From: Anaerolineales bacterium
Lineage (GTDB): Bacteria > Chloroflexota > Anaerolineae > Anaerolineales > UBA11858
Direction: 5' to 3'
Length of the DNA stretch: 64,000 bases
Assembly (NCBI GenBank): GCA_049644685.1
Contig: JBARSJ010000131.1
Coordinates: 307-64,306 of the forward strand
In this document: positions 1 to 64,000 of the stretch, piece by piece
How positions within the stretch are numbered: position 1 is the stretch's first letter
Layout: each line of letters opens with the position of its first letter
Notes under the pieces: model-generated
The model's database searches: none
What the model saw: only the letters and a program-made list of their open reading frames with translations
Told to the model about the DNA's origin: nothing
Program-made: the position numbers and the translations under genes

Positions 1-1022
1 TCTTGCTGCGTTACTATCCAGTGGCAACAGAGCTATTTAGCAGCTTGAGCACCCTGATTTCACAGCATTTCATCCTGGCATACCCGACTCCCCAGGCTGC
101 AGCGGCACTAGATCTGGATTCTTTCAGGAAATTTGCAAGGCAGCATGGATACACCCATAAGCGCAAACTGGCCAGTATTCTGGCGAAACTGGATCAGGAC
201 GATCCCCAGGCCAATATTGATATCATTGTTGCTTGCCAGGATGAGGCGCAAGGACTGGCTCACGTCCTACTGGACATGATCCGTCTGAAGCGAGACAATC
301 TCAAACAACTACAACAGCTGCTGGACCTGCATCCGGACCAAAATATCTTTGCATCTTTACCTGGAACCGGAGTTTATTTGCAAGCAGCATTGATAAGTAA
401 GTTCGGGGATGATCGCGGGCGTTTTCCTGCACCGGATCGGGTACAGGCTATTGCAGGTACCAGTCCGGTTACGATCCGCAGTGGCAAGAGTAAATATGTG
501 CGTTTTCGAAAATCATGTGATTATGAATTTCGCCACATTGTTCAGCAATGGGCAAAACAATCCTTGCGTTCTTCAGTGTGGGCCAATGCGTATTACGCTC
601 GTGTTCGGCCGAATTGTGACTCAGAAAGCCATGCTTTTCGCTGCGTGGCCAATCGCTGGCTAGCGATCCTCTGGCGACTATGGCAGGATCACAACCCCTA
701 TGATGAAACGCATCATCTCAAACAACGGGCATTGAGAAGTCAGCCTAGATAAGTATTCTTTGTTGGAGACAATAAGTGAATGGTGAATCCAATGATAGAT
801 ATTCTTTTCAGATCAAATGATGTCTTTGATGCTGTGTCTTCAGTGTGTCATTTTTGCGAAAGAGGTCTTGACAAAACGTGTCCCCATACTTCAGCGAGCT
901 TTCAAACACCTGATCAAGAAGGTAAAACCGGGGAAAACAGACTGACAATATTATCAACATGCAATATAATGTAAAGGAACACAAAAAAGCCTAAAAGGCA
1001 ATCGGGGAGAAAAGTCCCCGAT
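1..1022 (+). mobile_element. Right-hand part of an IS110-family insertion sequence; right boundary not determined
   Basis: Transposase ORF followed by about 310 bp of noncoding DNA. This DNA includes an 8-bp hairpin, ATCGGGGA-gaaaag-TCCCCGAT, at about 1000-1022. IS110-type elements lack classical terminal inverted repeats, so the end is a guess. Confidence 0.35.
3..752 (+). CDS. IS110-family (DEDD) transposase, C-terminal part; the N-terminus lies outside the window
   Basis: ORF is open at the window edge. The C-terminal region (LPGTGVYLQAALISKFGD..RF....AIAGTSPVTIRSGKS....R.SCDYEFRH) resembles the Transposase_20 / IS116-IS110-IS902 domain. Recognised by eye only. Confidence 0.75.
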   Translation: MLRYYPVATELFSSLSTLISQHFILAYPTPQAAAALDLDSFRKFARQHGYTHKRKLASILAKLDQDDPQANIDIIVACQDEAQGLAHVLLDMIRLKRDNLKQLQQLLDLHPDQNIFASLPGTGVYLQAALISKFGDDRGRFPAPDRVQAIAGTSPVTIRSGKSKYVRFRKSCDYEFRHIVQQWAKQSLRSSVWANAYYARVRPNCDSESHAFRCVANRWLAILWRLWQDHNPYDETHHLKQRALRSQPR

Positions 1023-1062
1023 CCCAAATTAGGCGAAATCGTACCAGAAGAGAATTTATCTT

Positions 1063-1644
1063 ATGGCAAATGACGAACTCATTTCCCCGGAACAGCGCGA
1101 AGTTGAGCTGGTTCCACACAATCCAGAATGGTCTCAGTTAGCGGATGAAGAAGCCAAACGAATCCTGGAGCAACTTTCGATACCAGTAATCGGTATCTAC
1201 CACATCGGCAGCACTTCAGTCCCCGGGATTAAAGCAAAACCCATCCTCGATTTTGTCATAGAAGTGGAAGATTTGGATGGAATCATCCAATCAATTGAGG
1301 CACTGGAAGAACTGGGGTATATATCCAAAGGTGAATACGGCATCCCTGGAAGGCAGTTCTTCACCAAAGATACCGATGGCGAACGCAGCCATCACCTGCA
1401 TGTTTTTCAGCAAGGCCACCCGGATATTGAAAGACACCTGGTTTTCCGGGATTTTCTCCGCGCCAATCTTGACGCGGCCCGGGAGTATGAAAAAATTAAG
1501 GAAAAACTTGCCAAACGTTTCCCCAAGAGAAGCGGCAGTTATACTGAAGCCAAATCTGACTTCATACTTTCCATGGATGAAGTAGCCCGTTACTGGCTGG
1601 AACAAAACGGCTTTAAGAACGAACCGCCAGATTCCGAATCCTGA
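1063..1644 (+). CDS. GrpB-family protein (UPF0157, nucleotidyltransferase-like)
   Basis: 193 aa. Motifs YHIGSTSVPGIKAKPILDF and HHLHVF...H..FRDFLR are typical of the GrpB domain. Confidence 0.75.
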   Translation: MANDELISPEQREVELVPHNPEWSQLADEEAKRILEQLSIPVIGIYHIGSTSVPGIKAKPILDFVIEVEDLDGIIQSIEALEELGYISKGEYGIPGRQFFTKDTDGERSHHLHVFQQGHPDIERHLVFRDFLRANLDAAREYEKIKEKLAKRFPKRSGSYTEAKSDFILSMDEVARYWLEQNGFKNEPPDSES

Positions 1645-1717
1645 AAGACCTCACTAACACCGTATCCCATCCTGAACAGCATCTACCCGGCTCATAGTCC
1701 GGGAATTGTTCTTTTTA

Positions 1718-1776
1718 AAAACAACCTCCGAGGTAATAACGACCTCCGAGGTCGCTTCGACCTCGGAGGTTGTTTT
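1718..1776. terminator. ACCTCCGAGGT palindromic repeat element; likely bidirectional terminator between GrpB (+) and glmS (-)
   Basis: 13-bp perfect stem ACCTCCGAGGTCG / CGACCTCGGAGGT with a 3-nt loop, followed by TGTTTT. An upstream third copy, AAAACAACCTCCGAGGT, can pair instead with ACCTCGGAGGTTGTTTT. Confidence 0.6.
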
Positions 1777-1786
1777 ATAGCAGAGC

Positions 1787-3628
1787 TCACTCCACAGTAA
1801 CAGATTTTGCCAGGTTGCGGGGCTGATCGACATCCAAACCGCGTTGAGCAGCGATATGATAAGCCAACAACTGCAGCGGGATCACCGTGGTAACCGGGGA
1901 TAACATCCAGGGGGTTTCAGGCACACTTAAAACAAGATCTGCCTGCCCCTGGATCTGTTCATCACCTTCCGTAGCAACCGCTATTACCCGCCCACCCCGG
2001 GCTTTAACCTGCTCGATCTGGCTAAACATTTTTTCGTACCAGGGATCACGGGGAGCAATTACCACAACCGGCAGATCTGCATCAATCAAGGCAATCGGTC
2101 CATGTTTCATTTCTCCAGCAGGATATCCTTCGGCATGGATATAAGATATCTCTTTCAGTTTCAGGGCGCCTTCATAAGCAGTGGGCATGTTCACGCCCCT
2201 TCCGAGATACAGCGCACTTTGCGCTTCCAGCAAGCTTTCAGCGACCCTCTTTACCTCTCCTTCCTGATCAAGGCAACGTCCCGCAAGGTCCGGAACCAAT
2301 CGCAAATCATCCACCAGCTGACGGCGTTGGCTTTCATCAATCGTACCTCGCAGTTCTCCCAGAAGAATTGCCAGCATATACAAATCCACCAACGGCGCAG
2401 TATAAGCTTTAGTGGAGGCAACCCCAATTTCGGGTCCGACCTGCATGGAAATAAATCCATCTGCAATCCGCATCGCCTGGGATCCAATCGCATTTACAAT
2501 TGACCACAAGGTGGCTCCTTTTCGGCGTCCTTCTTCCATTGCCGCTAAAGTGTCGGCAGTTTCCCCGGATTGACTAATTGCCAAAACAACAGTATTCTCA
2601 TCAACTATCGGATCCTGATAGCGGAACTCAGATCCAATTTCCACTTCCACCGGAATGCGGGCAATCCTTTCTATCAGCACTTTACCCACCATTCCTGCAT
2701 AGGATGCCGTTCCACAGGCGATAATAAAGATTTTCTTGATTTCTTTCACTTTCGCAGGGGAAATATTTAAACTCGGTATTTGAATAGAGCCCAATTCAAA
2801 ATCAACTCTTCCCGCAATGGTATCCGTCAATGAGCGAACCTGTTCATGGATCTCTTTGTGCATAAAATGGCGGTATTCGCCTTTTTCTGCCGAAACCGGA
2901 TCCCAGGGAATATTATGTACCTCCGGCTGGATCTCTTCCCCATCCAGGGTCATTACCACCAAACCCTCGCGGCTGACCACGGCCATTTGGCGGGACTCAA
3001 GGAAAACCATTTCCCGGGTATGTTCCAGGATAGCAGGCAAATCTGATGCGATGTACATCTCATCCTTTCCATAACCAATCACAACCCCGCCGGCGTTACC
3101 AATTCTGGCGGCGATGATTTTATCCGGCTCGTTTTTGCTTAACACAACAATGCCGTGAGCGCCTTTTAAGAGAAGCAGGGCTTGATGGACAGCATCTGTA
3201 AGACTACTTCCGCCGGATAGATAACGCTCGATCAGGTGGACTATCACTTCCGAATCTGTTTCTGATTGAAAAACAATCCCTTCGCTTTCCAACTCATCCC
3301 GAAGTGCGGAAAAATTTTCCACGATCCCATTATGAACCAGGACCACGTCGCCTGTCATCCCCAAATGAGGATGTGCGTTGCGGGTATTTGGCACACCATG
3401 AGTTGCCCAGCGGGTGTGTCCAATCCCAATGTTGCCCTTTAAGGGTGATTCATTAACCAGTTGACTCAATCTTTCCAATTTGCCGGCATCCCGCCTGATT
3501 TCGATACCCCCGTTCTCAAGAACTGCAATACCGGCTGAGTCGTACCCCCGGTATTCAAGCTTTTTTAGCCCATTCATAATGATGGGCGTGGCGTTTTGGG
3601 GTCCAATATAGCCTACTATTCCACACAT
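1787..3628 (-). CDS. glmS: Glutamine--fructose-6-phosphate aminotransferase (isomerizing)
   Basis: 613 aa. N-terminal MCGIVGY (catalytic Cys2), two SIS domains, C-terminal ...LAKSVTVE. Confidence 0.95.
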   Translation of the reverse strand: MCGIVGYIGPQNATPIIMNGLKKLEYRGYDSAGIAVLENGGIEIRRDAGKLERLSQLVNESPLKGNIGIGHTRWATHGVPNTRNAHPHLGMTGDVVLVHNGIVENFSALRDELESEGIVFQSETDSEVIVHLIERYLSGGSSLTDAVHQALLLLKGAHGIVVLSKNEPDKIIAARIGNAGGVVIGYGKDEMYIASDLPAILEHTREMVFLESRQMAVVSREGLVVMTLDGEEIQPEVHNIPWDPVSAEKGEYRHFMHKEIHEQVRSLTDTIAGRVDFELGSIQIPSLNISPAKVKEIKKIFIIACGTASYAGMVGKVLIERIARIPVEVEIGSEFRYQDPIVDENTVVLAISQSGETADTLAAMEEGRRKGATLWSIVNAIGSQAMRIADGFISMQVGPEIGVASTKAYTAPLVDLYMLAILLGELRGTIDESQRRQLVDDLRLVPDLAGRCLDQEGEVKRVAESLLEAQSALYLGRGVNMPTAYEGALKLKEISYIHAEGYPAGEMKHGPIALIDADLPVVVIAPRDPWYEKMFSQIEQVKARGGRVIAVATEGDEQIQGQADLVLSVPETPWMLSPVTTVIPLQLLAYHIAAQRGLDVDQPRNLAKSVTVE

Positions 3629-3809
3629 GGGTTTACCCTCCCTGAATCAGTTCAGCCATATTTGATCCATACCTGCTGCAGCAAAATCCACAAGAATTTT
3701 GCCCAAATATCCAGGCCAGACCTGCAAGCTGAGTTTAGGTTGGAGTCACCAGGGATGATTTTGTCCCACCGGTCGCCCGGGGATTTGTCATCCATTTAAG
3801 TTAGGAGGG

Positions 3810-3997
3810 AAAAATCGGAGAGTGACAATCTCCGGAGGGCTTCCGCTGATAGTTCGATTTTCCTGACCCAATTGCCCCCGGTCAGTTAGCCTCCATAAAA
3901 GGAGGAACCCTCATCCTCGTCAACTCAAGAACCTGCCTTTTGTCAAATTTATCCGTTTATCTATCCAAATGACAATAAATCTTGAGCCCTTGCGCTA
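3810..3997 (-). ncRNA. Probable glmS ribozyme (GlcN6P-responsive self-cleaving leader)
   Basis: On the minus strand upstream of glmS: AGCGC (the cleavage-site motif A^GCGC, complement of 3992-3996), then a long hairpin closed by CTCAAG...CTTGAG. This is followed by GUUGACGAGGAUGAGGG, matching the conserved GACGAGGA core as I remember it, then CCUCC/GGAGG, CUGACC/GGGUCAG and CGGAGA/UCUCCG hairpins. Boundaries are approximate. Confidence 0.65.
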
Positions 3998-4123
3998 TTT
4001 TCCCAATTTGACCTTTTCCAGTCACCTCCTTCCTCTAAATTATCCGCGAAGGAATATAAGATATTAAGTATTCCCTCGCGGTTGTTATCTTACTCGAAGA
4101 ACCAATTTCCTGCAACCATTCCC

Positions 4124-4603
4124 TTAGGTGTTAACACTCGCTTTATTGATCAGGTCACTCTGCTGAATGCTGTCAATCACATCCTCGCCCTGAATGACTT
4201 TGCCAAATACGGTGTGTTTTCCATCCAGGTGAGGTTGGGGAAGATGGGTGATGAAAAACTGGCTGCCGTTAGTATTTGGTCCTGAATTGGCCATGGAAAT
4301 CACTTTTTTGCCATGTTTAAGAGGATTGCCGGACAATTCGTCCTCAAATTTATATCCTGGACCGCCCATCCCTGAACCGGTTGGGTCGCCGCCCTGAACC
4401 ATGAAATTGTCAATCACTCTGTGGAAAGTTATCCCGTCATAAAAAGCCTCATTGACTAAAAAGACGAAGTTGTTCACCGTTTTGGGAGCATGTTCTGGAT
4501 AAAGTTCCAGCTGAATTTCCCCTCTGGTGGTTTCCAGTGTTACCTGATATACCCGGTCCTCATCAATTGTCAATGCCGGCGGGTTTTCCCATTGTTTTGC
4601 CAT
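4124..4603 (-). CDS. ppiB: Peptidyl-prolyl cis-trans isomerase, cyclophilin type
   Basis: 159 aa. Motifs FHRVI.NFM.QGGDPTG.G.GGPGY.F.DE and [16 protein letters not shown]. Confidence 0.9.
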
Positions 4604-4689
4604 AGATCCTCACTTTTTAGTTATTAGGCTTAAGAAATATCTGGGTATTATAACATCCAAATCTACGGGTAATAAAACACGGTTATCTT

Positions 4690-4731
4690 TAATAAGAAAG
4701 GCACCAGATTTCATTCCGAAATCTGGTGCCT
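4690..4731 (-). terminator. Rho-independent terminator downstream of the repeat-protein gene
   Basis: 14-bp perfect stem AGGCACCAGATTTC / GAAATCTGGTGCCT (4699-4731). On the minus strand it is followed by TTCTTATT. Confidence 0.7.
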
Positions 4732-4771
4732 GGAGCAGATCAGAAGGTCCCCTGCTGGCAACCGCGATCTT

Positions 4772-5884
4772 CTAAGGACGTGAGGGTAAATCCAGGTATC
4801 TGGTTTCAGGCGAAAGCTCAGAATCAGCTGGCGGCCGCTCTGCCCGGGGTTTACCGGACACAACCAGTCGAGCCAGGAGCTTACCGTCCGTCTGTTCCAC
4901 TGCCACAACACCTGCTCTCCAGCCGTTCTCCAGTTCTGACAGATTCGCTGCCTGCCCCCGGAAATGAGTGTTTTCATCCACAAAGATAGTCAGCACTGTG
5001 CCATCAGGTTTTGTTAACTTAAATTTCCCGGCACCGACCGCAACTGCGGACACTGTACCCCGGGCTTTGATTACCTCCGGTCGAGTTCCAGCAATGACTA
5101 ATACAGCCCAGAGACTACCTTCTTCGTCAGCTTTTGCGGCCACACCAGCCTGCCAGCCAACTTGCATTTCATCCAGGCTGGACAATTGCCCCTGGTAGCG
5201 GGTTTTTTCATTCACAAAATACCTCACAATTGTCCCATCGGATTTTTTAATCTCGAATTGTCCAGCGCCCGCATCTACAGTTGTGACAACACCTTTTGCT
5301 TTTACTAATTCTGGTGCATCTCCAGCTATCAGCGCCAGAGTCATCAAACTGCCTTCGCTTGTCTTCTTGGCAGCTACAGCAGCCTTCCAGCCTACCTGCA
5401 GATCATCCAGACTGTTAATCTGGCCGCCGTAGCGGGTGTTTTCATTTACCAAAAAGGTCATCTCTGTTCCATCTGGTTTTTGAAGCTGGAATGTTCCAGC
5501 TCCAGGATCTACCCGGGTGATTTCTCCCCGCACCTGGATTAATTGGGCTGGGTCGACGGCAATCACCAACACCGCGATCAGTTTGCCGCCTTCGCCTTCC
5601 CCGTTTCCTTCCTGAGCCGCAACCCCGGCCTTCCATCCAACTTGAAGATCTTCCAGGCTCTCCACTCTCCCCCGGAAACGGGTATTCTCGTCGACAAAGA
5701 AGGTCATTACAGTTCCATCGGATTTTTCAAGCTTGAATTTTCCTGCCGAGAGATTTACATCAATCACTTCTCCCCTCGCTTTTACAAGACCCTGGGGATC
5801 TTCCTCAGCGGCAAAGGCTGTGCCGCTGATTGATACTGATATCAACAGGGCTGCCATCAGGGATAAAACAATTTTCTTAAACAT
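4772..5884 (-). CDS. Secreted protein with four tandem repeats of about 80 aa (possibly DUF5666-like)
   Basis: Signal peptide MFKKIVLSLMAALLISVSISGTAFA. The repeat consensus (K)ARG.V..V....G.F.L.K.DGT....FV.E.TR..GQ..SL..LQVGW.AGVAA occurs four times. The ATG at 5884 has a GGAGG 5 nt upstream, so I prefer it to the GTG at 5896. Confidence 0.7.
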   Translation of the reverse strand: MFKKIVLSLMAALLISVSISGTAFAAEEDPQGLVKARGEVIDVNLSAGKFKLEKSDGTVMTFFVDENTRFRGRVESLEDLQVGWKAGVAAQEGNGEGEGGKLIAVLVIAVDPAQLIQVRGEITRVDPGAGTFQLQKPDGTEMTFLVNENTRYGGQINSLDDLQVGWKAAVAAKKTSEGSLMTLALIAGDAPELVKAKGVVTTVDAGAGQFEIKKSDGTIVRYFVNEKTRYQGQLSSLDEMQVGWQAGVAAKADEEGSLWAVLVIAGTRPEVIKARGTVSAVAVGAGKFKLTKPDGTVLTIFVDENTHFRGQAANLSELENGWRAGVVAVEQTDGKLLARLVVSGKPRAERPPADSELSPETRYLDLPSRP

Positions 5885-6065
5885 GGTTTCCTCCACTAAA
5901 AAGGTCTATTTTTTTCATCCACATCTAGAATACAAAACCCTTGTAAATAGAGGTCAACCAGATTGTAAAAACGATGTAAAAACCAGGGGGACAATAAACA
6001 CTGCCGGCGGTAATTGCCCGGCAGTGTTTTGATAACGCGAAATTGATCTCCAGGTATCAAATATG

Positions 6066-6710
6066 CTATTTAGATGGAAAAACCACCTCTTCCTTGCCGG
6101 TTAATTTCTCCTGGACAAGATTGGCAACAATATCCAGATGTCCTTTCTGATGGACAAAATCCAGATCGTCCGATCGAATTTTCAGCACCGGACAGAGGTC
6201 AAATGTGTTCATCCAGTCATCATAAAACGAATCCAGCAGCGACAGATATTCCAGGGTAATTCCCGATTCCATTTTCCTTCCCCTCTCTTCAATTCTGTGG
6301 AGCAAAATTTCAGGAGAAGCGATCAGGTAAATCAAAAGGTCAGGTTCAGGCAAGTGATCCGCAATCAGCTGAAACACCCTGCGGTAGGACATATAATCCC
6401 GTTCGGAAAGACTTCCCTGGTGATGAAGTGCCCGGGCGAAGATTTTTACATCCTCGTAAATGCTCCTGTCCGCAATTGCCGAATTGCTGTCCCGGACAAG
6501 TTCCAGATGCTGCTGAGCGCGGTGACCCAGAAAAAATATTTGCAGGTTAAAAGACCAGGCGGCCATATCCTGATAAAAATCACTCAGGTAAGGATTATCA
6601 ATAACAGATTCATAAGCTGTCCGCCACCCCAGCCGGTCACCCAGCCGTTCGGTCAGGGAAGTTTTCCCGGTGCCGATATTCCCTGCCACAAGAACTAATT
6701 TTCCACTCAT
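6066..6710 (-). CDS. Deoxynucleoside kinase (dAK/dGK/dCK family)
   Basis: 214 aa. P-loop GNIGTGKTS, DRS motif (IADRSIYED), and GGAGG ribosome-binding site (RBS) upstream. Confidence 0.85.
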   Translation of the reverse strand: MSGKLVLVAGNIGTGKTSLTERLGDRLGWRTAYESVIDNPYLSDFYQDMAAWSFNLQIFFLGHRAQQHLELVRDSNSAIADRSIYEDVKIFARALHHQGSLSERDYMSYRRVFQLIADHLPEPDLLIYLIASPEILLHRIEERGRKMESGITLEYLSLLDSFYDDWMNTFDLCPVLKIRSDDLDFVHQKGHLDIVANLVQEKLTGKEEVVFPSK

Positions 6711-6849
6711 GAAATTGCCTCCTTCAATACCGTAACAAACCCCATTATATCCCGATTGTTTTCCTGATGAACAAAATCGAGTTGACAGGTTCCGACAAAT
6801 TAGGATACGATTAAATTACCCAACATACCGGGTTATCTTGGAGATGAAT

Positions 6850-7647
6850 ATGATAATTTCAAAACGAATTATTCCCCGCTGCCTTATCGCTCTGGTCATC
6901 CTGATCATGGTGCTTTTGGGCTGTCGTTCAACGGTATCTGACCAACAAGCAGGAGGAGACCAGCCGCAATCTCAATCGACTCAAACTTCCTCGCCTGATC
7001 TCAATCTATCCCAGGATCCAACCATTGAAGATCGAGAAAACATGGTCCTCAGGCAAATCGAAGCCCGGGGTGTGGAGGACACAAAGGTTTTAGCAGCCAT
7101 GAAATCCGTTCCACGCCATGAATTTGTGCCTGACCGCTATCTCTCACAGGCTTATGCTGATCATCCCCTACCAATCGGTTATGGACAAACGATCTCCCAA
7201 CCCTACATTGTCGCCTTGATGACCGAGGCTCTCCAGCTGGAAGAAGGGGATCGGGTATTAGAAATAGGGACAGGCAGCGGCTACCAGGCGGCTGTCCTGG
7301 CCGAGTTGGTAACCCAGGTTTTCAGCATAGAAATCATTCCGGAATTAGCAGCAGAAGCAAAAGAACTGCTGAAAGAACTCGGTTATTCAAATATCGAGGT
7401 CCTGAATGCAGATGGGTATTTCGGCTGGGAAGAATATGCGCCTTTTGATGCGATAATCGTCACTGCTGCCCCAGATCATCTTCCACTGCTGCTTCAGGTG
7501 CAGATGGCTGAAGGCGGTCGTTTAGTGATCCCGATCGGTCCAATCGGCGCTGTTCAAACTCTCTGGCTGTTTGAAAAACTCGAGGGGGAATTGATCGCGT
7601 CCAACCTTGGTGCTGTCACTTTTGTCCCTTTTACCGGAGAACATTAA
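6850..7647 (+). CDS. pcm: Protein-L-isoaspartate O-methyltransferase with N-terminal lipoprotein-type signal
   Basis: Motifs GQTISQPYIVA.M.E.L, VLEIGTGSGYQAAVLA and GGRLV.PIG. N-terminus is ...LIALVILIMVLLGC (lipobox-like LLGC). The ATG at 6850 has GGAG 6 nt upstream; alternative starts are at 6838 and 6844. Confidence 0.85.
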   Translation: MIISKRIIPRCLIALVILIMVLLGCRSTVSDQQAGGDQPQSQSTQTSSPDLNLSQDPTIEDRENMVLRQIEARGVEDTKVLAAMKSVPRHEFVPDRYLSQAYADHPLPIGYGQTISQPYIVALMTEALQLEEGDRVLEIGTGSGYQAAVLAELVTQVFSIEIIPELAAEAKELLKELGYSNIEVLNADGYFGWEEYAPFDAIIVTAAPDHLPLLLQVQMAEGGRLVIPIGPIGAVQTLWLFEKLEGELIASNLGAVTFVPFTGEH

Positions 7648-10070
7648 TCCAATTGGATTCTGAGGATCATCCAGGCGCCGAGATAAGCACACCCGCCCAG
7701 GATCAATACCAGTGGATAACCAGCTTGAAGGGATAGAATTGCAGTAGCTACCGATGCAATAACCGAAGCGCTCCCATTGATTGCCCAGGCCCAAGGAACC
7801 ATGGCAGGGATCTCATTTTTTATCCAGGAAATCCCCTTGGGAAAAAACAAACCCATACAGAAACCCAGCGGAGACAATCCCAAACAGGCTGCCAGGCAGC
7901 GGATCCACAGCGGCCAGCCTAGTACCATTTCCTTATTTAATGTACAAACAGCCACAAATCCTCCTCCGAGAAGAAGGAGCTGGAGATAAATCAAGGTCTG
8001 ATGCCGCCAGGTATTTTTGGCAGCCATACTTCCCAAACCTGAGGAGAGCAGCAGGATCCCTACAACGGCTGTAAAGGCAGCAATTGGAGTGCTTAAAAAC
8101 AAAGTCCATTGACTGATCAGGGGGATCTCTATGAACATAAAACCGATACCAATTAAACCAAAATAAAGGAGTATCTTAGCTTTTCCTGGAAAACCTTTCC
8201 CAATCCAGCTCTTCCTGTTTAATACCAAAGGAAGAAGGATCATCAGGCTGCTGAGAAGTAGAACCAAAGCCAATAAAAAAATCAGCAGGAAGTATCCACT
8301 TCCGCCGAACGGCTGCCAGGTTTTCCCTAGCGTGTCCAAGATTTGAGGAGTCTGGCTCCAGGTAAAAAAGTGAAAGAAGAAGGGATGATTGTCGGATGGT
8401 GGGGAAATGTTAAATAGATAGGAGGTATAAAACTCCCTCTGGTTTGTTGATTGGAATAAACTCTTGACCGCTTGATGATAAATTGGTTCCGGCATCCTGT
8501 TCCATTGATTAAGTTCATTCATCTGGATGTCCGGAGCCCAAACCAGATCAAAACGGCAGCGCTCCAAAAATGACCGCAGGGAGTTTAATTCAGTTTTGCT
8601 CCATCCGTCTGGTTTAACCAGAACCGTCATGGTTTGGATGCTGCGGTAAATCACAAAATTATCCGGGGGATTCTGAATTCCAAGGTCCTTCTGGGATTCA
8701 AGCAGAGTGCTGACCAATCGCAGTCCTTCACTGGGAGGATTTTGAAGCCACCTGCTGCTCACATACACCCCCCCTGGAGCTAAGCTTCCCAAAGCGTTTT
8801 TAATCCCTTCCTCAGTCAACAAGTAATTCTCAGATAGACTGTATACCCCATTTGAGACCGGTTGGTAAGGGTCAGTTAGCGGCAAAAAGACAACATGATA
8901 GATTTTATTTGTCTGTTGAAGAAACGCCCGGTGGTTCCCGATAAAAACCTGCACCCGGGGGTGTTCAAAAACATGGTATCCGGGTGATGACTTTTGAACA
9001 CCTTCCAGCAGCAGTCGATTCTCGACCACAGTAGAAATCGATTCGGCTCCGCCCGCTAAAGCCTGTAAAATTCCTAATCCGGCACCGGGATCCAGAACAA
9101 GGACATCCGGATTAGATTGCATTGAAAATGCCCAATATTCCGGCATCCATTCTCCAGCTGTAAAATCGGCTGGCTCTGTTAACGTGATTGGCTGAAGAGC
9201 ACCCCCATCAATGGATAAACCATTTTGAGAAGGCAGTTCGCTGCTGTAAACATAGCTTAATCCCGGAAATCTCCGGGTTCCAGCATCCGCCAGCACATCT
9301 ACCCGGGAAACTGCATCCCATTTAGCAAACAAAGTCGTCGCACCTGGAAATCTGCGGGCATAAGCAAGTTCCTTGTAGGGGGAAATGACTATACCCAAAG
9401 GTGATCTTCCTTGAAAGTTTAAGGCTGAGATACCAATCCACACCGTAAGACAGACGATCAAGAATAAGCTGTATTTTATTCGGTATTTTTGAGATTTTGT
9501 TAAAGCGGTTTTCACTAAAAAAGAGCATCCGGCGCCGAATATTCCACAACAAAGCAGTACTCCTAAAATGCCGGAAAAAGCCAATACTACAGGAGCGAGG
9601 ATTACTCCCAACCCGGATCCAATCAGGTTTGCGGCATAGACCAGGTTGTGTTTTTCGTCAATGACCGCTAAAATTGTACCGAGTCCTAATCCGCTTACCA
9701 GGAAAGGAAGGGAGAGAGAAAAATAATAGAGGATAAAAAAGAGTATCTGCCGGCGTTCCCAGGCAATGCTGTAAGAATCAAAGGGAAGCCAATTGACAAT
9801 CAAAAAAGCTACCCAGACACTGATCACAAACCCAATACCTACTCTTGATAGTGTTTTCTCTAAAGGAATCTCTTTGATTTTTGGGAAAACTGAGATCAGA
9901 GTACCGCTGGCACCAAAGCCGAGTAAAGCCAGACTGACCACCAGGAAAGCGAAATGGTAAAATTGCGCGATCGCCAGAAACCGGATAAGAGCAGTTTCAA
10001 ACAATAAAGTCGCCGACGACAAAAGACCGATCGCAACCACAATCCGGGAAAACTGATTTCCTGCTTTCAT
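7644..10070 (-). CDS. Polytopic membrane protein with embedded spermidine-synthase-like (class I methyltransferase fold) domain
   Basis: 808 aa. Many predicted TM helices at both ends. The central region has VLVLDPGAGLGILQAL (Rossmann GxGxG-like). Confidence 0.6.
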   Translation of the reverse strand: MKAGNQFSRIVVAIGLLSSATLLFETALIRFLAIAQFYHFAFLVVSLALLGFGASGTLISVFPKIKEIPLEKTLSRVGIGFVISVWVAFLIVNWLPFDSYSIAWERRQILFFILYYFSLSLPFLVSGLGLGTILAVIDEKHNLVYAANLIGSGLGVILAPVVLAFSGILGVLLCCGIFGAGCSFLVKTALTKSQKYRIKYSLFLIVCLTVWIGISALNFQGRSPLGIVISPYKELAYARRFPGATTLFAKWDAVSRVDVLADAGTRRFPGLSYVYSSELPSQNGLSIDGGALQPITLTEPADFTAGEWMPEYWAFSMQSNPDVLVLDPGAGLGILQALAGGAESISTVVENRLLLEGVQKSSPGYHVFEHPRVQVFIGNHRAFLQQTNKIYHVVFLPLTDPYQPVSNGVYSLSENYLLTEEGIKNALGSLAPGGVYVSSRWLQNPPSEGLRLVSTLLESQKDLGIQNPPDNFVIYRSIQTMTVLVKPDGWSKTELNSLRSFLERCRFDLVWAPDIQMNELNQWNRMPEPIYHQAVKSLFQSTNQREFYTSYLFNISPPSDNHPFFFHFFTWSQTPQILDTLGKTWQPFGGSGYFLLIFLLALVLLLSSLMILLPLVLNRKSWIGKGFPGKAKILLYFGLIGIGFMFIEIPLISQWTLFLSTPIAAFTAVVGILLLSSGLGSMAAKNTWRHQTLIYLQLLLLGGGFVAVCTLNKEMVLGWPLWIRCLAACLGLSPLGFCMGLFFPKGISWIKNEIPAMVPWAWAINGSASVIASVATAILSLQAGYPLVLILGGCAYLGAWMILRIQLD

Positions 10071-10355
10071 GTCAAGTCCACTGGTTATCTGCGGGTAGAG
10101 TTGCCTGGTCTAAAATTATAACGAAGTAATTCTCGAGGATTTCTCTCCTGCCAAATGGCCCTTTGGATTAAATAATAGACCAGTGACACCTATCTGTAAA
10201 TGCCTTCTGCGGATTTGGTGATGATAGCGGAGGACAAACTATTCAGAGTTTATCTGCCGCTACTGCGCATACTTAATAATCAGGAATCTTTGCCTGCGGA
10301 TCCCTGGCAAACTGTGATAGTAATCAATATTATTGATAATGTACGGCATTCGTGA

Positions 10356-10364
10356 TGCTATACT
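10356..10364 (+). promoter_or_regulatory. Extended -10 box TGCTATACT; candidate promoter reading into cassette array A
   Basis: The same 9-mer family (TGCTATAMT) lies upstream of tRNA-Val, ftsK and the tail-tube-like gene. The identical TGCTATACT recurs at 47647, at a similar distance from the other short attC. Confidence 0.4.
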
Positions 10365-10404
10365 AAAATTGAATCGGGCAACAAAATGGCTGCTATTTAG
10401 GGCA

Positions 10405-10456
10405 AGATAATGCATTATTCTATTATCGCGCAAGTGAAACATAATTAACGTTAGAT
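10405..10456 (+). other. Short attC-like site (A0) at the left boundary of array A
   Basis: 30/32 nt identical to the short site at 47718-47749 (ATTATCrCGCArGTGAAACATAATTAACGTTA). It ends in GTTAGAT (10450-10456). The 5' box is degenerate (GATAATG instead of CATAACG). Confidence 0.45.
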
Positions 10457-10502
10457 GGCACTTCTCTTTCGGTGGCAGCCATCTGGATGAAAGGATGCAT
10501 TT

Positions 10503-11060
10503 GTGGATATTGGAAGAGAGTATGATTCGGCAATCGAGATAATCCGTGAGTACTATGATGGACCAATACGGCCTTATATGACTGTCGAGTTCGGAAGAAG
10601 AAAGAAACAAGGAGCGATTTCATTAATTATTAGCTACTCCAGAGAAATGAACCCCAGAAAGCTGGTTGATATTCTCCAGGATAAACTCCCGGATCAATAC
10701 ATTGCATTCCTTGGAAATGATAAATGGCTCGGTGAAGAAAAGAATAATTACCCTGAGATCGTTATTGCAATAGCATCTTCTCAATTCGAAGCAATAAGAC
10801 TTGCGGAGTCGAGAGGCGTAAACCAAGACGTTTCGACGGAAGAAGTGATAGATAAGCTCAAGGAATATGACAGGAAGTATAGAATCAGGATCTTAAGAGC
10901 CACTATAGAGGCAGTATCATTCAGATTGAAAACTCTATCTGAAGACATGAACGCCCATCTTGATGATCAAGCGGAAACTCTGAAACTCAATACGTATCCG
11001 AGAGAAGAGATCATTTCAGAAATTTCGAAAAAATTGATTGATGGGTTTTGGTGGGACTAG
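10503..11060 (+). CDS. Hypothetical protein (cassette A1); the C-terminal ...GFWWD resembles DUF4253, unverified
   Basis: 185-aa ORF with a GTG start. It is the only long ORF between the cassette boundaries 10451 and 11178. Confidence 0.5.
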   Translation: MDIGREYDSAIEIIREYYDGPIRPYMTVEFGRRKKQGAISLIISYSREMNPRKLVDILQDKLPDQYIAFLGNDKWLGEEKNNYPEIVIAIASSQFEAIRLAESRGVNQDVSTEEVIDKLKEYDRKYRIRILRATIEAVSFRLKTLSEDMNAHLDDQAETLKLNTYPREEIISEISKKLIDGFWWD

Positions 11061-11089
11061 TTACGTTTCATATTATCCAGAATGTGTGA

Positions 11090-11184
11090 GTGCCATCTAA
11101 CAAATCGCTGAAGCGGACGCCTATAGCAGCGGCAAATCCATATCTCGGTCATAGCCGGCGCCGCTTAGCTCAAAGCCGTTAGGC
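11090..11184 (+). other. attC site A1
   Basis: GTGCCATCTAA (11090-11100) is the exact reverse complement of the cassette start TTAGATGGCAC (10451-10461). The 5' arm GCT(G)AAGCGG(A)CGCC pairs with GGCGCCGCTTAGC, leaving two extrahelical bases. It ends in GTTAGGC (11178-11184). Confidence 0.75.
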
Positions 11185-11212
11185 GGCAAGCTTTATTTAG
11201 AGGAGGTTTCAT

Positions 11213-11755
11213 ATGAGTTTGCATATTAGTTTGGTGTCAATTCAGGGGAACCATCTTTCTGAGATAGCTGGTGTTCTTGAAGATTGCGAATATATAGTAG
11301 AAGATTCCTTTACAGTAAAATCTGGAGATCAGGTATCAGAAGAACTTGGGTGGAATCCGGATAGAAACAGAGTCGCAAAAGCTGCTTATTTTGCACATGG
11401 GTGGACTTATATCATTGACCCTGAACTTGTCCTTTTAATAAATGATGTCTGGTTGAAATATTCCCGCAAATGGAATAATCGCATCTTTGGCTGGATTTGT
11501 GAAGGTGTGTCTGGCACGTATGGGATCACCGTCTTTGATTCAGGGAATAAACGTCGTGTAGTAGTCAGTGTTGATGGCGAAGTCGTTACTGATGAAGGCA
11601 AACCACTTAAGGAAGAAACTGATCTCGATTGGAACGATGTCTGGGAAACAGATATACTTGGGTTAGCGAAACGAATCGGTGCAGTTTATGACTTTCCTGC
11701 CGATCGTGATTACCAAATTATTCACCTCGACGAATCCCAAATGTCGGCGCCTTAA
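11213..11755 (+). CDS. Hypothetical protein (cassette A2)
   Basis: 180 aa. Strong RBS AGAGGAGG 6 nt upstream of the ATG. Confidence 0.65.
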   Translation: MSLHISLVSIQGNHLSEIAGVLEDCEYIVEDSFTVKSGDQVSEELGWNPDRNRVAKAAYFAHGWTYIIDPELVLLINDVWLKYSRKWNNRIFGWICEGVSGTYGITVFDSGNKRRVVVSVDGEVVTDEGKPLKEETDLDWNDVWETDILGLAKRIGAVYDFPADRDYQIIHLDESQMSAP

Positions 11756-11773
11756 TGACATACCCACAAAACG

Positions 11774-11833
11774 CAGCATAACCTCCGCTCCAGCGAACGC
11801 TGGGGAGCGCGCCGCTGAGCTCATCCGTTAGGA
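11774..11833 (+). other. attC site A2
   Basis: GCATAAC (11776-11782) ... GCTGAGCTCATCC-GTTAGGA (11827-11833). The arms GCTC(C)AGCG / CGCTGAGC pair with an unpaired base. Confidence 0.7.
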
Positions 11834-11865
11834 ATTGAAAGGTAATTCTAATTTCATAAGGAAAT

Positions 11866-12129
11866 ATGGTTGAGTCTAAAGAATCAAACAAGCAGTGGGC
11901 AGAGTATATTGAACTGATAAGAAAGTATTTCATGTTCCTCTTTGAGGAGTATAACTACGAGATGTCTCATATACAAAAATATGGTGCATTTCACAATGCG
12001 TTTTACATAATCGGACTCAGTGCTAAGGGGCTTCCTAGGCTTCAATTCTTAGGAGAGATTGCACCAGGAATCATGATTGGTTTGCCTGACGCACCATTCG
12101 GAGAAGATAAAGAAATAAATGGACATTAA
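11866..12129 (+). CDS. Hypothetical small protein (first ORF of cassette A3)
   Basis: 87 aa with AAGGAAAT before the ATG. No attC separates it from the next ORF. Confidence 0.45.
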   Translation: MVESKESNKQWAEYIELIRKYFMFLFEEYNYEMSHIQKYGAFHNAFYIIGLSAKGLPRLQFLGEIAPGIMIGLPDAPFGEDKEINGH

Positions 12130-12184
12130 TGTTGGTGGGGATTAGATCAGATAATGGATTACTTATTAAAGGAAGGAGGTATAG

Positions 12185-13285
12185 GTGGTGTTTCCAGATA
12201 TCCTGAATTATTTGATTCTCAAAAAGCACAAATTTGCCATAGTTTTTAGTTTATTTATGGCAGCAGGTACCGCCATTCTTTTGGTAAATCTTTGGCAGGA
12301 TTATAAAATAACCCCTTCTCGCCCAAAACCAATAAGTCCGGAAATGCTTCAGCCAGGCATAGCCTTTCTCCAGTTCAATCAGTGGGTCGAAATTGATATA
12401 ACAGGCCTTCAATGCCAAGAAATGAATTCCCAATCATCAGAAAGAGAAAAGTTTATTAACGGGATTATTGACTTCTTAATGGGCGGTGAAGCACTGCGGG
12501 AACATGTAATACTTTCTAATGAGGCAGAAACCCTTGTGCTGGTGGCAATGTTCTCTAAGGAAGTGACGTGCAGAGAAGTCAGGGATAATTCACCGCTGAG
12601 AGGAGTGATCAGCAGACAGACATTTGAGAGATATAGCAGATTAACAGAAATTGACCCAGTCCTTGCTGAATACGCTTACGACGGATATATTTATAATTTT
12701 TGTGCGTTTTGTGGGAGAGACAATACTCTAATCGGTCTGATCGTTTGCGCAGTGTTATTTATCATCAGTATTGGTTTGTTAATTATAAGTATTTACTTAA
12801 TGAAAGAAAAATCACAAGAAAAGAAAATTGACATTGAAAGCCTTCTGAATCAAACCGAGGACAATTCTTTGCTTATTCAACTTGGTCAACACCTATTCAA
12901 TAAGTACTATAAAAATGGTTTTGATAATCTAACCAAACCTGAGCAGATCATTTTTATGATTGACCAACTAGAGATGGAAATTAATAATGGTGGTTTTGCG
13001 CAGTATTATGGCAACTCTGGTTCCGACTATGCTCAAGATGTCCCTTTTGCTCTGGAATCAATTGGCGCTTCTTACACAGCTGATCTGGTAAGAAAAGGAA
13101 ACTCTTTGTTTCCAAATGGTCTTCCTCCAAAGATATGGCCTGATCGACAGGTTCTTCTTGATAACATTATTAATGATATTCATGACCAACTTGATGAGCT
13201 AGATAATTTATTTTATGAGTATAAAGATCCTTTGGGTAAACTCCAAAGAGAGTATATTCATAAGTACAAAGAACATTTTTCTTAA
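12185..13285 (+). CDS. Membrane-associated protein with C-terminal DMP19/DUF4375-like domain (second ORF of cassette A3)
   Basis: 366 aa. TM segments near residues 15-35 and 180-205. The C-terminal motif LT.PEQ....I..LE.EINNGGFAQYYGNSG resembles the DMP19 family. Confidence 0.6.
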   Translation: MVFPDILNYLILKKHKFAIVFSLFMAAGTAILLVNLWQDYKITPSRPKPISPEMLQPGIAFLQFNQWVEIDITGLQCQEMNSQSSEREKFINGIIDFLMGGEALREHVILSNEAETLVLVAMFSKEVTCREVRDNSPLRGVISRQTFERYSRLTEIDPVLAEYAYDGYIYNFCAFCGRDNTLIGLIVCAVLFIISIGLLIISIYLMKEKSQEKKIDIESLLNQTEDNSLLIQLGQHLFNKYYKNGFDNLTKPEQIIFMIDQLEMEINNGGFAQYYGNSGSDYAQDVPFALESIGASYTADLVRKGNSLFPNGLPPKIWPDRQVLLDNIINDIHDQLDELDNLFYEYKDPLGKLQREYIHKYKEHFS

Positions 13286-13297
13286 ATACATTGAATG

Positions 13298-13380
13298 TGC
13301 TTCCTAACCCCCACTGCACCCGACACTATCGCCTGCGCGCTTCGCGCTCCGCTCAGTGCGAGTGAGCTCATCCGTTAGGT
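13298..13380 (+). other. attC site A3
   Basis: TTCCTAA (13301-13307) is the reverse complement of the cassette start TTAGGAA (11828-11834). The 3' end is GAGTGAGCTCATCC-GTTAGGT (13374-13380). The arms CACT-GCAC / GTGCGAGTG pair with an unpaired base. Confidence 0.8.
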
Positions 13381-13425
13381 GCCTGAAAGATTTGATTAGC
13401 GACAATATTCAAGGAGCGTTTAGAA

Positions 13426-14289
13426 ATGCTTCCCAAACAACTTTTTGGACGCACCGGACATACAAGCTCTCAGATCATATTCGGCGCATATGCTCTCAGC
13501 AATGCAACCCAAGCAAATGCCGCTGGCATTCTTGAATTATTGCTGGAATATGGAATAAACCATATTGACACAGCGCCTATGTACGGAAATTCCGAGAATT
13601 GCATTGGATCATGGATGAAGCAACATCGTGATGATTTCTTCATCGCAACCAAGTCACGAAGCCGCACGTACGAAGGAGCATGGAAAAATCTTCGGCGATC
13701 ATTGGATCAATTGAGAGTTGACTATGTGGATCTCTGGCAAATGCATGGTTTGACTAACCCGGCAGGTTGGGAAAAAGCGATGGGTTCAGGAGGAGCTTTA
13801 GAAGCTTTCATTGAAGCGCGCGACAAAGGCTTAGTCCGATTCCTGGGTGTGACAGGCCACGGCAGCAAGGTGCCAGCTATGCATAAAAGAAGCCTAGAGA
13901 ATTTTGATTTTGATACAGTCTTGCTTCCATACAGTTATTGGCAAATGCAGAATCCCCGTTATGCAGATGCTTTCAATGAATTAATTGGATTGTGCCGTAA
14001 GCGCAAAGTAGCAGTACAGATCATCAAATCTATTGCCCGCCGACCATGGGAGAACCGTCCAAAAACGCACAATACTCATTTCTATGAACCATTAGACACT
14101 CCTGATGCTATTGAAAAGTCGATGCATTGGTCAATGGGTTTGCCAGAAAGCTTCCTGATTACGGCGGGAGATATGGGGATTCTTCCTAAAATGTTAGCTG
14201 CTGCATCTCGCTATCAGAAGCGACCATCTGCTGCAGAAATGAAGGCCATTATGGATGAGTTTGATATTCAACCGATATTTTCGTATTGA
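13426..14289 (+). CDS. Aldo/keto reductase family oxidoreductase (cassette A4)
   Basis: 287 aa. Motifs G.N.IDTA..YG.SE. .G, FIATK, and VDL.Q.H. Confidence 0.8.
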   Translation: MLPKQLFGRTGHTSSQIIFGAYALSNATQANAAGILELLLEYGINHIDTAPMYGNSENCIGSWMKQHRDDFFIATKSRSRTYEGAWKNLRRSLDQLRVDYVDLWQMHGLTNPAGWEKAMGSGGALEAFIEARDKGLVRFLGVTGHGSKVPAMHKRSLENFDFDTVLLPYSYWQMQNPRYADAFNELIGLCRKRKVAVQIIKSIARRPWENRPKTHNTHFYEPLDTPDAIEKSMHWSMGLPESFLITAGDMGILPKMLAAASRYQKRPSAAEMKAIMDEFDIQPIFSY

Positions 14290-14299
14290 TCTGAAGAAA

Positions 14300-14616
14300 A
14301 TGCACCTGACCGCCTGCAGAGTGACAAGGAGACTTTTGGGACAGAGAGACAGGGTGAGCAGTAAAAACAAAGTTACTGATTACTGAACACTGATTACTGA
14401 ATACTGGAACCCGGCACCAGGTGCCCTTTACCCGAAGTATAGGCCTGTCCAGCCTGCCCTGAGTTTATCGAAGGGAACGAAGCAAAGCGATGTTAAAGGG
14501 CTTCGCAACCCTTCGTCTCCCCCCTCGGTGGAATTTATACAAAGCGAAGCGAAGTGCTCGGGGTTCGCTCAGGACAAATGCCCTAAAGGATGCTTCGCTA
14601 AGCTCATCCATTATGT
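14300..14616 (+). other. Atypical, expanded attC-like region A4 (about 317 bp)
   Basis: GCACCTGA (14302-14309) matches the reverse complement of the cassette start TTAGGTGC at 7/8 positions. The 3' end GCTAAGCTCATCC-ATTATGT (14610-16) is a degenerate copy of the family end. The interior is filled by heptad repeats (14373-14407) and CGAAG-type palindromes. Confidence 0.4.
14373..14407. repeat. Heptanucleotide tandem repeat (YACTGAW) x5
   Basis: TTACTGA TTACTGA ACACTGA TTACTGA ATACTGG. Confidence 0.85.
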
Positions 14617-14657
14617 GGAAGCAAATCACTGCCCGTTATATTTACTGATAAAAGAGA

Positions 14658-15551
14658 TTGACCATGGAGAATATTCAGGAAAAGACCTTCAATACAGGCG
14701 AGGTAACAATCAACTACGCTGAGGTGCCGTCATCTGGTCCCCCACTCATGCTGCTTCACGGTGGGGGTGATCGCTGGCAATCATTTTTACCTATCATTCC
14801 ACCTTTAGCGAAGAGGTGTCACATCTATGCTTTAGATTTGCGCGGGCATGGTAAATCTGGACGCTTACCAGGCAAGTATCGTCCTGAGCACTATGTGTCA
14901 GACATTGTCGCCTTTCTTGAAAGTCAAGTTGCAGGGAATGCGATTCTTTTTGGTCATTCATTGGGAGGTTGGATTGCTTTACTGGTCGCGATGGAAATGA
15001 AAGAGAAGGTAAGTGGTGTCATACTTGGAGATCCGCCACTGAACATGGAACGCTTTCTTGCGTACGAGGGCAGTGTGGAGAGAATCAAATTGTGGCATTC
15101 ATTCCGGGCTCTAGCAATTTCAGACTTATCTATTCCAGAGTTTGAAATTGAGCTTTCTAACGTGCCAGTATCGTTGCCAGGACAAGATAAACCGATACGG
15201 TTTGGCGATCTGCCAGGAGTAGATGAAACCTATCTCAAACAGATGGCTGAGACAACAAGCCTCATGGACCCAGATGTAATCCAGTATCATGCTGAAGGAT
15301 GCCTGGATGAGTATGTTAATCAAGTAGACCTGGAAATGATTTTGAAAAGCATTACTTGTCCAACCTTATTAATTCAGGCAGATCCAATGTGTGGAGGAGT
15401 CGTCTCGGACGATGATGTAAAACGCACCTTATCTTTGTTATCATGTGGGCATCATGTGCAATTGAATGGGGCAGGTCACGACTTGGGTTTCAGCAAAAAG
15501 AAGGTAAATACTCTTATAAGTATGGTAACAAGTTACCTCGAGTCTTTGTGA
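14658..15551 (+). CDS. Alpha/beta-fold hydrolase (cassette A5)
   Basis: 297 aa. Motifs LLHGGGD, nucleophile elbow GHSLGG, and C-terminal GAGHD. Confidence 0.8.
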   Translation: MTMENIQEKTFNTGEVTINYAEVPSSGPPLMLLHGGGDRWQSFLPIIPPLAKRCHIYALDLRGHGKSGRLPGKYRPEHYVSDIVAFLESQVAGNAILFGHSLGGWIALLVAMEMKEKVSGVILGDPPLNMERFLAYEGSVERIKLWHSFRALAISDLSIPEFEIELSNVPVSLPGQDKPIRFGDLPGVDETYLKQMAETTSLMDPDVIQYHAEGCLDEYVNQVDLEMILKSITCPTLLIQADPMCGGVVSDDDVKRTLSLLSCGHHVQLNGAGHDLGFSKKKVNTLISMVTSYLESL

Positions 15552-15681
15552 AATGGTTGCAACTTTCATTTGAATTTGTCACCTAACCCCCTCTGCCTTT
15601 AGTACGACCTTAGGTCTCAGGACAGGGTACCTGACCACCTAAAGACTGACTGGGAGACTGGGTGAGGGGGGGACCGGGTGA

Positions 15682-15702
15682 ATACTGATCACTGATTACT
15701 GG
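15682..15702. repeat. Heptanucleotide tandem repeat x3
   Basis: ATACTGA TCACTGA TTACTGG, preceded by GACTGGGAGACTGGG words. Homologous to the 14373 locus, including the downstream TACTGGAAmCC...CCAGGTrCCCTT. Confidence 0.8.
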
Positions 15703-15776
15703 AAACCGTTGCCAGGTACCCTTCGCAAACATAGAACAAATGGGTACTACTGTCAGGCAGTCGGAAAGGATTAAAT

Positions 15777-16028
15777 ATGGAAATAATCAAAGAATCCCTA
15801 ATGAAATGGGGGGAAGCAATGCATTTGAGCATGGAGAATCGCACTATGTTTTACTCTCCAGTTCTCGACCATTGGCGGGTAAAGAAGTGGGCAGGTAAAA
15901 GGGGAAAAAGTTTTATCTATGATGGATCAGATTTTACGCTGGCGTTTGAATATTTGCTTGGCACTCATGCCGCCGAACACCCCCTACCCCCACCCGGCGG
16001 GAATGACGTATCTGATGCCACCGGCTGA
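15777..16028 (+). CDS. Doubtful small ORF (83 aa) at the end of array A
   Basis: It has an ATG, but its last 55-60 nt run through the attC-like site. The Pro/Gly-rich tail looks like translated repeat sequence. Confidence 0.3.
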   Translation: MEIIKESLMKWGEAMHLSMENRTMFYSPVLDHWRVKKWAGKRGKSFIYDGSDFTLAFEYLLGTHAAEHPLPPPGGNDVSDATG

Positions 16029-16046
16029 TGAGCTAATCCACCAGGC
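15970..16046 (+). other. Degenerate terminal attC-like site (A6)
   Basis: GCCGAAC-ACCCC-...CACCCGGC... is homologous to the 5' half of the family. The 3' end GATGAGCTAATCC-ACCAGGC is a decayed copy of GAGCTCATCC-GTTAGGC. Confidence 0.45.
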
Positions 16047-16225
16047 GACTTAAAAAAGAAAATGGGAAGGGATTGGACATTGAAAACAAGTGTTAGGCAG
16101 TTGAATCTCTATTGATGATGAACCTTCTGGGGAAAAAATAGTTAGAATGTTAGCATAAGAAAAGGGTACTCTTAAATCAAACAAATCAGGAAATTGAGAA
16201 TAAAAAATAAAAAGGAGTAACGAAT

Positions 16226-16699
16226 ATGTTTAAAGCTGGAATCATCATCGGATTGGTAGCATTGTTGTTTGCGGTTGGAGTAGCATTGCTAAGTCCGTTA
16301 TGTGTGCCCTGTCTTACGCTGCTATTAGGTCTGGGAGCGGGTTTCTTGGCAGGCGTGTTTGAGCAACCGGAGGAAGGAAATGAAACATTGAAAACTGGCG
16401 CCATAGCTGGTGTCATCGCTGGTATTGGGATGGCGTTAGGCCAGGCAATTGGAGCCGTAATCAATTCCATAATAGTGGGTCCAGAAGGCGCAGCACAATT
16501 ACTAGAGAATTTTGGGTTTCAGACAGGCGGACAGTCTGCGATTGGATCAAGTTATTGGATAGGAATAATTGGGGGTACTGTCTGCTTTGGTTTGGTGGAC
16601 ATTGCTTTGATGGCTGGTTTTGGAGTATTAGGCGCTTTGGCCTGGGGCAAGTTTCTAAGGAAAAACAACGGATCTTCCGCAGAAGTGGTAATGGAATAA
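16226..16699 (+). CDS. Glycine-rich integral membrane protein, function unknown
   Basis: 157 aa with 4-5 hydrophobic Gly/Ala-rich segments. RBS AAAGGAG 8 nt upstream. Confidence 0.6.
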   Translation: MFKAGIIIGLVALLFAVGVALLSPLCVPCLTLLLGLGAGFLAGVFEQPEEGNETLKTGAIAGVIAGIGMALGQAIGAVINSIIVGPEGAAQLLENFGFQTGGQSAIGSSYWIGIIGGTVCFGLVDIALMAGFGVLGALAWGKFLRKNNGSSAEVVME

Positions 16700-16741
16700 T
16701 TGTGCCGCCCAACTCCAGATGAATCCGACTCGCACTCGGTT

Positions 16742-18511
16742 TTAACTCAATGTCTGGGGATTGATTTCCAGCTGAATTTTGTTCAACCGCTTGTACAATC
16801 CATCCCTGGTCATTAATTCTTCGTGGGGGCCAGATTCGACTATCCGGCTGCCATCCAAAACCACGATAAGATCTGCGCTTCGAATCGTAGACAGGCGGTG
16901 GGCAATCACAATGACCGTTTTTCCCACCATTAACTGCTCCAGGGCTTGTTGGATCAACAACTCGGTTTCGGTATCTACTGAGGAGGTGGCTTCATCAAGG
17001 ATTAAGATCGGGGCATCTTTAAGGACTGCCCTGGCAATCGCTATCCGCTGCTTTTGACCCCCGGACAGCTTTACCCCCCGCTCCCCAATCATTGTGTCAT
17101 ATCCATCAGGCAAATGGGTGATAAATTCATGGGCGTTTGCAATTCTGGCAGCGTTAATCATTTCTTCTTTGGTTGCGCCCTGGCGGCCAAATATAATATT
17201 CTCACCTGCTGTGCCATGAAACAGGAAGACATCCTGCAGTACCATACTGATCTGCTGGCGAACACTCTGAATGGTCAGGTTTCGAATGTCAAAGCCGTCT
17301 AAGGCAATGGATCCTTCACTTACGTCATAGAACCTGGGGATCAGGTTTGCCAAAGTGGTCTTGCCAACTCCCGTGGGTCCCACTAAGGCAACAACCATAC
17401 CCGGGTGGATATTCAGGTTGATATCCTCCAAGACAGTATCGCCGACGGAATAGCGGAAACTCACATCTTTGAGCACAATAGCTCCAGCTGCTCTTCCCTC
17501 CAATTCAACTGCATCTGGTTTTTCAATAATATCAGGAGCTTCGTCCAGAACTTCTGCTACCCGCTCTGCACCTGCCAGTGCTTGTTGAACACTTTCCCAG
17601 ACACCGCTCAAAGCGCGCACCGGCTGGTAAAGCAATTCCAAATAGAGGAAAAAAGCCACCAGTCCACCAATTGCCAAAGTTTCCCCCAAAACAAAGCGAC
17701 CGCCAAAATAAATCAACACAACTGTGCCCAATGAAGTTGCAAACTCAACAACAGGGTGAAAGGTTGCCATCAAGCGCAGCGCTCGCAAGGTAGAATCCCG
17801 GTAACCGGCAATATGTTTGCCGACCTGGCTCAATTCGTTTTCCTCACGGGTAAAAGCCTTGATTTCTCGCACACCAGAAAGATTGTCGTTAAGCGCAGCA
17901 TTAAGCTCTCCCAATATCGATTGCCTGGCGCGAAACGCTGGTCGCACGTATTTGGTGAACCCCTGCATCGCCAACACAATCATAGGAACCGGGATCATAC
18001 TCAACAAAGTGAGTTTCCAATTCATACTTGCTAAAACAGCAATGACACCCACCAGCATAAGTGAATTTGCAATCACATCCGGCACAGCATGGGCAATCAA
18101 ATGCTCAATCAAATCCGCATCGTTCACCACCCGGGACATCAATTGTCCGGTTTGTTTGTCTTCATAAAAACGAAGCGATAAGCGCTGCAAATGTTGATAG
18201 ACCATCGATCTCACATCTGCAACCACATTCCACCCTGCAACGTGAGCCAAATAACTACGGACAAATTGTAAAACAGCCCTGGCAGCATAGAGTATCAACG
18301 CCAATAACGCCAATTGGGTTATCCGGCTCAAATCATCCTGACCCCCGGCGGAATCTGTAGCAATTTCTATCATTGATTTAACCAGCCAGGGAGCATACAG
18401 CTGAACTCCAACCAACAGCAGCATGCTCAAGATGGTTAAACTTAACACGCCAGCGTATTTATGCGTGAATTGGAAAACAAACCTGAGTGATTTCAATCCT
18501 GATGCCTCCAT
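16742..18511 (-). CDS. ABC transporter, fused permease/ATP-binding protein (MsbA/exporter type)
   Basis: 589 aa. N-terminal 6-TM domain, Walker A GPTGVGKTT, signature LSGGQKQR, Walker B ILILDEATS. Confidence 0.9.
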   Translation of the reverse strand: MEASGLKSLRFVFQFTHKYAGVLSLTILSMLLLVGVQLYAPWLVKSMIEIATDSAGGQDDLSRITQLALLALILYAARAVLQFVRSYLAHVAGWNVVADVRSMVYQHLQRLSLRFYEDKQTGQLMSRVVNDADLIEHLIAHAVPDVIANSLMLVGVIAVLASMNWKLTLLSMIPVPMIVLAMQGFTKYVRPAFRARQSILGELNAALNDNLSGVREIKAFTREENELSQVGKHIAGYRDSTLRALRLMATFHPVVEFATSLGTVVLIYFGGRFVLGETLAIGGLVAFFLYLELLYQPVRALSGVWESVQQALAGAERVAEVLDEAPDIIEKPDAVELEGRAAGAIVLKDVSFRYSVGDTVLEDINLNIHPGMVVALVGPTGVGKTTLANLIPRFYDVSEGSIALDGFDIRNLTIQSVRQQISMVLQDVFLFHGTAGENIIFGRQGATKEEMINAARIANAHEFITHLPDGYDTMIGERGVKLSGGQKQRIAIARAVLKDAPILILDEATSSVDTETELLIQQALEQLMVGKTVIVIAHRLSTIRSADLIVVLDGSRIVESGPHEELMTRDGLYKRLNKIQLEINPQTLS

Positions 18512-18704
18512 ACTAAAAAAATATCTTTTAATTGGTGTATTTGCTTTTCTTTCTTCAGTCCTCTCCCATCAAGTAATCTTTCCTAGTTTTAGGTCCACTA
18601 CAATAATTAACAACCCGTAATTATTATAGCCATCAATATAATAAAAATGCGCTGAATCTCTGATCATTTGATTGTGCAAAAAACTATCAAATAAAGATAT
18701 TCGG

Positions 18705-18738
18705 AAAACAAAAAAAGGCTGCTCAACGTTCTGCAGCC
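18705..18738 (-). terminator. Rho-independent terminator after the S1-domain gene
   Basis: Stem GGCTGC / GCAGCC with a 10-nt loop. On the minus strand it is followed by TTTTTTTGTTTT. Confidence 0.65.
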
Positions 18739-18768
18739 CTTTTGTATTTAATCCAGATCCTGGGTTCT

Positions 18769-19437
18769 TTAGGTTTCCAGTTCTGAGAGGATCTCCGCCA
18801 ATTCATTATTCCCATCACTGTCGTCCATTGCTTTTCGAATGGCTGCTTCAAAAGTTGTAGGGGTTGCTTCTCTTATCTCGTCTTCGTCTTCCTCAAAATG
18901 TAAAGCTTCCTGGGGTGATTCCTCAAGTGCTTTCATGCTTAATTTTATTTGTTTCTTGCGGCGGTTAACTTTGAGGACTTTTACACTCACCTCATCACCC
19001 TTCTTGACAATATCATTTGGGGTACGGACATATCCGTGAGCCATCTCACTGATGTGAACCAGGCCGGGTCTTTCCGCATCGATATCTACAAACACACCAT
19101 ACTTTTCTATCCGGGTGACTTTACCAATTAATTCCATCTCGGGTTTAATCTCCAGCCAGTCCATTCCTACCGGTTCAAGCATGGTCAATTCAATCTTTTT
19201 TTTCTCCAAGTCAGTTCTTTGAATCCAGACTTCTACTTCCTGACCTATTTTCAAAACATCAGCTACGCGGGTAACTGATCCTTTTTGAATTTTTGAAATA
19301 TGGATTAAACCAGGTACCCCGACACCAACATCAACAATCGCGCCAGCCAGTGAGGTTTTTAACACCTTCCCGACAACCTTCATCTTAGGTTCTAAGTCTT
19401 CAATTGTTTCAGGCGTCTTTAACTCTTCGTTCGCCAT
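18769..19437 (-). CDS. S1 RNA-binding domain protein (two S1 domains, acidic tail)
   Basis: Motifs G.V......GA.VD.G....GL.HIS and GKV.RIEKYGVFVDI....GLVHISE. The ATG at 19437 has GGAG upstream, so I prefer it to the GTG at 19446. Confidence 0.8.
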   Translation of the reverse strand: MANEELKTPETIEDLEPKMKVVGKVLKTSLAGAIVDVGVGVPGLIHISKIQKGSVTRVADVLKIGQEVEVWIQRTDLEKKKIELTMLEPVGMDWLEIKPEMELIGKVTRIEKYGVFVDIDAERPGLVHISEMAHGYVRTPNDIVKKGDEVSVKVLKVNRRKKQIKLSMKALEESPQEALHFEEDEDEIREATPTTFEAAIRKAMDDSDGNNELAEILSELET

Positions 19438-19535
19438 AAAACACACTCCACATTACTCTTCATTTTTCGACAAGCGTCAATTATACCTTTGACATCACAG
19501 ATTGTCAAAGAGCGATAGGTTAAATCCAGCTCTAC

Positions 19536-22500
19536 CTAGTGGGAGGTTAAACCTTCCAGGGTTAAGATTAACTCCCCAACCCAATCGCCACTTTTCAAAT
19601 CCAGCGGGATCCAGACCGATGATTCACCAAATCGCACCCGGGAATCAAATTCCCAAGGTTGAGGCAGCGGTTTTCCTTCCGGATACTGAAGATTTAATTG
19701 TCCGCTCTGAATAGAGATGCCTTCCAGTCCGGCACTCTCAGCAAGCAATTTGATCTCCAATTGAAGAAGAAGGTTTTCCACAGTTTCCGGAAGCGGCCCA
19801 AAACGGTCAACGAATTCATTTCTGAGCCCCTCTATCTGCTCTGAGTTGAGAATCGAAGCAGCCCGCCGGTAAAGACTCAACCGGACTGAGCGGTCCTGAA
19901 TGTAGTCCTCTGGAATGCCTACCGGTAAGGGGAGGTCAATCCGCACCATGGGGCGGAGGATTTGGAAAGGTAATTCTCTCTTATCCCGGGTATCGGGTTT
20001 ATCCTTGTTCAAGCGATTTACAGCATCTGCCAGCAGTCGGGTATAAAGATGAAAACCAACAGCAGCGATATAACCTGACTGTTGAGTTCCGAGTATATCG
20101 CCGGATCCGCGGATTTCCAGATCCCGCATGGCAATTGAATAGCCGGCGCCTAATTCTGTATGCTCCGCTATAGTTTCCAGGCGAAGCCGTCCCTCTACTG
20201 TAGGAGATTTCTGGCGCTGCTTAAAGAAGTAGGCATAAGCGAGCTGCGCTCCCCTGCCCACCCTGCCCCGCAGCTGGTAGAGCTGTGCCAGACCGAACAT
20301 ATCCGCCCGGTCAACAATCAGGGTATTGGCATTAGGAATATCCAAGCCCGACTCAATAATAGAGGTGGAAAGCAGCAGGTCAATTTCTCCCGCGGTAAAT
20401 TCCCTCATCCTCTCCGCAAGATCCTTTTCTGCCATTTGCCCGTGAGCTATTCCAATCCTGGCTTCCGGCACCATCTTTGTCAGGTGGGATTTCATAGCAT
20501 CGATGGTTTTGACCCGATTATGAACAAAAAACACTTGTCCTCCCCGTTCCAACTCTCTCCAGATCGCTTTTTGGATCAATGCCGGGTCGTAAGGACTAAC
20601 ATGAGTAACAACCGGCAGACGCTCTTCAGGAGGTGTGTTTATCCGGGAAATATCTCGCACCCCGGTTAATGCCATATACATGGTCCGGGGGATCGGAGTA
20701 GCAGTCAGGGTTAAAACATCGATATCGGTTCTTTTGGCTTTGATCTTTTCTTTGTGAGAAACACCAAAACGCTGCTCCTCATCAACAATCATTAATCCCA
20801 GATCATGAAAGATCACATCTGAGGAAAGCAGCCGGTGGGTGCCGATCACAATATCCACTGATCCTTTAACCAATCCGCTCAGGATTCTACTCTGCTGGCT
20901 AGGTGTCCGGAAGCGGGATAACATCCGGATCTCAACCGGAAATCCGCCCATCCGCTCCAGGAAGGTATCATAATGCTGCTGGGCAAGCACAGTAGTCGGA
21001 ACCAGAATGGCAACTTGTTTTCCATCCATCACCGCTTTAAAGGCTGCCCTGACGGCTATCTCTGTTTTACCGTATCCAACATCACCGCATATTAACCGGT
21101 CCATCGGTTTCGGTTTTTCCATGTCTTCTTTGACCATAGTTAATACGTGCAGCTGATCCTCTGTTTCAAGATAAGGAAAGCTGGCTTCCAATTCCTGCTG
21201 CCAGGCAGTATCCGGGCTGAAAGCATATCCCCGGACTGTCTCCCGCTTCGAATATAGCTCCAGCAAGTCCTGGGCAACTTCTATTACCTCTTCCTTTACC
21301 CGGGATTTAGTTAATCCCCAGCGGTTGCTGCCCAGGCGGGTTATTTTGGGGTCATGATGGTCAGGACCAACATATCTGGTGAGCCGGTCTGCCTGGGGTG
21401 CTGGAACATACAATTGATCCCCATCTGCATACTCTACAGCCAGATACTCCCCTTCAATGCCGGCTAATTGACGGGAAACCAGCCCGCCATATCTGCCAAT
21501 CCCATGATCCAGGTGGACAACCCAATCCCCGTCCTTAAAATCGCTGTAGTCAACCTCAGGAGACAATGCCCGGTGAACAGGTTTTCTGCGGGGTTGAATC
21601 CGCCGCCAGCCAAAGATTTCCCCATCAGAAAAAATGTGTACTTCTTTCCCGACTTCCGGCGTCATAACCCAACCGCCTTCAATGCTGCCTTTAATAAATA
21701 CCGCTGTTTCCGGGTATGTCGCGCGTTCTTTCCAGATTTCTTGCAGCCGGAGGGCTTGCCGGGAGACAATAACAGGAATCCCGTCTCCTTGAATTACTCC
21801 AGCGATGTGGGATACAAACGTTTTAAGCTCGCCCCCAAAGAGTTGATTGGCAGAAAACATCATCCCTAAACAGGGTTCAGATCCAGTCCTCACTGGTCCA
21901 AGTGCTATCGGGTTGTGATTTTCCAGGTCAAGTTTAAAGTCATCCCAAGTAATATAAGGCAGCCCAAACTCTTCCGGAATGGTTCCTTCCTGTTGATACC
22001 CCTTTCTTAGGGATTCAGCTTGACCGGATATCTCAAGCGCAGTTTCCCGCATGATTTCCTCATCATCGAGGAAAATGAGCGTATCCAGGGGAAGGTAGTT
22101 CAGCAAGGAAGTTTTTTCTTGATAGAGATCAGGGATGTAGTATTCAATATATTCCTCACCAATATCAGCTGGAGATTGACCGGGGTGGTCTGGTAATAAA
22201 AATTCTCTTGCCGGATTGATCAGCAGTGAATCAATTATTTGGATTGTTCTCTGATTTTCGGGATCAAAACGCCGCAGCATTTCAACTTCATCACCGAAAA
22301 ATTCAATCCGGGCCGGAAAACGATCTCCAGGGGGCCAGATATCCAGTATCCCTCCCCTTCTGGCAAATTGACCAGGTGAAGTAACTATCGGGGAAACTTC
22401 ATAACCGCATCGAACCCACTCCGCCGCTAAAACTTGCGGTTTATGATTCCCTTTATTCCGAATTATCTGGGTTGATTTTAGAAACTCCCGCCGGGGTAAA

Positions 22501-22913
22501 GTTCGGGTAAACACAGCCCTGGCCGGCGCTACTATCGCTTGTGGACTTTCAACTGGGGTGTATCCTGGGATCAAAGAAGACGACAACCCAGCAAGTATTT
22601 TGAGCCGATCCCGCCTGGTCTTTCTGCTCCAGGATATTTTTTCATAATACAGGGGGTCAGGTTCGGGAAAAAGCACCAGGTCCTGCTCCGGGACCCAGAA
22701 ACTCCACTCATCCTCCAGAACCAGTGCTCGATCCGTCCTGTCTGTGATGAGCAGAATCGGCCGGTTTAAAGCTGATTTCAAAGCAGCCAGGACCGGCAGC
22801 CGGACCGCTCTCGGCAATCCAACCATGCCGGGCTTTTTTCCTGAACGGATATCGGCAACCAGCGATTGAAACACCGGTTGTTCCTGAATTCTATTTAGTA
22901 GTTCTTCCTGCAT
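19536..22913 (-). CDS. mfd: Transcription-repair coupling factor
   Basis: 1125 aa. CarD-like domain (GD.VVH..HGIG.Y), helicase motifs GDVGYGKTE, DEEQRFGV and LTATPIPRT, and a TRG motif region. Confidence 0.95.
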   Translation of the reverse strand: MQEELLNRIQEQPVFQSLVADIRSGKKPGMVGLPRAVRLPVLAALKSALNRPILLITDRTDRALVLEDEWSFWVPEQDLVLFPEPDPLYYEKISWSRKTRRDRLKILAGLSSSLIPGYTPVESPQAIVAPARAVFTRTLPRREFLKSTQIIRNKGNHKPQVLAAEWVRCGYEVSPIVTSPGQFARRGGILDIWPPGDRFPARIEFFGDEVEMLRRFDPENQRTIQIIDSLLINPAREFLLPDHPGQSPADIGEEYIEYYIPDLYQEKTSLLNYLPLDTLIFLDDEEIMRETALEISGQAESLRKGYQQEGTIPEEFGLPYITWDDFKLDLENHNPIALGPVRTGSEPCLGMMFSANQLFGGELKTFVSHIAGVIQGDGIPVIVSRQALRLQEIWKERATYPETAVFIKGSIEGGWVMTPEVGKEVHIFSDGEIFGWRRIQPRRKPVHRALSPEVDYSDFKDGDWVVHLDHGIGRYGGLVSRQLAGIEGEYLAVEYADGDQLYVPAPQADRLTRYVGPDHHDPKITRLGSNRWGLTKSRVKEEVIEVAQDLLELYSKRETVRGYAFSPDTAWQQELEASFPYLETEDQLHVLTMVKEDMEKPKPMDRLICGDVGYGKTEIAVRAAFKAVMDGKQVAILVPTTVLAQQHYDTFLERMGGFPVEIRMLSRFRTPSQQSRILSGLVKGSVDIVIGTHRLLSSDVIFHDLGLMIVDEEQRFGVSHKEKIKAKRTDIDVLTLTATPIPRTMYMALTGVRDISRINTPPEERLPVVTHVSPYDPALIQKAIWRELERGGQVFFVHNRVKTIDAMKSHLTKMVPEARIGIAHGQMAEKDLAERMREFTAGEIDLLLSTSIIESGLDIPNANTLIVDRADMFGLAQLYQLRGRVGRGAQLAYAYFFKQRQKSPTVEGRLRLETIAEHTELGAGYSIAMRDLEIRGSGDILGTQQSGYIAAVGFHLYTRLLADAVNRLNKDKPDTRDKRELPFQILRPMVRIDLPLPVGIPEDYIQDRSVRLSLYRRAASILNSEQIEGLRNEFVDRFGPLPETVENLLLQLEIKLLAESAGLEGISIQSGQLNLQYPEGKPLPQPWEFDSRVRFGESSVWIPLDLKSGDWVGELILTLEGLTSH

Positions 22914-22920
22914 AGGGATT

Positions 22921-23526
22921 TTATTCGTGTGCCGGGTTCTGATTAAAGGTTGTCATCGCTTGATTTAAACCCAATTCCACAAAGGCGAGAATCGCATCTG
23001 CAGCCTGGTCAAGCACAAACGAGAGGGTCTCAACTTCCTGGTCCGAGAAATTAAGCAATACATAGGAACTGACTGACATTCGGCCCGGGGGACGATTGAT
23101 ACCAACCCGCAGGCGGGGAAAATCCTTGGTCCCCAGTTCCTGGATGATAGACCGAACTCCTTTTTGTCCCGCATCACCGCCATTCGGACGCAGCCTTAAG
23201 GCCTGGAACGGTAAATCAACATCGTCATAAACGACCAGCAGGTTTTCGAGAGGGAGTTTATAAAACCGGATAAAAGAGGCTGCTGCTTTCCCGGACAAGT
23301 TCATAAAGGTCTGGGGTTTGAGGAGAATAATCCGGCAGCCTTTGTATCTTACCGCGGTCATTAACGCGTTCATCTTCATCTTTGAAAAGGATGTGTCAAG
23401 TTTCCCGGCTAACTGGTCAAGGACCATAAAGCCGATATTATGCCGGTTATTCCGATATTCTCGTCCCGGATTACCCAATCCGACGATTAAGAAAGGTTTT
23501 TTTCTTCCAATCATGTTTTGATCCAA
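22921..23526 (-). CDS. pth: Peptidyl-tRNA hydrolase
   Basis: 201 aa. Motifs LIVGLGNPG..Y...RHN.GF and DD.DLP.G..R.R..G...G.G. The pth-mfd arrangement is conserved in other bacteria. Confidence 0.9.
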   Translation of the reverse strand: MDQNMIGRKKPFLIVGLGNPGREYRNNRHNIGFMVLDQLAGKLDTSFSKMKMNALMTAVRYKGCRIILLKPQTFMNLSGKAAASFIRFYKLPLENLLVVYDDVDLPFQALRLRPNGGDAGQKGVRSIIQELGTKDFPRLRVGINRPPGRMSVSSYVLLNFSDQEVETLSFVLDQAADAILAFVELGLNQAMTTFNQNPAHE

Positions 23527-24174
23527 TCACCTGAAACCTTTTTTGACTCTTAAATAGATCGCGCCAATCAGAAATGCACCCAAAATCAGGATCCCGGTGA
23601 TAATCAAAACCCGGTACAGGTCATCCGATTCCAGCACTGCCGGGTTCTCTGGTAGGGGTGTGGGGGTCTCTTGAAGTGCTGACCTCGGGGTTGGGGTGAC
23701 GGCGTGATCCGCATCCTCCTGAGTGTCCGCGGGGGCAGGCGTTGATGTTTCCACAGGCGAATGATTGCGGACCCGCAAATTTGGAATCAGCTCAAAAATG
23801 GTTGCGCTTCCATCATACTCTGCAACTAACCGCAAATGGTAATTCCCGTCTGTAATCTGGGTGGTATCCCATTCCACTTTTACTGATGTTTGGGAACTCT
23901 CTTCAGCTCCCGGCAGGATATCGGCGATAAAAAACCATGTTTCTGGACCATCCGCGGCATAACTGAATGATAGTTTTCCAGAGATAAATCCTTCTCCTCT
24001 GATTTTTCCCTCAATGGTTTCAATTCCCTGTAAAGCCTGCCCTTCCCGGGGACTCTGGATAAAGATACTGGGAGAAATCGTCGGAGCCTGGGCGGCTGCC
24101 GGTTGAGCTTGATGAAATATACTCATCACCAGAAGAGGAATAAATACCCGAGAAAGCCAGGTCAGTCTTTTCAC
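23527..24174 (-). CDS. Secreted, C-terminally membrane-anchored protein with Ig-like domain; unknown function
   Basis: 215 aa. Signal peptide, Pro/Thr-rich linker, and C-terminal TM helix followed by RVKKGFR. Confidence 0.55.
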   Translation of the reverse strand: MKRLTWLSRVFIPLLVMSIFHQAQPAAAQAPTISPSIFIQSPREGQALQGIETIEGKIRGEGFISGKLSFSYAADGPETWFFIADILPGAEESSQTSVKVEWDTTQITDGNYHLRLVAEYDGSATIFELIPNLRVRNHSPVETSTPAPADTQEDADHAVTPTPRSALQETPTPLPENPAVLESDDLYRVLIITGILILGAFLIGAIYLRVKKGFR

Positions 24175-24302
24175 GACTTGAGTGTAGCACGGGGTGAGTT
24201 AATGGTCAACGTTCCGGAAGGCAGGTAATGGTTATGTAATGGCGACACCTGTCCTGCGACCAAAGGAAGTGACGAAGGGCGGTGGGTCGCCCTTTCTAGA
24301 GA

Positions 24303-24354
24303 GACCTCCGAGGTCCTTTGGACCTCGGAGGTTGTTATTACCTCGGGGGTTGTT
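24303..24354. repeat. ACCTCCGAGGT palindromic repeat element (copy 2, opposite orientation to copy 1)
   Basis: GACCTCCGAGGTCC-ttt-GGACCTCGGAGGTTGTTATTACCTCGGGGGTTGTT. Its reverse complement aligns almost base for base with 1721-1770. Confidence 0.75.
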
Positions 24355-24540
24355 CCAGGTATAATTAGCTCAGGACTAACAGATTTCCCTTTACAAAATC
24401 CCTCAGACTCACCAACTCCCGGTCTTTACTTCAAGGCAGTTGACGTTTGTGTTAGGCACTCCAGACAGGTTCTTGAACTATCAAAAGATATGGTAAACTC
24501 AAGAGAGAGTTGGACTTGCAGTCATCAAGGAGAATCTGAT

Positions 24541-24915
24541 ATGGCTATTTCAAAAGCTGAAGAGATGGTCAAGCGCTTGCGCGAGATGCAGGCTGCGACG
24601 CCAGAGATTGAGGCTTCAGCAGTCGTTTCAGTAGATGGACTTACAATAGCATCAGCGCTGCCGAGAGACGTTGAAGAGGATCGAGTCTCCGCAATGTCTG
24701 CCGCTATGCTGAGTTTAGGTGACCGGATTGCTGCAGAATTAAACAGAGGAACCCTGGACCAGGTTTATATTCACGGCGATGATGGTTATGTTATTCTATC
24801 GGCAATTGGCGATGAAGCCGTGTTAACAGTACTCGCCAAAGAGAAAGCAAAATTAGGTTTGGTTTTCCTGGAGATGCGCCGGGCCGCGGAAGATCTCAGT
24901 CAATTTATCGAGTAA
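24541..24915 (+). CDS. Roadblock/LC7 (MglB-like) domain protein
   Basis: 124 aa from the ATG at 24541 (AAGGAG 8 nt upstream). Motif ...VVS.DGL.IAS.....E.D.V.AM.AA.L.LG... Confidence 0.7.
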   Translation: MAISKAEEMVKRLREMQAATPEIEASAVVSVDGLTIASALPRDVEEDRVSAMSAAMLSLGDRIAAELNRGTLDQVYIHGDDGYVILSAIGDEAVLTVLAKEKAKLGLVFLEMRRAAEDLSQFIE

Positions 24916-24947
24916 TTGACAACCCATCCCACCAAGAACAATTTCGC

Positions 24948-24985
24948 GGGGAGGTCTGGAATTCCAGGTCCTCCCCTCTTCATTT
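24948..24985 (+). terminator. Terminator hairpin between the roadblock gene and pyrG
   Basis: GGGGAGGTCTGG-aatt-CCAGGTCCTCCCC, followed by TCTTCATTT. Confidence 0.6.
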
Positions 24986-25054
24986 AGGGAAGAATAACTA
25001 AGTAACAAGGACCACCCATCAAATCACCTTCACAGGGTTAATCCAAAGGTCAAT

Positions 25055-26677
25055 ATGAAAACAAAGTTTATTTTTCTAACCGGTGGTGTGTTAAGCTCAG
25101 TGGGGAAGGGTGTAACCGCCGCGGCCCTGGGCAGACTGCTGAAGGAACGGGGATTTAAAGTAGCAATTCAAAAACTGGATCCTTATATAAACGTCGATCC
25201 TGGCACAATGAGTCCCTATCAGCATGGAGAAGTTTATGTGCTGGATGATGGCGCTGAAACTGATCTTGATCTTGGGCATTACGAACGATTTATCGATACC
25301 AGCCTCAACCAGGTTTGCAACGTAACAACCGGCCAGGTATACGAAGAAGTGATCATGCGGGAAAGGCGGGGCGACTACCTGGGTGGAACAATTCAGGTTA
25401 TTCCCCACATTACCGATGTAATCATACAGAGGATCTTCATGGTTCCTAAAACTACCGGGGCTGAAATTGTCCTGGTGGAAGTGGGCGGGACAGTGGGTGA
25501 TATTGAGTCTCTGCCCTTCCTGGAAGCTTTCCGGCAGATGAGAGGTGATCTCGGTAGGAAAAACAGCTTCTACATCCATGTCACCTGGCTTCCTTTTATC
25601 GGCGCAACAGGAGAATTAAAAACAAAACCCACCCAGCATTCTGTCCGGGAATTACGGTCAATCGGCATTTCTCCGGATATGATTATTGCCCGCTCGGACC
25701 ATCCGGTAGAGGAAGAACTCCTGGATAAAATTTCTCGCTTCTGTGATGTGGAGAAAAAAGCGGTGATTCCTATGGAAACCACCGATACTCTCTACAACAT
25801 TCCGCTGATGCTTGAAGATGCCTCCGTAGGAGAATTCATCGTCCAAAAAATGAAGATAAAAGAACGCCAGACGCCCTCGTGGGACGCTTGGCGGGAAATG
25901 GTTTCCAATGTGCGGAAACAGAAACCAAGCGTCAATGTAGCTGTGGTCGGAAAATATGTGGAACTGCTGGATGCCTATATGAGCGTCCGGGAAGCGCTGC
26001 AGCATGCCGGTTTGGCAAATGGAGTGGATGTTGAGATCAGCTGGATTCATTCAGCAAAACTGGAGAAGGAAATAGATATTTCCGTTCTGGAGGATGTAGA
26101 CGGTATCCTGGTGCCGGGTGGTTTTGGCAAGCGAGGTACTGAAGGAAAAATAAAAGCCATTAAATACGCCCGGGAAAACAAGGTGCCTTACCTTGGTCTC
26201 TGTCTGGGAATGCAGCTGATGGTGGCTGAACTGGCCAGACACCATTTTAGTGAGGAAGGCGCAAACTCAACTGAATTTAATCCCTCAACTACTCATCCTG
26301 TGATTGATTTAATGCCTGACCAGCGGGACATTATCGATAAAGGCGGGACAATGCGGCTGGGATTATATCCCTGCCAATTGCAGCCGGATACACTCGCTGC
26401 CAAAGCATACCAGAACGAATTAGTCCAGGAACGGCACCGGCACCGCTTTGAATTTAACAATGCCTACCGGGATGAACTGGGAGAAGCGGGAATGGTCTTC
26501 TCAGGCCTTTCCCCGGACGGCAAACTGGTCGAAATTGCAGAACTGAGAGATCACCCGTTTATGCTCGGAACTCAATTCCACCCAGAATTCTTATCCCGGC
26601 CCTACCGGGCTCATCCACTTTTTGCAGCCTTCCTGCAGGCAGTTATCGAGCATTCTAACAGGGTCTCACCAGACTGA
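25055..26677 (+). CDS. pyrG: CTP synthase
   Basis: 540 aa. N-terminal MKTKFIFLTGGV.SS.GKG, and a glutamine amidotransferase domain with GLCLGMQ and HRHR.E.N. Confidence 0.95.
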   Translation: MKTKFIFLTGGVLSSVGKGVTAAALGRLLKERGFKVAIQKLDPYINVDPGTMSPYQHGEVYVLDDGAETDLDLGHYERFIDTSLNQVCNVTTGQVYEEVIMRERRGDYLGGTIQVIPHITDVIIQRIFMVPKTTGAEIVLVEVGGTVGDIESLPFLEAFRQMRGDLGRKNSFYIHVTWLPFIGATGELKTKPTQHSVRELRSIGISPDMIIARSDHPVEEELLDKISRFCDVEKKAVIPMETTDTLYNIPLMLEDASVGEFIVQKMKIKERQTPSWDAWREMVSNVRKQKPSVNVAVVGKYVELLDAYMSVREALQHAGLANGVDVEISWIHSAKLEKEIDISVLEDVDGILVPGGFGKRGTEGKIKAIKYARENKVPYLGLCLGMQLMVAELARHHFSEEGANSTEFNPSTTHPVIDLMPDQRDIIDKGGTMRLGLYPCQLQPDTLAAKAYQNELVQERHRHRFEFNNAYRDELGEAGMVFSGLSPDGKLVEIAELRDHPFMLGTQFHPEFLSRPYRAHPLFAAFLQAVIEHSNRVSPD

Positions 26678-26708
26678 AGATTTGGTATTTATTGTTCCTG
26701 CCTGATAG

Positions 26709-28043
<1,335 letters not shown>

Positions 28044-28063
28044 CTATTTCGATTATTAAAATA

Positions 28064-28098
28064 CAGGAAACTGTTTCCTTGGAGGAAACAGTTTCCTG
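28064..28098. terminator. 16-bp perfect hairpin between the convergent eno and zinc-ribbon genes
   Basis: CAGGAAACTGTTTCCT-tgg-AGGAAACAGTTTCCTG. There is no strong U-tract on either side. Confidence 0.5.
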
Positions 28099-28129
28099 GA
28101 CCTTTGTATTCAGCAAGGGGTTAATAGAT

Positions 28130-28723
28130 TTATAAGGCGTTAATCAGGTCCTCATCAGACAAATCATCCAGTTCTTCCTCGTTATTCACATCGTCCATAT
28201 CGTCAACTTCTACCAACTCTTCCAATTCTTTTATTTCAGCCGACTGGACTGCCTCTTTGATTGAAATATCCTCCCTGCGTTTTCCTGGCTCTGGTGTGGC
28301 ACAGTAGGGACATAAACTCCAGGGAAGTTTCAGCAATCGATCACAGGCATGGCAATTCTTCATCAACTTGGTGTGGCAATTTGGACAGACGATCCAATCC
28401 TCAGCAGTGTGCCGTCCGCAGCCAGGACAGGCGGATCGCTCCTCAATAGCCTGCAGCAAGGCTTCTTCCTCGAGCATGTGCTGATATTCCTCTTCCATCG
28501 TTTGCGGCGGGCGCAAGATCAAATAAACCACAATCCCGGGCAAAAATAGCACAGCCACAACCAGGACTGCTAGGATTCTTACCAGGGGATCTTTGACCCG
28601 GGAACGGATATCCCGGTAGGTCCAGACCAGCAAACTGAGCCAGAATGAGGCAATAAAAGCTCCCCCCCAAGCAGCGGCAATCAATAAAAAATTATTTAGA
28701 GATGAAGGGTCAAATACCATCAA
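28130..28723 (-). CDS. Membrane protein with PLD-nuclease-N-like TM domain, double zinc ribbon and acidic tail
   Basis: 197 aa. Two TM helices (..WTYRDIR.R...P..R..A..), then CPGCG...CPNC...C..C...CPYC. Confidence 0.6.
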   Translation of the reverse strand: MMVFDPSSLNNFLLIAAAWGGAFIASFWLSLLVWTYRDIRSRVKDPLVRILAVLVVAVLFLPGIVVYLILRPPQTMEEEYQHMLEEEALLQAIEERSACPGCGRHTAEDWIVCPNCHTKLMKNCHACDRLLKLPWSLCPYCATPEPGKRREDISIKEAVQSAEIKELEELVEVDDMDDVNNEEELDDLSDEDLINAL

Positions 28724-28862
28724 AGAACTCCTCGCCCAAAATTATACCTTATTTAAGGATGGCTCATAGAGGGGAAGCATTCAGCAGTTGGAAATGACTC
28801 TTGCTCTTTCTAATTTTCTCCGGTATAAAAAAGGAAAGCGGGGTTAACAAAAGGAGGATGAA

Positions 28863-29570
28863 ATGGAGCGGGGAAAACCATCCTATCGAATCAAGGACCT
28901 GGACCACAGCGAACGACCAAGGGAAAGATTGGCAAATATGGGCGCTCAGGTGTTGAGCACAGCCGAGTTGTTGGCAATCTTGCTGCGGGTGGGCGTAGAA
29001 GGGGAAAATGCCATCCAGGTTGGCCAACGACTACTGCAGAATTTTAATGGCTTAGCTGGCCTGCAGCGGGCAACCTATTCTGAAATCTGCGCTCAACATG
29101 GTATCGGGGCCGCAAAAGCAGCTCAAATAAAAGCTGCCATTGACCTGGGAAGGCGTCTTTCTGCCCAAACTCCCGAAGACCGGCCAACCATTCACAGCCC
29201 GGAAGATGCGGCAGACCTGGTTCAGTACGAGATGAGCACATTAGAACAGGAACAGCTGCGGGTGATTCTGCTTAACACCAGAAATAATGTCCTGGCAATA
29301 AAGACTATTTACCAGGGATCTTTAAACTCCTCCCAGGTCAGGATAGGCGAATTATTTAGACCTGCTATCAGGGAGAATGCTGCAGCAATTATTGTCATTC
29401 ATAACCATCCCAGCGGTGATCCCTCCCCCAGCCCGGATGATGTGGCAATCACCAAGGCTATGGTAAAAGCCGGGAATCTATTGGATATCCAGGTACTCGA
29501 TCATCTAATTATTGGACAGGGACGATTTATTTCACTAAACAGAAGGGGATTGGGTTTTTCAGAAAATTAA
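28863..29570 (+). CDS. radC: RadC-like JAB-domain protein (UPF0758)
   Basis: 235 aa. Motifs ERPRERL...G...LS..ELLAILLR.G and HNHPSGDP.PS.DD...T. Confidence 0.9.
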   Translation: MERGKPSYRIKDLDHSERPRERLANMGAQVLSTAELLAILLRVGVEGENAIQVGQRLLQNFNGLAGLQRATYSEICAQHGIGAAKAAQIKAAIDLGRRLSAQTPEDRPTIHSPEDAADLVQYEMSTLEQEQLRVILLNTRNNVLAIKTIYQGSLNSSQVRIGELFRPAIRENAAAIIVIHNHPSGDPSPSPDDVAITKAMVKAGNLLDIQVLDHLIIGQGRFISLNRRGLGFSEN

Positions 29571-29860
29571 AGGGTTGATCGGACTGAAAAACCGTGGAAT
29601 TCGCCAGTATTTTCCAGCCAATGTTCTTTAACTTCGGTGACAACTGAGGATCTAGATCCTCTTTGTAAAGCGCGGAGCAGTTCGAATAACTTCTCTTTTT
29701 CCCCCTCGGCAACTATCTCAACAGACCCATCCCGGCGATTTCTCACCCAGCCTTTTAACCCGATATCACCGGCAGCTCCCATCACATAATAACGGAATCC
29801 AACCCCCTGTACCCGTCCGATTACCCGGGCATGCAGCCTTTGGTCCTGGGACTCATTCAT
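29567..29860 (-). CDS. acyP: Acylphosphatase
   Basis: Motif V.GRVQGVGFRY.....A...GL.GWVRN..DGSVE. The ATG at 29860 has GGGAGG upstream. It overlaps the stop of the upstream gene by 8 nt. Confidence 0.85.
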   Translation of the reverse strand: MNESQDQRLHARVIGRVQGVGFRYYVMGAAGDIGLKGWVRNRRDGSVEIVAEGEKEKLFELLRALQRGSRSSVVTEVKEHWLENTGEFHGFSVRSTL

Positions 29861-31055
29861 TGTCCTCCCATTCCTGTTCGATATTGCTGCCCTGGAATTT
29901 ATTAAAAATAAACACCCCAAGGGATATTAAGAGGATCAGAAGAAACCCGCTGAGGATATAAATATACATCAGGTATCTTCCCCTGGAAAACACATCCAGT
30001 TTCCAATCTTTTTCTAGCTCCTCCAATGTTGTTCCGAGAGCGACTTCCACACCCCGCTCGCAGCTGACCCCCTGATCGTAGGCGTATATCATCACCTGAA
30101 TCCCTGTCACACCGTATTCCCGTTGAATATAATCCAGCAGTGAATTCGATTGAGCATAGGAGAGAAGAGCCAGATCCGAATCAACAGGAAAGGCTATACA
30201 GAGGTGGGTAAACGGAATTAATCCCCTCTCCCCTTCCGCTTTTTCAAGAATCAAATCATAATCCGGACGGGAAAAGATTTCCATCTGGGAAGCAAGCCCT
30301 TCGTTAAACCAGGCGGGAAGATATTGATACTCATTTCCCATAAACCGGTAAAGCAAGATATGAGTAATTTCATGTGGGATTAACCGCTGAATTTCCAGGG
30401 ATTGATCTACTCCCGGAGGTAGGGACACAACAATTGAACCCAATCCGGGATCCGCATGTCCACCCACCCAGGTTTGACCACTGCTGGCCAGGGTGGACTG
30501 TAATTCTTCTTCACTGCTGTAGATAAAAATAACGATCGGTTGATTATCGGCGGGTTGTTGAAGCAGCTCCAAAACCTGATCCAATCCACTTACAGCAGCG
30601 TCCAGCACTTCCTGAGCCAAGGTGATTTCACCCTCGTACCAATAAATAATAAACGGTTCCTCAATCAGTTCCTGCCAATTATGGCGATTATCCAGATAGG
30701 TAAAGGAATAGCTAGGTGTTTCTACACTCTCTCCATTATCCAGGATAAGGCGGTAGGAATAGGTAATAGTTGAAAATGCCGGCAGCGGCCGCTGTTCCAA
30801 GTCATACACAAATTGGGCTTGACCAGGTGAGATGAATAAAACCTCACCGACAAATGTGGATATACCCGGAGCTTGCAGCACCAGCGTGATCTGGCTCACA
30901 GTCATTTCACTTTCAAGCTCAATCTGGAAGACCAGTTCTCCACCGAAAGTATACTCAACCCTTTCATCCAGCACCTCAACGCCGTCTTCTGCCTGGATAG
31001 AGAGCGGGGTAGTTATTATCAAGAGCAAGAACAAGAAAGTGAGAGTTTTTTTCAT
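29853..31055 (-). CDS. Peptidase-MA-like zinc metalloprotease, secreted, with C-terminal TM anchor
   Basis: 400 aa. Signal peptide, HEITHIL (HExxH) followed downstream by NEGLA, and a C-terminal hydrophobic helix. Confidence 0.65.
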   Translation of the reverse strand: MKKTLTFLFLLLIITTPLSIQAEDGVEVLDERVEYTFGGELVFQIELESEMTVSQITLVLQAPGISTFVGEVLFISPGQAQFVYDLEQRPLPAFSTITYSYRLILDNGESVETPSYSFTYLDNRHNWQELIEEPFIIYWYEGEITLAQEVLDAAVSGLDQVLELLQQPADNQPIVIFIYSSEEELQSTLASSGQTWVGGHADPGLGSIVVSLPPGVDQSLEIQRLIPHEITHILLYRFMGNEYQYLPAWFNEGLASQMEIFSRPDYDLILEKAEGERGLIPFTHLCIAFPVDSDLALLSYAQSNSLLDYIQREYGVTGIQVMIYAYDQGVSCERGVEVALGTTLEELEKDWKLDVFSRGRYLMYIYILSGFLLILLISLGVFIFNKFQGSNIEQEWEDNE

Positions 31056-31125
31056 GAATAAAGAGACAGGGTTTGCTTTGTTCGTCCGCAGGGACCTACA
31101 TTTATTATTAGGGATATGAGTTCAC

Positions 31126-32199
31126 TTACTCCAGCCAGAGATCATCATCTAATTCAAAATTATCCAGTTCAAAATCATCCTGATCATAATCATCCTGAGT
31201 GTAATCATAATCATCCAGAATATATTCTTCCTGGTCTGAGAAAGGCATATCAAACATAGACAAATTCACGCCCTCTTCCAAAAAATCGAGCCGTTCCAGG
31301 GCTTGCTGGATGAGCTCAACCTCATCCTCACTGACATCGCCATCGAGCAGCTGATGGATTGCCGGACCAGCGTCTTCTCCCCCGATTTGGGACAGAGCCC
31401 AGATTGAAGCCCCTCGGATTTCAGGTAGATCATCTAGCAGATCCAGGATAACCGGGACTGCATCTTCCAGGATTAATTCCCCACAGGCGCGGACGGCTTC
31501 CAGCCGGACTTTAGGAGATGTATTCTGAAGTTGGTCGAACACCATTTCACTATACTGGTGATCAAAAGACCGGCCCATGGCAAAAACTGCACTGGCGACC
31601 CATTCCTCGCTGGCGCTACCGTATGCCAAAAGAATATGATTTTTGACCTCAGGACGGGAAGAATAGCTAAGAGCTTCCAATGCCCGCTGTTGAACCTGGG
31701 AAGATTGATCGCTTTCCAGGATTTTCAGTAATTTATCCTCTATTTGGGTTTTTATTTCAGCGCTGATTTTATCCAGCTCACCCCGGTAAATATACTTCCC
31801 CAAAACAGCTGTGGTCACTGCCCGGACGTCATCACAACCCTTTTCTTCCAGAACGGATAAAAAGAAGGGGATAAGATCATCGGTATCAAATACTTCAATA
31901 GCCCGGGTAGAAAAGAAACGGACCTGATCATCCAAATCCTTGAGACCGATCCGAAAGATCGGTTCAAAAGTCAGCAGGTTATTGGTATCTGTCAGCTGTT
32001 CCAGGTCATCAATTAACGCTCTACGCCGCTCAATATTCACATTTTCCCAGATGCCTGCCAGTTGAGAAAGACTTTCCGGATTGAGATCCGATAATCGATA
32101 GAGAAGGAGAGGATCAAGAATCTGATCTTCATCGAGCAAGGCTGTCACGACCTCGTCAAAAGGGATATCTTCCAGGGGAGAAAAAAGCGGCTCTTCCAT
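31126..32199 (-). CDS. HEAT-repeat protein with strongly acidic C-terminus
   Basis: 357 aa. Repeated ..VR..A..ALG.. units (PBS-lyase HEAT-like). The tail is DDYDYTQDDYDQDDFELDNFELDDD. Confidence 0.6.
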   Translation of the reverse strand: MEEPLFSPLEDIPFDEVVTALLDEDQILDPLLLYRLSDLNPESLSQLAGIWENVNIERRRALIDDLEQLTDTNNLLTFEPIFRIGLKDLDDQVRFFSTRAIEVFDTDDLIPFFLSVLEEKGCDDVRAVTTAVLGKYIYRGELDKISAEIKTQIEDKLLKILESDQSSQVQQRALEALSYSSRPEVKNHILLAYGSASEEWVASAVFAMGRSFDHQYSEMVFDQLQNTSPKVRLEAVRACGELILEDAVPVILDLLDDLPEIRGASIWALSQIGGEDAGPAIHQLLDGDVSEDEVELIQQALERLDFLEEGVNLSMFDMPFSDQEEYILDDYDYTQDDYDQDDFELDNFELDDDLWLE

Positions 32200-33254
32200 T
32201 AGGGTAATTGTATAGGTGAAGTGAAATCTAGTATATTAAAGTAGATTAACAGCAGCACAACACTTATAAAACCTACCGCATTAACTACATTCTGAACTTT
32301 CTGGGAAATCCGTTTGCCGGTAATAAACTCAGGCAGGACAAATAAAATTCTGCCTCCATCAAGGGCGGGGATAGGCAGTAGATTTAATACACCCAGTGAG
32401 ACGGTGATCGACACCACAAATAACAGCACATTAATCGTTGAAGATGTTCCGGGCAATAGCTGCTGCTCCTTGGCTCCTTCGTAAATATCATACATACCTT
32501 TGTAACCAACCGGACGGCCGACTGCTTCCTCTGTGCCCCTGATCAGTTGTCCCGGCAATCTCATTACGGCGATGCTGTGTTGACCTGTTGCGGAAATACC
32601 CAGCGGCAGGGCTTGGTACCAGCTAATCTCCCTGACCGGGCTGGTCATAACGATCCCTATTGCGCCTTGATTTTCAGGAGGATTTTCTCTGGGTATCAGG
32701 GTAATCAGATCAATATTGCCATCGCGCTGGATTTCAATTTGAATTTCCTCCCCCAGATTGGCGTAAATTTCACCTCTCAGAGCTTCATAGCTGTCAGCCT
32801 CATTTTCGTTAATGCTGAGGATGTGATCTCCAGCTAAAAGACCAGCTTCCTCGGCAGGTGAGTTCTGGGCGACTTCCTGGACCTCGATAACACTCATATC
32901 GGGAACACCCAGCTGACTGAATATTACCGAATAGATCACCACCGCCGCCAGCAGATTCATTATTGGTCCTGCCAGGTACACACCTATCCGTACCAGCGGT
33001 TTTGAAGCAGCCAGACCACCTTCAATTTCCGGTTGGCTTTCACCCAGGGGTTTTACAAATCCACCCAGGGGGATCCAATTCAGGGTATATTCTGTGCCCC
33101 GGAATTCAAACAATTTGGTAATCCTGGGAGGAAAACCAATCCCAAACTCCTCAACCTTAACGCCAAAGATAAGGCAGGCTAAAAAATGTCCTACCTCGTG
33201 CAGGATTATCAGGGAAGCTAAGACACCAATAAACTGTAAAATGTTATTAATCAT
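32199..33254 (-). CDS. rseP: Site-2 protease, M50 family (RseP-like) with PDZ domain
   Basis: 351 aa. HEVGHFL in the first TM helix, a central PDZ (GD.ILS.N), and LNLLPIPALDGG. Confidence 0.85.
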   Translation of the reverse strand: MINNILQFIGVLASLIILHEVGHFLACLIFGVKVEEFGIGFPPRITKLFEFRGTEYTLNWIPLGGFVKPLGESQPEIEGGLAASKPLVRIGVYLAGPIMNLLAAVVIYSVIFSQLGVPDMSVIEVQEVAQNSPAEEAGLLAGDHILSINENEADSYEALRGEIYANLGEEIQIEIQRDGNIDLITLIPRENPPENQGAIGIVMTSPVREISWYQALPLGISATGQHSIAVMRLPGQLIRGTEEAVGRPVGYKGMYDIYEGAKEQQLLPGTSSTINVLLFVVSITVSLGVLNLLPIPALDGGRILFVLPEFITGKRISQKVQNVVNAVGFISVVLLLIYFNILDFTSPIQLP

Positions 33255-33332
33255 AATGTTTTCCGTTAAATCTTTACTACTGTTTATACTTCATATTGCT
33301 AATAAATTAGCTGCTTTTTGTAAGATATAAAA

Positions 33333-34325
33333 TTATACCCCAGGGAAATCCGGTTCGAGAAGACGGGCAGGACCGCCAGGGGTGCATTCTAATATGGATT
33401 TAACACCTGCCAAGGAACCCAATTCTCTCTTAACTTTTTCTGCCTCTTTACCCGGACAGATGAGATGAACATTGGGACCGGCATCAATTGTATAACAAAC
33501 CGGTAAACCATTCTTTCGCCAAATTTGCACCGCCCGGATTATTTCCAAAGTACCCGGCAACCAGTAATACAAGGGAGGATCTGAAGTCATCATCACCCCA
33601 TGCATCAGATTGCAGTCCTGTTCTACGATGTCAGCAAAGACTGGGAAATCTTTCTCCAGCAGGGCTTTCCGGCAGATTTCCAACCGCCGGTCTGCATCCT
33701 CCACCCTGGCTCCCTGGATAGGGGATTTATCAGCCATCGTGTGACCTAAAGAAGATCCAGTTTTCTTATGTTCCTCGCTGATAAGGACAATCAAATCTGT
33801 CAGATCCCAATGATCCGCACTGGCAATTGAATAAGCATAGGAAGAGTCATGATCTGTACCTGCTTGCCATTCCACAAAACCTTCTGGTATCGACCGGCTG
33901 GCGGAGCCGGACCCGGTTCTGGCTAGCTGGGAAAGTTCTCTCTCCGCCAAACTCAATCCGGCAGCGCTGCTGGCTGCACAGCTCAAGGCAGCGAAGGCGG
34001 AAGCGGAGGAGGCAATCCCGGCCCCGGCGGGAAAATTGTTTTCGCTTTCAACACTGGCAAAGGTGTTAAATTCGACCATATTCCTGATCCGATCCAACAT
34101 TATACTCACTCTCTGTAAGGCAGCCCCCTCCTCAGGAATCCCGTTCAAGATTAATTGGTCACCTGCTAAAGAGGGATCAAAACTGACCCTGGTGCGTGTT
34201 TCCAATTCTTTTAAATTCATTGAGAGGGAACCATTAGCCGGAATCCTTAAATCCTGGTCTCTATTCCCCCAGTATTTTATAAAGGCGATATTCGGATGAG
34301 CTGCTGCGGAAGCGGTTGAAATCAT
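33333..34325 (-). CDS. mvaD: Diphosphomevalonate / phosphomevalonate decarboxylase (GHMP kinase fold)
   Basis: 330 aa. Motifs AHPNIAFIKYWGNRD, AGIASSASAFAAL, and GSGSASRS. Confidence 0.8.
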   Translation of the reverse strand: MISTASAAAHPNIAFIKYWGNRDQDLRIPANGSLSMNLKELETRTRVSFDPSLAGDQLILNGIPEEGAALQRVSIMLDRIRNMVEFNTFASVESENNFPAGAGIASSASAFAALSCAASSAAGLSLAERELSQLARTGSGSASRSIPEGFVEWQAGTDHDSSYAYSIASADHWDLTDLIVLISEEHKKTGSSLGHTMADKSPIQGARVEDADRRLEICRKALLEKDFPVFADIVEQDCNLMHGVMMTSDPPLYYWLPGTLEIIRAVQIWRKNGLPVCYTIDAGPNVHLICPGKEAEKVKRELGSLAGVKSILECTPGGPARLLEPDFPGV

Positions 34326-34342
34326 ATAACTCTCTTTGAAAT

Positions 34343-35095
34343 TTACTCGGGGGGCAGGTAGAGGGTTGGAAATAAACAGCTTATATCGCCCTGCCAGGAC
34401 TGGTTAAACTCCAGCGGAGTAATGGAGTTGATCAGGATATGACCAGAGAAACCCTCCAGGAATCTCTGCAGCAGTTCGTTTTGTCCAGGCAAAGGCAGCT
34501 GACCACATAATTCCCGGATATAGCGGGCTTGATTTTCCTGGACCACTGCCCGGTTATCCACTCCGTAGGTCAGTCCGGCAACCGCGGCGGGGTCCAACTG
34601 GTAGGAATCTGGATTTGTTTCCTGAAGGATCAAGCCAATTTCCACTAAAGCTGCCTGATCAAGCAGCAAGATAAAATTCCAGGAAAGATTACGATCCCTG
34701 AGAATGGTTAGGAATTTTTCTGAGGGCTGGGTGGGTTCATCCAGCCAGAATGCTCCCCGCAGATTCAAATCCCGCTGGATACCGTCCTCTGCCTGGGAGG
34801 GAAAGAGCGGGAAAAACAACTTTATCTGCTGTGTATCACCGGAGCGGCTCAACCAGACACCCTGCAGGAGTGGGTCAGGTTTTGATAAATCATCCACATA
34901 AATCAAAAGGGTAAAGGGGTCCGCGGAAGCAGGTTCTTCTTGCTGTTCCTCTAACAGAACCGGTCTCCTGGTTTTTTGAGTTATCAGCGCTGGTCCCTCT
35001 CCATCGGAAAACAGGGTCTGGCTGGCCTTAATTCCCAGGAATAGGAACAAACCGAAAAACACAGTAAAAATGACCGGCATGACTTTTGATTTCAT
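34343..35095 (-). CDS. Membrane-anchored hypothetical protein
   Basis: N-terminal TM helix (MKSKVMPVIFTVFFGLFLFLGI). The start is uncertain (35095, 35080 or 35116). Confidence 0.5.
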   Translation of the reverse strand: MKSKVMPVIFTVFFGLFLFLGIKASQTLFSDGEGPALITQKTRRPVLLEEQQEEPASADPFTLLIYVDDLSKPDPLLQGVWLSRSGDTQQIKLFFPLFPSQAEDGIQRDLNLRGAFWLDEPTQPSEKFLTILRDRNLSWNFILLLDQAALVEIGLILQETNPDSYQLDPAAVAGLTYGVDNRAVVQENQARYIRELCGQLPLPGQNELLQRFLEGFSGHILINSITPLEFNQSWQGDISCLFPTLYLPPE

Positions 35096-35375
35096 AATCC
35101 TCACAAAAAGGAACAATCCGCCCGTCTGGGAGGACCTCTCCAGCAGGCATAATACATTTTCTGCTCTTTTTTTGTATCATACCACTTCCCAGAGTTTTAT
35201 CAGATTCCTGCTTGAGGTAAACCAGGGGAATAAGCGTGTTAATTCAACTATCCATCACCTTAGTTAAAACAAAAAATCGGGCTTGATATTCTGCCTGGGT
35301 CATAAGAGCCAGTGGAAAATCAGCCCGATCGTTTATTTAAAGATTCTTTAGATATGATTTATCTGAAATTACTGT

Positions 35376-35582
35376 TTATTTTACGACCACAGATAAAATG
35401 CCTAGAATGATCCCAAAAGGGAATCCCAAAAGAGACCAGGCCAGATAAGGAATGGCTTCATCCTTCTGCTCCCATATCTCCCGGAAGCGGGGCAGTAAAT
35501 CCCGCACAAATTCTGATTCATCCATCACCCGGATATGGAAATCCCACCAGCTATACTCAATTCTTTCTAAGACCGCTTTCAT
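35376..35582 (-). CDS. Small membrane protein, unknown function
   Basis: 68 aa. GGAGG 8 nt upstream and a C-terminal TM helix. Confidence 0.5.
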   Translation of the reverse strand: MKAVLERIEYSWWDFHIRVMDESEFVRDLLPRFREIWEQKDEAIPYLAWSLLGFPFGIILGILSVVVK

Positions 35583-35599
35583 ACCAATATCCTCCGGGT

Positions 35600-35827
35600 T
35601 TATTTTGAGGTAGATAATTTCTTAACCTTGCCCTTCTCATCCACAACCGCACGGACAATCCGGTTGATTTTTTTCCCTCCAGGACCTGCTATTTTTTTCT
35701 GGTAAACCAGCAGGGTATCAGATGATTTATCCCCTTCCCGGGGAGAAACTTTGGGTTTAACCCCTTTTAAATCGGGGTGTTTCCGGTAAACCTCCTGGGA
35801 GACTTTGTCAATCAACTTCGCTTTCAT
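35600..35827 (-). CDS. Small basic protein, unknown function
   Basis: 75 aa from the ATG at 35827 (GAGG upstream). Lys-rich. Lies immediately downstream of ftsZ. Confidence 0.45.
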   Translation of the reverse strand: MKAKLIDKVSQEVYRKHPDLKGVKPKVSPREGDKSSDTLLVYQKKIAGPGGKKINRIVRAVVDEKGKVKKLSTSK

Positions 35828-35847
35828 GATTACCTCACCCATTGTCC

Positions 35848-37035
35848 TTATTCACCATATGTGGAGTTAGCGTATGCTCTCCTGCGCATGAAAGCAGGCA
35901 CATCCAGCGGATCCCTGCCCATTTCAAAACGCTGGGGGGATTCCTCTTCCTCGTCTACAGCTTCTTTAACTATCTTCCTGGTGATCGGCTCAGGTATTAC
36001 TCTTTCCTCTCTGGAGAAGGAGGTGAAGACATCCTCAAATGTAGTAGCTCCCAAACCAGTGACGATCAGATTCACCTGGACCTTCCCCTGGAATCTCTCA
36101 TTCTGGGTTGCGCCAAATATCAACTCTGCATCAGGAGGAATTTGCTCCTGCAGATAATTCAGCGCCTGGCCAATATCCGACAACGTTAAATCCATTCCGG
36201 AAGTGAAATTGACAATTAATCCAGAGGCATTGACCAACGAAATATCTTCCAGCAGCGGGTGATAGAGAGCTTGTTTGACAGCGTTGACTGCTTTTTCTTC
36301 GCCTGAAGCCTGCCCAATACTCATCAGTGCACCCCCACCCAATTCCATCATACGCTGAATATGGGCAAAATCGACATTAATGATACCGGGTTCGGTAATC
36401 AGTTCGGTAATGCTCTGCACCGCCTGGCGCAGCACGTCATCTGCCAGATGGAATGCTTCTGACAGGGTGGCTTTCTCGGAGACCGTTTGCAGCAGCCTTT
36501 CATTGGGGATAGTGATCAGTGTATTAACATGCGGCTGAAGTTTTAATAAACCTTCAGCGGCATTCCTCTGGCGTCCGCCAACCTCAAAAGCAAAGGGTTT
36601 GGTGACCACCGCAATGGTGGCGATCCCCATATCTTTGGCGATCTGGGCTGCCACAGGAATGGATCCTGTCCCTGTACCACCACCCATACCAGCGGTCAGA
36701 AAGACCATATCCGCGCCTTCTAAAGCCAGAGCTAGATCACTTTTACTTTCCAGAGCGGCCTGTTCGCCAACCCGGGGATCTCCCCCGGCACCTAAACCGC
36801 GAGTTAACTTGGGTCCCAACTGCAGTTTAATGGAGGCCTGGCTGAAAGCCATAGCCTGCCGGTCAGTATTGGCAACAATAAATTCCACCCCGGATAAACC
36901 AAAATGAATCATGCGGTCAACCGCATTACTTCCTCCACCGCCAAGTCCCATCACTTTGATGACAGGGATATAAGGTGGGTCTTCCCAATCTTTTAATCGC
37001 TGATCATATACTTGCTCGTTAAACATAGTGATCAC
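35848..37035 (-). CDS. ftsZ: Cell division GTPase FtsZ
   Basis: 395 aa. Motifs GLGGGGSNAV, GGGTGTG, and NVDFA. Confidence 0.95.
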   Translation of the reverse strand: MITMFNEQVYDQRLKDWEDPPYIPVIKVMGLGGGGSNAVDRMIHFGLSGVEFIVANTDRQAMAFSQASIKLQLGPKLTRGLGAGGDPRVGEQAALESKSDLALALEGADMVFLTAGMGGGTGTGSIPVAAQIAKDMGIATIAVVTKPFAFEVGGRQRNAAEGLLKLQPHVNTLITIPNERLLQTVSEKATLSEAFHLADDVLRQAVQSITELITEPGIINVDFAHIQRMMELGGGALMSIGQASGEEKAVNAVKQALYHPLLEDISLVNASGLIVNFTSGMDLTLSDIGQALNYLQEQIPPDAELIFGATQNERFQGKVQVNLIVTGLGATTFEDVFTSFSREERVIPEPITRKIVKEAVDEEEESPQRFEMGRDPLDVPAFMRRRAYANSTYGE

Positions 37036-37088
37036 TCCTCTGACTCGAACCCGGGTTATCCCGGGAGGCCGCTGAATTCAGGTTTTAG

Positions 37089-38327
37089 TTATATCGCTGC
37101 TAACAATGATGCAATTTTTGTACCATCTCCATCAATTCTCCTCACCAGACAACCTTGATTTCGGAGCTGGGAGAGATCGTCTTCTGAAAAGTGTTCTTCT
37201 CCGCCCAAGACAGTGACCTGGTCAGCCTGCTCGGCTTCATCCAGTGAGAATCCGATTGTAGGTTGATGCCGTTTAATAAACCCCCGGGTGACATTCAGAT
37301 GCCAATCGGCAATCCCCCACTCAAAGGTCGGGAGCAGTAAATAATGGGAAAAACGGGACCTCTGAGGGGACTTTTCAACCGTTTTCGCTTCCCCCTTCAG
37401 AAAATGGTTCACGATAGGCTTAGGCGTGCCATCAGCTTGATACCAGCTGTGCTCCCCAGCACAGCAGCTTTCTTCCGCGGTCAGTACCCAGAATGCCCCG
37501 CCGATAACCTGTTCAGGAAGAGGGTCCAAACCGTCCACTTCCTGCCTGGAAATCAGTTTGGCGCCATCGAGCAAGAGTTGATTCAAATCTTGACCTTCCG
37601 GAGCCGGACCTCTAACGCCCAAAAGCAGCAGGGGTAATTTCTTTTCCAGGATTGCTTCTGATAAGGTTAAGTACCACTCGGCGATGCGGAATCCGCGCTG
37701 ATCTTCTGAGTTTTCAGGAGTGGAATAAGGCTGCGCTTCCGGCCAGCTTTCCGGTCCCCCACCTCCCCAGGACAAGGGTCTTTCATTTAAAGGGGCATTG
37801 GCGCTGAGTATCAAGCGGTCCAGCAACGGAGCTGACGCCCGGCGTTTAATCCCATCCAGGGAACCGCGGAGGAATATCGTGTCCCAGTAATCCCCTCCTG
37901 GTTCCAGGGGTGGAAATACCGGCACCAATCCTACCATCACGGCAGCTTCAGCCAGGGGAAGAAAGCCATCCAGGAAACGCTCGGTCAGATCTGACTGCGC
38001 CCAGGACTCGGATCCCCAACCTTCCTGCATATTGGGCCGGTCAAACAAAATGGCGTATTTAACACCCCATTTGTGGTAGGTTTCAAACAATAACATCATT
38101 TCTTCCACTGCGGGAAGCTTTTCAGAATTGAACTGAAAGTGAAGGACCGGGGTAATTTTCTCCCCTTTTAAAGTGGTGATAAAGTGTTCCGGGATAGCCC
38201 GACAGGCAGGCGCCGGCAGTACTACCCAGGATGCGCCCAGCGCTTTTATCCGGGGCAGCCAGAGATTAAGATCCTTCTCTGAATAATGATCGCTATCTAG
38301 CCGATAGTGAAAACCAACTTTTTCCAT
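37089..38327 (-). CDS. Hypothetical protein (possibly TIM-barrel glycosidase-like N-terminal half)
   Basis: 412-aa ORF directly upstream of ftsZ. I recognise no motif. Confidence 0.5.
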   Translation of the reverse strand: MEKVGFHYRLDSDHYSEKDLNLWLPRIKALGASWVVLPAPACRAIPEHFITTLKGEKITPVLHFQFNSEKLPAVEEMMLLFETYHKWGVKYAILFDRPNMQEGWGSESWAQSDLTERFLDGFLPLAEAAVMVGLVPVFPPLEPGGDYWDTIFLRGSLDGIKRRASAPLLDRLILSANAPLNERPLSWGGGGPESWPEAQPYSTPENSEDQRGFRIAEWYLTLSEAILEKKLPLLLLGVRGPAPEGQDLNQLLLDGAKLISRQEVDGLDPLPEQVIGGAFWVLTAEESCCAGEHSWYQADGTPKPIVNHFLKGEAKTVEKSPQRSRFSHYLLLPTFEWGIADWHLNVTRGFIKRHQPTIGFSLDEAEQADQVTVLGGEEHFSEDDLSQLRNQGCLVRRIDGDGTKIASLLAAI

Positions 38328-38453
38328 ATTATTTCTCTTTTTCCAGAATTATTTCAGGATACTCCCTAAAAGTGCAAGGTTTATGCCAGCAAAGGACTGG
38401 TTCAGGAGGACAGCCCAACCTGCGTCACGGGGAAAAAAGGTTCTGGTGCTATA

Positions 38454-39365
38454 ATGCGGAGCATGAAGAAAATCCTCATCACCGGGGCAACGGGATTTAT
38501 CGGAAAAGCCCTTACCCGGCACCTTTCGGAAACGGAGTACCAGGTACGGGTGCTGATTCATCCTTCCCTGAAATCCCCGGATTTACCGAAAGGGATCCCT
38601 GTCGAAGCAGCAGTATCGGGGTTAAACGATACCCGCGGGCTGCGGGCTGCCATGGTAGATGTGGATATTGTCTACCACCTGGCCAGCCAGGAAGCTCTCG
38701 GGGCGAGAGGCAACCTGCTGGAAACAGATATCCAGGGCACAAAAAATTTAGTGGTGGCTGCCCAGGATGCGGATGTAGACCGATTCTTTTTCATCAGCCA
38801 TCTCGGCGCGGACCGGGCATCGGCTTATCCAATCATGACCGCCAAAGCCATCGCCGAGGATCACATTAAAAAAAGCAGCCTGGATTACACTATCCTGCGT
38901 TCGGGAATCGTATATGGATCCAATGACCGTTTCACCACCAACCTCGCCCGGTTGATCCGCTCTATTCCCCTGGTATTCCCCTTGCCTGACCAGGGAGATA
39001 CCTTGCTGCAGCCATTGTGGATCGAAGATCTGGCTAACATCCTGCTCTGGTCACTGGATAACGATGATACCCGCCGGGAAACCTATGAAATTGGGGGACC
39101 GGAGCAGCTCAGCTTCCGGGATATTGTCCTGAGCTTGCTGGATGTGATGGGAATAAAGCGTCATTTACTCCCGGTCAGCATCCCCTTGATTCGCGCTGGG
39201 ACCGTGTTTGCAGATTACCTTTCACTGAAAATCCCCACCAATATCTTCTGGCTGGACTACCTGGCAACTAATCGCACCTGCTCTCTGAATACAGTGCCCC
39301 ATATTTTTAATCTGCTTCCCAGCCATTTTTCCAAGCGCTTGGAATACTTGAATCTTAACGATTAA
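38454..39365 (+). CDS. NAD(P)H-binding SDR-family protein (NmrA / NDUFA9-like epimerase fold)
   Basis: 303 aa with N-terminal ILITGATGFIGKAL. Confidence 0.75.
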   Translation: MRSMKKILITGATGFIGKALTRHLSETEYQVRVLIHPSLKSPDLPKGIPVEAAVSGLNDTRGLRAAMVDVDIVYHLASQEALGARGNLLETDIQGTKNLVVAAQDADVDRFFFISHLGADRASAYPIMTAKAIAEDHIKKSSLDYTILRSGIVYGSNDRFTTNLARLIRSIPLVFPLPDQGDTLLQPLWIEDLANILLWSLDNDDTRRETYEIGGPEQLSFRDIVLSLLDVMGIKRHLLPVSIPLIRAGTVFADYLSLKIPTNIFWLDYLATNRTCSLNTVPHIFNLLPSHFSKRLEYLNLND

Positions 39366-39400
39366 GTTCAGACATTCCCCTTAATCCCAAGGTAAAACCC

Positions 39401-40030
39401 ATGACCCTTTATGATATATCCCTCACCTACACTGAAGACCTGCCCACTTGGCCAGGCGATCCAATCATCCAGCTTAAACAAATCAGCAGTATAAAAGATG
39501 GAGAAATAGCCAACGTGACCCATTTGTCGATGTGCGCTCACAGCGGTACGCACGTGGATGCCCCGGATCATTTTTTAGGGAACGGAAAGACGGTAGAAAG
39601 TATCCCTCTGGAATTGATGGTTGGGCCGGCAGCGGTGGTTGAGATCCGCGCTGAGGGGACCATCACCGCCGCGGATTTAATCTCAGCTCAGATCCCTTCT
39701 GGCATGAAAAGGATCCTGCTCAAGACTGCCAATTCAGAGTACTGGGCAGCAGGGACCCTGGCATTCCAGGAAGATTTTTTAGCTCCTGATGGAGAAGCTG
39801 CGAAGTACCTGGTAGAGTTGGGTGTGGAAGTTATCGGTGTAGATTATCTCTCGGTAGCGCCATATACCGATCCGGAACCCACTCATAGAATCTTACTGGA
39901 AGCTGGGGTGTTGATCATTGAAGGCCTGGATCTTTCCGGGGTAGAACCCGGGGAGTATACCCTGTACTGTCTTCCGTTAAAGATTGGCGGAGCGGACGGC
40001 GCCCCGGCCCGGGTTTTGCTCAAACGTTGA
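39401..40030 (+). CDS. Cyclase-family protein (kynurenine-formamidase-like)
   Basis: 209 aa with the motif H.GTHVDAP.HF. Confidence 0.8.
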   Translation: MTLYDISLTYTEDLPTWPGDPIIQLKQISSIKDGEIANVTHLSMCAHSGTHVDAPDHFLGNGKTVESIPLELMVGPAAVVEIRAEGTITAADLISAQIPSGMKRILLKTANSEYWAAGTLAFQEDFLAPDGEAAKYLVELGVEVIGVDYLSVAPYTDPEPTHRILLEAGVLIIEGLDLSGVEPGEYTLYCLPLKIGGADGAPARVLLKR

Positions 40031-40490
40031 ACCAGGTCACAACCCACCGGAGTCAAAAAGGAAGCTCTGGAGAGCGCCATGGCAGGGCATATCCTGGCTC
40101 AGGCGGAGCTGATGGGGACATTTACGCGGTAAGAAAACCTCCTCCAGCGGAAAAATCAATCAGATAAATTGGGGATCGTTGGCATGATCCTCAATCTATC
40201 ATGTTTCTTTTCCAGAATTAATGGCAGTTTTCTTGTATAATGAATGGATACTCGATTTTTGTCCTTGTCCACTTGGCTATGAGTAAAAAACTGGTGAGGA
40301 ATATTCCTAAGGCAGTTCATTTTCTAGATATCCACCAATTTACCTCAATCCCAGAACACCGATAATCTCACTAATCCCCATCATCCCCGGCAGGTTGGGG
40401 GAAGTTCGTTTCCCCATAGTTAAACTTCTCATCTCAGAATATAATGCCACTGGATAGGCGATTATTTTGAATATCTTAAGGAGGAAATCC

Positions 40491-41408
40491 ATGAACCAAG
40501 GTCTGAAAATTTCCCTTATTGTATTTATCATCTTATTAGGCATAGTCTTTATCGCTCTGGTTATAGTGACTCGCTCCCAGGCAGTGGATATCGTCAACCA
40601 CCCTCCGGAAGAGCGCCCGGAGATCGAAGAAACGCCGGAAGACTATGGAATGATTTATGAGAAGGTCAGCGTGACAACCGAGGACGGTTTGAAACTCTAC
40701 GGATGGTATATCCCGGGAGAGAACGGGGCTACAATCATGATCGCGCATGGGTCTCCGGGAGGAAGGCAGGACGGACTCTATGAAGCCGGCTTTCTAAACG
40801 AAGGTGGTTATGGAGTCCTGCTGGGGAGTTTCAGGGCTCATGATGAGTGCGAAGGCGAACTGATCAGCTGGGGCTATCATGAACAGAAGGACATTGCCGC
40901 CTGGCACCAGTATCTGCTTGGACGTGATGACGTTGACCCGGAACGAATTGGCCTTTTCGGGGAATCGATGGGAGGAGGAACAGGAATTCTTTATACCGCG
41001 GGAGACCCAGGCATCGCAGCCCTGGCAACGGGAAGTGGTTTTGCCCTCACCCAGGAGGTCATTGAAAAGTTTATTCAGCATGAGCTTGATCCACCACAAT
41101 GGATCACTCCAATATTGGCCGGTTTTATCAAATTCTGGGCCCAGCGCGAAGCGGATTTCAGGACAGAAGATTTAGATACAGAAGCAATCATTGCTAACAT
41201 CAGCCCTGTACCGATCCTGATCATCCATGGCGGTGAGGACGACAAGATCGGTCCCGACAGCGGCAAACAGCTCTTTGCGGCCGCCGCTGAACCCAAGGAA
41301 CTGCTGTGGATCCCTGAAGCAGGCCATGTCAATTTTGAAGACTTCCAGCCGGAGGAATACAAGAATGCCCTTTTGGGTTTCTTTGACCAGCACCTGCTGG
41401 AGCAATAA
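40491..41408 (+). CDS. Membrane-anchored alpha/beta hydrolase (S9/DLH-like)
   Basis: AAGGAGG RBS before the ATG at 40491. N-terminal TM helix, nucleophile elbow GESMGG, and C-terminal GHV. Confidence 0.75.
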   Translation: MNQGLKISLIVFIILLGIVFIALVIVTRSQAVDIVNHPPEERPEIEETPEDYGMIYEKVSVTTEDGLKLYGWYIPGENGATIMIAHGSPGGRQDGLYEAGFLNEGGYGVLLGSFRAHDECEGELISWGYHEQKDIAAWHQYLLGRDDVDPERIGLFGESMGGGTGILYTAGDPGIAALATGSGFALTQEVIEKFIQHELDPPQWITPILAGFIKFWAQREADFRTEDLDTEAIIANISPVPILIIHGGEDDKIGPDSGKQLFAAAAEPKELLWIPEAGHVNFEDFQPEEYKNALLGFFDQHLLEQ

Positions 41409-41485
41409 AAAAGATCCCCTAAGCCTTAATAGTCCAGCGGGGCAGGATTTCAGGCAGCTGAGATAGCTGTTTGGGTAATAATTTC

Positions 41486-41514
41486 TTGTCAAAGGGTAGG
41501 CTGGATGCTATAAT
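41486..41514 (+). promoter_or_regulatory. Sigma-70-type promoter for tRNA-Val
   Basis: TTGTCA, 17 nt, TATAAT, with an extended TG (TGCTATAAT). The -10 box ends 14 nt before the tRNA 5' end. Confidence 0.65.
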
Positions 41515-41528
41515 TTCGCCTACAAAAC

Positions 41529-41602
<74 letters not shown>

Positions 41603-41720
41603 CTGTCTTGGTCCCATCTCGAACCTCATAGTGAGGAAGTAGAGCAATTCCTGGCAATGCTCAGATTTGAGCAGAAAAGCGAGGTAAAAAGGCTCTCAGA
41701 ATTCCTCAAATGAGGTAGAG

Positions 41721-41960
41721 ATGGGTTCTTCATTTAAAGGCACAAATCCTGATGTAACAGAAGATTACATTACCGTAAAAACTGCATCCAAATTCAGTGG
41801 TTACAACGAACAATACCTTCGAAGGTTATTAAGGGGGGGAATTTTCAAGACCAGAAAGATTGGACAACTCTGGTTGATTGAACAAGCTGATTTTGGAAAA
41901 TACTTTTCTGAAGCTACAAAATCAGATGATAAGCGATTTGGCCCCCAATCAAGTACGTAA
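41721..41960 (+). CDS. Small helix-turn-helix DNA-binding protein (excisionase/MerR-like HTH)
   Basis: 79 aa. The segment ITVKTASKFSGYNEQYLRRLLRGG....RKIG..WLI....F..Y resembles HTH_17/excisionase-family proteins. GAGG RBS upstream. Confidence 0.5.
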   Translation: MGSSFKGTNPDVTEDYITVKTASKFSGYNEQYLRRLLRGGIFKTRKIGQLWLIEQADFGKYFSEATKSDDKRFGPQSST

Positions 41961-41971
41961 CATAATTGTTA

Positions 41972-41977
41972 TATAAT
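41972..41977 (+). promoter_or_regulatory. Candidate -10 box (TGTTATATAAT context) upstream of cassette array B
   Basis: TATAAT with a TG two nt upstream. It lies between the HTH gene and the direct repeats. No convincing -35 box. Confidence 0.3.
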
Positions 41978-41988
41978 ACAGATAAGCA

Positions 41989-42057
41989 GATATCAGTCCA
42001 AATGGACCGATTATTACCGATATCCGGTCCAAATGGACCAATATCTATAGGTTAGCT
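41989..42057 (+). other. attI-like junction: two direct repeats followed by the first GTTAGCT crossover box
   Basis: GATATCAGTCCAAATGGACC (41989-42008) and GATATCCGGTCCAAATGGACC (42019-42039). Each contains the inverted repeat GTCCA-aa-TGGAC. A third, partial AATATC follows, then GTTAGCT at 42051-42057. Confidence 0.45.
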
Positions 42058-42091
42058 GGATCGAATAATTGTTAGGACAAAGGAGAGTAGA

Positions 42092-42793
42092 ATGGCGACA
42101 TATTTGTTTTGCGTTGGCGGTCATACGGGGGGCTGGTGGGTACGAGAGATAGGTATCGAATCTCAACTTCGGGAAGCAGGTCATGAAGTATTCAGACCCA
42201 CCTACACAGGTGTGGGCGAACGTATCCATCTTAGTAACCCTAACATCGACCTAAACACCCACATACAAGATATCTTGATGGTGCTCGAATATGAAGAGCT
42301 AGAGGATGTAATCCTTGTTGGACATAGCTATGGAGGAATGATTGCAGCCGGAGTGGCTGAGAAGTGCCCGGAAAGAATCGCTCACATGGTCACATTAGAT
42401 GGCATCATTCCAAATGATGGACAATCGGTCGCAGACATTATCGGAGCTCAGGTAATGGAGTTCCTAAAGGGAAATGCTAAGGCGCATGGTGAGGGGTGGC
42501 AAGTAATACCTGATTGGCCCGGTGTGAAACCAAGACATACAGGGCATCCGCTCGCAACAATGCAAACAAAAATCGATATTAGTAATCCTAAAGCAGCGGA
42601 GATCCCAAAGACATATATCTTTTGCACAGAGGGCAAGGAAGAGCTTCCCATCATTCAATACACAATTGATCAAGTTCCCAGGGTAAAGTCGGATCCAAAC
42701 TGGGAGTACTATGAAATCCAGACTGATCACGAGCTTACTGAGACTGATGAACTCGTAGGGATTCTTCTGGATATTGGACGGCGATCCAGCTAA
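42092..42793 (+). CDS. Alpha/beta hydrolase (esterase; salicylate-esterase-like) (cassette B1)
   Basis: 233 aa. Nucleophile elbow GHSYGG. AAAGGAG RBS. The TAA stop lies inside the attC R'' box. Confidence 0.75.
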   Translation: MATYLFCVGGHTGGWWVREIGIESQLREAGHEVFRPTYTGVGERIHLSNPNIDLNTHIQDILMVLEYEELEDVILVGHSYGGMIAAGVAEKCPERIAHMVTLDGIIPNDGQSVADIIGAQVMEFLKGNAKAHGEGWQVIPDWPGVKPRHTGHPLATMQTKIDISNPKAAEIPKTYIFCTEGKEELPIIQYTIDQVPRVKSDPNWEYYEIQTDHELTETDELVGILLDIGRRSS

Positions 42794-42867
42794 CCCCCGC
42801 TCCACCCGACAGCCAGGGGAGGACCGGGAAAGGAAGACCCGGCTGCGGGTGAGCTCATCCGTTAGCT
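42783..42867 (+). other. attC site B1
   Basis: CGATCCAGCTAA (42782-42793) is the exact reverse complement of the cassette start TTAGCTGGATCG (42052-42063). The arm GCTC(C)ACCCG(A)CAGCC pairs with GGCTGCGGGTGAGC, leaving two extrahelical bases. The unpaired spacers are CCCC / TCATCC. It ends in GTTAGCT (42861-42867). Confidence 0.85.
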
Positions 42868-42934
42868 GGCTAATTGTGCTTTTACTGGAATATACTGTCT
42901 TGACAAATGCGAGTTCACGCGGAGGAAATGCAGA

Positions 42935-44863
42935 ATGTCCGAACCTAAAATAGCACCTTACGGCTCGTGGAGATCACCCATCACCTCCGACTTGATCGTC
43001 GCCGAGACTATTGGGTTGAACCAGCCCACCTTTAACGACGATATCTATTGGCTTGAACTGCGTCCCAAAGAGGGTGGGCGGCTTGTCCTCGTGCGGAGCA
43101 CTTTTAACGGCAAAACGACCGACCTCACACCCGAGCCGTTCAACGTACGCACGCGCGTGCACGAATACGGGGGCGGCGCCTACGCTGTCTCGAAAGACAC
43201 GGTGTACTTTTCTAACTTTCTTGACCAACGCCTTTACCGGCAAGATCATGGCGGTCCACCGTGCCCGATTACAGCCGAGGCTGCCTTTCGCTATGCAGAT
43301 TATGTTCTTGATCGGGACCGCAATCTGCTTTTCTGTGTGCGGGAGGATCACAGTGGGTCAGACGAGGCCGTGAACTCATTGGTAAGGGTGAAATGCGAGG
43401 GTGACGAAAGGGGGGGAGAAGTGATTGTCTCTGGCAACGATTTCTATTCTTCTCCGCGCCTCAGTCCAGATGGAGCACATCTGGCTTGGCTGACGTGGAA
43501 CCACCCGAACATGCCCTGGGATGGCACCGAACTGTGGGTTGGTGAAGTCAAAGCTGATGGCTCGCTAGGCCGAAAAGAGTTCGTAGCGGGTGGCCTCACA
43601 GAGTCCATCTTCCAACCGGAATGGTCGCCAAATGGCGTTCTATATTTCGTCTCCGACCGGACAGGATGGTGGAATCTCTATCGCTGGCAGGCTGGACGTG
43701 TCGAACCGTTATGTCCCATGGAAGCTGAGTTCGGAGGGCCACAGTGGGTCTTTGGCATGTCCACTTTTGCGTTTGAATCGGTCAAGCGAATTATCTGCAC
43801 ATATTTAAAGCAGGGAAAGTCACATCTGGCGAGCCTCGACACGACGACGCTCAATCTGGAAGAGATCGAAACGCTGTATACGGATATTAAAAGCCTACAT
43901 GCCGCGCCAGGGCAGGTGCTGTTCATTGCTGGTTCGCCCACCGAAACCGCATCTGTCGTTTTGCTTGATCTGGCTACGCGGCAATACGAAGTCCTGCGCC
44001 GTTCGAGCGGGCTAAAGGTGGACCCTGACTATATCTCCATTCCTCAGGCGATCGAATTTCCCACTGAAAGCGAGCTTATGGCTCACGCTTTCTTTTATTC
44101 GCCATACAATCGTGACTATGTTGCGCCGGAGAGCGACCAACCTCCCATGCTGGTGTTGAGCCATGGTGGGCCGACCGGGGCAACTACAGCCGTATTCGAT
44201 ATGCAGATCCAATACTGGACAAGCCGTGGCATCGCCGTACTAGATGTAAACTACGGTGGTAGTACTGGCTATGGGCGCGCCTTCCGTCAGCGGCTCAACA
44301 GGCAGTGGGGCATTGTGGATGTAGACGATTGCATTAATGCAGCCCGTTACCTGGTCGACCGCGGCGAGGTTGACGACAAGCGGTTGGCGATTGCTGGCGG
44401 CAGCGCGGGCGGATATACGACCCTAAGCGCCCTGACCTTTCGTGACATTTTCAGCGCTGGCGCCAGTTACTTTGGCGTCGCTGATCTGGAGACGTTGGCC
44501 AGGGATACACACAAGTTTGAGTCGCGTTACTTGGACAACCTGATTGGTCCTTTTCCTGAACAGCGTGATCTCTATGTCGAGCGCTCACCCATTCACCATG
44601 TCGATTTGTTATCCTGCCCGCTTATCCTATTCCAGGGATTGGAAGACGAAGTGGTTTCACCAGACCAGGCCGAAAAAATGTTCGAGGCTGTGCGCGCGAA
44701 GGGATTGCCAGTTAGCTATCTGCCTTTCGAGGGTGAGCAGCATGGCTTCCGAAAAGCCGAGAACATTAAACGTGCGCTGGACGCCGAACTATATTTTTAC
44801 TCAAGAATATTTGGCTTTGAATTGGCCGACCCAGTTGAGCCGGTGTCGATTGACAATTTGTGA
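42935..44863 (+). CDS. S9-family serine peptidase (prolyl oligopeptidase / acylaminoacyl-peptidase type) (cassette B2)
   Basis: 642 aa. N-terminal beta-propeller-like region, then a catalytic domain with GGSAGGY (nucleophile), D.VV and EGEQHGF. Confidence 0.85.
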
Positions 44864-45016
44864 GCCCAGTTTATGTATGAAAGAGATGGCTGCTATATTG
44901 CGGCACCTTCAATGTTCGGTTGGATCCAACTAATCCTGCGAGCAACCACTCGGCTTTATCATACTGGGCTCCCTCACCAACAACCTACATTTTTTTGATG
45001 AGTCTTGCAAACCAAA

Positions 45017-45144
45017 GCGCCAGCTAAAAAAATGCACACGAATTGCTACCTTTCCGTTTTTAGAAATAGGTTGCGCCTGTGGAGTCACTTTGGTTTTGAG
45101 GTTGGTTTCGCTGACCCGAAATCACGTAATTTTGGGCGTTAGCT
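45017..45144 (+). other. attC-like site B2 (boundaries convincing, internal pairing poor)
   Basis: GCCAGCTAA (45019-45027) is the reverse complement of the cassette start TTAGCTGGC (42862-42870). It ends in GTTAGCT (45138-45144). I could not find a good L-box stem by eye. Confidence 0.45.
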
Positions 45145-45162
45145 TGCCAGAGGAGTAGGACA

Positions 45163-45792
45163 ATGAGCAAGGATCCATATAGACGGGTTGCAGGTATCTA
45201 TGACAGAATATTCGAGCCCATGAATCGTGGCTTGAGGGTCCTTGGTTTTCGCATGTTCCTTCCACCACGCGGTGGAGCCGTCCTGGATATTGGATGCGGG
45301 ACGGGAATCCACCTTGAGATGTATCAAAGATACAGCTGTAACCTATATGGCATTGATACTTCCCCATCTATGCTCGAACTGGCCAGAGACCGGTTGGGGG
45401 AGAGCGCCGAACTCCGTCAAGCGGATGCGATAAATATGCCCTACGAGACGACCTTTTTTGATCTCGTACTCTGCATGCTTGTGCTGCATGAAATGGATGA
45501 TGAGGCGCGCACAGGGGTTTTGAGTGAGATGAAGCGTGTAATCAAGACCGATGGCCGCGTACTTCTCATCGATTTTCACGCCGGCAAACCACGTTCGTGT
45601 AAGGGGTATTTCTCCAAGTTGGTGATAGTGTTTTCCGAGGTTGCCGCGGGACGAAGGCACTTTCGCAACTATCGTCATTTCATGTCAATTGGTGGATTGC
45701 CAACCTTGATTGACAAGAGTCGGTTCGAAATTGAGAAGACGAGAATTGTAGGCGATGATACCCTTGCCCTTTATCTACTTCGTGGAAAGTGA
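45163..45792 (+). CDS. Class I SAM-dependent methyltransferase (cassette B3)
   Basis: 209 aa. Motif I VLDIGCGTG and a post-I acidic residue (GIDTS). Confidence 0.8.
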   Translation: MSKDPYRRVAGIYDRIFEPMNRGLRVLGFRMFLPPRGGAVLDIGCGTGIHLEMYQRYSCNLYGIDTSPSMLELARDRLGESAELRQADAINMPYETTFFDLVLCMLVLHEMDDEARTGVLSEMKRVIKTDGRVLLIDFHAGKPRSCKGYFSKLVIVFSEVAAGRRHFRNYRHFMSIGGLPTLIDKSRFEIEKTRIVGDDTLALYLLRGK

Positions 45793-45824
45793 AGTAGGCA
45801 AACCATCCTGTCCTCAGGTTAAAT

Positions 45825-45916
45825 CAGGCAAGCTAACGTCTCGCTGGAGCGGACCGCGCGCGAGGCGCTGGAATTGAAGTTGGTGTGTGGGGCTGCTCAG
45901 CTCGAAACTGTTAGCT
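45825..45916 (+). other. attC site B3
   Basis: GGCAAGCTAA (45827-45836) is the reverse complement of the cassette start TTAGCTTGCC (45139-45148). The arm GCTG(G)AGCGG(A)CC pairs with GGCTGCTCAGC. It ends in GTTAGCT (45910-45916). Confidence 0.75.
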
Positions 45917-45926
45917 AGGTCAGAAT

Positions 45927-46037
45927 AAGGTACAATTCAGACAATTATTAAGAAAAATGTATTCGAAAAGTGGTTCGTGATCTGTCCACTAACGTCCACT
46001 AGAATCGCTTGACGAATCCGGCGGGCGATTATTTTTC
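45927..46037 (+). ncRNA. Repeated noncoding module R1: -10-like box, conserved 29-nt motif, terminator hairpin (candidate small transcript)
   Basis: TACAAT (45931-36). Motif GGTTCGTGATCTGTCCACTAACGTCCACT (45972-46000). Hairpin AATCGC/GCGATT followed by ATTTTT (46003-46036). Confidence 0.35.
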
Positions 46038-46143
46038 ATAAGCAGGTTGATTCCCCTTATGCATTGAAAATATTTTTTATTATGCTACTATCAATTTATA
46101 CAGATTAATTAAAGATTACCCACGCTAATCAATATAGCTTTCC

Positions 46144-46181
46144 AAAAAACAATGCCAAAATATAAAGGCATTGTTTTTTTA
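46144..46181 (+). terminator. Rho-independent terminator inside cassette B4, upstream of the aminopeptidase gene
   Basis: AACAATGCC-aaaatataaa-GGCATTGTT followed by TTTTT, and preceded by AAAAAA, so it may work in both directions. Confidence 0.6.
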
Positions 46182-46228
46182 TCAAAACGGCATACTTTAT
46201 GGGAATAAAATCTGGAAGAATAAAACAA

Positions 46229-47476
46229 ATGAAAACCCAAGATTTCGATCAAAAACTAGAAAAATATGCAGAGTTAATCGTCAAAGTCGGATTAAATCTT
46301 CAGCCTGAACAACGACTTTTTCTCACTGCCATTTCACTAGATGTCGCACCCCTCGTCAGGCAAGTGGTGAAAAGTGCCTATAAAAATGGGAGCAGATTGG
46401 TGTCAGTCCTGTGGTTAGACGAACAGCTGGATAAAATCAGGCATCAGAACGCGCCACGCGATTCGTTTGAAGAATTCCCTACCTGGAGGACAGATGGGGA
46501 ACTGCAATGTATTGAGCGTGGAGATGCTAACTTATACATTGTCGGCAGAAACCCTGAATTATTAAAGGACCAGGACCCTAAACTTGTTGCGATTGCTGCC
46601 CGGACTGTAGCTAAAAATAATAAACCAATACTTGGCCATCTGGGGAAAAATTCTATACAGTGGTCCTGTGTAGCTTCACCTACTCCAGATTGGGCCATAA
46701 AAGTGTTTCCAGATAATACACCACAAGATGCAGAAGCGCGATTGTGGGATGCGGTCTTTAAGGCGTGCCGAATAGATGAACCTGATCCAGCCGTTTTTTG
46801 GGAGAAACATCTTGACAATCTTGAAAAAAGAGCAAAATACCTCACTGATAAACAGTACTCAGCATTACAATTTACAGGGCTGGGCACGAACCTCACAGTT
46901 GGTTTACCGGAAGGTCACATTTGGGGAGGAGCCAAAGTTAAAACCCCGTCGAATATTTCCTTTGTAGCCAATTTACCTACAGAAGAAGTATTTACCTTAC
47001 CTCACAAAAATAAGATTGAGGGTACTGTTACAGCAACCAAACCTCTTAGTTATCAAGGCAATCTGATTGAGAATTTCAGCTTTACCTTTTCTGAAGGAAA
47101 AGTTGTTAATTTTTCCGCAGAAAAAGGTGAAGAAACATTGCGCAATTTGCTAGAAACCGACGAGCATGCCAAATCTCTGGGTGAGGTCGCATTGGTTCCC
47201 CATCAGACACCGATCTCGCAATTAGACTTAATATTCTTGAACACGATATATGATGAAAATGCTTCTAATCACCTTGCATTAGGAAATGCATACCGATTCA
47301 CACTTGTAGATGGAAAGACAATGTCTGATGAAGAATTCGAGCAAGCTGGTGGAAATGACAGCCTGATTCATGTTGACTTCATGTTTGGATCTGGCGAGAT
47401 GGACGTAGACGGGTTGCTGGCCGATGGGGTAACAGAACCAGTAATGCGCGCAGGAGAATGGGCATTTGATTTGTAG
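46229..47476 (+). CDS. M29-family aminopeptidase (AmpS/PepS/aminopeptidase T type) (cassette B4)
   Basis: The N-terminal F...L.KYAEL.VKVGLN.Q..Q.L pattern is typical of M29. The C-terminal motif is H.A.G......G.N.S..H.D. The start at 46229 (MKTQDF) is preferred over 46199. Confidence 0.8.
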   Translation: MKTQDFDQKLEKYAELIVKVGLNLQPEQRLFLTAISLDVAPLVRQVVKSAYKNGSRLVSVLWLDEQLDKIRHQNAPRDSFEEFPTWRTDGELQCIERGDANLYIVGRNPELLKDQDPKLVAIAARTVAKNNKPILGHLGKNSIQWSCVASPTPDWAIKVFPDNTPQDAEARLWDAVFKACRIDEPDPAVFWEKHLDNLEKRAKYLTDKQYSALQFTGLGTNLTVGLPEGHIWGGAKVKTPSNISFVANLPTEEVFTLPHKNKIEGTVTATKPLSYQGNLIENFSFTFSEGKVVNFSAEKGEETLRNLLETDEHAKSLGEVALVPHQTPISQLDLIFLNTIYDENASNHLALGNAYRFTLVDGKTMSDEEFEQAGGNDSLIHVDFMFGSGEMDVDGLLADGVTEPVMRAGEWAFDL

Positions 47477-47485
47477 CCTAAAGTT

Positions 47486-47546
47486 AAGGTCCTAACCCGC
47501 GCTGTAGCAAAAGCTAGGATCGCGCTACTGAGCTCATCTGTTAGAT
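47486..47546 (+). other. attC site B4
   Basis: TCCTAAC (47490-96) ... CTGAGCTCATCT-GTTAGAT (47540-46). It carries the family signature at both ends. Confidence 0.7.
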
Positions 47547-47567
47547 CGCTCAAGATAATTAAATTCT

Positions 47568-47630
47568 AAGGTTATAATTAGGAAAAATCTATTAGAAAAG
47601 CGGTTCGTGATCTGTCCACCAATGCCCACA
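47568..47630 (+). ncRNA. Repeated noncoding module R2 (inside ORF-less cassette B5)
   Basis: GGTTATAAT (-10 at 47573-78), then GGTTCGTGATCTGTCCACCAATGCCCAC (47602-29). Confidence 0.35.
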
Positions 47631-47646
47631 AACAAAATAACCCTCA

Positions 47647-47655
47647 TGCTATACT
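47647..47655 (+). promoter_or_regulatory. Extended -10 box TGCTATACT inside ORF-less cassette B5, reading through the short attC into cassette B6
   Basis: Identical 9-mer to 10356-10364. The distance to the GTTA crossover is 90 nt, against 85 nt at array A. Confidence 0.4.
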
Positions 47656-47701
47656 TCTTGCAGAGGGGATAACATCTTTGGATGTTACCTTCCACGTCGA
47701 T

Positions 47702-47752
47702 ACATAACGCCTAAATGATTATCACGCAGGTGAAACATAATTAACGTTATGT
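47702..47752 (+). other. Short attC-like site B5 (51 nt class)
   Basis: ACATAACG / CGTTATGT form an 8-bp outer stem, followed by an internal loop. The inner stem is ATTAT-CAC / GTG-(aaac)-ATAAT. 30/32 nt are identical to 10422-10453. Confidence 0.5.
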
Positions 47753-47920
47753 CCAAAGACTTTTGAAGATCTGCTATTTTAGGTGACCAATTGGAGGAAT
47801 CCTTGTGCCCCCTTTTGTAAAAAGCATGCACCTTTGCCATGATTTCTATTTCGAGTGTTGCTCCGATAATGGAAAGACATTTTCCTGAAATTTGCCGTTA
47901 CCTTAGATGAGGAGTGTTTT

Positions 47921-49153
47921 ATGACGCAGTTGGATTCAAAATTTATCAGAAGTCAATTTCCTGCATTCCAAGAGCCGTCATTAAATGGATGGGGCTTTTT
48001 TGAAAATGCGGGCGGGTCCTATACTTGCCGGCAGGTGATTTCCTGCCTGAACGACTACTATACACAGACTAAGGTTCAACCCTATCATAATTACCCAGCA
48101 GCACAAAAAGCGGGTGCGGCAATGGATGAATCCTACAGTCGACTGGCAGCATACCTCAATGTCAGCGAAGATGAAGTCCAGTTTGGCCCCTCAACCACTC
48201 AGAACCTCTATGTTCTGGCCCAAGCCTTCCGAGAGCTGTGGAACGAGGGAGATGAAATCATCCTGTCCAACCAGGATCACGAGGCCAATGCCGGATTTTG
48301 GAGGCGCCTTGAAAAAACAGACATCGTGATCAAGGAATGGTGCGTTGATTCTGAAACAGGATTATTGAATCCGGATGATTTGGATGCCATGCTGTCCCAT
48401 AAAACCAAGTTGCTGGCATTCCCTCATTGTTCCAATATTATTGGCCATGTCAATCCGGTGACTGAAATCGTATCAAAGGCAAAAGCTGCCAACGTCTGCG
48501 TAGTAGTGGACGGGGTGGCCTATGCCCCTCATGGACTGCCGGACATTGGATCACTGGGAGCAGATATTTACCTGTTTTCCCTTTACAAGACCTGGGGACC
48601 ACATCTCGGGCTCATGACCATTAACAAAGAACTCATGGATAGGTTGCCCAACCAGGGTCACTTCTTTAACAGTCACATTCTTCGAAAAAAGATGCTGCCG
48701 GCTGGCCCTGACCATGCCCAGATCGCTGCCGCTTCTGGTGTGGCCCACTATCTTGATACTGTTTATGAGCACCATTACTCCAAATCGGTGGATCAGGCAG
48801 AAAAAGGAAGGCATCTTAGAAAACTATTCCGGGATCATGAGAGAAATCTGCTGGCAAAGCTCCTGGAATGGTTGCGGCAGCGCGACGATATTTACATTGT
48901 TGGACCAGATGATCCCGAACTACGCGTTCCAACCGTATCGATCATACCCCAAAAGAAATCCATTGATGAGGTCCAAGCGGTACTGACAGCAAATAAACTG
49001 ATGACAGGGCAGGGACATTTTTACGCTGCCCGCCCGTTAATGGGATTGAACATCCCCATTGACACCGGTGTTCTACGATTTTCATTCCTCCATTACACAA
49101 TTGAGGATGAGATCAACCAACTTATTGACGGGCTTTCCACAGCTCTGGGTTAA
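47921..49153 (+). CDS. Class V aminotransferase-fold PLP enzyme (cysteine-desulfurase / selenocysteine-lyase-like) (cassette B6)
   Basis: 410 aa. The motif FSLYKTWGPH is a candidate PLP-lysine site. GAGGAG RBS upstream. Confidence 0.7.
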   Translation: MTQLDSKFIRSQFPAFQEPSLNGWGFFENAGGSYTCRQVISCLNDYYTQTKVQPYHNYPAAQKAGAAMDESYSRLAAYLNVSEDEVQFGPSTTQNLYVLAQAFRELWNEGDEIILSNQDHEANAGFWRRLEKTDIVIKEWCVDSETGLLNPDDLDAMLSHKTKLLAFPHCSNIIGHVNPVTEIVSKAKAANVCVVVDGVAYAPHGLPDIGSLGADIYLFSLYKTWGPHLGLMTINKELMDRLPNQGHFFNSHILRKKMLPAGPDHAQIAAASGVAHYLDTVYEHHYSKSVDQAEKGRHLRKLFRDHERNLLAKLLEWLRQRDDIYIVGPDDPELRVPTVSIIPQKKSIDEVQAVLTANKLMTGQGHFYAARPLMGLNIPIDTGVLRFSFLHYTIEDEINQLIDGLSTALG

Positions 49154-49243
49154 TACGATGAATCCCCGCAGAGTCTGTCTTGAAATCTGTCAGATCAAAG
49201 TACACTCAATTTTTGGAACCTAGGGAAATGGCATATCAAAAAC

Positions 49244-49329
49244 ACCTCATAACCCGCCGGTCAACCGGACAGCAGGGGCTTCCGATCCGCTCCAGCCCTG
49301 CTACTGGTTACCTCTGCGATAGGTTGAGA
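49244..49329 (+). other. attC site B6
   Basis: CTCATAAC (49246-53). GGT(C)AACC pairs with GGTTACC, and AGCAGGG(G)CT pairs with AGCCCTGCT, giving two extrahelical bases on the 5' arm. It ends in GTTGAGA (49323-29). Confidence 0.6.
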
Positions 49330-49347
49330 AAGAAATTCGCTTACTAT

Positions 49348-49447
49348 AGGGTTATAATTCAGGAGAATATTATATAAAGCCGGTTCGAGATCTGTCCACT
49401 AACGTCCACTCAATTACCGCTATTCTAAGAGGGTAGCGGTTTTCTTG
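49348..49447 (+). ncRNA. Repeated noncoding module R3: -10-like box, conserved motif, terminator
   Basis: GGTTATAAT (-10 at 49353-58). Motif GGTTCGAGATCTGTCCACTAACGTCCACT (49382-49410). Hairpin ACCGCTA/TAGCGGT followed by TTTCTT. Confidence 0.4.
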
Positions 49448-49529
49448 TTCTATAATACAATTATACAGAACTGCAACGATACTTCCTGAACATCACCATA
49501 AATCGAACCATTAAACTGGATAACCTACC

Positions 49530-50177
49530 ATGCGAACATATATTCAACTGGAAAACACACATATATATGAACTCCCGGTGGAATTTCAAGATGATGATGT
49601 TCGGTACTCAGAGAGCCTGGTAGAGTATTTTTTAAATAAATATACCAAGGAGAAGGATTTAGTATTTGATCCGTTTGCAGGATTTGGAACCACCCTGTTG
49701 GTTGCAGAGAGAATGGGGAGGATACCCCTCGGTATAGAATTCGATGAGAGTCGCGTGCAGTATATTCAATCGAAGTTGAAGCAGCCAGCCAAAATAATTC
49801 TTGGGGATTCACGTAAACTTAAATCATATAACTTGCCAGCCTTCAACTTCTCAATTACCTCGCCTCCCTATATGAGCAAATTCGATAGAGAAAACCCATT
49901 CACAGCATATACAACAAAAGGAAAAGGCTATTCGGCATATCTTAATGATATTCGATCCATTTATAAACAGATGGCTCATTTAATGGCAACTGATGCAATG
50001 GTTGTTCTAGAAATTGCAAATATCAAAAAAAGAGGCAGTGTCACTACACTTGCCTGGGATATTGCCAAAGAAATATCTCAGGTGCTTCATTTTGAAGGTG
50101 AAATAATTGTGAATTGGGATAATTATGGCGGTGGTTACGATCATAGTTATTGTTTGATATTTACAAATCCAAATTAA
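49530..50177 (+). CDS. DNA methyltransferase (N6-A or N4-C type), no restriction partner nearby (cassette B7)
   Basis: 215 aa. The SAM-binding motif FDPFAGFGTT precedes the catalytic SPPY. Confidence 0.75.
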   Translation: MRTYIQLENTHIYELPVEFQDDDVRYSESLVEYFLNKYTKEKDLVFDPFAGFGTTLLVAERMGRIPLGIEFDESRVQYIQSKLKQPAKIILGDSRKLKSYNLPAFNFSITSPPYMSKFDRENPFTAYTTKGKGYSAYLNDIRSIYKQMAHLMATDAMVVLEIANIKKRGSVTTLAWDIAKEISQVLHFEGEIIVNWDNYGGGYDHSYCLIFTNPN

Positions 50178-50193
50178 CTTCCGATAGAAAGTC

Positions 50194-50281
50194 AGTTCGA
50201 GATCTCCAACACCCTCGTGTTGGAGTCGCAGGATGGGGAAATTGACCTTCCCCTTCCCGCTGATGTCCACCAACGTCCACT
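50194..50281 (+). repeat. Module R4: the conserved motif split by a 58-nt insertion, at the right end of array B
   Basis: AGTTCGAGATCT (50194-205), then a 58-nt insert with hairpins CCAACAC/GTGTTGG and GGGGAA/TTCCCC, then TGTCCACCAACGTCCACT (50264-81). No promoter box is present. Confidence 0.5.
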
Positions 50282-50287
50282 AAGCTA

Positions 50288-50330
50288 AAGCCCCCACCCC
50301 TGGAAAGGAAATGGGGGCTTGCTTTTTATT
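50288..50330 (+). terminator. Rho-independent terminator closing array B
   Basis: AAGCCCCCA-cccctggaaaggaaa-TGGGGGCTT followed by GCTTTTTATTT. Confidence 0.7.
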
Positions 50331-50359
50331 TGGAGGATTTCGTGTGACTTCGAAGATTC

Positions 50360-51424
50360 CTACAAGCGAATCACATCTCCGCAAAACTCACAAGTAATAC
50401 TCTCCATCCCCCGTAGCAGGACCTGATTGATCGCCCCGCCGCAGGAGGGGCATTTTGTTGGTGCATCCTTGACTTTTTTGGCAGCAGCTTGGTCAATGGC
50501 GATGGCTCGCGTGGCGTCAAATTCCTTAGCTTTGGCCCGTTTGAGCAGGGCTTTCCATTCGTCGCCCCTTTGCCAGATGTGCAAATGCAGGAGGTCAAAG
50601 GGCGCACCGCTACTAAAGCGCACCTCGATATAGTCATCTTTATTCAAAAAACCCTCTTTGCGGGCCTTTGTCTCCTCGATCAGCGCTAGGGGGGCCTCCC
50701 AGAGGAGATCCTGGACCAACTTTTTCTCCGTGGCCACAAAAAGCACCTTCTTCGTCGCCACCTTTTCCTTCTGTTCAAAAAGGATCCGCTGGTCGGTCAA
50801 ATACAGTACTCCCTCAGGGTCATCTTTAGACTGCTTGCCGCCCTTCGCCCAAACTGCCTTGACCGCCATGATCCCTGATTCAGTTGCCAGCAGCTCAAAA
50901 CTCGCCTCGCTGAGTTCTGTCAGCATCCATTCCAGTTTGGTGAGATGGTTTTTTACTTTCTGAACCTCGCCGCTGAATTGATCGTATCCCCCGCGGATGC
51001 TTTCCTCCGCTGCCTCGACGCGGCCTTCCAGCGATTCCACCTGGGATTTGAGCTTGCTCACTCGGGGACGCAGGGCCCCCGGCGCTCCGCTTTCTCCCCC
51101 CAACCCCGCGATCTGCGTCTCCAAAGGGCGCAAGGACCGCTCCATGATACTGGCTTCTTTCTCAATCTGCGCTTCGAGTTTGGGCGCGATCCCGGCCCAT
51201 TCTTTTTCAAAATCTGCCGCCATCTCTTCCAATTCTTTCTCGAAAGCATACCCACTCTCACGCAAGGATTCGATCCGCCGATCCATCCCGTTGACAGATG
51301 TACCCAAATCCTCCACACTATCCCGGATCTCCGTCATCCGCACCGAGGATTGTAAATCCCGCAAAGAAGATTGCAGGTTTTGAATATCGTTTTTAACTTG
51401 CTCGGCAAGGCTTTGATTTGACAT
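50360..51424 (-). CDS. Coiled-coil protein with bacterial PH/GRAM-like domain and C-terminal zinc ribbon; unknown function
   Basis: 354 aa. The N-terminal ~180 aa have heptad-like, Glu/Leu/Ser-rich sequence. GVLYLTDQRILFEQKEK is bPH-like. The C-terminus is CPSCGG...CEFCG. GAAGGAG RBS upstream. Confidence 0.6.
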   Translation of the reverse strand: MSNQSLAEQVKNDIQNLQSSLRDLQSSVRMTEIRDSVEDLGTSVNGMDRRIESLRESGYAFEKELEEMAADFEKEWAGIAPKLEAQIEKEASIMERSLRPLETQIAGLGGESGAPGALRPRVSKLKSQVESLEGRVEAAEESIRGGYDQFSGEVQKVKNHLTKLEWMLTELSEASFELLATESGIMAVKAVWAKGGKQSKDDPEGVLYLTDQRILFEQKEKVATKKVLFVATEKKLVQDLLWEAPLALIEETKARKEGFLNKDDYIEVRFSSGAPFDLLHLHIWQRGDEWKALLKRAKAKEFDATRAIAIDQAAAKKVKDAPTKCPSCGGAINQVLLRGMESITCEFCGDVIRL

Positions 51425-51734
51425 GAGATCTCCTTCTTCAGCTGAATGGATGGCTTTATTCTAACTGATTTTTCCCATTGTCGAAACGTGGAAAATACCC
51501 TTTTAAGGATGCTTGGCGAGGAAACGGAGGCAAATCCTCCGCAGAAGAAGCTCGCCTGCCGGGCGCTTGTAGTCCTGAACGTTCTCTGTTTAATGATGAC
51601 TCCTCAGTTCAAAACAAACGACTGCCCAGTTGCTCCCAAGGGGACTTTCTCCGAATTCCCCAACAATTGAGCTTTTAAATGTTATGATTGAAAGTGAACC
51701 ACAAACGGCTATTGTTTAGTAAGGACAGGTAAAT

Positions 51735-51848
51735 ATGGGTGACAAAGGAAAAAGAGATAAAGGCAAGCGAGAAACAAAAAAGAAAGCAAAATTAACCATT
51801 AAAGAAAAGCGCAAACAGAAAAAAGAAAAAGACCTAACTGGTTCATAG
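51735..51848 (+). CDS. Possible 37-aa lysine-rich peptide (MGDKGKRDKGKRETKKKAKLTIKEKRKQKKEKDLTGS)
   Basis: ATG preceded by AAGGACAGG. It is below the size cutoff of the ORF track, and low-complexity sequence could produce it by chance. Confidence 0.3.
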   Translation: MGDKGKRDKGKRETKKKAKLTIKEKRKQKKEKDLTGS

Positions 51849-51978
51849 TCTTTGTGATTGTGACAGTCTGCTATTCTGAGCCGAAACGCAGAGAGGCGAA
51901 GAATCTCGTAAGTCCCAGATAAGGATCTAACTCAAGGCACTCAGGATGTCCCTGAGCAATCTACGATTAATTTTCTAC

Positions 51979-52010
51979 AGACTGAATACTTATTACCGAT
52001 TACTGATCAC
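51979..52010. repeat. Heptanucleotide tandem repeat (degenerate, x4)
   Basis: AGACTGA ATACTTA TTACCGA TTACTGA TCAC. Confidence 0.7.
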
Positions 52011-52121
52011 ATACCCCACCACCAACACGCCTGATATCCCAATAATCTCCCCACAATCAAACATTTGAAGGATTGGAAGTTTAAACGTTCCAACCTGCCA
52101 ACCTTCAGCTCTTTTTCCCTA

Positions 52122-52130
52122 TGCTATACT
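52122..52130 (+). promoter_or_regulatory. Extended -10 box TGCTATACT upstream of the tail-tube-like gene
   Basis: Same 9-mer as at 10356 and 47647. It lies 70 nt upstream of the ATG at 52200. Confidence 0.4.
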
Positions 52131-52199
52131 GAGGTTAGAAGAGAACAACACAGCAGATTTAATTTGTTAACAGTACCAATCTGATCAAAGGAGGATATT

Positions 52200-52634
52200 A
52201 TGCCGAACAGAAGAGATTTTGATCATATAGGCAGCTTTAATTTCAGGGTGGAAATAAATGGGGTAACTGAGGGCCACTTCATTTATGTCTCTGGTCTTGA
52301 AAGTCAGAGTGAGGTGATTGAATATAGAAATGGCGCTGATAACCTCACCAGAAAAATCCCGGGGCGTACTTCGTATTCTAATATCATAATGCGCCGTGGA
52401 TACAATAATGTGGATGAATTATGGAATTGGCGAAAAAGTGTCACGGATGGGGCTATTAATCGGAGAAGTGGCTCAATATTCATCCTGGGTGCTGATGCGG
52501 AAACTGTAATCACGGAGTTCAATTTTTTTGAAGCCTGGCCCTGCCGCTATGAACTGGGACAATTCAATGGGGACCTCGATTCCGTATTAATTGAAGAGAT
52601 TGAAATCGTTACTGAAAGAATTGAACGAAAATAA
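52200..52634 (+). CDS. Phage tail-tube-like protein (T4 gp19 / 'conserved hypothetical phage tail region protein' family)
   Basis: 144 aa. Pattern F.F.VEI.G.....F..VSGLES..EVIEYR.G.......K.PGR..Y.NI...RG......LW.W.........R..GSI.......E.....F..AWP......F......V.IE.IE. AAAGGAGG RBS upstream. Confidence 0.75.
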   Translation: MPNRRDFDHIGSFNFRVEINGVTEGHFIYVSGLESQSEVIEYRNGADNLTRKIPGRTSYSNIIMRRGYNNVDELWNWRKSVTDGAINRRSGSIFILGADAETVITEFNFFEAWPCRYELGQFNGDLDSVLIEEIEIVTERIERK

Positions 52635-52765
52635 ATACCAATCAGTTCAATGAATAACCCTGGGTTTTGAGAGGGAACAGGGAACGTCGCAGCCGGTTTG
52701 AGAGGTTCCACCACCGCCCTTACACGATGCGGAACCGCTCATTAAGTTGGAAGGAATTGTCACTC

Positions 52766-53614
52766 ATGGAAAATAAAATTAACGATATTAAAAGAGCGTT
52801 TGATTTTCTGATCACACACACTCAAGAAAGAAAATCTTTTTCAGTTGAGCAATTTTCTACTGAAGCGGGGTGGTCTATTCCGGAGACCAGGGAAAGAATT
52901 TCCAATCGCTTGAGCGACCTAATATATCAAGAAGGAGAACTTTTTTTTGCTAAACCTGAAATTCTCCGGGTGCGTTTGGATGATTTCAAAGAACTCCTGG
53001 GTCAGAAAAAACGCCTGTTTGCAGATTATGTCTTAGAGGTATCATCAAGCATTCTTATCTATGAATTCTTTATGCCGCTTACCCGGGAAGATAGATTGCG
53101 TGAAGCGCTCGATAACCTGTTTTATCGGGATGCAATCGAACAGAGAATTCAAGAAATTGGTATCCCTGGAATTCGTGCGGGACTAAAGCTGTCCCCTGAT
53201 TATTCTGAAGATAAAATCCGGGGTATGGTATTTGATTTTATTGAAAGTACGATCAGCGGTTACTCAATATACCTGGTGAATGGACGTTATAGAGCGGACG
53301 TCCTTGCTTCTCGTGCGGAAGTCGTTTCCAGGCCATTCTCTTCTGGTCCGTATATTGTTGAAGAGACAACAGCCATTGTCCGGTTTATCCTGCCGGTAGA
53401 AACAGATGCGGGGAAATTTGAACACGGCAAGATATTGGAACCTGCATCAGCGGTAAGCGGCACCAAGAAGCGGGCAGAATTGTTGAGTTGGTTATTTCTA
53501 AATTTCTTTGCAGAAGCATTAATCCGTGTAGTGCAAAAGGAAGATGAGATCTGGCTGCTCGAATCTGGCATGCGATCCGCGTTTTATCGCTGGATTCGTC
53601 GGGATGAGGATTAG
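52766..53614 (+). CDS. Hypothetical protein, probably co-transcribed with the tail-tube-like gene
   Basis: 282 aa from the ATG at 52766; the track offers a TTG at 52667. I recognise no motif. The N-terminus could be a winged helix (FSVEQFSTEAGWSIPETRERISNRLSDL). Confidence 0.5.
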   Translation: MENKINDIKRAFDFLITHTQERKSFSVEQFSTEAGWSIPETRERISNRLSDLIYQEGELFFAKPEILRVRLDDFKELLGQKKRLFADYVLEVSSSILIYEFFMPLTREDRLREALDNLFYRDAIEQRIQEIGIPGIRAGLKLSPDYSEDKIRGMVFDFIESTISGYSIYLVNGRYRADVLASRAEVVSRPFSSGPYIVEETTAIVRFILPVETDAGKFEHGKILEPASAVSGTKKRAELLSWLFLNFFAEALIRVVQKEDEIWLLESGMRSAFYRWIRRDED

Positions 53615-53806
53615 TGAACCACCGCCAATGATCGGTGTTGGTAATACCAACATTGGATTGTTCGGAAAAAGATATGCTATGATCAAGTTGTCGAGAGGCA
53701 ATAAAAATGTTACTACCCCCGGGGAATTGGGATTGGGTGCAAATTTTAGAAGCGCCTTCCTAATTAAATCAGTTAAATATTTTTAGCCTGTATAAGGAAG
53801 AAATAT

Positions 53807-54079
53807 ATGTCTGATCAAAATGAGGAACGAAGCAGCTTCATGGATTACCCGGTGGGGAAGATTGTTGTGGGCGCCATTTTCCTGGGAGGTGCCTACTGGT
53901 TATATGGTGTTTTTTACGAGCTTCAAACCGGGGTGCGCGAATCTGTTCGAATACATTGGTTGATTGCTATGTTATATAATTCGCTTGGCCCAACACTTTC
54001 CCTGCTCATCATGGTGCTAATAGGCATCCTGGCAATCGTTTTTGGCATTATCCAATTACTCCGAGAAAGTAGAAATTAA
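53807..54079 (+). CDS. Small two-TM membrane protein
   Basis: 90 aa, AAGGAAG RBS, two hydrophobic helices. Confidence 0.5.
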   Translation: MSDQNEERSSFMDYPVGKIVVGAIFLGGAYWLYGVFYELQTGVRESVRIHWLIAMLYNSLGPTLSLLIMVLIGILAIVFGIIQLLRESRN

Positions 54080-54161
54080 TCTTCGCTTCCCTGGTATTGG
54101 GGAAACATAACCAGGGGTAAGATCAGTTGAACTTTTCTGTTCAGGGTGCCCAAAATTCCTG

Positions 54162-54275
54162 TGAGGTTGAGCGAAAACTATTTATTATTTACTGCATACT
54201 GATCACTGGGTACTGAACGCCTATCCGCTTACCCAGTCCCCAAGTCTCATAGTCACCCTCACACCTTCACACATT
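54162..54275 (+). repeat. Composite dispersed repeat, copy e (19-mer, heptads, CCAGTC/AAGTCTCA tail)
   Basis: TGAGGTTGAGCGAAAACTA (54162-80) is identical to 55709-27. Heptads TTACTGC ATACTGA TCACTGG GTACTGA (54189-217) follow, then ...CCCAGTCCCCAAGTCTCATAGTCACC. Confidence 0.75.
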
Positions 54276-54343
54276 CAATCCCCTCTGCTCTGGCAGCGGA
54301 CATAAAGCCCGACTGCCAGGATTTCAGGAGATATCAATTTAAG

Positions 54344-55486
54344 TTAAGGTCTGAACCCGAAAAAAGCAATTGGCACAGTTTGCCCACCGCCGCTGCCTGC
54401 TATCCCCAACGCCTCAATTCTGAGTGTATGAGTACCGGGAGGATAACAGCGCACCTCAATGTAGACCGCATGCACATAAGCTTCAGCATCATGCCAGTAG
54501 GAAGAAGTATCACCTCGCCAGACCTCAACTCCATCAAAGAGTACCCGGGCCCAGCCGATAGTGCTTTCACCGTGCGGTTGGACTCCCATAGCAGAGTAGG
54601 GATTACTGGTGGTGGCTTCCAGATATTGTCCTCCGACTAATATGATAGCTTGTTGGAATTGATGACCTCCTCCATTTGTAAGGGAAATCCCCTCCGGAGA
54701 AGGATAATCAAAATAGTTGGCAGGGGCTGTCACCTCCGGTTGGTAAGCTGTTGACATCACCCAGCCTGGAGAGCTGTAGATCCGGGTTTCCATTCCCTGA
54801 CCATCACAGGAATTTTCAGACACAGGACATTTCCCCTTAGAGACCGACGCGGTCGATGGGGGTGCGCTGATGGCTACTTCCTCTGCAAAGTTCAGATCGT
54901 CGCTATCATTTTCATCCAGCAGGGTGGGTCCTTCTTCAATGTAATGGAAGTAATCCATCTGTCCATCCTCATCCAGGTCACCTTCTTCCCAATCAATGCA
55001 CCAGGAATAGGTGCCCATCGGCACTGAAATAAACCTGCTGGTGTTCGGCCAGGTTCCCGAGCCTGAGTTTGCGGACGAGACCGTTGATGCCGCGGAAGGG
55101 GGTTGAGCTTCAGTCGATCCCAGTGGAAAATAAGTCCAGGCCCGGACGGTGGCGTTGAACTCGCCGTAGTTGACAAATCCTACCGGTTTTAAATCCCCTT
55201 CCCCTCCACCAGCTGGGGAGCTATCTGCGGCTGGAGCACCTTCTGCCGTTTCGTCTTCCAGGTAGGCATCTCCACCAGTGGCTACTCCAACACTTCCACC
55301 TTCCCCCGGATCAGGTGGATTTACCAATTCAGTTTCCAAAGGAGCACTCCTAATAGAATCGATCATTTCTTTTTCCGGATTGTTCCATAAATTACAGCTG
55401 GTTTGGGTCAACATTATTGCTAAAATAACAAAAGAAATAATAATCACTCTTTTAGATGGTGTTGTCTGGTTATTCCGGTAGCTCAT
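54344..55486 (-). CDS. Secreted or lipid-anchored hypothetical protein
   Basis: The ATG at 55486 has GGGAGA upstream. N-terminal hydrophobic anchor ending ..LTQTSC, a low-complexity Gly/Ala/Glu linker, and a Cys-containing C-terminal domain. Confidence 0.55.
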   Translation of the reverse strand: MSYRNNQTTPSKRVIIISFVILAIMLTQTSCNLWNNPEKEMIDSIRSAPLETELVNPPDPGEGGSVGVATGGDAYLEDETAEGAPAADSSPAGGGEGDLKPVGFVNYGEFNATVRAWTYFPLGSTEAQPPSAASTVSSANSGSGTWPNTSRFISVPMGTYSWCIDWEEGDLDEDGQMDYFHYIEEGPTLLDENDSDDLNFAEEVAISAPPSTASVSKGKCPVSENSCDGQGMETRIYSSPGWVMSTAYQPEVTAPANYFDYPSPEGISLTNGGGHQFQQAIILVGGQYLEATTSNPYSAMGVQPHGESTIGWARVLFDGVEVWRGDTSSYWHDAEAYVHAVYIEVRCYPPGTHTLRIEALGIAGSGGGQTVPIAFFGFRP

Positions 55487-55708
55487 CGTTGTATCTCCCT
55501 TTTGGGTTCTGGAATCAATGAAGTGACTAAATAATCTATTGCTCAATGATAAGATGCTATATCTAATTAACCTTTGTAATAGTAAATTAATTCCAATCCG
55601 ATTTCAAGAGCTATGAAATCATTCAATTGCCCCCGTCCCACCTTTCGATACCCCTTCGGTAAACCCTTCGACAGGCTCAGGAAAGGCAGGATAAAATATG
55701 GATGCCTA

Positions 55709-55815
55709 TGAGGTTGAGCGAAAACTACTTACTATTCACTACTTACTGCTTACTGATCACTGGATACTGAATAATAACCCCATCCTCCAGTCTCAAAGTC
55801 ACCAAGTCTCATCGT
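55709..55815 (+). repeat. Composite dispersed repeat, copy f (direct repeat of copy e)
   Basis: Same 19-mer. Six heptads follow (55725-55771: TTACTAT TCACTAC TTACTGC TTACTGA TCACTGG ATACTGA), then CCAGTCTCAAAGTCACCAAGTCTCATCGTCA. Confidence 0.75.
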
Positions 55816-56747
55816 CAAACTTTCAGGCACTCTCCCCTCTTCACCTGGAACCGGTCAAAATCCCGGACAACATGCACTTCCGGAAATACTGCGCTGGCTT
55901 CCTCCAGCACCTGGTCTTCCCGATAACGGCGGGAGATATGTGTCAGCAACAAGGCCCCCACCCCAGCCTCATTTGCCAGCTCCCCGGCCTGACTGGCTGT
56001 CAGGTGACCAAACTGCTCTGCCAGCTCTTTTTCCGCTTCCAGGTAAGTGGCTTCTATCACCAGTGCATCCGCTCCCCTGGCAGCTTCCACCAGATTGTCC
56101 GTCCGTCCGGCGTCGCCAACGTGGACCAGCTTGGTACCAGCTTGCGTTTCCCCCAACACCATCTCCGGATCAATCCTGCGTCCATCCGGAAGGGTGACTG
56201 CGTTTTCATTCACCAGCTCACCGCGCCAGGGACCAGGAGGGATCTTTAACGCTTTGGCTTTTTCAGGAAGAAATGGACGGCGGGGAAATTCCTCAAAGAC
56301 AAATCCAAAACAGTCCGGAGTCCGGTGATAAACCGGGAAGGCGGTCACGGTAAATTCATCTTCTTCAAATATCACTCCCGATTCCAGGTCCTGTAAAGTG
56401 ATCTCCACCGGTGGATACTTGCCCTTCAGCACCACGCCAAACAGCAGGTCCCGGATGCGGTCCAGAGCTGATTTTCCCCCCACGATGAGGATTTTGTCCA
56501 TCGCTTCCCAGCGCACAAAGGTAGAAATCAAGCCGCCCAGACCCAGAATATGATCCAGGTGCCCGTGGGTGACCAGGATGCGGTCCAGGCGTTTAAAGCC
56601 CAACCCGGACTTTAGAATCTGGCGCTGGGTACCTTCTCCGGCGTCGATTAGAAAGCGATGTTCCCCCCTTAAAACCACCTGGGAAGTTAATCCCCGCTGC
56701 ACGGAGGGAGCTGAGGCGCTTGTTCCTAAGAAGACAATTTCGAACAA
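55815..56747 (-). CDS. rnz: Ribonuclease Z (metallo-beta-lactamase fold tRNA 3' endonuclease)
   Basis: 310 aa. N-terminal F.GTSA..P...R, then the motif HGHLDH. Confidence 0.85.
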   Translation of the reverse strand: MFEIVFLGTSASAPSVQRGLTSQVVLRGEHRFLIDAGEGTQRQILKSGLGFKRLDRILVTHGHLDHILGLGGLISTFVRWEAMDKILIVGGKSALDRIRDLLFGVVLKGKYPPVEITLQDLESGVIFEEDEFTVTAFPVYHRTPDCFGFVFEEFPRRPFLPEKAKALKIPPGPWRGELVNENAVTLPDGRRIDPEMVLGETQAGTKLVHVGDAGRTDNLVEAARGADALVIEATYLEAEKELAEQFGHLTASQAGELANEAGVGALLLTHISRRYREDQVLEEASAVFPEVHVVRDFDRFQVKRGECLKV

Positions 56748-57068
56748 AATATATTTCCTTCGCTAGGATAATAACTACCACTCTTATTTTACCGCATGAA
56801 GGAAAGACTGGGGGACTGGGAGACTTTGTGACGGGGAGATGGGGTGATACCGAGTTTAAGGTTGAAAGTTAGAAGGTTTAAAGGTTGATATTCTTTATTG
56901 TTAGAGTAACTACAGCAATCACTCTTAAAGGACACTTTTTTGTCCTGTACTTACACCAATAGGCATTAACTTAAGCGTCGATGGAGATCGACGCCTGGCT
57001 CTGCCCCAAGCCGGGAATTCATTCCCCTGGACAATGGTAGTAATAATGGAAGAAAGTATCGTTGTCAT

Positions 57069-57168
57069 GAGCCCTTCGACTACGCCTGTCCTGAGTGTAG
57101 CGAAGCCCCTCGGCAAGCTCCCTTCAACTTCGTTCAGGGCAGGCGGGATAAACTCCATCGAAGGGCTC
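57069..57168. repeat. 100-nt nested imperfect palindrome (REP/MITE-like, CGAAG/CTCAGG word family)
   Basis: Outer stem GAGCCCTTCGA / TCGAAGGGCTC (11 bp). Inner stem GCCTGTCCTGA / TCAGGGCAGGC (10/11 bp). Related words occur at 14450-14600, 51880-51920 and 55650-55690. Confidence 0.6.
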
Positions 57169-57234
57169 TGGGAGTTCTTAGCTAAGGACTCGCAATAACA
57201 TCCTTAACAAAACCCTTAGATTTATCTAAGGAGC

Positions 57235-57276
57235 ACACTGAATACTGATTACTACTCACTACTTACCACTTACTCA
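57235..57276. repeat. Heptanucleotide tandem repeat x6
   Basis: ACACTGA ATACTGA TTACTAC TCACTAC TTACCAC TTACTCA. Confidence 0.8.
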
Positions 57277-57317
57277 GACCTCGGAGGTTTCCTGATTGAG
57301 ACAAACCTCCGCGGTCT
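57276..57317. repeat. ACCTCGGAGGT palindromic element (copy 3)
   Basis: AGACCTCGGAGGTTT-cctgattgagac-AAACCTCCGCGGTCT, pairing at 14/15 positions. Confidence 0.65.
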
Positions 57318-57333
57318 TGGTTTAAGCCAATCA

Positions 57334-57342
57334 TGCTATAAT
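57334..57342 (+). promoter_or_regulatory. Extended -10 box TGCTATAAT, candidate ftsK promoter
   Basis: It lies 28 nt upstream of the ftsK ATG. Same 9-mer family as the tRNA-Val promoter. Confidence 0.45.
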
Positions 57343-57369
57343 TCGGACAGGTTTGCAGGGAAATTCAAC

Positions 57370-59568
57370 ATGGCAAAATCGTCCCCAAAATCAAAAACCA
57401 AAGCTAAATCCCCCGCACCAGGAAAAAACCTGGGACTGACCGGGTTATTGTTGTCTGCTGTGGGCATCGTCACCGCACTAGGGTTGTTCTCCAGCCAGAG
57501 CAGTACCATCCTGTCTGCAATCCAGTCCCTGCTTTTAAAAGGATTCGGTTGGGGAAGTTACCCCCTGCCGCTGCTGCTCTTAGGCGGAGGTTTGTTAATC
57601 CTGCTGCGGAAAATGGAAGGAGCTCCAAAATTCTCCCCGGTACAAATAGCCGGAATCGTGATCCTCTATCTGGCGGGATTAACCACCCTGCAGTATTTCA
57701 CCTTCCCGGCTGATTTCAGCACCTCCCGGACAATTGCCGCCGAAGGATTGGGAGGTGGATATGCAGGCGCTTATCTACTGGCACCGCTGCAAATCACTTT
57801 TGGATCAGCCGGGACTGCAATAGCCGTTTCTGCGCTGATCCTGCTCAGCCTGTCACTCACTCTGGATATCCCGGTTCTGGATCTGTTCAAGTGGGTTCCT
57901 GGATTTGCGGGATCCCTTAAGATTCTGTTCCAGAAATTGTTCCCCAAGCGGGAACAATTTGCACACACATCCACCTCTGGGTCGAAAATTCCTACTCCCA
58001 TCCTCAGGCGGGTGCCTGAATCCCAACCCAGCCCATCTTCGGAACCCTCCATGTTTCCCGAGGATGCACCGGAGCTAAATTGGGTGCTGCCCCAGATCCC
58101 TGACATCCTTAATATTGGTCAAGACATTGAACCCAATGAAGAATTTGACCAGCACAGGGCGGCCATCATCGAAGAGACCCTGGAATCCTTTGGCGCCCCA
58201 GGACATGTGGTTGAGATCAACCGCGGTCCCACAATCACTCAATTTGGTGTGGAACCGGATTTTATTGAAGTCAGAAATCAAAAACGGCGCGTCCGGGTCA
58301 GCAAAATTACCGGGCTGGCTGATGACCTGGCTCTGGCCCTGGCAGCCAGACGCATCCGCATAGAAGCACCGGTTCCAGGCAAGGGTTATATTGGCATAGA
58401 AGTGCCCAATGAAGAGATTTCCCTGGTGGCGCTGCGTGATGCTATTCAGAGTCCCGGTTTCAAAAAACTGAAGACGCCGCTGAAATTTGCCCTCGGACGA
58501 GATGTATCCGGCAAGGCATTTGCCACTGATCTGACTGACATGCCGCATCTGTTAATCGCCGGCACCACCGGTTCTGGTAAATCGGTCTGTGTTAATGCTT
58601 TAATCTCGTGCTTTTTGCTGCACAACACACCAGATGATCTGCGCATGATTATGGTTGATCCTAAACGGGTAGAGCTGTCCGGATATGACGGCATTCCTCA
58701 TCTGCTCGCTCCAGTGGTAGTGGACCTGGAGCGCGTGGTCGGTGTTTTACAGTGGGTTTCCCGGGAAATGGACCAGCGCTATCATAAATTTTCCCAGGCT
58801 GGGGCCCGTCACATCGCCGACTATAACAAGAGATCAGTAAAAGAAGGGGGTAAGAAACTGCCCTACCTGCTGGTGATCATTGACGAGCTGGCTGACTTGA
58901 TGATGCTTGCGCCCACCGAAACTGAAAGAGCCATCACCCGACTGGCCCAATTAGCCCGAGCTACTGGCATTCACCTGATTATTTCCACCCAGAGGCCCTC
59001 AACAAACGTGGTAACCGGTTTAATTAAAGCCAATTTCCCAGCCAGGATTGCTTTTGCAACCGCGTCAGGGATAGACAGCCGGGTTATCCTGGATCAACCC
59101 GGCGCAGAAACCCTTCTAGGAAGGGGTGATATGCTGTTCCAGGCGCCAGATGCTGCCGCGCCGATACGTCTGCAAGGTGTATTTGTCTCCGACACAGAAA
59201 TCGATAAATTAGTCCGCTACTGGCGTTTTCTGGCAGCGCAAATTAAAGCCCCACTGTCATCCTCGAGTACTTCCGGGGAACCCGATGCTCGGATGCCAAG
59301 CATCCCTCTCAAACAAAAGGAAATGTGGCATGACATGGCGGAAGAAGAGGATCGAGATCCACTCTGGGATGAAGCTGTGCGTTTGGTTCGGGAAGCAGAT
59401 CGGGCCTCGATCTCCATGCTGCAGCGCAGGCTGCGGATTGGCTACACCCGGTCCGCCCGATTGATTGAACAGATGGCAGCGGAAGGAATTATCGGACCAG
59501 CCAAAGAGGGTCCCCAAGCCAGGCAAGTGCTGGATCACAACCCGGATGACCCCGTCAGCAAGGAATAA
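57370..59568 (+). CDS. ftsK: DNA translocase FtsK/SpoIIIE
   Basis: 732 aa. N-terminal TM helices, Walker A GTTGSGKS, Walker B LLVIIDELADL, and a C-terminal gamma wHTH (S.S.LQRRLRIGY.R.ARLI..M). Confidence 0.95.
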   Translation: MAKSSPKSKTKAKSPAPGKNLGLTGLLLSAVGIVTALGLFSSQSSTILSAIQSLLLKGFGWGSYPLPLLLLGGGLLILLRKMEGAPKFSPVQIAGIVILYLAGLTTLQYFTFPADFSTSRTIAAEGLGGGYAGAYLLAPLQITFGSAGTAIAVSALILLSLSLTLDIPVLDLFKWVPGFAGSLKILFQKLFPKREQFAHTSTSGSKIPTPILRRVPESQPSPSSEPSMFPEDAPELNWVLPQIPDILNIGQDIEPNEEFDQHRAAIIEETLESFGAPGHVVEINRGPTITQFGVEPDFIEVRNQKRRVRVSKITGLADDLALALAARRIRIEAPVPGKGYIGIEVPNEEISLVALRDAIQSPGFKKLKTPLKFALGRDVSGKAFATDLTDMPHLLIAGTTGSGKSVCVNALISCFLLHNTPDDLRMIMVDPKRVELSGYDGIPHLLAPVVVDLERVVGVLQWVSREMDQRYHKFSQAGARHIADYNKRSVKEGGKKLPYLLVIIDELADLMMLAPTETERAITRLAQLARATGIHLIISTQRPSTNVVTGLIKANFPARIAFATASGIDSRVILDQPGAETLLGRGDMLFQAPDAAAPIRLQGVFVSDTEIDKLVRYWRFLAAQIKAPLSSSSTSGEPDARMPSIPLKQKEMWHDMAEEEDRDPLWDEAVRLVREADRASISMLQRRLRIGYTRSARLIEQMAAEGIIGPAKEGPQARQVLDHNPDDPVSKE

Positions 59569-59667
59569 AATCGTTTTTTCCTCCCTTTTCCAACTCCTAG
59601 CGACCAAAAAGCTTACTCTGGGTACTATTTAATGGGTTTTAGCTAAAAATGTTATAATACCCTCGTT

Positions 59668-60993
59668 ATGAAAAAACCTTCCAGGACTTGGTTTTTACTT
59701 CTGATTCCCATCCTGATCCTGCTGGCAGCGCTCATATATCAGATACCTTTTGTGTATGACCGTATGTCCTGGCGGGTGGAAGATCTCAAAACGCGGATCA
59801 TCTATGCTATTAATCCGCCGGATGAAGCTATTTTTATACCTGTTGGCGGCACACCAGCAGCCACACCCTTCATAGCATCCTCTCCTGACACACCAGAACC
59901 CTCACCTGAAGGACCAATAGCAACAGATACCGTAATGGCAATCACACCCACTGCTCTTCCCGAGCGGGTGATCCTGGACGGTGTAGTTTATGTCCATCAG
60001 CATGAGCGCTGGAATTACTGCGGGCCGGCCAATCTGGCCATGGCACTCAACTATTGGGGTTGGCCCGGGGATCGGGATGACATTGCCCGGGTGGTTAAAC
60101 CGGGAATAAACGACCCAGATCTGAGTTTCATCCAGCAAGGCCGGCTCGATAAAAATGTCATGCCCTCCGAGATGATCGGTTTTGTGGCGGGACACACCGA
60201 CTATAACATTGTCGCCCGATTTGGCGGAGATCTGGACTTGCTGAAACACATGATTGCCAACGGGTTTCCTGTCCTGGTGGAAAAGGGTTATTACGAGGAA
60301 GATTACACCGGGAAGGTGGCCTGGATGGGACACTATTTGTTCACTACCGGGTACGACGAAACCGCAGGTGAATTTGTTGTTCAGGACGCATATCTCGAGC
60401 CTGGCAAGGATATGCGGGTGGATTATCAAACCTACCTGGAAGGCTGGCGTTCTTTTGATTATCTCTTTATGGTGATTTATCCCCCTGAGCGGCAGGACCT
60501 GGTATTAGACCTGTTGGGAGACTGGGCAGACCCTGCCTGGTCTTACTCCCATGCGCTTGAGATAGCGGAGGAAGAGATACAAACCCTGACTGGAGTGAAT
60601 GCCTTTTATGCCTGGTTTAATAAAGGCACCAGTCTGGTAAAAATGGAGCACTACCTGGAAGCCGGGGAAGCCTTTGACCAGGCCTTCCAGCTCTATGAAG
60701 GATTGATAGATGACGACGCCATCCGGCCCTACAGGATCACCTGGTATCAAACCGGGCCTTATAGGGCTTACTATTTCAGCGGGCGCTATCAGGATGTGAT
60801 CAATCTGGCCAACGATTTTACGCTGGCTACTATCGCGGACGACAGCCTGGAAGAATCCTTATATTGGCGCGGTTTAGCATATTATGCCCTGGGGAAAAAA
60901 GCCCTGGCACAATCAGACTTTTACCGGGCGGTCTGGCTAAATCCAAATTTTGAGGACGCAATATATCAACTCAGCCAGCTTAATTTTGATTGA
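59668..60993 (+). CDS. Membrane-anchored C39-like cysteine peptidase domain protein with C-terminal TPR repeats
   Basis: 441 aa. N-terminal TM helix. The motif W.YCGPANLAMALNYWG is Peptidase_C39_2-like. The C-terminal half is TPR-like. Confidence 0.6.
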   Translation: MKKPSRTWFLLLIPILILLAALIYQIPFVYDRMSWRVEDLKTRIIYAINPPDEAIFIPVGGTPAATPFIASSPDTPEPSPEGPIATDTVMAITPTALPERVILDGVVYVHQHERWNYCGPANLAMALNYWGWPGDRDDIARVVKPGINDPDLSFIQQGRLDKNVMPSEMIGFVAGHTDYNIVARFGGDLDLLKHMIANGFPVLVEKGYYEEDYTGKVAWMGHYLFTTGYDETAGEFVVQDAYLEPGKDMRVDYQTYLEGWRSFDYLFMVIYPPERQDLVLDLLGDWADPAWSYSHALEIAEEEIQTLTGVNAFYAWFNKGTSLVKMEHYLEAGEAFDQAFQLYEGLIDDDAIRPYRITWYQTGPYRAYYFSGRYQDVINLANDFTLATIADDSLEESLYWRGLAYYALGKKALAQSDFYRAVWLNPNFEDAIYQLSQLNFD

Positions 60994-60999
60994 TACGTA

Positions 61000-61045
61000 A
61001 TTAGGGACCGGGTCCTTTAAAAGGACCCGGTCCCTAATCAATATT
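61000..61045 (+). terminator. Rho-independent terminator
   Basis: 16-bp perfect stem ATTAGGGACCGGGTCC / GGACCCGGTCCCTAAT with loop TTTAAAA, followed by CAATATTTTC. Confidence 0.7.
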
Positions 61046-61049
61046 TTCT

Positions 61050-62306
61050 ATGCCTAAAATACTTCACTTCGCTGACGCGCATATCGACATAGCCAATTAC
61101 GGCCGCAGAGATCCCGAAACCGGTCTGCCGCTGCGCATCCTCGATTTCCTGGCTTCCCTGGATGAGATCATTAACTGCGCCATCAAGGAAGAAGTGGATT
61201 GTGTGCTCTTTGCCGGGGATGCTTACAAAGATCGAAACCCTGCCCCGACTTTTCAGCGGGAATGGGGGGACAGGATCATGCGCCTCTCCCAGGCAGGGAT
61301 TCCAGCCATCCTGCTGGTAGGCAATCATGATATCTCCCCCTCTATCGGCAGGGCGCATGCGCTGACCGAGTTCAACACCTTAAAAGTTCCTCAGGTGCTG
61401 ATCGTTGATAAACCTTGTTTCCTGTCCAGTGAAGAACTCTCCCGGCTGTGCCCGGAGGGGAAATCCCTCGACCTGCAGCTAATTGCACTGCCCTGGCTCT
61501 CCCGAACTGGGATGATGACCGCCCTCGATCTGCAAACCCGCGACCTGGACCTGATCTACCAGGAAATGATCAAGAAGCTAGATGCTGATATCAACAACTG
61601 GTTAGAGGGGGCTGATCCAAAGCTTCCCATTGTGCTGGCAGCTCATGCGTCTGTCGAGGGGGCTGTCTTCGGCGGTGAACGGTCTGTCAGCCTGGGGAAT
61701 GACCTGGTGCTGCCGCTGGCACTGGTTCAGAATCCCCGCTTGGATTACACTGCCCTGGGACATCTTCATAAAAAACAAGACCTGAATAAAGGCAAACATC
61801 CCCCGGTTGTGTATCCAGGATCAATTGAGCGGATAGATTTTGGAGAAGCCGGGGATGAGAAGTATTTTGTCATCGCGGAGGTTAAACAGGGAAAAACAAA
61901 GCTGGATTGGCACAAACTGAAAAATATCCGACCGTTTGTGGATCAATACCTGAAACTGACTTCCCAGGATAAAATTACTGATCAGATTAAAAAAACCCTC
62001 CCCTCATCAGATTCATTAAAGGATGCAATTGTCCGCTTAGTCCTCGAATACCCGCGGGCCTGGGATCCGCTGATTGACGAACCTGCTATCCGGGAGCTGG
62101 TTAAGGGGAGTTTTGAATTCCATTTTGTGAAGCAGCCCCAATCAGAAGCCAGAATCCGGCTGCCAAAAAACCGGGCTATCGGCAGCCTTTCCCCCGAGGA
62201 GTTACTGGACCAGTACTGGGAAATCAGCCATACCCCTGAAAATGAAATCAAATCCCTCAACAAGTTAGCCCAGGAAATCATCCATCCCCATCAGGATATT
62301 GAGTGA
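61050..62306 (+). CDS. sbcD: Mre11/SbcD-family nuclease (calcineurin-like phosphoesterase)
   Basis: 418 aa. Motifs HFADAH, FAGD.Y, GNHD, and AH. Confidence 0.8.
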   Translation: MPKILHFADAHIDIANYGRRDPETGLPLRILDFLASLDEIINCAIKEEVDCVLFAGDAYKDRNPAPTFQREWGDRIMRLSQAGIPAILLVGNHDISPSIGRAHALTEFNTLKVPQVLIVDKPCFLSSEELSRLCPEGKSLDLQLIALPWLSRTGMMTALDLQTRDLDLIYQEMIKKLDADINNWLEGADPKLPIVLAAHASVEGAVFGGERSVSLGNDLVLPLALVQNPRLDYTALGHLHKKQDLNKGKHPPVVYPGSIERIDFGEAGDEKYFVIAEVKQGKTKLDWHKLKNIRPFVDQYLKLTSQDKITDQIKKTLPSSDSLKDAIVRLVLEYPRAWDPLIDEPAIRELVKGSFEFHFVKQPQSEARIRLPKNRAIGSLSPEELLDQYWEISHTPENEIKSLNKLAQEIIHPHQDIE

Positions 62307-62309
62307 GGA

Positions 62310-63326
62310 ATGGCCCAGGTATCTGTTCTGCTGCCTTGTTATAACGCCGAATCTACGATCGAAGAAGCCTTATCCTCACTGGCAGGCCAAAGCTGCCGGG
62401 ATTTTGAAGTGCTGTGTGTGGATGATGGCTCAACAGACAAGACAGTCTCTATTCTGGAAGATTGGAGCCAGCAGGATTCGCGTTTTGTGATAGTGAAAAA
62501 ACCCCACCGGGGAGTCATCCAGGCAGCCAACACCGGCCTTACTCTCTGCCGGGCGCCGATAATCGTCCGCATGGATGCCGATGACCGCTGCCATCCTGAC
62601 CGGATCAGGCTGCAAAGAGAATATTTACTCGCTAACCCGGCTGTTGCTGTCGTTGGTTCGCTGGTAACTGGGTTCCCCGCAGAGCTTGTCGGCGAGGGGT
62701 ATAAACTCTATTATGATTGGCTTAATTCCCTGCTAACCCATGAAGATATTTCCCGCGAAATTTTTATTGAAAGTCCCCTGGCCAATCCCAGTACTGCCTT
62801 TCGCAAATCCTGGGTCAACCGGGTAGGAGGGTATCAGGATCATGGCTGGCCGGAGGATTATGATCTCTGGCTCCGTCTTTACCTTGCCGGTGCTCAATTT
62901 GCCAAAATCCCCCAAGTGCTGCTGGAGTGGCGAGAGGGACCGGAAAGACTGACCCATCAGGATTCAAGATACTCGGTGGAGAATTTTTTACGGGCAAAAG
63001 CCCATTATCTGGCCAAAGGACCCGCCAGAGATCGGGATGCGGTATTCATCTGGGGGGCGGGAATGACCGGCCGGCGGATAAGCAAACACCTGTCCCGGGA
63101 AGGTCTACCCCTGACTGCTTTCATCGATGTCGATCCCAAAAAGATCGGGAGCACCCGCCGGGGAAAACCGATCATTTCCCGGGATGACCTGCCTGCTCTT
63201 TGGAAACAATATCAAAATCCAATCCTGCTGGCTGCGGTTAGAGCCCGCAAAGCCCGTCCCCTGATCCGGGAGAATCTAAAAAAACTGAATCTTATTGAAG
63301 GTCAAGATTGGTGGGCAGCTGCCTGA
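62310..63326 (+). CDS. Family 2 glycosyltransferase
   Basis: 338 aa. N-terminal VSVLLPCYNAE, plus the motifs VDDGSTD and MDADD. Confidence 0.85.
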   Translation: MAQVSVLLPCYNAESTIEEALSSLAGQSCRDFEVLCVDDGSTDKTVSILEDWSQQDSRFVIVKKPHRGVIQAANTGLTLCRAPIIVRMDADDRCHPDRIRLQREYLLANPAVAVVGSLVTGFPAELVGEGYKLYYDWLNSLLTHEDISREIFIESPLANPSTAFRKSWVNRVGGYQDHGWPEDYDLWLRLYLAGAQFAKIPQVLLEWREGPERLTHQDSRYSVENFLRAKAHYLAKGPARDRDAVFIWGAGMTGRRISKHLSREGLPLTAFIDVDPKKIGSTRRGKPIISRDDLPALWKQYQNPILLAAVRARKARPLIRENLKKLNLIEGQDWWAAA

Positions 63327-63435
63327 AGTTCCAGGTAGAAATTGAAAGTTTGAGGTGGGGTAAGGATTTATTGCCCCATCTGAAGAGCATGGAGTATACT
63401 ATCTGAGGAAACTTTGTGGATAAAGGAAAAAGCCT

Positions 63436-64000
63436 ATGAATGTTTTTCTAACCGGCGGAGCTGGATACATTGGATCGATTGCTGCCAGACAACTGCTCGA
63501 GTCCGGACACCAGGTAACGGTATATGATTCCCTGGTCACCGGCCACCGGGAAGCGGTACCGGCAGGAGTAGAGTTCATCCAGGGTGACCTCGGAGATAAC
63601 AAAACTCTTCAATCCGCCCTGGAGATAAATAAATATGATGCCGTGATGCATTTTGCGGCGTTTATTGAAGCCGGGGAAAGCATGGTTAATCCCCCCAAGT
63701 ATTATCAAAACAATCTCATTAATTCTGTAAATTTGATTGATCTGGCAGTCAAAGCCGGCATTGGCCGTTTTGTTTTATCTTCTACAGCCGCTGTCTACAA
63801 ATCCAGCGATCAACCTTTAGGGGAAGACTCACCCCTGGGTCCGGTAAATATTTATGGACATACTAAACTGATGATAGAGGAGGTGCTGGATTTTTACCGG
63901 GAAATTCACGGACTTCGCTATGCCGCGCTGCGTTACTTTAATGCCGCCGGCGCCCTGCCCGATCAAGGAGAAGCACATCAACCGGAATCGCATCTGATCC
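63436..64000 (+). CDS. galE: UDP-glucose 4-epimerase, N-terminal part (continues beyond the window)
   Basis: Not in the ORF track because no stop lies inside the window. My translation: MNVFLTGGAGYIGSIAARQLLESGHQV...SSTAAVY...YGHTKL. This shows the Rossmann GxxGxxG and the SDR YxxxK motif. Confidence 0.85.
   Translation, partial: MNVFLTGGAGYIGSIAARQLLESGHQVTVYDSLVTGHREAVPAGVEFIQGDLGDNKTLQSALEINKYDAVMHFAAFIEAGESMVNPPKYYQNNLINSVNLIDLAVKAGIGRFVLSSTAAVYKSSDQPLGEDSPLGPVNIYGHTKLMIEEVLDFYREIHGLRYAALRYFNAAGALPDQGEAHQPESHLI

Follow-up and report, generated by a model that had tools for sequence, protein, structure and literature searches.

In its bottom strand, an attC site forms a hairpin in which the R and L boxes pair and two bases stay extrahelical; the integron integrase binds this hairpin and cuts the R' box between G and TT. 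When two attC sites recombine, a cassette is released in circular form; it is inserted when attC recombines with attI or with a secondary site. Sedentary chromosomal integrons contain tens of cassettes with highly similar attC sites and an adjoining chromosomal intI. In the integron literature, environmental cassette pools and mobile integrons are viewed as using similar recombination sites.

A CALIN (cluster of attC sites lacking an integron integrase) is defined by two or more attC sites of one strand that are spaced by under 4 kb, without intI in the vicinity; 83% of these clusters have fewer than six sites, and integrons have already been reported in Chloroflexi (Cury et al. 2016, PMC4889954; IntegronFinder 2, PMC9024848). 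Loss of intI is one listed origin of such clusters (Cury et al. 2016, PMC4889954). Insertion at secondary sites (attG/SALIN), as described by Loot et al. (bioRxiv 10.1101/2022.09.11.507474), mostly involves lone cassettes that have entered a non-att site.

The locus described here, array A, occupies positions 10356-16046 of the window (the whole 64-kb stretch of DNA that was analyzed) and is very probably an integron cassette array without its integrase gene, i.e., a CALIN. It constitutes a new example of an already known kind of element, on the chromosome of an uncultured member of the Anaerolineales. A second array without intI, array B, lies 26 kb away, at 42-50 kb.

Cassettes and attC sites of array A

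The array comprises a non-coding attI/promoter-type head followed by three intact single-unit cassettes and two or three older, decayed modules (Table 1). The first-pass annotation had counted five to six modules; the head had been missed, and the degraded right part had been counted as equal to the intact sites. Intact attC sites are limited to A1-A3, which are all on the forward strand at spacings of 681 and 1526 nt. The GC content of the cassettes (0.38-0.46) is lower than that of the flanks (0.47-0.48).

Table 1 Features of array A and its flanks, in window positions
Feature	Positions	Strand	Details
Left flank, conserved 808-aa membrane protein gene	7644-10070	-	Weak spermidine-synthase-like match; orthologues in relatives
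Head module	10356-10456	+	Candidate outward promoter and attI-like site; homology to L172
Cassette 1	10451-11178	+	728 nt; attC = A1
Cassette 1 ORF	10503-11060	+	185-aa DUF4253 protein (Pfam DUF4253, E = 7e-7)
A1 attC	11095-11184	+	Intact, canonical; overlapped by a terminator-like pattern
Cassette 2	11179-11827	+	649 nt; attC = A2
Cassette 2 ORF	11213-11755	+	180 aa; no family match
A2 attC	11776-11833	+	58 nt; intact, canonical
Cassette 3	11828-13374	+	1547 nt, two ORFs; attC = A3
Cassette 3 ORF	11866-12129	+	87 aa
Cassette 3 ORF	12185-13285	+	366 aa; DMP19 domain and membrane segments (Pfam DMP19, E = 2e-24)
A3 attC	13302-13380	+	Intact, canonical
Module 4	13375-14610	+	Aldo/keto reductase, ORF 13426-14289 (Pfam Aldo_ket_red)
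Module 5	14611-15752	+	Alpha/beta hydrolase, ORF 14658-15551 (Pfam Abhydrolase_6/1)
Module 6	15753-16046	+	ORF 15777-16028, 83 aa; no family match; weakest part
Right flank	16226-18511		Inside the 8.4 kb of extra DNA; no attC model match (R1, R2)
157-aa glycine-rich membrane protein gene	16226-16699	+	Right flank
ABC transporter gene	16742-18511	-	Right flank

All strings quoted in the first-pass annotation were found within at most one base of where it had placed them. The start of cassette 1, GTTAGATGGCAC (10450), matches R'' at 12/12 positions, and its exact reverse complement GTGCCATCTAAC at 11090 is the sole occurrence of that 12-mer in the window. The start of cassette 3, TTAGGAA at 11828, is mirrored by TTCCTAA at 13301, and in module 4 TTAGGTGC at 13375 is mirrored at 7/8 positions by GCACCTGA at 14302; for cassette 2, R'' proved to be GCATAAC at 11776, which had previously not been given. 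When only the seven non-conserved positions are counted, cassette starts score 41 with their own R'', versus 27.1 ± 4.2 in permuted assignments (p = 0.0013; array A alone, p = 0.0002). The mirroring is thus better than chance, and the complementarity between R'' and the start of its own cassette, a trace of the circular form, is present in the array.

Inverted core boxes are found in all three intact sites (R''/R': A1 ATCTAAC/GTTAGGC, A2 GCATAAC/GTTAGGA, and A3 TCCTAAC/GTTAGGT), with A2 and A3 each deviating at one position from the strict consensus used (5' box R'' RYYYAAC, 3' box R' GTTRRRY). All members of the alignment of the seven sites of both arrays have TAAC and GTT unchanged, as do another 144 sites of the family. 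The A1 stem, GCT(G)AAGCGG(A)CGCC against GGCGCCGCTTAGC, contains the two unpaired bases noted earlier, which are bulged on the R''/L'' side and 6 nt apart; the bulges occupy the fixed alignment columns 16 and 23, the same distance apart, in 7/7 sites. All this is the architecture expected of an attC: L'' and L' form a stem around an unpaired central spacer, and the extrahelical bases, which confer bottom-strand polarity, sit on the R''/L'' side. Compensatory change affects seven pairs of the seven-site alignment (6 of the 12 L-box pairs), and standard pairs make up 91%, versus 25-41% with the partners slid; the observed values were reached by none of 500 shuffles. The 144 distinct family members show 93% pairing and strong covariation. 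Bottom-strand minimum-free-energy folds of A1 and A3 display the bulges seen in the alignment, and the folding energies of A1-A3 are not clearly better than those of shuffles (z = -0.4 to -1.7). The structural case for attC rests on covariation and models, not on stability.

Two covariance models were built, R1 from the seven sites of both window arrays only and R2 from 150 metagenome sites only. Both detect A1-A3 (R1: 63.6, 63.5, and 67.7 bits; R2: 43.8, 67.6, and 58.0 bits, respectively). On the 64 kb, R1 finds precisely its seven sites, all on the forward strand, and nothing else below E = 3; the significant matches of R2 are confined to the two arrays and to one strand. R1 also recovers the aadA1 attC of plasmid R100/Tn21 at the correct position and strand (50.1 bits, E = 3.5e-11). 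A search of Rfam gave no attC match. A single alignment and a single model cover the sites of both arrays, which therefore belong to one attC family in one orientation, as had been proposed. By their spacers (TCATCC or TCAAAGCC), at least two subtypes can be distinguished in the seven-site alignment. The exact 13-mer GCTCATCCGTTAG recurs at 11819, 13366, and 42853, always on the forward strand, and TAACCCCC occurs in the window three times only (13305, 15584, and 42791).

The series quoted for the proposed decay of the sites toward the right is present (GAGCTCATCCGTTAG at 11817 and 13364, AAGCTCATCCATTAT at 14600, and GAGCTAATCCACCAG at 16030). The sites after the reductase and the hydrolase are split or degraded, score at most 9.4 bits with the models, and carry a repeat of about 190 nt; part of the apparent R'' of these right-hand modules lies in the repeat common to both regions. 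The attC of module 4 is split into R'' GCACCTGAC (14302-14310) and an L'-R' half at 14592-14616 (AAGCTCATCCATTATGT), separated by about 260 nt of repeat-rich DNA; the 3' half reaches 16.3 on a position weight matrix, higher than 19 of 20 whole-window shuffle maxima. In the strain variant L204, the same site is compact (105 nt) and ends in AAGCTCATCCG followed, after the crossover, by TTAGACC. In the complete integron L098, a 53%-identical reductase forms a cassette with an attC site on either side. The degraded site of module 5 comprises an R'' relic, CACCTAACCCCC at 15581, a repeat copy, and an R' relic, GTCAGGC at 15752-15758, with a weak R2 match at 15581-15615 (9.4 bits, E = 6.5). Module 6 ends in an L'-R' relic at 16022-16046 (GAGCTAATCCACCAGGC), whose score of only 12.4 on the weight matrix is within the whole-window shuffle range. 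In L204, this unit starts with an intact G/TTAGACC (the slash marking the crossover), followed by a ribosome-binding site and ATG.

Integrases and the head module

The attC family is abundant in metagenomes: a scan for its motif identified at least 120 contigs, and R1 gave 199 attC matches, in co-oriented arrays, in 80 motif-bearing contigs. In L098, L114, and L172, a full-length integrase gene is divergent from the family array; L166 contains a full-length integrase gene too, but there it points the same way as the attC sites. Against TIGR02249 (cut-off 265), the proteins of L098 and L114 reach 463 and 446 bits, respectively. With IntI1 and three environmental IntI sequences as tblastn queries, the best E was 0.1 anywhere in the window and 4.2 or worse near either array, and Pfam scans of neighboring ORFs revealed no integrase. 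Neither an integron integrase nor a remnant of one was found in the window, in agreement with the earlier statement that both arrays lack an integrase. Since no integrase is encoded here, the cassettes could be moved only in trans, by an enzyme encoded elsewhere in the genome or on an incoming element.

The head module includes a promoter candidate, the extended -10-like TGCTATACT at 10356-10364, and an attI-like site ending in ATAATTAAC/GTTAGAT, with the predicted crossover between G10450 and T10451. It is assigned as an attI/promoter region because a module of this type is located between the intI start codon and the first cassette of the complete integron L172, where about 25 nt separate TGCTATACT from the start codon. 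Its promoter activity is a prediction; in a promoter scan of the region, matches were no more numerous than in shuffled sequence. The co-oriented ORFs appear to have no promoters themselves and are probably transcribed from the head module. The left boundary segment, 10405-10456, is an attI-like site and not an attC: it neither folds as one nor matches R1 or R2.

The adjacency of this type of module to intI in L172, together with the listing of intI loss among CALIN origins (Cury et al. 2016, PMC4889954), makes it conceivable, if doubtful, that array A is the remnant of a complete integron at the same place, from which intI was deleted and the attI/promoter head left behind. The interval between the head and the 808-aa gene speaks against this: it spans only about 285 nt, consists mostly of conserved intergenic DNA common to L002 and L003, and contains no integrase remnant detectable even with close environmental IntI queries. 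Furthermore, the head is also found directly after a canonical attC inside arrays (window 47541-47752 and L117) and therefore can travel like a non-coding cassette without intI. Copies are present at 47647-47752 of the window and in L117, L148, L186, and L003, with different DNA right after GTTAG each time. Taken with L172 and array A, these positions tentatively suggest that the attI/promoter region might be a mobile, cassette-like module in this environmental integron family. If so, a mobile head could seed new integrase-independent landing pads around the chromosome, each equipped with a promoter and all of them served by a single integrase in trans, and integron platforms would multiply in a way outside the CALIN concept.

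Cassette exchange and chromosomal setting

One cassette of array A recurs in another contig, and closely related strains differ from the array in others. Window 11177-11832, i.e., cassette 2, is 98.9% identical over 656 nt to L149 (2841-2186), with unrelated flanks on both sides, and the similarity ends at both predicted crossovers. In the strain variant L209, identity is 99.7% as far as 13379, beyond which the DNA differs (a different fourth cassette after A3); the divergence begins within 5 nt of the A3 crossover, the junction being G/GTAGG, not G/TTAGG. L204, 99.8% identical, is devoid of the entire hydrolase module. These alignments show mobility with cassette-level precision, cassettes of the array being still swapped between closely related strains. 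The boundaries in L149 and L209 and the co-occurrence of the attC family with TIGR02249 integrases indirectly indicate that A1-A3 may be recombined as folded single strands by an integron integrase.

It could be argued instead that the array is now fixed and inert, with strain differences arising by homologous recombination between related chromosomes and no integrase action in the lineage. No integrase is encoded in the window, and the L204 difference, which runs from inside the degraded attC to about 11 nt past the next expected crossover, is not a clean event at G/TT and fits homologous exchange better. Unrelated DNA starting exactly at the crossovers of the L149 cassette and the near-exact divergence point in L209 are, however, typical of site-specific exchange, which renders this alternative unlikely. 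Repeated action of an integrase encoded elsewhere, one of the two origins proposed in the first-pass annotation, fits the strain-level cassette differences and is the favored option of the two; the integrase itself was not found.

The other proposed origin, a single ancestral array broken into A and B when a rearrangement brought 26 kb of core genes in between, is highly improbable. The two arrays are alike in attC family, orientation, and even in the possession of a head-type module (10356 and 47647), but the genes flanking array A are immediate neighbors in eight relatives without the array, so the adjacent core block was not moved in. In addition, array A and array B each have their own head, of different attI types, that of array B being homologous to the intI-proximal region of L114. 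Those eight related Anaerolineales genomes have mfd, the S1-domain gene, and the genes for the 808-aa membrane protein and the methyltransferase in one unbroken row, with a gap of only about 350-430 nt where the window has 8.4 kb of extra DNA; orthologues of the 808-aa protein are encoded in 80 Anaerolineales loci, there directly adjoining the S1-domain gene. Because these two genes are adjacent in relatives, array A must have been inserted into the ancestral intergenic region that separates them and is not a piece of array B; the lower GC content of the cassettes also points to insertion. The glycine-rich membrane protein and ABC transporter genes are absent at the corresponding position in relatives, and an ABC transporter orthologue (63% identity) is found in L009 on the other side of the methyltransferase gene. 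No attC was found by R1 in 1.2 Mb of syntenic Anaerolineales loci; therefore, no relative with an array and an integrase at the same site was seen.

That the repeats are other intergenic palindromes (REP-like elements or terminators) placed by chance between genes has a negligible probability: fold energies only marginally better than shuffles, the terminator-like pattern over A1, and other dispersed repeats in the genome would suit it, but it is refuted by the recognition of the aadA1 attC by a window-built model, the linkage of the family to integron integrases in metagenome contigs, the restriction of the sites to two arrays and one strand, and the cassette-precise similarity boundaries.

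Relation to described integrons

Array A adds a well-documented integrase-less cassette array from Anaerolineales; in their phylum, Chloroflexota, integrons have been recognized but seldom described. It also provides direct sequence evidence for natural cassette exchange, both from strain to strain and from array to array. The occurrence of an attI/promoter-type head on an integrase-less array and within other arrays offers a lead on array origin and transcription. Current models are not overturned by these findings.

Like most CALIN, array A is small, and its cassettes are mostly of no known function and include no resistance genes; no integrase was found by tblastn within the 64-kb window or by Pfam scans of neighboring ORFs. 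It differs in keeping an attI/promoter-type head, which is outside the CALIN definition, and in lying 26 kb from a second intI-less array with a different head type. Compared with a complete integron, the head is present (by homology to L172) and intI is absent from the window. The complete chromosomal integrons L098, L114, and L172, all from environmental metagenomes, share the attC family with array A, and L172 also the head module; homologous cassettes are found elsewhere as well (the reductase in L098, cassette 2 in L149). These integrons differ from array A in the TIGR02249-family integrase divergent from their arrays. In contrast to sedentary chromosomal integrons, array A has three intact and two or three degraded sites, no intI, and at least two attC subtypes. 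Secondary-site (attG/SALIN) insertion is similar in that it offers cassettes a possible way into an otherwise conserved chromosomal region, away from any integron platform; the attI-like head is a point of difference.

A close known counterpart of the window sites is the aadA1 attC (59-base element) of the class 1 integron In2 (Tn21/R100). Both share the order R'', 5-nt spacer, L'' with two bulges 6 nt apart, L', spacer, and R' GTTAG, as seen in A1 (ATCTAAC-AAATC-GCTGAAGCGGACGCC...GGCGCCGCTTAGC-TCAAAGCC-GTTAGGC) and in aadA1 (GTCTAAC-AATTC-GTTCAAGCCGACGCC...GGCGCGGCTTAAC-TCAAGC-GTTAGAT). The window sites differ in their longer central loops (sites of 58-90 nt versus 60 nt), in the spacer TCATCC in most of them, and in host phylum and cargo. 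A1 and A3 have C as the first bulged base of the bottom strand, aadA1 and B1 have G. The environmental family is near enough to this clinical attC for the model of one to find the other, in keeping with the literature view given at the outset on the recombination sites of environmental cassette pools and mobile integrons.

Sites and gene content of the array

The window derives from the chromosome of an uncultured member of the Anaerolineales (Chloroflexota). Array A, a cassette array without an integrase, begins to the right of a gene for an 808-aa membrane protein, whose orthologues are 92-93% identical in two Anaerolineales/Chloroflexota bins and 40-74% identical in dozens more. The GC content of the cassettes is 0.38-0.46, versus 0.47-0.48 in the flanks. 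A look-up of the exact hydrolase protein returned none on record.

Features of array A and its surroundings (window positions)
Feature	Position	Strand	Remark
glmS ribozyme	3741-4007	-	upstream of 613-aa ORF (1787-3628, -)
808-aa membrane protein gene	7644-10070	-	left flank of array A
Seven ORFs of array A	10.4-16.0 kb	+	DUF4253; 180-aa, no family; 87-aa; DMP19-domain membrane protein; aldo/keto reductase; alpha/beta hydrolase; 83-aa
A1	11095-11184	+	attC, seven-site alignment and R1
A2	11776-11833	+	attC, seven-site alignment and R1
A3	13302-13380	+	attC, seven-site alignment and R1
3' half-site	14592-14616		
5' relic	15581		
Terminal relic	16022-16046		weak
ORF right of array B	52200-52634	+	T4 gp19-like tail-tube domain
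Palindrome ACCTCCGAGGT clusters	1706-1774, 24286-24354, 57278-57320		short spacers; three intergenic regions

The cassette-array reading of the first-pass annotation is real and was correctly recognised, and all strings quoted for it are found in the window. The first 12 bases of cassette 1, GTTAGATGGCAC (10450), are indeed mirrored: their sole exact reverse complement in the window, at 11090, falls inside the site terminating the cassette. When seven non-conserved positions were scored in ten cassettes of array A and of array B, a second such array at 42-50 kb, the proposed complementarity between cassette start and R'' exceeded chance (41 for own pairs versus 27.1 +/- 4.2 for permuted pairs, p = 0.0013; p = 0.0002 for the four array-A pairs alone). 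The single attC family suggested for both arrays is likewise borne out, as A1, A2 and A3 align with B1, B3, B4 and B6 of array B with almost no ambiguity. The order within a site is R'' (nnnTAAC), a 4-5-nt spacer, L'', a variable loop, L', a spacer and R' (GTTAGnn). Fitted to a structure of 18 pairs whose R''/L'' side has two unpaired bases at a distance of 6 nt, the seven-site alignment pairs in 91% of cells; sliding the partners lowers pairing to 25-41%, and compensatory change occurs at seven pairs, with none of 500 shuffles equalling the observed values.

A covariance model built from these seven sites (R1) recovers only them in the 64 kb (56-70 bits, all on the + strand), the best other match having E = 3. 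It also locates the 60-nt aadA1 attC of R100/Tn21 at the correct place and on the correct strand (50.1 bits, E = 3.5e-11). A second model (R2), trained on 150 sites, all of them from metagenome contigs, scores A1, A2 and A3 at 43.8, 67.6 and 58.0 bits; the 144 distinct metagenome sites show 93% pairing and ten compensatory pairs. Folding energy was left out of the evidence because the sites differ weakly from shuffles (z = -0.4 to -1.7). An Rfam scan of the window found a tRNA and the glmS ribozyme only, with no match to an attC family. Judged by alignment, covariation and model matches, the sites of array A are attC sites.

The same family is widespread in metagenomes: scanning for TAACC-N28-58-TGAGCTCATCCGTTAG yielded at least 120 contigs with the motif, and in 80 of these R1 found 199 sites in co-oriented arrays (e.g., 12 in L098 and 11 in L103). 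Full-length genes 47-51% identical to IntI1 are present in four contigs; they are divergent from the array in L098, L114 and L172 and co-oriented with the attC sites in L166. Two of these integrases, those of L098 and L114, score 463 and 446 bits on TIGR02249 (cut-off 265). By these matches the attC family of the window belongs to real integrons. Integrase gene and attC sites run in the same direction, rather than divergently, at L166 3117-4221 and 5100-7832 and also in L115. Scans of viral contigs gave no match to the attC motif or to the head junction.

Head modules of the two arrays

A 32-nt repeat ahead of cassette 1 (10422-10453), with a second copy at 47718, is part of a module of about 100 nt, TGCTATACT ... 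TTATCnCGCAnnTGAAAsATAATTAAC|GTTAG (10356-10456). In the complete integron L172 this head module is flanked by the intI start codon on one side and by the first cassette on the other, and on account of that position it is taken as the attI/promoter region of the L172 integron type. The stretch 10405-10456 was considered as an attC site and rejected, since it does not fold (z = +1.0) and matches neither R1 nor R2; its occurrence beside intI in L172 led to its re-reading as attI-type. The module is also found within arrays, right behind a canonical attC (window 47541-47752 and L117), and further copies occur in L148, L186 and L003; each copy has different DNA directly downstream of GTTAG. The invariant extended -10-like TGCTATACT makes the head a candidate promoter. 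Counts from a sigma-70 promoter and terminator scan of array A equal those of shuffled sequence. In L003 (1-230, locus minus strand; flanking protein 92% identical) the attI-like junction leads into different DNA, in which a tyrosine-recombinase-like protein (MTALRERMIEDLQLHGFAEKTQEAYLRAVRQLAAHCKK) begins in cassette direction; the contig ends there.

The head of array B (41965-42051, upstream 41529-41960) consists of ATAATTGTTATATAATACAGATAAGCAG, two GTCCAAATGGACC repeats and then G|TTAGCTGG. It is homologous to the intI-adjacent region of the complete integron L114, and also to L116 and L087; a tRNA-Val gene and a small HTH-like ORF stand where intI would be. Array B also carries a 56-nt repeat (45944-46035, 47574-47640, 49354-49445; split copy 50184-50282) with a -10-like GGTTATAATT ahead, containing the tRNA T-arm-like GGTTCGWGATCTGTCCACTAACGTCCAC; a hairpin and T-run come after it, and the whole resembles a small RNA unit. 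Comparable units lie ahead of attI-like modules in L116, L117 and L148.

Cassette turnover and decay

Comparison of contigs indicates that the cassettes of array A move. The segment 11177-11832, exactly the predicted cassette 2, matches L149 at 98.9% over 656 nt, with unrelated DNA on both sides from the two G|TT points. L209 agrees with 9771-13379 at 99.7% identity; just past the A3 crossover it switches to another unit and another ORF. In L204, 99.8% identical on both sides, 98 nt replace 14315-15762, so that the hydrolase module is missing; the compact site that it retains downstream of the reductase has an intact AAGCTCATCCG|TTAGACC at its end. In L098, a complete integron, two attC sites bracket a 53%-identical reductase as a cassette. 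Clean integrase excision was rejected for the L204 difference, as about 11 nt past the crossover also differ.

After the reductase and the hydrolase, a search for intact attC sites found only half-sites, and a repeat of about 190 nt containing heptamer runs is common to both regions. The R'' supposed at 14302 is matched by a counterpart at 15627, in the repeat copy; the compact version seen in L204 supports its being real but decayed. Short tandem heptamer repeats (about CTGAWTA) occur intergenically at 14377-14418, 15679-15720, 51976-52010, 54186-54227, 55720-55770 and 57240-57275, the first two inside the degraded attC regions of array A.

Origin and classification

The absence of an integrase noted at first pass holds: tblastn with IntI1 and three environmental integrases gave a best E of 0.1 in the window, and no match near either array. 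The accompanying proposal of a split ancestral array fails the synteny check, since mfd, the S1-domain gene, the 808-aa gene and the methyltransferase gene are uninterrupted in eight relatives, with 350-430 nt in place of the 8.4 kb of the window. Array B also has a different head, one that shares homology with the part of L114 close to intI, so the arrays are separate platforms rather than halves. From synteny, array A is best read as an insertion, not a split-off. The 8.4 kb also include a glycine-rich membrane protein gene and an ABC transporter gene (16226-18511); in L009 the methyltransferase gene has the transporter orthologue on its opposite side, suggesting that a local rearrangement took place.

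In the close relatives L002 and L003, similarity to the window and between the two is lost from roughly the head module on, where their contigs break. More remote relatives show no array here, R1 having given no matches in 80 syntenic Anaerolineales loci (1.2 Mb). The 4.9 kb at the place of array A in L006 and L007 were rejected as cassettes, being a conserved operon of three genes on the opposite strand.

Array A corresponds to the published definition of a CALIN, an attC cluster lacking an integron integrase, for which secondary-site insertion, intI loss and rearrangement are listed as origins (Cury et al. 2016, PMC4889954); the genomic insertion route of Loot et al. (bioRxiv 10.1101/2022.09.11.507474) is also relevant. 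Integrons in Chloroflexi have already been reported, and array A is ordinary in kind; its added interest lies in the attI-type head and the strain-level turnover of its cassettes.

Follow-up and report, generated by a model that had tools for sequence, protein, structure and literature searches.

The attI1 site of class 1 integrons consists of a simple site and two direct repeats that are bound by IntI1, and these repeats vary between integron classes (PMC3146285). Recombination at attI sites is known to take place on double-stranded DNA (PMC2095811). Arrays that lack intI, known as CALIN, are common, integrons occur in Chloroflexi, and the attI site is unknown for most integrons (PMC4889954). 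The attI site is known in detail for few integron classes, and the attI sites of environmental integrons are unannotated. Here, an attI site is defined at base level by comparison alone, in the poorly studied phylum Chloroflexota. The site lies in a 64-kb stretch of DNA that was analyzed as a whole (hereafter, the window), in which positions 41964-42057 are likely to represent the attI site and the outward-facing cassette promoter of an Anaerolineales-like (Chloroflexota) chromosomal integron whose intI gene was cleanly deleted. A sequence-only reading of the window had listed a small HTH gene, a TATAAT box, two repeats of 20 and 21 bp, a third ATATC word, and a GTTAGCT at the start of the array, and all of them are present in the following layout.

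41529-41603, plus strand: tRNA-Val(CAC) gene (ARAGORN; Rfam tRNA, 69 bits)
41604-41720, plus strand: conserved spacer of 117 nt between the tRNA and HTH genes (consensus fold of 12 loci)
41721-41960, plus strand: gene for a 79-aa Xis/MerR-like winged-helix protein (HTH_17, E 1.4e-5)
41946-41968, no strand assigned: intI deletion junction (comparison with loci L004, L029, and L114)
41969-41979, plus strand: TTATATAATAC, probable -10 box of the cassette promoter, Pc (invariant columns of alignment A2)
41972-41977: TATAAT
41973-42000, minus strand: TGGACT-16-TATTAT, probable orphaned intI promoter (consensus scan)
41989-42008: repeat 1 (E1), GATATCAGTCCAAATGGACC, composed of GATATC-A-GTCCA-AA-TGGAC-C
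42019-42039: repeat 2 (E2), GATATCCGGTCCAAATGGACC, composed of GATATC-CG-GTCCA-AA-TGGAC-C
42040-42057, plus strand: AATATC-TATAG-GTTAGCT, that is, the third ATATC word (AATATC, 42040-42045) and the core GTTAGCT (42051-42057)
42052-42861, plus strand: first cassette, with an alpha/beta-hydrolase ORF (42092-42793, Pfam) and an attC site (42788-42867)
45831-45916, plus strand: attC site, AGCTAAC...GTTAGCT
47490-47546, plus strand: attC site, CCTAAC...GAGCTCATCTGTTAGAT
49248-49329, plus strand: attC-like site with a weak fold, CATAAC...GGTTGAGA

The region singled out by the sequence-only reading begins at the 3′ end of the tRNA-Val(CAC) gene, which that reading did not list; this tRNA gene lies outside the integron and anchors the HTH module. 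The starts of the two repeats are 30 bp apart, and each repeat contains GTCCA-AA-TGGAC. Tests against chance within the window give weak results: when at most two mismatches are allowed, the 14-mer has three matches against 0.67 expected, a number reached in 6 of 100 shuffles, and GTTAGCT has eight copies against 4.3 expected. We accept the site as real because the comparison across loci, and not these tests, is decisive.

The identity of the site as attI comes from relatives in which the integrase gene is still present. In L004, L114, and L029, the homologous segment lies immediately upstream of a divergent gene encoding 320-326 aa and follows the pattern TTATATAAT..AAGCAGATATC-GGTYCAAATGAACC-GATTATT..TATTCGGTTCA..GATATCAAYAGGTTA. 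The gene beside attI in the relatives encodes an integron integrase (TIGR02249, 448 bits for a cutoff of 265), and the integrases of these three loci are 86-88% identical to each other. In L004, where the HTH protein is 67% identical to that of the window, the 320-aa intI follows the HTH gene after 5 bp, in convergent orientation; directly upstream of intI come TTATATAAT..AAGCAGATATCGGTTCAAATGAACCGATTATTACCAATATACAGGTCATTTGGCCTGATATCAACAGGTTATGC and then short cassettes with attC sites of the window's family. The same HTH-intI-attI order is found in L114 (HTH 82% identical) and, in part, in L115. L029, with an integrase that is 87% identical, has the same upstream segment and no HTH gene within 1.2 kb. 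This makes the window segment an ortholog of the attI region in a genuine integron. The junction had been called attI-like, and in these three loci its ortholog does abut a bona fide intI; the “unseen recombinase” that had been invoked for it is the integron integrase, encoded in cis at the same position in L004, L114, and L029 and deleted in the window.

Overall, homologous attI segments, extending from the TATAAT box to AGGTT, were found in ten loci, and attI had no match on viral contigs. L110 shares with the window the upstream genes for a 412-aa protein, an epimerase, a cyclase, and tRNA-Val CAC, and the platform is therefore chromosomal. In L109, the attI segment is 86-93% identical, whereas the HTH gene shows only 65-68% nucleotide identity. 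The higher conservation of attI could also be due to exchange among several HTH paralogs per genome.

The crossover point is visible in an alignment of eight loci, which is mostly invariant from TTATATAATAC to AGGTT and beyond which similarity is gone. Among the six intI-less loci, pairs are 83-97% identical in the 90 nt that end with GGTT and 29-42% identical in the 90 nt that follow, and the homology breaks exactly at G|TT, which corresponds to 42051/42052 in the window. Unrelated proteins are encoded by the first cassettes of the window, L110, L111, L109, and L004, and the first cassettes examined end in one attC family (..AACCCCCGCTCCACCCGAC...GGGTGAGCTCATCCGTTA..). The sequence-only reading had suggested checking in relatives whether new cassettes appear precisely at 42051/42052, and the outcome was positive, given the end of homology at G|TT and the five unrelated first cassettes. 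Judged from these alignments, the sharp break followed by unrelated cassettes is the signature expected of an IntI-mediated insertion at G|TT, although the different first cassettes could in principle stem from homologous exchange between arrays instead of IntI acting in trans. The cores of the window and its relatives are GTTAGCT, GTTAGGT, GTTATGN, GTTGGGC, and GTTAGTT; the sixth base of the window core GTTAGCT, a C, departs from the strict GTTRRRY.

Downstream of attI, every gene reads along the plus strand, with attC-like sites between the genes; these sites have inverted ends, xCTAAC...GTTAGnT, and were picked out by hand. They are homologous to the attC sites of L004, L110, and L111, and the bottom strand of the one at 42788-42867 folds with a paired R box (z -3.5). 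No attC-like fold was found for the attC expected before 45138. Pfam scans identified no recombinase in the ORFs flanking the array; the candidate at its other end, a 354-aa minus-strand ORF (50360-51424), encodes a coiled-coil protein. Similarly, a tblastn search with the L004 IntI retrieved no IntI-like sequence from the 64-kb window. With four recognizable attC sites and no intI in the window, the locus is not a complete integron; it is a CALIN that retains attI and the cassette promoter.

The loss of intI left one and the same junction in the window and in at least five relatives, namely, L001, L012, L109, L110, and L111/L112. At this junction, the 3′ end of the HTH gene, ..CCCCCAATCAA, is joined to GTACGTAACATAATTG; in the intI-less loci, ..GGCCCCCAATCAA runs straight into (A/G)TACGTAACATAA. 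In L029 and L114, the sequence joined to the HTH end is found about 25 bp before the start codon of intI, and the missing piece is the whole intI gene, about 960 bp. The last two to three codons of the HTH gene (41953-41960; S/N-T-stop) correspond to DNA located upstream of intI in the relatives. The HTH proteins of the six intI-less loci end in QS(S/N)T* or HSNT*, and the fused C-terminus GPxx(N/S/I)T, mostly GPQS(N/S/I)T, occurs in 18 of the 85 clusters of homologs. In L114, the short repeats CCCCC and AATCAA are found at both endpoints of the deletion, which suggests that it was microhomology-mediated. One CALIN would thus have a clear natural history, in which intI was cleanly lost and the landing site and promoter were kept.

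Comparison with the relatives also refines the structure of the repeats. Repeat 1 reads GATATC(G/A)GTCCAAATGAACC-GATTATT in all the relatives and is a near-palindrome with two inverted GGTYCA boxes. In repeat 2, the left box alone is conserved, as TATTCGGTYCA(A/T)A(T/A), and the right half varies: the window and L029 have TGGACC, L004 has TGGCCT, and TTGAGC, TTGCGC, or TTGCCT is found elsewhere. The earlier description of paired direct repeats, each containing an inverted repeat, is therefore correct for the window but does not extend to its relatives, such as the intI-bearing L114, where repeat 2 has no palindrome. Given this non-palindromic form in L114, the idea that the right half of repeat 2 decayed after the loss of intI was dropped. 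Two near-identical palindromic repeats are a derived state of the window that was probably reached via gene conversion; as they arose in a lineage that lacks intI in cis, drift, gene conversion, or a new use could account for them.

What is conserved is a series of boxes: GGTYCA in direct orientation (repeat 1 left), inverted (repeat 1 right), and direct again (repeat 2 left), followed by the core GGTTA in direct orientation. The ATATC words and the core AGGTTA are conserved as well. The GGTYCA boxes are similar both to the core GGTTA and to the R′ flank of the attC sites (ATCCGTTA / ..ATCCGTTAG..), and an inverted L box is not present at the canonical 3-8 bp before the core. By analogy with attI1, the GGTYCA/GGTTA boxes are most likely accessory IntI sites like DR1 and DR2. 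We favor this reading because the palindrome motif is restricted to attI and because distant attI sides are rich in inverted repeats. In about 600 kb of related loci, the motif occurs only at these attI sites, with the exception of one unrelated match inside L017. On the attI sides of 76 integrases of 51-61% identity, none of which has an HTH homolog nearby, short-spacer inverted repeats number on average 1.46 per 220 bp versus 0.5-0.7 in controls, and at least two of them are present in 33 of the 76 compared with 7 of 76 for the control inside intI. The arms of these distant repeats are lineage-specific and often core-like, as in CCTAA/TTAGG and GTTATAC.

If class 1 integrons are taken as a guide, IntI, now provided in trans if at all, would bind the core AGG|TTAGC. 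Strand exchange with a folded attC would then take place between G42051 and T42052, which is where new cassettes would enter. The two repeats would form the accessory part of the site, their core-like GGTYCA boxes playing a role analogous to that of DR1/DR2, whereas on the same stretch the invariant TTATATAAT would drive transcription of the array and TGGACT-16-TATTAT on the opposite strand would be a leftover of the intI promoter. The GGTYCA boxes, the core, and the IntI proteins of L114 and L029 provide testable sequences for accessory-site function outside class 1.

It is possible, if rather unlikely, that the site is a non-functional relic that has simply not decayed since intI was lost and that the homogenization of the window repeats is neutral. 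The absence of intI in 64 kb, a degenerate attC in the array, and window repeats that differ from all the relatives at otherwise invariant positions would all be compatible with a relic. However, in the six intI-less loci the segment is still 83-97% identical, whereas the neighboring coding gene falls to 65-68%, different first cassettes are found at the exact crossover point, and the metagenome assembly SDBS01 contains both an intI-bearing copy (L029) and an intI-less one (L112). The differing first cassettes and the coexistence of both types of copies in SDBS01 hint that platforms without intI still gain cassettes. If the site is still used in trans, integrase-less arrays would be active parts of an integron network and not dead ends.

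The same stretch of DNA also carries promoter-like sequences. As the invariant TTATATAATAC faces the array, it is likely to be the -10 box of the cassette promoter. On the minus strand, the -35 of TGGACT-16-TATTAT falls within repeat 1, and this site is directed at the former position of intI, where the gene still lies in L004, L114, and L029; the conservation of repeat 1 may partly reflect a promoter or operator function. We consider it unlikely that this is the main function of repeat 1 and its surroundings, which would then combine the -35 of intI with the binding site of another dimeric regulator, or of IntI regulating itself, acting on both divergent promoters. This possibility draws on the sigma-70-like character of the minus-strand boxes, on the corresponding hexamer of L004, TTGAAC, and on repeat 1 being the sole palindrome kept in all ten loci, at about +5 to +25 from the start site expected for TATAAT. 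The corresponding region of class 1 integrons contains the promoter of intI together with its LexA box. Nevertheless, the segment is conserved in lineages with no intI to transcribe, and the promoter scan yielded two sites versus 1.6 in shuffles, which is no excess. An operator of the LexA type was rejected, as none of the four types of boxes (GAAC-N4-GTTC, CTGT-N8-ACAG, GTTC-N7-GTTC, or cyanobacterial) has a match in 41901-42100.

The gene next to the site encodes a 79-aa protein that had been described as an excisionase/MerR-like HTH protein, and its predicted structure agrees with this description. The AlphaFold model (pLDDT 72) has a strand-helix-helix-wing fold, for which the top PDB structure is Pukovnik Xis (4j2n; rmsd 1.4 A over 47 columns, target TM 0.72). 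Pukovnik Xis and RdfS (8dgl) are the best fold matches, followed by TraN, BldC, RacA, MtaN, and MerR N-domains; the small size of the protein keeps the Foldseek E-values weak (0.07). At the sequence level, the protein scores 25.7 bits with Pfam HTH_17, just under the gathering score of 27, and 16.4 bits with TIGR01764, against 28.8. Its profile has a marginal match to SoxS alone among PDB sequences (E 0.05), and many homologs have a precomputed PF12728 match. These homologs form 85 clusters, all of 75-90 aa and almost all metagenomic.

In 21 loci of Chloroflexota/Anaerolineales MAGs, the HTH gene nearly always comes after a gene for tRNA-Val (CAC, TAC, or GAC), tRNA-Glu, or tRNA-Arg, or after a 3′ fragment of a tRNA. 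The copies are preceded by the conserved spacer and are often in tandem, and in most loci no phage/ICE-type integrase is adjacent to them. An attI site comes after the HTH gene only in the window's clade; downstream of most of the others lies another conserved non-coding element, CAAYTGACTCTTAATCA...GGCGACTCG. In the spacer at 41604-41720, a long stem, CCCATCTCGAACC / GGTAGAGATGGG, extends over the ribosome-binding site and the HTH start codon, and the consensus fold of 12 loci contains 30 pairs, 5 of them with compensatory changes; short and long versions of the spacer exist. A known RNA family was ruled out, as Rfam at E-values up to 1 matched the tRNA alone in the region. The idea of an island with a repeated tRNA-Val 3′ end at its borders was also dismissed, since neither the tRNA 3′ end nor the spacer is present a second time in the window. 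The HTH gene is probably not a component of the integron but an Xis-like gene of a module linked to tRNA 3′ ends, and the integron platform happens to be located beside it.

The sequence-only reading had envisaged control of the array by this HTH protein. The repeats would then be its operators, serving to control transcription of the array or to direct recombination, which we find very unlikely. The gene is immediately upstream of the site and reads toward it, its predicted fold is that of Xis, RdfS, BldC, and MerR N-domains, which bind repeated DNA sites, and the HTH-(intI)-attI arrangement is seen again in L004, L114, and L115 and throughout the deletion clade. However, most members of the family follow tRNA genes where no integron is present, and the palindrome motif of attI is never near these non-integron copies, save for the one match inside L017. 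Conversely, L029 has the same attI and lacks the HTH gene within 1.2 kb, and distant integrons without an HTH homolog have comparable repeats at attI. The GTCCA word offers another possible link to the protein: in the conserved non-coding DNA that follows HTH copies without an integron, it is enriched about 2.3-fold and shows a strong strand bias, and the element in which it is enriched is also found beside intI in L029. Nevertheless, this enrichment is modest, the homologous loci are few and the counts not independent, and two of the three conserved boxes are GGTTCA, not GTCCA, in the relatives. The proposed control is thus not supported, given a family tied to tRNA 3′ ends, mostly without an integron, and a palindrome motif restricted to attI sites; it keeps a small probability because each genome has several paralogs and because of the mild GTCCA enrichment.

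The GTCCA word had also been said to connect attI with a motif conserved in the cassettes. Its recurrence is real, with four copies of TGTCCACTAACGTCCAC in the cassettes, but the sharing is probably coincidental because the cassette motif resembles a tRNA 3′ end and because of the GGTTCA form of two of the three attI boxes in relatives. GTCCA was therefore rejected as a word tying together the HTH protein, attI, and the cassette motif, given the low and non-independent enrichment downstream of HTH genes and a motif that looks derived from a tRNA 3′ end.

The least probable of the readings, and one to which we attach very little weight, is that the repeats act as a folded structure, either a cruciform, an attC-like single-stranded hairpin, or a hairpin in the RNA leader of the cassette transcript. 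The 76-nt segment of the window, taken as a single strand, is predicted to form one long hairpin (z about -4.9 versus shuffles, -14.7 to -15.7 kcal/mol), L029 has a perfect 22-bp stem (z -10.5), and the consensus fold of eight loci retains two stems, GATATCG/CGATATC on the outside and TGAACCGA/TCGGTTCA on the inside, with a single compensatory pair. In addition, the arms of the distant attI palindromes are spaced by 4 to 9 nt, a variation better tolerated by a hairpin loop than by a fixed protein dimer. Yet the predicted pairs are mostly invariant and hence uninformative, the covariation term is slightly unfavorable (+0.67), and a folded site is at odds with the double-stranded form in which attI sites are known to recombine (PMC2095811). 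An attC-like hairpin is dismissed: the long hairpin is not conserved in the intI-bearing L004, where repeat 1 alone folds, or in L114, the right half of repeat 2 is variable, and the GTT crossover is left outside the hairpin, which therefore lacks the R″/R′ logic of attC. A folded, attC-like mode is unlikely.

One can also speculate, with little expectation that the whole scenario is right, that the intI-less attI is a landing pad used in trans, that the HTH-attI-array module is cargo moving between tRNA-Val genes in a family of small integrase-less units linked to tRNA 3′ ends, and that the accessory region is recognized in folded form. If true, the movement between tRNA-Val genes would mean that integron arrays are coupled to a second mobility system that targets tRNA genes.

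The reading that we prefer, an attI site with its cassette promoter and accessory IntI sites that has lost intI, can be compared with several known systems. Like attI1 of class 1 integrons, the window site is at the start of the array, with a GTTRRRY-like core in which crossover takes place at G|TT; the 65 bp or so upstream contain repeated core-like boxes, promoter-like boxes in divergent orientation are found in the same 100 bp or so, and the site of the relatives is directly upstream of a divergent intI. However, the window sequence is unrelated to attI1, intI is absent from the window, the GGTYCA boxes are arranged as direct-inverted-direct and not as two direct repeats, and the canonical inverted L box is missing beside the core. 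As in the CALIN of Cury et al. 2016 (PMC4889954), several cassettes are bounded by attC sites, and intI is absent within 4 kb and, here, from the 64-kb window. Unlike most described CALIN, which have no remnant of the platform, the origin of this one can be traced to a precise deletion of intI that left attI and the promoter intact.

The locus also resembles sedentary chromosomal integrons, such as the Vibrio superintegron, in its chromosomal location, conserved flanking genes, homogeneous attC sites, and non-resistance cassettes. It differs from the Vibrio type in that the array is small, the integrase has been lost, and the host belongs to Chloroflexota, and from sedentary integrons in the position of its platform, beside a tRNA-linked Xis-like module that is found at different tRNA-Val genes in different genomes. 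Finally, the HTH protein is similar to Xis/RDF proteins (Pukovnik Xis 4j2n and RdfS 8dgl) in its small predicted strand-helix-helix-wing fold, and its gene is adjacent to a tRNA 3′ end, as are att-proximal xis genes. In contrast to those, it mostly has no adjacent phage/ICE integrase, and its sequence match is marginal, below the Pfam gathering score.

In the window and in L110, an intI-less relative, a module consisting of the HTH gene, the attI segment and the cassette array follows tRNA-Val(CAC), with neighbouring genes common to both loci. In L001, another intI-less relative, the same module follows tRNA-Val(TAC) and has other neighbours.

Positions of the HTH-attI-array module
41529-42057, window: module at tRNA-Val(CAC)
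3785-4251, L110: module at tRNA-Val(CAC)
5868-6336, L001: module at tRNA-Val(TAC)

Given that the tRNA-Val gene and its surroundings differ between the window and L110 on the one hand and L001 on the other, the module has changed its tRNA-Val locus, either by moving or by being exchanged.

At 41604-41735, the spacer that separates the tRNA from the HTH gene forms a conserved long-range stem, in which CCCATCTCGAACC pairs with GGTAGAGATGGG, and both the Shine-Dalgarno sequence and the start codon of the HTH gene fall within it. Across the 12 loci compared, compensatory changes were found in 5 of the 30 predicted pairs, and some loci carry a short version of the spacer in which a small hairpin takes the place of the inner part. 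An apparent 47-aa ORF at 41570-41713, whose start falls within the tRNA, is unlikely to be a gene.

In the window, several cassettes begin at their 5′ end with one conserved module, composed of a TATAAT-like box, the motif GGTTCG(A/T)GATCTGTCCACYAAYGYCCAC and a terminator-like hairpin, in that order; a 60-nt insert interrupts one of the copies.

Copies of the cassette-start module in the window
45944-45999: conserved 5′-end module
47574-47629: conserved 5′-end module
49354-49409: conserved 5′-end module
50184-50282: conserved 5′-end module

The motif is very similar to a tRNA 3′ end, as judged against the fragment TTTCGAGTCCACCAACGCCCAC of the related locus L010, with a T-loop that is five bases longer. 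In L111 and L112 the same modules are found where cassettes begin, and L002 has a related copy after an HTH gene. The module may serve as a small RNA, as a processing signal or as an att-like site.

A further attC cluster, smaller than the main array, of the same attC family and likewise devoid of intI, occupies 10440-13385. Its first boundary, AACGTTAGAT, lies near 10446 and is preceded by ATCGCGCAAGTGAAACATAATTAACGTTA, which has another copy in the main array at about 47716-47744.

Sites of the second attC cluster
about 11094-11176: attC-like site
about 11779-11833: attC-like site, R′ end GAGCTCATCCGTTAGG at 11817
about 13305-13380: attC-like site, R′ end GAGCTCATCCGTTAGG at 13364

A stretch of ~70 bp, GCATTCGTGATGCTATACTAAAATTGAAT..GGCTGCT..GCAAGATAAT, is common to the start of this cluster (10346-10410) and to the related locus L011 (about 4440-4510), where it lies downstream of an HTH gene. 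The sequence TGCTATA(A/C)T, also present ahead of the tRNA-Val gene at 41505-41513, looks like a common extended -10 box of this lineage. Shortly after the main array, at 52200-52634, a gene for a T4 gp19-like tail-tube protein (Pfam E 6e-33) points to a contractile injection system or to the remnant of a prophage.

In several relatives, the HTH genes are arranged as tandem units (L008/L009 on one contig, L012 and L111, as well as L002, L013, L014, L017 and L029). Each unit runs from a tRNA 3′ fragment through the spacer to the HTH gene. Between this gene and the tRNA fragment that comes next lies either cargo of 2-10 kb or a conserved element some 230 bp long. Extending from CAAYTGACTCTTAATCA to GGCGACTCG, this element contains many GTCCA(T/C) words on the same strand. 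Most of these units contain no integrase, and they look like tRNA-targeting elements that are decayed or integrase-less.

Follow-up and report, generated by a model that had tools for sequence, protein, structure and literature searches.

The stretch analysed here (the window) covers 64 kb of the chromosome of an uncultured member of the Anaerolineales (Chloroflexota). Downstream of a tRNA-Val gene, co-oriented single-gene units on the + strand fill positions 42052-50285, with a GC content across the cassettes of 40-55%. The tRNA-Val and 79-aa HTH genes placed at the left end by the initial annotation were both found, and the seven genes or units that it listed, with their product families, agreed with the Pfam assignments. 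The features of this locus, and of a second array in the same window, are as follows.

41529-41603 (+): tRNA-Val(cac), chromosomal anchor of the locus (ARAGORN; Rfam tRNA model, 69 bits)
41604-41960 (+): conserved post-tRNA block plus HTH_17 gene, with TGGTCCCATCTCGAACC at 41609-41625
41721-41960 (+): 79-aa HTH_17 (excisionase-like) gene (Pfam PF12728, 25.7 bits, slightly below the cut-off of 27)
41961-42051 (+): attI, type A, with TATAAT-containing leader, two dyad boxes and crossover at G42051/T42052
42052-42861 (+): cassette 1, alpha/beta-hydrolase (esterase) gene at 42092-42793 (Pfam), carrying attC1 at 42784-42866
42862-45138 (+): cassette 2, S9 peptidase gene at 42935-44863 (Pfam); proposed attC2 degenerate or unsupported
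45139-45910 (+): cassette 3, SAM methyltransferase gene at 45163-45792 (Pfam), carrying attC3 at 45827-45916
45911-46198 (+): R1 module, array-terminal segment (repeat families D1-D3; module alignment A5)
46199-47540 (+): M29 aminopeptidase gene at 46199-47476 (Pfam, E = 5.6e-153), with attC4 at 47486-47545
47541-47747 (+): R2 module plus attI-B remnant; core at 47602-47629, crossover at 47747/47748
47748-49323 (+): class V PLP-enzyme cassette, gene at 47921-49153 (Pfam), with attC6
49324-49529 (+): R3 module; terminal segment, core at 49382-49409, terminator at 49416-49440, degenerate attI-A leader at 49445-49469
49530-50177 (+): N6/N4 DNA methyltransferase gene (Pfam), without attC, between R3 and R4
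50184-50330 (+): R4, right end of the mosaic; long R core at 50194-50280, terminator hairpin at 50290-50330
10340-15700 (+): second integrase-less array (model matches of 21.6, 43.3, 44.2 and 10 bits)
10340-10452 (+): attI-B of the second array, G/TTAGATGG (attI-B motif)
11091-11189, 11772-11838 and 13298-13385 (+): attC sites of the second array (covariance model; sequence read)
near 14577-14621 and 15575-15700 (+): decayed sites of the second array (sequence read)

attC sites and cassette boundaries

A lineage-specific covariance model, built from nine sites with attC1 of the window among the training sequences, matched four of the six attC sites proposed initially, and all its matches lay on the + strand, which is the gene strand. 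The matched sites were attC1 (42784-42872; 93 bits, as a member of the training set), attC4 (47486-47551; 23.4 bits, E = 4e-4), attC3 (45827-45921; 17.5 bits, E = 0.018) and, marginally, attC6 (49243-49329; 14.5 bits, E = 0.12). The Rfam scan produced no attC match. The other two proposals failed the model. Site 2 (45019-45143) scored at most 3.9 bits, folded no better than shuffles (z = +1.2) and has an R'' box, GCCAGCTAA, that reads ...CTAAA and not ...CTAAC (AAC to AAA); site 5 (47705-47751) scored at most 4.4 bits, and its homology lies with the 3' end of an attI of a second type, not with attC sites.

In an alignment of 26 family members, fitted to the model and hence favouring the structure, 87.5% of cells were paired, compared with 26-41% in slid controls. 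Eight of the 14 L-stem pairs changed on both sides, and the level of covariation observed across the 26 sites was reached by none of 500 shuffles. Two single-base bulges on the 5' arm are conserved as fixed columns, corresponding in attC1 to a bulged C and A. Folding each site by itself, as had been suggested, gave minimum-energy DNA structures that were mostly unremarkable (z from -3.4 to +1.2). Inverse core sites, R'' (..YTAAC) and R' (GTTRRRY), were also present, with R'' mirroring the start of its own cassette, as first noticed in the initial annotation: the complementarity is 14/14 for cassette 1 (42050-42063 against 42782-42795), 9/9 for cassette 2 (42862-42870 against 45019-45027, read directly) and 93% over 15 nt for cassette 3 (45137-45151 against 45824-45838), and reaches 12/12 for the first cassette of the second array. 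The 3' ends said to be common to several modules were recovered as GAGCTCATCYGTTAG (repeat family D19). Judged by sequence and predicted structure, the attC sites form one structured family with four members in the window array.

attI and the missing integrase

What separates the HTH gene from the first cassette, initially described as a direct-repeat region, is a true attI with cassette insertion at G/TT. Its two dyad-symmetric boxes, GTCCAAATGGAC, lie at 41995-42006 and 42026-42037, and its leader contains the conserved TTATATAAT; a promoter consensus scan, not enriched over shuffles, gave a match of only 9/12 at 41938-41966. Positions 41954-42056 are 95-97% identical to the attI adjoining intI in two related contigs (L014 and L017), and the attI of L007 also aligns with it. 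Moreover, intI, attI-A and the same attC family occur together in L007, L064 and L065, and the HTH/attI junction, ACGTAACATAA, is found in L013 and L022 in other genomic surroundings. The comparison of related genomes proposed in the initial annotation revealed that cassette content varies at the G/TTA junction, as three contigs of the same species (L003, L004/L005 and L006) share an identical attI and differ in their first cassettes right after it. Such strain differences in the first cassette could reflect homologous recombination and not recent IntI action.

No tyrosine recombinase was detected in the full 64 kb (tblastn best E = 2.9; Pfam searches), in agreement with the earlier statement that no integrase lies within reach. 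There was no trace of intI in the window, which is without the adjacent intI of a complete integron, and no IntI of the organism was found, its contig being about 70 kb long. In relatives intI occupies precisely the position between the HTH gene and attI, and the integrases of L007 and L015 match TIGR02249 (integron integrase; cut-off 265 bits) over its full length, at 448 and 443 bits. Contigs whose HTH proteins are identical differ in the state of intI, which is intact in L015, carries a frameshift in L014 and is reduced by internal deletion to about 2 + 29 codons in L017. These comparisons point to a clean deletion of intI from the locus, which would make it a CALIN formed by intI loss.

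The region 42052-50285 is a genuine integron gene-cassette array, and the original claim, in which attC sites and G/TT junctions mark a cassette array with no integrase in reach, is supported by structure, homology and comparison. With at least two clustered attC sites (no more than 4 kb apart) and no intI nearby as the criterion for a CALIN, we found four attC sites in 42.8-49.3 kb and at least three in 11.1-13.4 kb, with no intI. The class is thus CALIN, a category of integrase-less arrays that has been described before (PMC4889954). Its form here is an unusual mosaic, split by tRNA-end-like repeats.

Partial-tRNA modules and the origin of the mosaic

Four copies of the R core occur in the window, where 0.14 would be expected. 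The R repeats are partial tRNA-Val 3' ends with an ATCTG insert in the T-loop, and their anatomy comprises a conserved TATAAT-containing segment, R and a terminator, followed in related contigs by attI. In R1, the partial-tRNA core GGTTCGTGATCTGTCCACTAACGTCCAC (45972-45999) precedes a terminator hairpin and a degenerate promoter/attI-like stretch (46075-46104); homologous modules are present in L091, L140 and L148. R2 and its attI-B remnant make up what had been taken for an ORF-less unit, in which an attC signal is absent. The remnant ends in ...GAAACATAATTAACG/TTA, with an 18-nt junction motif identical in the window at 10436-10453 and in L021 and L063. The order R, attI-B, PLP cassette is repeated in L091, where the cassette (47890-49322 in the window) is 95% identical and the sequence differs past the downstream R core. 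Between GAGATCT and GTCCAC, the long core of R4 is extended by a 60-nt insert with two hairpins, and long forms with compensatory stem changes were found in L125, L148, L164 and L179. The DNA methyltransferase module does lack attC, as annotated, and is bounded by R repeats; its homologue in L148 (78% identity) likewise lies between a long and a short R.

As a module, R and its terminator (with attI in related contigs) split the array into four mini-platforms in tandem: tRNA-Val, HTH gene, attI-A and three cassettes; R1 and the M29 cassette; R2, the attI-B remnant and the PLP cassette; and R3, the DNA methylase and R4. The initial picture of one seven-module array gives way to a mosaic in which partial-tRNA (R) modules lie between four platforms. 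This layout, which would equip every unit with its own terminator and promoter, recurs in metagenomes, where about 25 true R elements were found, mostly right after the R' box of an attC. In one contig (L125), tRNA-Val and a terminator are followed by the series attI-A, cassette, attC, R and terminator twice over, and then by a last attI-A. Modules of attI and/or R also occur at the orthologous tRNA-Val(cac) loci of L125, L140 and L179, and no contig with this tRNA site vacant was recovered. In L063 the 3' half of R is identical to the 3' end of the local tRNA-Val, and in L164 to that of tRNA-Val(tac). The window R cores, TCCACYAAYGYCCAC, mismatch the 3' end of the resident tRNA-Val(cac), TCCATTCGCGCCCAC, so simple integration into that tRNA did not produce them. 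No recombinase is known to act on R.

An ordinary chromosomal gene cluster, with intrinsic terminators resembling attC by chance, is a very improbable account of the region. Terminator-like and promoter-like scans were indeed not enriched over shuffles (R3 carries a terminator-like site), and single-site folds were mostly unremarkable. However, the attC sites lack T-runs, their R''/R' boxes conserve AAC and GTT while the stems covary and the bulges stay fixed, the sites match those beside bona fide integron integrases, and strains differ in gene content exactly at G/TT. This evidence contradicts such an account, including the possibility, raised initially, that the repeats are ordinary terminators.

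With a probability somewhat short of even, the locus is mainly a tRNA-anchored genomic island built from successive small integrative elements (tycheposon-like), in which R would be partial-tRNA att repeats and the integron parts cargo of some elements; this is compatible with the integron reading and competes with it solely over the origin of the R-bounded units. These units have a full tRNA gene and direct repeats of partial tRNA at their flanks, the R cores being partial tRNA-Val 3' ends, and tandem islands flanked by partial tRNAs have been described for tycheposons (10.1101/2020.12.28.424599). L019/L026 and L022 show tRNA, HTH gene, cargo, a repeated tRNA 3' fragment and the HTH gene again. 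In 37 GTDB loci a tRNA gene or tRNA 3' fragment lies 100-200 bp upstream of the HTH gene (n = 85 homologues), whose neighbours include five different tRNA species, and the methyltransferase unit is R-bounded without attC both in the window and in L148. Against this, no integrase, and specifically no element-encoded tRNA-targeting one, was found in the window, the L019 island or L148, and the window R cores mismatch the resident tRNA. The same ATCTG insert in all R cores suggests one propagating module and not independent local tRNA duplications, and an attC-independent integrase leaves unexplained that the module usually begins exactly at the attC G/TT. It is unlikely, on the other hand, that the module (terminal segment, R core, terminator, attI) is an IntI-mobilised 'attI cassette', cut out between an attC and the attI downstream of it and reinserted at other attC sites, seeding promoter-equipped insertion points. 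G/TT does bound the module on both sides in L125 and L063, at an attC R' box to the left and at the attI crossover to the right; its first bases vary like R' boxes, and IntI1 is documented to recombine Delta-attI-type cassettes in mobile integrons (PMC12901181). Yet R occurs without a following attI (R4 of the window, L140, L148) and without a preceding attC (L140, the long R of L148), and neither a circular junction nor an empty site was ever observed.

In our preferred reading, the locus is probably a chromosomal integron platform minus its integrase gene, with attI surviving, and consists of four tandem platforms and not of a single array. The ancestral order, kept in relatives, would have been tRNA (or tRNA 3' fragment), HTH gene, intI on the opposite strand, attI and cassettes. 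A deletion starting at the 3' end of the HTH gene and reaching the intI leader would have removed intI and left attI and its TATAAT-containing leader intact. Cassettes would have entered at attI through IntI-catalysed recombination at G/TT with the folded bottom strand of attC, which would be why the R'' of each cassette still mirrors its own first bases. Excision or insertion would from now on need an IntI encoded elsewhere. The platform units most likely joined repeatedly at the tRNA/R site.

Comparison with known systems

Like sedentary chromosomal integrons of the Vibrio superintegron type, the locus is chromosomal, with partly homogeneous attC sites and diverse non-resistance cassettes. 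That type has large arrays, of over about 20 cassettes whose attC sites are highly similar, whereas the window has three or fewer cassettes per platform, heterogeneous attC sites (14-93 bits within the array), no integrase and several attI sites. Complete chromosomal integrons of Chloroflexota/Anaerolineae (such as those of L007, L015, L064 and L065) share with the window the attI-A leader, ATAAGCAGATATC, with two dyad boxes after it, the attC family, AAC-CCCC-GCTCCACCYGAC ... GGTGAGCTCATCCGTTA, and the cassette orientation; in the window intI is missing and the HTH gene directly abuts attI.

Delta-attI-type cassettes (PMC12901181) also place attI or attI remnants inside an array as cassette boundaries, but in class 1/2 clinical integrons with IntI1 present; in the window, part of an environmental chromosome, the internal attI copies are accompanied by a partial tRNA and a terminator. 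Tycheposons (Hackl et al., 10.1101/2020.12.28.424599) share the tandem units by a tRNA gene, the partial tRNA copies between them, an excisionase-like gene and decayed elements left behind. In contrast, the window has no visible tRNA-type tyrosine recombinase or replication module, its units are single genes of 0.8-1.8 kb interleaved with integron sites, and its repeats carry a fixed 5-nt insert.

The locus resembles CALINs in its co-oriented attC sites (at least two), non-resistance cassettes and chromosomal location; these have no intI within 4 kb, and in the window the stretch free of intI extends for at least 41 kb on the upstream side and 13 kb on the downstream side. Among the origins proposed for CALINs is intI loss; 15/279 of them have an intI remnant nearby, and most are also without an identifiable attI (PMC4889954). 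Here, by contrast, attI can still be recognised, the deletion by which intI would have been lost can be mapped, and partial-tRNA modules and internal copies of attI break up the array.

The left junction and attC family of the main array

The window comes from the chromosome of an uncultured member of the Anaerolineales (Chloroflexota), with housekeeping genes around the region (glmS and its ribozyme, mfd, CTP synthase, enolase, ftsZ and ftsK). The glmS ribozyme lies at 3741–4007 on the minus strand (Rfam RF00234, 42.6 bits), upstream of glmS (1787–3628, minus strand). As initially annotated, a tRNA-Val flanks the main array (42052 to about 50285); it is a tRNA-Val(cac) at 41529–41603, and the gene set attributed to the array was matched by Pfam. 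Over the array region, Rfam at gathering and E-value thresholds returned the tRNA as sole match, and exact look-up of the esterase cassette protein gave no second context. To the right of the array lie a T4 gp19-like tail-tube gene (52200–52634, plus strand) and a gene for a 354-aa coiled-coil protein (50360–51424, minus strand), possible parts of a contractile injection system or of a phage remnant.

The left junction of the main array is an attI site (attI-A, 41961–42051), preceded by a gene for a 79-aa HTH protein (41721–41960; NCBI MGB2955608.1). Exact look-up of this protein identified four contigs of the same species (L003–L006), mutually identical through ...GATAACAACAG and then continuing with GTTAGGCATC in L003, GTTATGTGGC in L004 and L005, and GTTAGGTGAC in L006, followed by unrelated genes. 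First cassettes thus vary at the G/TT junction, where the initial annotation had placed the crossover, and that of L006 terminates in an attC belonging to the family seen in the window. Only the last ~35 codons of the S9/alpha-beta-hydrolase gene upstream of the tRNA-Val (40467–41408) are left in L003–L005, a strain-level deletion unconnected with the cassette junctions. In remoter homologues (61–67% identity), the HTH gene is followed by a convergent gene of 320–324 aa and then by the same leader as at the main-array attI. The convergent gene product matched the NCBIfam integron-integrase model over its full length (448 and 443 bits, cut-off 265), and the leader beside these intI genes consists of ATAAGCAGATATC, two dyad boxes and G|GTTA. 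Window positions 41954–42056 are 95–97% identical to this attI in two related contigs, L014 and L017.

The attI-A boxes differ in sequence from contig to contig (GTCCAAATGGAC, GGCAAAAATGCC, GGTTCAAATGAACC and GCGAAAACTTTCGC, among others), with dyad symmetry kept in each.

attI-A dyad boxes compared
Window, 41995–42037
Contig L003, 6835–6880
Contig L007, 11290–11340
Complete integrons L064 and L065

As different boxes were found in contigs with an identical HTH protein, this protein is unlikely to read them.

A covariance model trained on nine sites (window attC1 and eight from related contigs) was searched with filters off.

attC sites of the main array
42784–42872, gene strand, attC1, 93 bits (member of the training set)
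47486–47551, gene strand, 23.4 bits, E=4e-4
45827–45921, gene strand, 17.5 bits, E=0.018
49243–49329, gene strand, 14.5 bits, E=0.12

These four account for part of the six attC sites initially proposed; the other two failed, one at 45019–45143 (at most 3.9 bits, a fold no better than shuffles, AAA in place of AAC) and one at 47705–47751 (at most 4.4 bits), a region that holds a remnant of a second attI type (attI-B). Across 26 family members, standard pairs fill 87.5% of pair cells, compared with 26–41% when partners were slid, and 8 of 14 L-stem pairs are altered on both sides; the observed covariation was reached by none of 500 shuffles. Two bulge columns are fixed on the 5' arm, predicting an unpaired G and T on the bottom strand, which we take to be like those of known attC sites. 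The claim that the R'' box mirrors the first bases of its own cassette also held, at 14/14 for 42050–42063 against 42782–42795, 93% over 15 nt for 45137–45151 against 45824–45838, and, read from the sequence, 9/9 for 42862–42870 against 45019–45027. Cassettes would have entered by IntI-catalysed attI x attC recombination.

Absence of intI and its decay in related contigs

No integrase had been noticed within reach of the array, and a tblastn search with the IntI of L007 gave a best E of 2.9 in the window; a recombinase domain was found in none of its ORFs. Among contigs sharing one identical HTH protein, intI is intact in L015, frameshifted in L014 and cut down in L017 to its first ~2 and last ~29 codons. 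The HTH frame of the window continues into GTAACATAATT. In L015 and L017 this sequence is part of the intI leader directly upstream of attI, suggesting that a deletion removed the 3' tip of the HTH gene, the entire intI and part of its leader. As two other contigs share this HTH/attI junction, L013 (HTH 89% identical, adjoining a tRNA-Val(tac)) and L022 (HTH 82% identical, following an ABC-transporter unit), the integrase-less form is either old or has moved.

The main locus is a CALIN, an attC cluster without integrase, under the published definition (PMC4889954), and the proposed origins of CALINs include intI loss (PMC4889954; PMC8618304). CALINs are common and their origin is usually untraceable; here the loss of intI can be read base by base, one lineage showing the gene intact, frameshifted, with an internal deletion and wholly deleted, alongside a conserved attI and strain-variable first cassettes. 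Further cassette movement would need IntI in trans. The lineage offers a natural test case of whether integrase-less platforms are active through a trans-supplied enzyme. A database protein (P0105) with 76% identity to the L007 IntI is an integron integrase labelled by NCBI as from a Promethearchaeota MAG; either the lineage has spread across domains or the sequence was wrongly binned.

R repeats, a second array and tandem platforms

The window holds a second integrase-less cassette array (10340–15700, 38–43% GC) with its own attI type, attI-B.

Solid attC sites of the second array (lineage covariance model)
11091–11189
11772–11838
13298–13385

It also holds two decayed attC sites, one with a weak model match (14577–14621), and its cassettes encode DUF4253, DMP19-like, aldo/keto reductase and alpha/beta-hydrolase proteins. 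The left edge (10340–10452) reads ...GCATTCGTGATGCTATACT...GAAACATAATTAACG|TTAGATGG, and this stretch also stands before the first cassette in L021, where it comes after tRNA-Val and the HTH gene with no intI, and in L063. As its last 18 nt recur identically at 47732–47749 in the main array, the unit initially described as ORF-less ends in an attI-B remnant, at which the PLP cassette sits. A related contig (L091) has the order R, attI-B, PLP cassette and attC, as in the window, with a cassette 95% identical.

The repeat R has a core, GGTTCGWGATCTGTCCACYAAYGYCCAC, with four copies in the window (R1–R4, left to right) against 0.14 expected. It corresponds to the T-arm of a tRNA, its T-loop enlarged by an ATCTG insertion, plus the acceptor 3' strand. 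In L063, the 3' half of R is identical to the tRNA-Val fragment that bounds that locus on the left, and in L164 to the 3' end of tRNA-Val(tac). A tmRNA or novel tRNA-like RNA gene was rejected because ARAGORN and Rfam were negative and a matching acceptor 5' strand is absent. The last copy, R4, carries a 60-nt two-hairpin insert, found also in related contigs.

Long R cores
Window, 50194–50280
Contig L125, 1335–1420, minus strand
Contig L148, 2499–2587
Contig L164, 12721–12807
Contig L179, 5240–5327

The stems of the insert vary by compensatory changes (e.g. CTCCAACAC/GTGTTGGAG versus CTCCAA/TTGGAG), and the insert is a possible structured element at the RNA or DNA level. A metagenome scan with the R pattern gave 120 matches, about 25 of them true R elements and most others chance matches in coding DNA. 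True copies have a conserved TATAAT-containing segment ahead, usually starting at the G|TT of an attC, and a terminator hairpin after the core. The fullest version of this pattern is found in L125, next to the orthologous tRNA-Val(cac).

Order of elements in L125
Terminator, attI-A, cassette, attC
R (long), terminator, attI-A, cassette, attC
R, terminator, attI-A (its box, GTCCAAATGGAC, is that of the window)

L179 and L140 show shorter versions. In the window, alignment revealed a terminator and decayed attI-A leader after R1 and R3, and an attI-B remnant after R2. The DNA methylase unit is without an attC, and its homologue in L148 likewise lies between one long and one short R. In that metagenome contig, a predicted HTH/HipA-like gene pair (3860–4492) follows the R-bounded array. 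We conclude that the region is not the single seven-cassette array initially proposed, and consists of four tandem mini-platforms with R modules, attI remnants and an R-bounded methylase.

Such tandem platforms probably arose as unit after unit was joined at the tRNA/R site, through a tRNA-site recombinase or through IntI acting on attI-bearing modules. A specific two-level scheme seems to us rather improbable: cassettes would be gained via attC, and mini-platforms (terminal segment, pseudo-tRNA R core, terminator, attI or promoter, gene) would be captured in tandem at tRNA-Val/R by an enzyme that recombines at the tRNA-like core. This enzyme might be IntI itself, aided by the neighbouring excisionase-like HTH protein, and single genes enclosed by R copies, the DNA methylase among them, would form a second class of cassette that does not depend on attC. 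Each R module would stop upstream transcription and then restart it, and the recurrence of partial tRNA, terminator and attI (the last in related contigs) points to a way in which distal cassettes may acquire transcription starts of their own. Scans for promoter-like and terminator-like motifs showed no excess over shuffled sequence.

tRNA-anchored islands and known systems

The window HTH protein scores slightly below the threshold of HTH_17, an excisionase-type family. Its homologues were surveyed at 37 loci (L019–L055) of GTDB genomes, which with few exceptions are Anaerolineales or other Chloroflexota. The gene lies 100–200 bp past a tRNA (Val, Arg, Glu, Lys or Gln) or a tRNA 3' fragment, always preceded by the block TGGWCCCAWCTCGAACC; Rfam gave no match on a ~350-nt stretch upstream of the HTH block in L014. 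As none of the 37 loci has an adjacent intI, and the complete integrons L064 and L065 have no HTH gene, it is not an obligate intI partner. The family sometimes occurs in several copies per genome, in tandem with repeated tRNA 3' fragments; L019/L026 and L022 carry such tandem units with the fragments between them, and an integrase was looked for in a tandem unit and not found. These loci have the look of decayed integrative islands in which the HTH gene would mark the tRNA-proximal end, and no integrase is evident.

The basic class of the locus is unaltered, an integron-derived cassette array. Chloroflexota integrons have been described, as have CALINs (PMC4889954; PMC8618304), integron integrases of Anaerolineae MAGs are already so named by NCBI, and internal attI remnants are known from clinical integrons (PMC12901181). 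In the literature we found no description of a partial tRNA, terminator and attI module splitting arrays into tandem platforms, nor of a mapped intI deletion with attI kept across species. In a phylum that has received little study, these loci connect integron platforms with the growth of islands anchored at tRNA genes. The HTH units resemble the islands that tRNA-targeting elements such as tycheposons (10.1101/2020.12.28.424599) build, except that the defining integrase is missing.

Follow-up and report, generated by a model that had tools for sequence, protein, structure and literature searches.

In tycheposons, partial tRNAs are left by serial integration beside tRNA genes, and cargo modules stack downstream of the tRNA gene, with a copy of the tRNA's 3′ portion at the boundary of each (bioRxiv 10.1101/2020.12.28.424599). 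The 64,000-nucleotide stretch of Anaerolineales DNA analysed here (the window) is like these elements in that arrangement, in the apparent outward displacement of older elements by newer ones, and in that many modules carry no integrase. Unlike in tycheposons, the repeat has a constant 5-bp insert in the T-loop and a conserved 3′ part of its own, about one third of its copies sit at a fixed distance from an integron attC, and no cognate integrase is tied to the repeated core. In Acinetobacter plasmid dif modules, short conserved sites flank single-gene modules and the Xer recombinase is encoded elsewhere; the core described here differs in having no 11-6-11 dyad, in being chromosomal, and in being linked to a tRNA gene.

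As in integrons and CALINs (Cury et al. 2016, PMC4889954), the window and many related loci carry attC-bounded cassettes; unlike in integrons, the core is not an attC, lies 63-65 nt past the crossover, has breakpoints of its own, and in most copies has no link to attC. In serine integrases, finally, the outer att motif is shifted by 5 bp between attP and attB (Rutherford et al. 2013, PMC3783163). Similar to this is an 8-bp GGTTCGAG that is inverted on both sides of some joints; its distance from the central CC is 5 bp greater in the element-type halves than in the chromosome-type ones, and the resulting sites measure 50 and 40 bp. Two features are unlike such sites: 75% of the cores have a terminator, and no half-site, on the right, and serine integrases would not be expected to use the tRNA-proximal joint repeatedly in tandem. 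The motif is most likely a recombination site rather than a small RNA.

Four copies in an integron-derived array

The window holds four plus-strand copies of GTCCACYAAYGYCCAC, at 45984, 47614, 49394, and 50265, each preceded by GTTCGWGATCT. The chance expectation is 0.14 copies and 0/100 shuffles reach four, so the conserved non-coding module described in the initial annotation is real; an nhmmer profile run over the 64 kb finds no copy beyond these four, R1 to R4 (Table 1). That annotation placed the copies just after attC sites, which holds for R1-R3, with the attC R′ core 63-65 nt upstream of GTTCG, but not for R4, which lies 17 nt after the stop codon of an ORF. The -10-like boxes are where they were first described, in R1 (TACAAT), R2 (TATAAT), and R3, with none in R4. 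Terminators had been assigned to R1 and R3 only; both are present, that of R1 belonging to the same hairpin family as the terminator 3′ of tRNA-Val(CAC) at locus L024, but R4 also has a strong one at about 50282-50329. The terminator lost in R2 is kept in the near-identical cassettes of loci L039 and L016.

Beyond R4 there is no further joint, and the chromosomal flank gene at 50360-51424 on the minus strand follows. The R4 insert, originally measured at 58 nt, is 59 nt long and forms hairpins with three compensatory pairs among the four sequences compared. The motif as an insertion target or joint stands. R4 as a one-off interruption is not supported, the long form being conserved at at least three other loci.

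From left to right, the window reads tRNA-Val, integron platform with three cassettes and intI lost, R1, peptidase unit, R2, aminotransferase unit, R3, methylase unit, R4, and chromosome. The genes between tRNA-Val and the motif are not integrases: they encode hydrolases, a nitroreductase, a BNR protein, and a beta-lactamase-family protein. The HTH_17 gene of the platform is followed in L099 and L100 by a true intI, and in L099 attI-like repeats are also present beside it. “Flank A,” the platform's left end, also follows motif copies at five loci (L006, L010, L012, L048, and L093) and orphan fragments at three (L075, L099, and L101).

Table 1. Positions of the tRNA-Val gene, the platform, and the four module copies in the window.
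Feature	Position	Strand	Details
tRNA-Val(CAC)	41529-41603	+	last 23 nt 41581-41603, GGTTCGAGTCCATTCGCGCCCAC, insert-free (“B-type”) counterpart of the motif
Small ORF across joint	41570-41713	+	
Flank A, left end of integron platform	41604-41625	+	tgtcttggtcccATCTCGAACC
HTH_17 excisionase-family gene	41721-41960	+	
attI-like region	41966-42056	+	TATATAAT; two direct repeats GATATC-n-GTCCAAATGGACC; GGTTAGC 42050-42056; no intI
attC-like site before R1	45832-45915	+	GCTAAC...GTTAGC
R1 module-left	45916-45971	+	A/T-rich spacer; -10-like TACAAT 45931-45936
R1 core	45972-45999	+	GGTTCGTG-ATCTG-TCCACTAACGTCCAC
R1 intrinsic terminator	46003-46037	+	hairpin 46003-46030, then T-run
attC-like site before R2	47491-47545	+	R′ core GTTAGA 47540-47545
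R2	47546-47629	+	module-left with TATAAT 47573-47578; core 47602-47629; terminator deleted
attC-like site before R3	49248-49323	+	R′-like core GATAGG 49318-49323
R3	49324-49447	+	module-left with TATAAT 49353-49358; core 49382-49409; terminator 49416-49447 (hairpin 49416-49440, then TTTTCTT)
R4 long form	50194-50329	+	AGTTCGAGATCT 50194-50205; 59-nt two-hairpin insert 50206-50264; GTCCACCAACGTCCAC 50265-50280

Relation of the core to tRNA-Val

The core, GGTTCGAG-ATCTG-TCCACYAACGYCCAC, matches the T-loop-to-discriminator part of tRNA-Val, its 3′ end, but has five additional T-loop bases; the final 23 bases of the valine tRNA gene are present in it as a modified copy 28 nt long. The TCCAATACCGCCCAC variant, found in 14 copies, is identical to tRNA-Val(GAC/TAC), and the spacing after GGTTCGAG is either 0 or 5 nt, with no other value. 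ARAGORN and Rfam make a single tRNA call in the window, the tRNA-Val gene of Table 1, and leave R1-R4 uncalled; these are not tRNA genes, as only the part from T-loop to 3′ end is present, the T-loop is 5 nt longer, and the full cloverleaf is absent. The arrangement is that of a partial-tRNA att repeat, with a direct repeat of the tRNA 3′ part downstream of tRNA-Val. Across the motif-bearing loci and the window, the tRNA genes near copies are tRNA-Val in 12 of 12 cases, always upstream and on the same strand. Judged by sequence, the motif is thus shown to derive from the tRNA-Val 3′ end, and therefore is part of a known element, which the initial annotation had named as an outcome that would speak against its proposal.

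Altogether 87 distinct copies were found, in at least nine Anaerolineales MAGs and in many metagenomes. The search pattern fixed GATCTGTCCA, and conservation of those bases in the seeded copies is by construction; the copies not picked by this pattern are at most 2/27 bases off the consensus and have unrelated flanks. The usual layout elsewhere is a gene, the motif, and a terminator, with no attC. An exact-pattern scan of IMG/VR and a blastn search against plasmids and phages both gave 0 matches, and by these searches no phage or plasmid element already known corresponds to the motif.

Several other identities were considered and rejected. As an integron attC the core fails, having no internal dyad, no inverted R″ (RYYYAAC) and R′ (GTTRRRY) cores, and no ability to fold; an attC-like hairpin between GGTTCGAG and CTCGAACC has its GTT/AAC triplets at the outer stem ends, whereas attC has them at the inner ones. 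The arms of a dif-like 11-6-11 site are, by eye, not inverted repeats. A minus-strand promoter through the R3 motif (TGGACA, 18 nt, TATAAT) has a -10 that is not conserved in other copies.

Independent flanks and breakpoints at the last base of the core

The flanks of the core reassort independently. Among left-flank clusters with several members, 8/9 have right flanks that are all different, and 6/8 right-flank clusters have all-different left flanks. Breakpoints sit at the last base of the core: five ends of blocks with at least 92% identity fall exactly there, and four others fall on the attC R′ core. A block shared by the window and L039 (98.5% identical) is bounded by the end of R2 and by R3, while window and L024 are 86% identical upstream, 99% identical in the tRNA, and at background directly after CCAC; the repeat thus marks the edges between presence and absence of inserted DNA.

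The same right flanks are found after either the tRNA or the core, namely the terminator families, flank A, and the end of an Xer-like integrase element, which adjoins tRNA-Val in L096 (joined to ctcagtcctcacgg) and the core in L050/L098 (joined to cttagtcctcacgg). “Flank B” (nnnnTTGAACTCGAACC) always adjoins ordinary chromosomal genes. Some copies lack a terminator and run into flank A or B, and insert-free orphan fragments also occur. Two observations count against reading the core as a joint: the L039 junction breaks within the T-loop directly after GGTTCGAG, not at CCAC, and the terminators reassort independently of the sequence that follows them.

Further order is seen in the spacing of GGTTCGAG. 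An inverted copy of this 8-mer ends 22 nt after CCAC in flank A, and the distances of 28 nt in the core and 22 nt in flank A, versus 23 nt in the tRNA and 17 nt in flank B, are invariant in at least 16 joints. The imperfect dyad of serine att sites, with a 40-bp attB, a 50-bp attP, and a 5-bp shift of the outer ZD motif, is found only at the flank A and flank B joints.

We put at roughly 65% the probability that the 28-nt core is an element-borne attachment site which mimics the tRNA-Val 3′ end and forms the joint between successive inserted modules. Its chromosomal partner would be the tRNA gene's own end, GGTTCGAG-TCCA...CCCAC, the core being the same with 5 bp added after GGTTCGAG. We infer DNA circles, carrying the core, that would be spliced in directly behind the CCAC of tRNA-Val, with strand exchange at or beside the terminal YCCAC; such circles could be single terminator-promoter-ORF units, mini-integron units, or the whole integron platform. 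Each newcomer would push the older modules away from the tRNA, and each core would stay behind to mark where two consecutive modules, or the outermost module and the chromosome, meet. The A/T-rich 64 nt running from attC to core, TATAAT included, would be the conserved right-end backbone of integron-type units, and the hairpin after the core a tRNA-type terminator that moves with the right-hand partner. Circular intermediates, ongoing activity, and an enzyme all belong to what we infer. Neither circular joints nor empty tRNA-Val|flank B sites are seen among the core-bearing loci, which are the only loci sampled, so that empty sites are undetectable by design. The joint reading leaves the conserved TATAAT and the fixed attC distance of 63-65 nt unaccounted for.

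A tentative reading, which we hold to be less likely than not, goes further: the core would be part of a second cassette-capture system interleaved with the classical integron, in which the tRNA-Val end plays the part of attI and the core that of attC, the cassettes are terminator-promoter-ORF units and mini-integrons lacking intI, and a recombinase acting in trans recognises its sites by a 5-bp spacing code, much as serine integrases do.

The proposal of a self-contained small RNA at cassette starts, made when the module was first described, we consider unlikely. Transcription would begin from TATAAT, cross an A-rich leader of about 18 nt and then the 28-nt core, and end at the hairpin, giving an RNA of about 90 nt that resembles a tRNA-Val 3′ half and might pair with targets or act as a decoy for tRNA-binding proteins. 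The -10 box does stay at a constant distance in the majority of the 87 homologous copies (about 60-70% have TATAAT at -30 to -25), 58-65 of the 87 are followed by a strong intrinsic terminator (58/87 under a strict criterion), and folding predictions leave most of the core unpaired, like an sRNA seed. About one third of the copies, however, have no -10 box and lie 30-60 nt past a stop codon, the leader between box and core is poorly conserved, and most copies elsewhere have no attC beside them. No -35 hexamer, which a sigma-70-type promoter would have 16-18 nt from its -10, was found on the plus strand. As first noted, no known RNA family is recognised, with no Rfam match at gathering or permissive thresholds; nor does the motif have conserved pairing, and the suggested search for compensatory changes finds none conserved in it, structure being confined to the R4 insert and to the variable terminators, beyond which there is no covariation. 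A small RNA also leaves unexplained the tRNA-Val linkage, the shuffling of flanks, the last-base breakpoints, the orphan insert-free fragments, and the flank A and B copies that have no terminator.

Partial tRNAs do accumulate in islands beside tRNA genes, and most of the loci have no integrase nearby, as would be expected of inert scars, that is, decayed tRNA-Val 3′ fragments of old integrations with no present function, repeated because the surrounding DNA was duplicated. Decay would vary from copy to copy, however, and what is found is the same 5-nt spacing and a near-invariant 27-mer in 87 contexts with unrelated flanks, together with recent blocks of 98.5% identity bounded by copies, so that this origin appears decidedly unlikely. 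Highly improbable is an operator, in which a regulator such as the neighbouring HTH_17 protein would control cassette expression by binding a pair of GTCCAC units spaced 11 bp apart: GTCCA/TGGAC half-sites recur in the attI-like repeats at 41996-42039 and the HTH_17 gene belongs to the platform, but in a tRNA-Val-like sequence these units are simply the 3′ strand of the T-stem and the acceptor end, the pair is not conserved (14/87 copies read GTCCAA...GCCCAC, as in the tRNA), the attI palindromes differ among genomes (GGCAAAAGTGCC, GGTTCAAATGAACC) while the core is constant, and most copies are in loci with no HTH_17 gene nearby.

Candidate recombinases and significance

Pfam searches of the neighbouring genes reveal no recombinase at 40-52 kb of the window, and among the other ORFs of the window only housekeeping genes (best 25 of 81 families). 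In 450 ORFs from the motif loci there is no recurrent recombinase family. Crude screens likewise show no associated large serine recombinase gene: a regex screen of 1048 open frames detects none with a resolvase-type N-terminus, and the ORF clusters contain no family of this kind. Most modules have no integrase, and the sole integrase element at a core, that of L050/L098, is a pseudogene; for its intact relative, the L096 element, no convincing attR at the right end was found within the 21 kb walked. The integrase of L050/L096 is not IntI (TIGR02249, 56 bits against a cutoff of 265), and a tyrosine recombinase in L083 is part of an IS91-like insertion unrelated to the motif. The constant 5-nt insert is unexplained by a tyrosine-integrase model.

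Under the joint reading, two site-specific systems, attC/IntI and the tRNA-Val mimic, would be interleaved in the assembly of the gene arrays behind tRNA-Val in the Anaerolineales, members of a little-studied phylum, with the repeated module at cassette starts as the hinge between them. The recently exchanged units are bounded by cores and contain an ORF, an attC, and the fixed 64-nt linker, so that a second capture system, if there is one, could package and move attC cassettes without IntI. Core and tRNA end are a concrete substrate pair for finding the recombinase, and the 5-bp spacing, if functional, would point to either an unrecognised serine-integrase-like enzyme or a convergent site design, and may bear on cassette movement independent of IntI. 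The motif is, moreover, a simple sequence marker for the variable-gene hotspots of the Anaerolineales.

The repeated core and the tRNA-Val 3′ end

The initial annotation's four-copy module is borne out: GTCCACYAAYGYCCAC occurs four times in the window, always on the + strand (starts 45984, 47614, 49394 and 50265) and preceded by GTTCGWGATCT, against 0.14 copies expected from shuffles, and an nhmmer profile run over the whole window gave no further copy. The insert that splits the 28-nt core of R4 is 59 nt long, not 58 as first counted.

Features of the window (nucleotide positions)
Feature	Position	Strand
tRNA-Val(CAC) gene	41529-41603	
R1 core	45972-45999	+
R2 core	47602-47629	+
R3 core	49382-49409	+
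R4 core, split	50194-50205 and 50265-50280	+
Flank A	41604-41625	
Small ORF	41570-41713	+
HTH_17 gene	41721-41960	
attI-like region	41966-42056	
Promoter-like boxes	46075-46104 and 49445-49469	
Short attC-like palindrome	47698-47750	
Coiled-coil ORF, 354 aa	50360-51424	-
T4 gp19-like tail-tube gene	52200-52634	+
glmS-like ORF	1787-3628	-
glmS ribozyme	3741-4007	-

The tRNA-Val(CAC) gene of the window ends in GGTTCGAG-TCCATTCGCGCCCAC and the motif is GGTTCGAG-ATCTG-TCCACYAACGYCCAC; T-loop, T-stem 3′ strand, acceptor 3′ strand and discriminator follow in the same order in both, the T-loop of the motif being five bases longer. Homologous copies came from a scan for the exact pattern in which each species was represented by one genome (13 loci in nine MAGs, all Anaerolineales/Chloroflexota, several with two to three copies) and from a looser pattern that returned 82 metagenome loci, about 18 of them chance matches in G+C-rich coding DNA; after removal of duplicates, 87 distinct copies were counted. 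Both patterns fixed GATCTGTCCA, so that conservation of those bases in the seeded copies is by construction, and the loci, being short and chosen for carrying the motif, cannot reveal empty sites. In 14 of the 87 copies the 3′ part is TCCAATACCGCCCAC, identical to the 3′ ends of tRNA-Val(GAC or TAC) genes from those same loci. An unbiased rescan of the loci gave only two spacings from GTTCGAG to TCCA: 0, in 12 tRNA-Val genes and 7 orphan fragments, and 5, the inserted bases being ATCTG in most cases and otherwise ATCTA, ATCCG or TTGGG. All 12 tRNAs found by ARAGORN in the motif-bearing loci and the window are tRNA-Val (anticodons CAC, GAC and TAC); they share the strand of the motif and precede it by 0.7-7.8 kb.

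Joints at the motif and what lies to its right

Two kinds of comparison support the motif as a recombination joint: its flanks reassort, and recently shared blocks stop at it. When flanks of 40 nt per side were clustered at 85% identity or more, the right flanks were all different in 8 of 9 multi-member left clusters, one 16-member left cluster had 15 different right flanks, and 6 of 8 right clusters contained no left flank twice. Among the ends of blocks that loci share at 92% identity or more, contig-end boundaries excluded, five coincide exactly with the last base of the motif, two come directly after GTTCGAG, and four lie about 60 nt upstream, at the attC R′ core. The window is 98.5% identical to locus L039 over 47631-49389, from one base past R2 to within R3; it is 93% identical to L055, diverging 6 nt after R3, where L055 continues into flank B and the chromosome; and its identity to L024, 86% before the tRNA, rises to 99% within it and drops to background level right after CCAC.

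Four kinds of sequence lie to the right of the motif. Flank T is an intrinsic terminator (58-65 of the 87 copies), often with a promoter-like box next, and its hairpins belong to the same few families as those directly 3′ of tRNA-Val genes. Flank A, nnTCTTGGTCCCATCYCGAACC, stands in the window directly behind the tRNA itself and leads to a small ORF, an HTH_17 gene, two direct repeats, GGTTAGC and attC-bounded cassettes. Flank B, nnnnTTGAACTCGAACC, is followed in all 12 of its copies by ordinary chromosomal genes, and flank Y is the terminus of an element that carries a Xer-like tyrosine integrase of 331 aa. The promoter-like box, TGCTATACT or TATAATACAGATAAGCAGA, follows most terminators (for example in the window and in L030, L044, L052 and L088), and each unit therefore seems insulated and equipped with its own promoter. 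Between tRNA-Val and motif lie accessory genes of unrelated kinds (alpha/beta hydrolases, nitroreductase, BNR protein, beta-lactamase-family protein); hydrolases apart, no gene family recurs among the 450 ORFs of the loci.

With a slash for the joint, the types seen are tRNA/T, tRNA/A, tRNA/Y, motif/T, motif/A, motif/Y and motif/B. Together they are compatible, from sequence comparison, with serial insertion behind the tRNA: putative circles jointed motif/T, motif/A or motif/Y would enter one after another, and motif/B, beside the chromosome, would be the oldest joint. A crossover at CCAC leaves one junction unexplained, at L039 4256, where an R3-type left flank is fused to a clean tRNA-Val(GAC) end right after GGTTCGAG.

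Some neighbouring features were noted in passing. A left-flank family (L003, L013, L027, L035, L046, L076, L093) shares a covarying hairpin, CCCCnnn … nnnGGGG, whose loop measures about 20 nt; AAGGCGG comes next, just before the motif, and the family's GATGGGGAA is also present within the R4 insert. An apparent AbiEi/AbiEii-like pair, judged by eye from translations, lies at L075 442-1891 (reverse strand); close downstream of it, an orphan tRNA-Val fragment of the insert-free kind joins flank A. At the array border, the coiled-coil ORF, syntenic in L002, and the gp19-like gene may be part of a contractile injection system or prophage remnant. Elsewhere in the window, a glmS-like ORF with SIS and GATase domains has a glmS ribozyme (Rfam RF00234, 42.6 bits) upstream, an ordinary arrangement.

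The integron platform and the small-RNA alternative

An integron platform ends in flank A. L099/L100 have a window-type HTH_17 gene and, behind it, a divergent integrase of 320 aa that scores 448 bits on TIGR02249 (integron integrase, cutoff 265); after this gene pair, at 10001-11216, come TATAAT, two palindromes, GGTTATG and cassettes. In these Chloroflexota integrons, a bona fide integron integrase has the HTH_17 gene as its fixed neighbour. The window keeps this platform with its HTH_17 gene but lacks intI, and its array is therefore integrase-less; an 'Anaerolineales bacterium' MAG encodes a protein 100% identical to the window's HTH_17 protein. The small ORF crosses the tRNA or motif joint into flank A (window; L012, about 310-470) and is conserved in amino acids (…SW(S/P)H(L/P)EP(H/R)SEE(V/L)EQFL…K, then a stop overlapping the HTH_17 start); in L012 its ATG lies just left of the motif, which is read through in the frame shared with the window. 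The attI-like region (window; L099 11250-11360; L009, L022, L032) contains TATATAAT and two repeats whose palindromic cores vary by genome (GTCCAAATGGAC, GGCAAAAGTGCC, GGTTCAAATGAACC) at the same positions, and ends in GGTTAGC or GGTTATG.

The attC sites were called by sequence inspection and simple folding. Of 82 copies, 27 have an attC R′-like pentamer whose start is 63-65 nt before GTTCG, a sharp peak that includes R1, R2 and R3. TATAAT lies at -30 to -25 in about 60-70% of the 87 copies, with an A-run before the motif. Given this fixed attC distance and TATAAT position, the 64-nt linker, motif and terminator are a conserved right-end backbone that integron-type units have behind their last attC; L002 is syntenic with the window at R4 and has a module of this kind as the final element before the common 354-aa flank gene. 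Between R2 and the aminotransferase ORF, the window has one more short attC-like palindrome (cATAACg…cGTTATg), and in L083 an IS91-like element (tyrosine recombinase and Y2 transposase) is inserted exactly at its GTT.

On the rival reading, TATAAT could drive a short transcript, the module then being a small RNA as first suggested. The -10-like box is indeed present in R1, R2 and R3, and the terminators of R1 and R3 are intrinsic ones, though not confined to those two: R4 has one as well, and that of R2 was lost, near-identical cassettes in L039 and L016 retaining one between the motif and the common downstream sequence. No Rfam family matched the module at either of two thresholds, in line with the first reading. 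No conserved structure emerged for the motif itself: across 56 copies the motif has intermediate pairing probabilities (0.3-0.6) without pattern, the strongly paired hairpin lies 9-40 nt downstream of it, and the putative transcripts of R1 and R3 have no advantage over shuffled sequences in folding (z = -1.0 and -0.3). That of R4 has one (z = -4.6), which comes from its insert and terminator. Further copies of that insert, which the initial annotation had proposed seeking, do occur: L005, L008 and L027 have the long form at about 80% identity and L010 has part of it, with two hairpins and three compensatory pairs among four sequences. In motif/A joints, transcription from TATAAT could extend over the joint to the small ORF and HTH_17 gene.

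Candidate enzymes and related systems

IntI accounts for the attC breakpoints but not for those at the motif. The sole recombinase seen physically at the motif site is the Xer-like integrase; NCBIfam rules it out as an IntI. Its element end adjoins tRNA-Val(CAC) in L096 (…CGCGCCCAC joined to ctcagtcctcacgg) and a motif copy in L050/L098 (…GTCCAC joined to cttagtcctcacgg), where the integrase is a pseudogene. A 78% identical relative lies directly behind tRNA-Pro(CGG), with a homologous element end (L097 9745-10999), so that this family switches tRNA targets.

In joints with flank A or B, the geometry is the attP/attB one of large serine integrases, whose zinc-ribbon-domain motif lies 5 bp nearer the centre in attB than in attP (PMC3783163). 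An inverted 8-mer, C[TC]CGAACC, has its end exactly 22 nt past CCAC in all flanks A; in 12 of 12 flanks B that distance is exactly 17 nt. The left halves measure 28 nt in the motif and 23 nt in the tRNA; element-type halves are thus 5 bp longer than chromosome-type ones, and the resulting dyads, with the CC of YCC/AC at their centre, measure 50 and 40 bp. Three points argue against a serine integrase: crude screens of the locus ORFs found no serine recombinase gene, three quarters of the motifs have on their right a terminator and no half-site, and such enzymes would not be expected to use the tRNA-proximal joint again.

Integrons and integrase-less arrays are already known kinds. We found no literature cover for a near-invariant mimic site with a fixed 5-bp T-loop insert across many genomes, for its fixed coupling to attC, or for its P/B spacing pattern. 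In tycheposons, partial tRNAs are known to bound stacked cargo beside tRNA genes, and the partial-tRNA copies described here likewise bound stacked cargo next to a tRNA gene.
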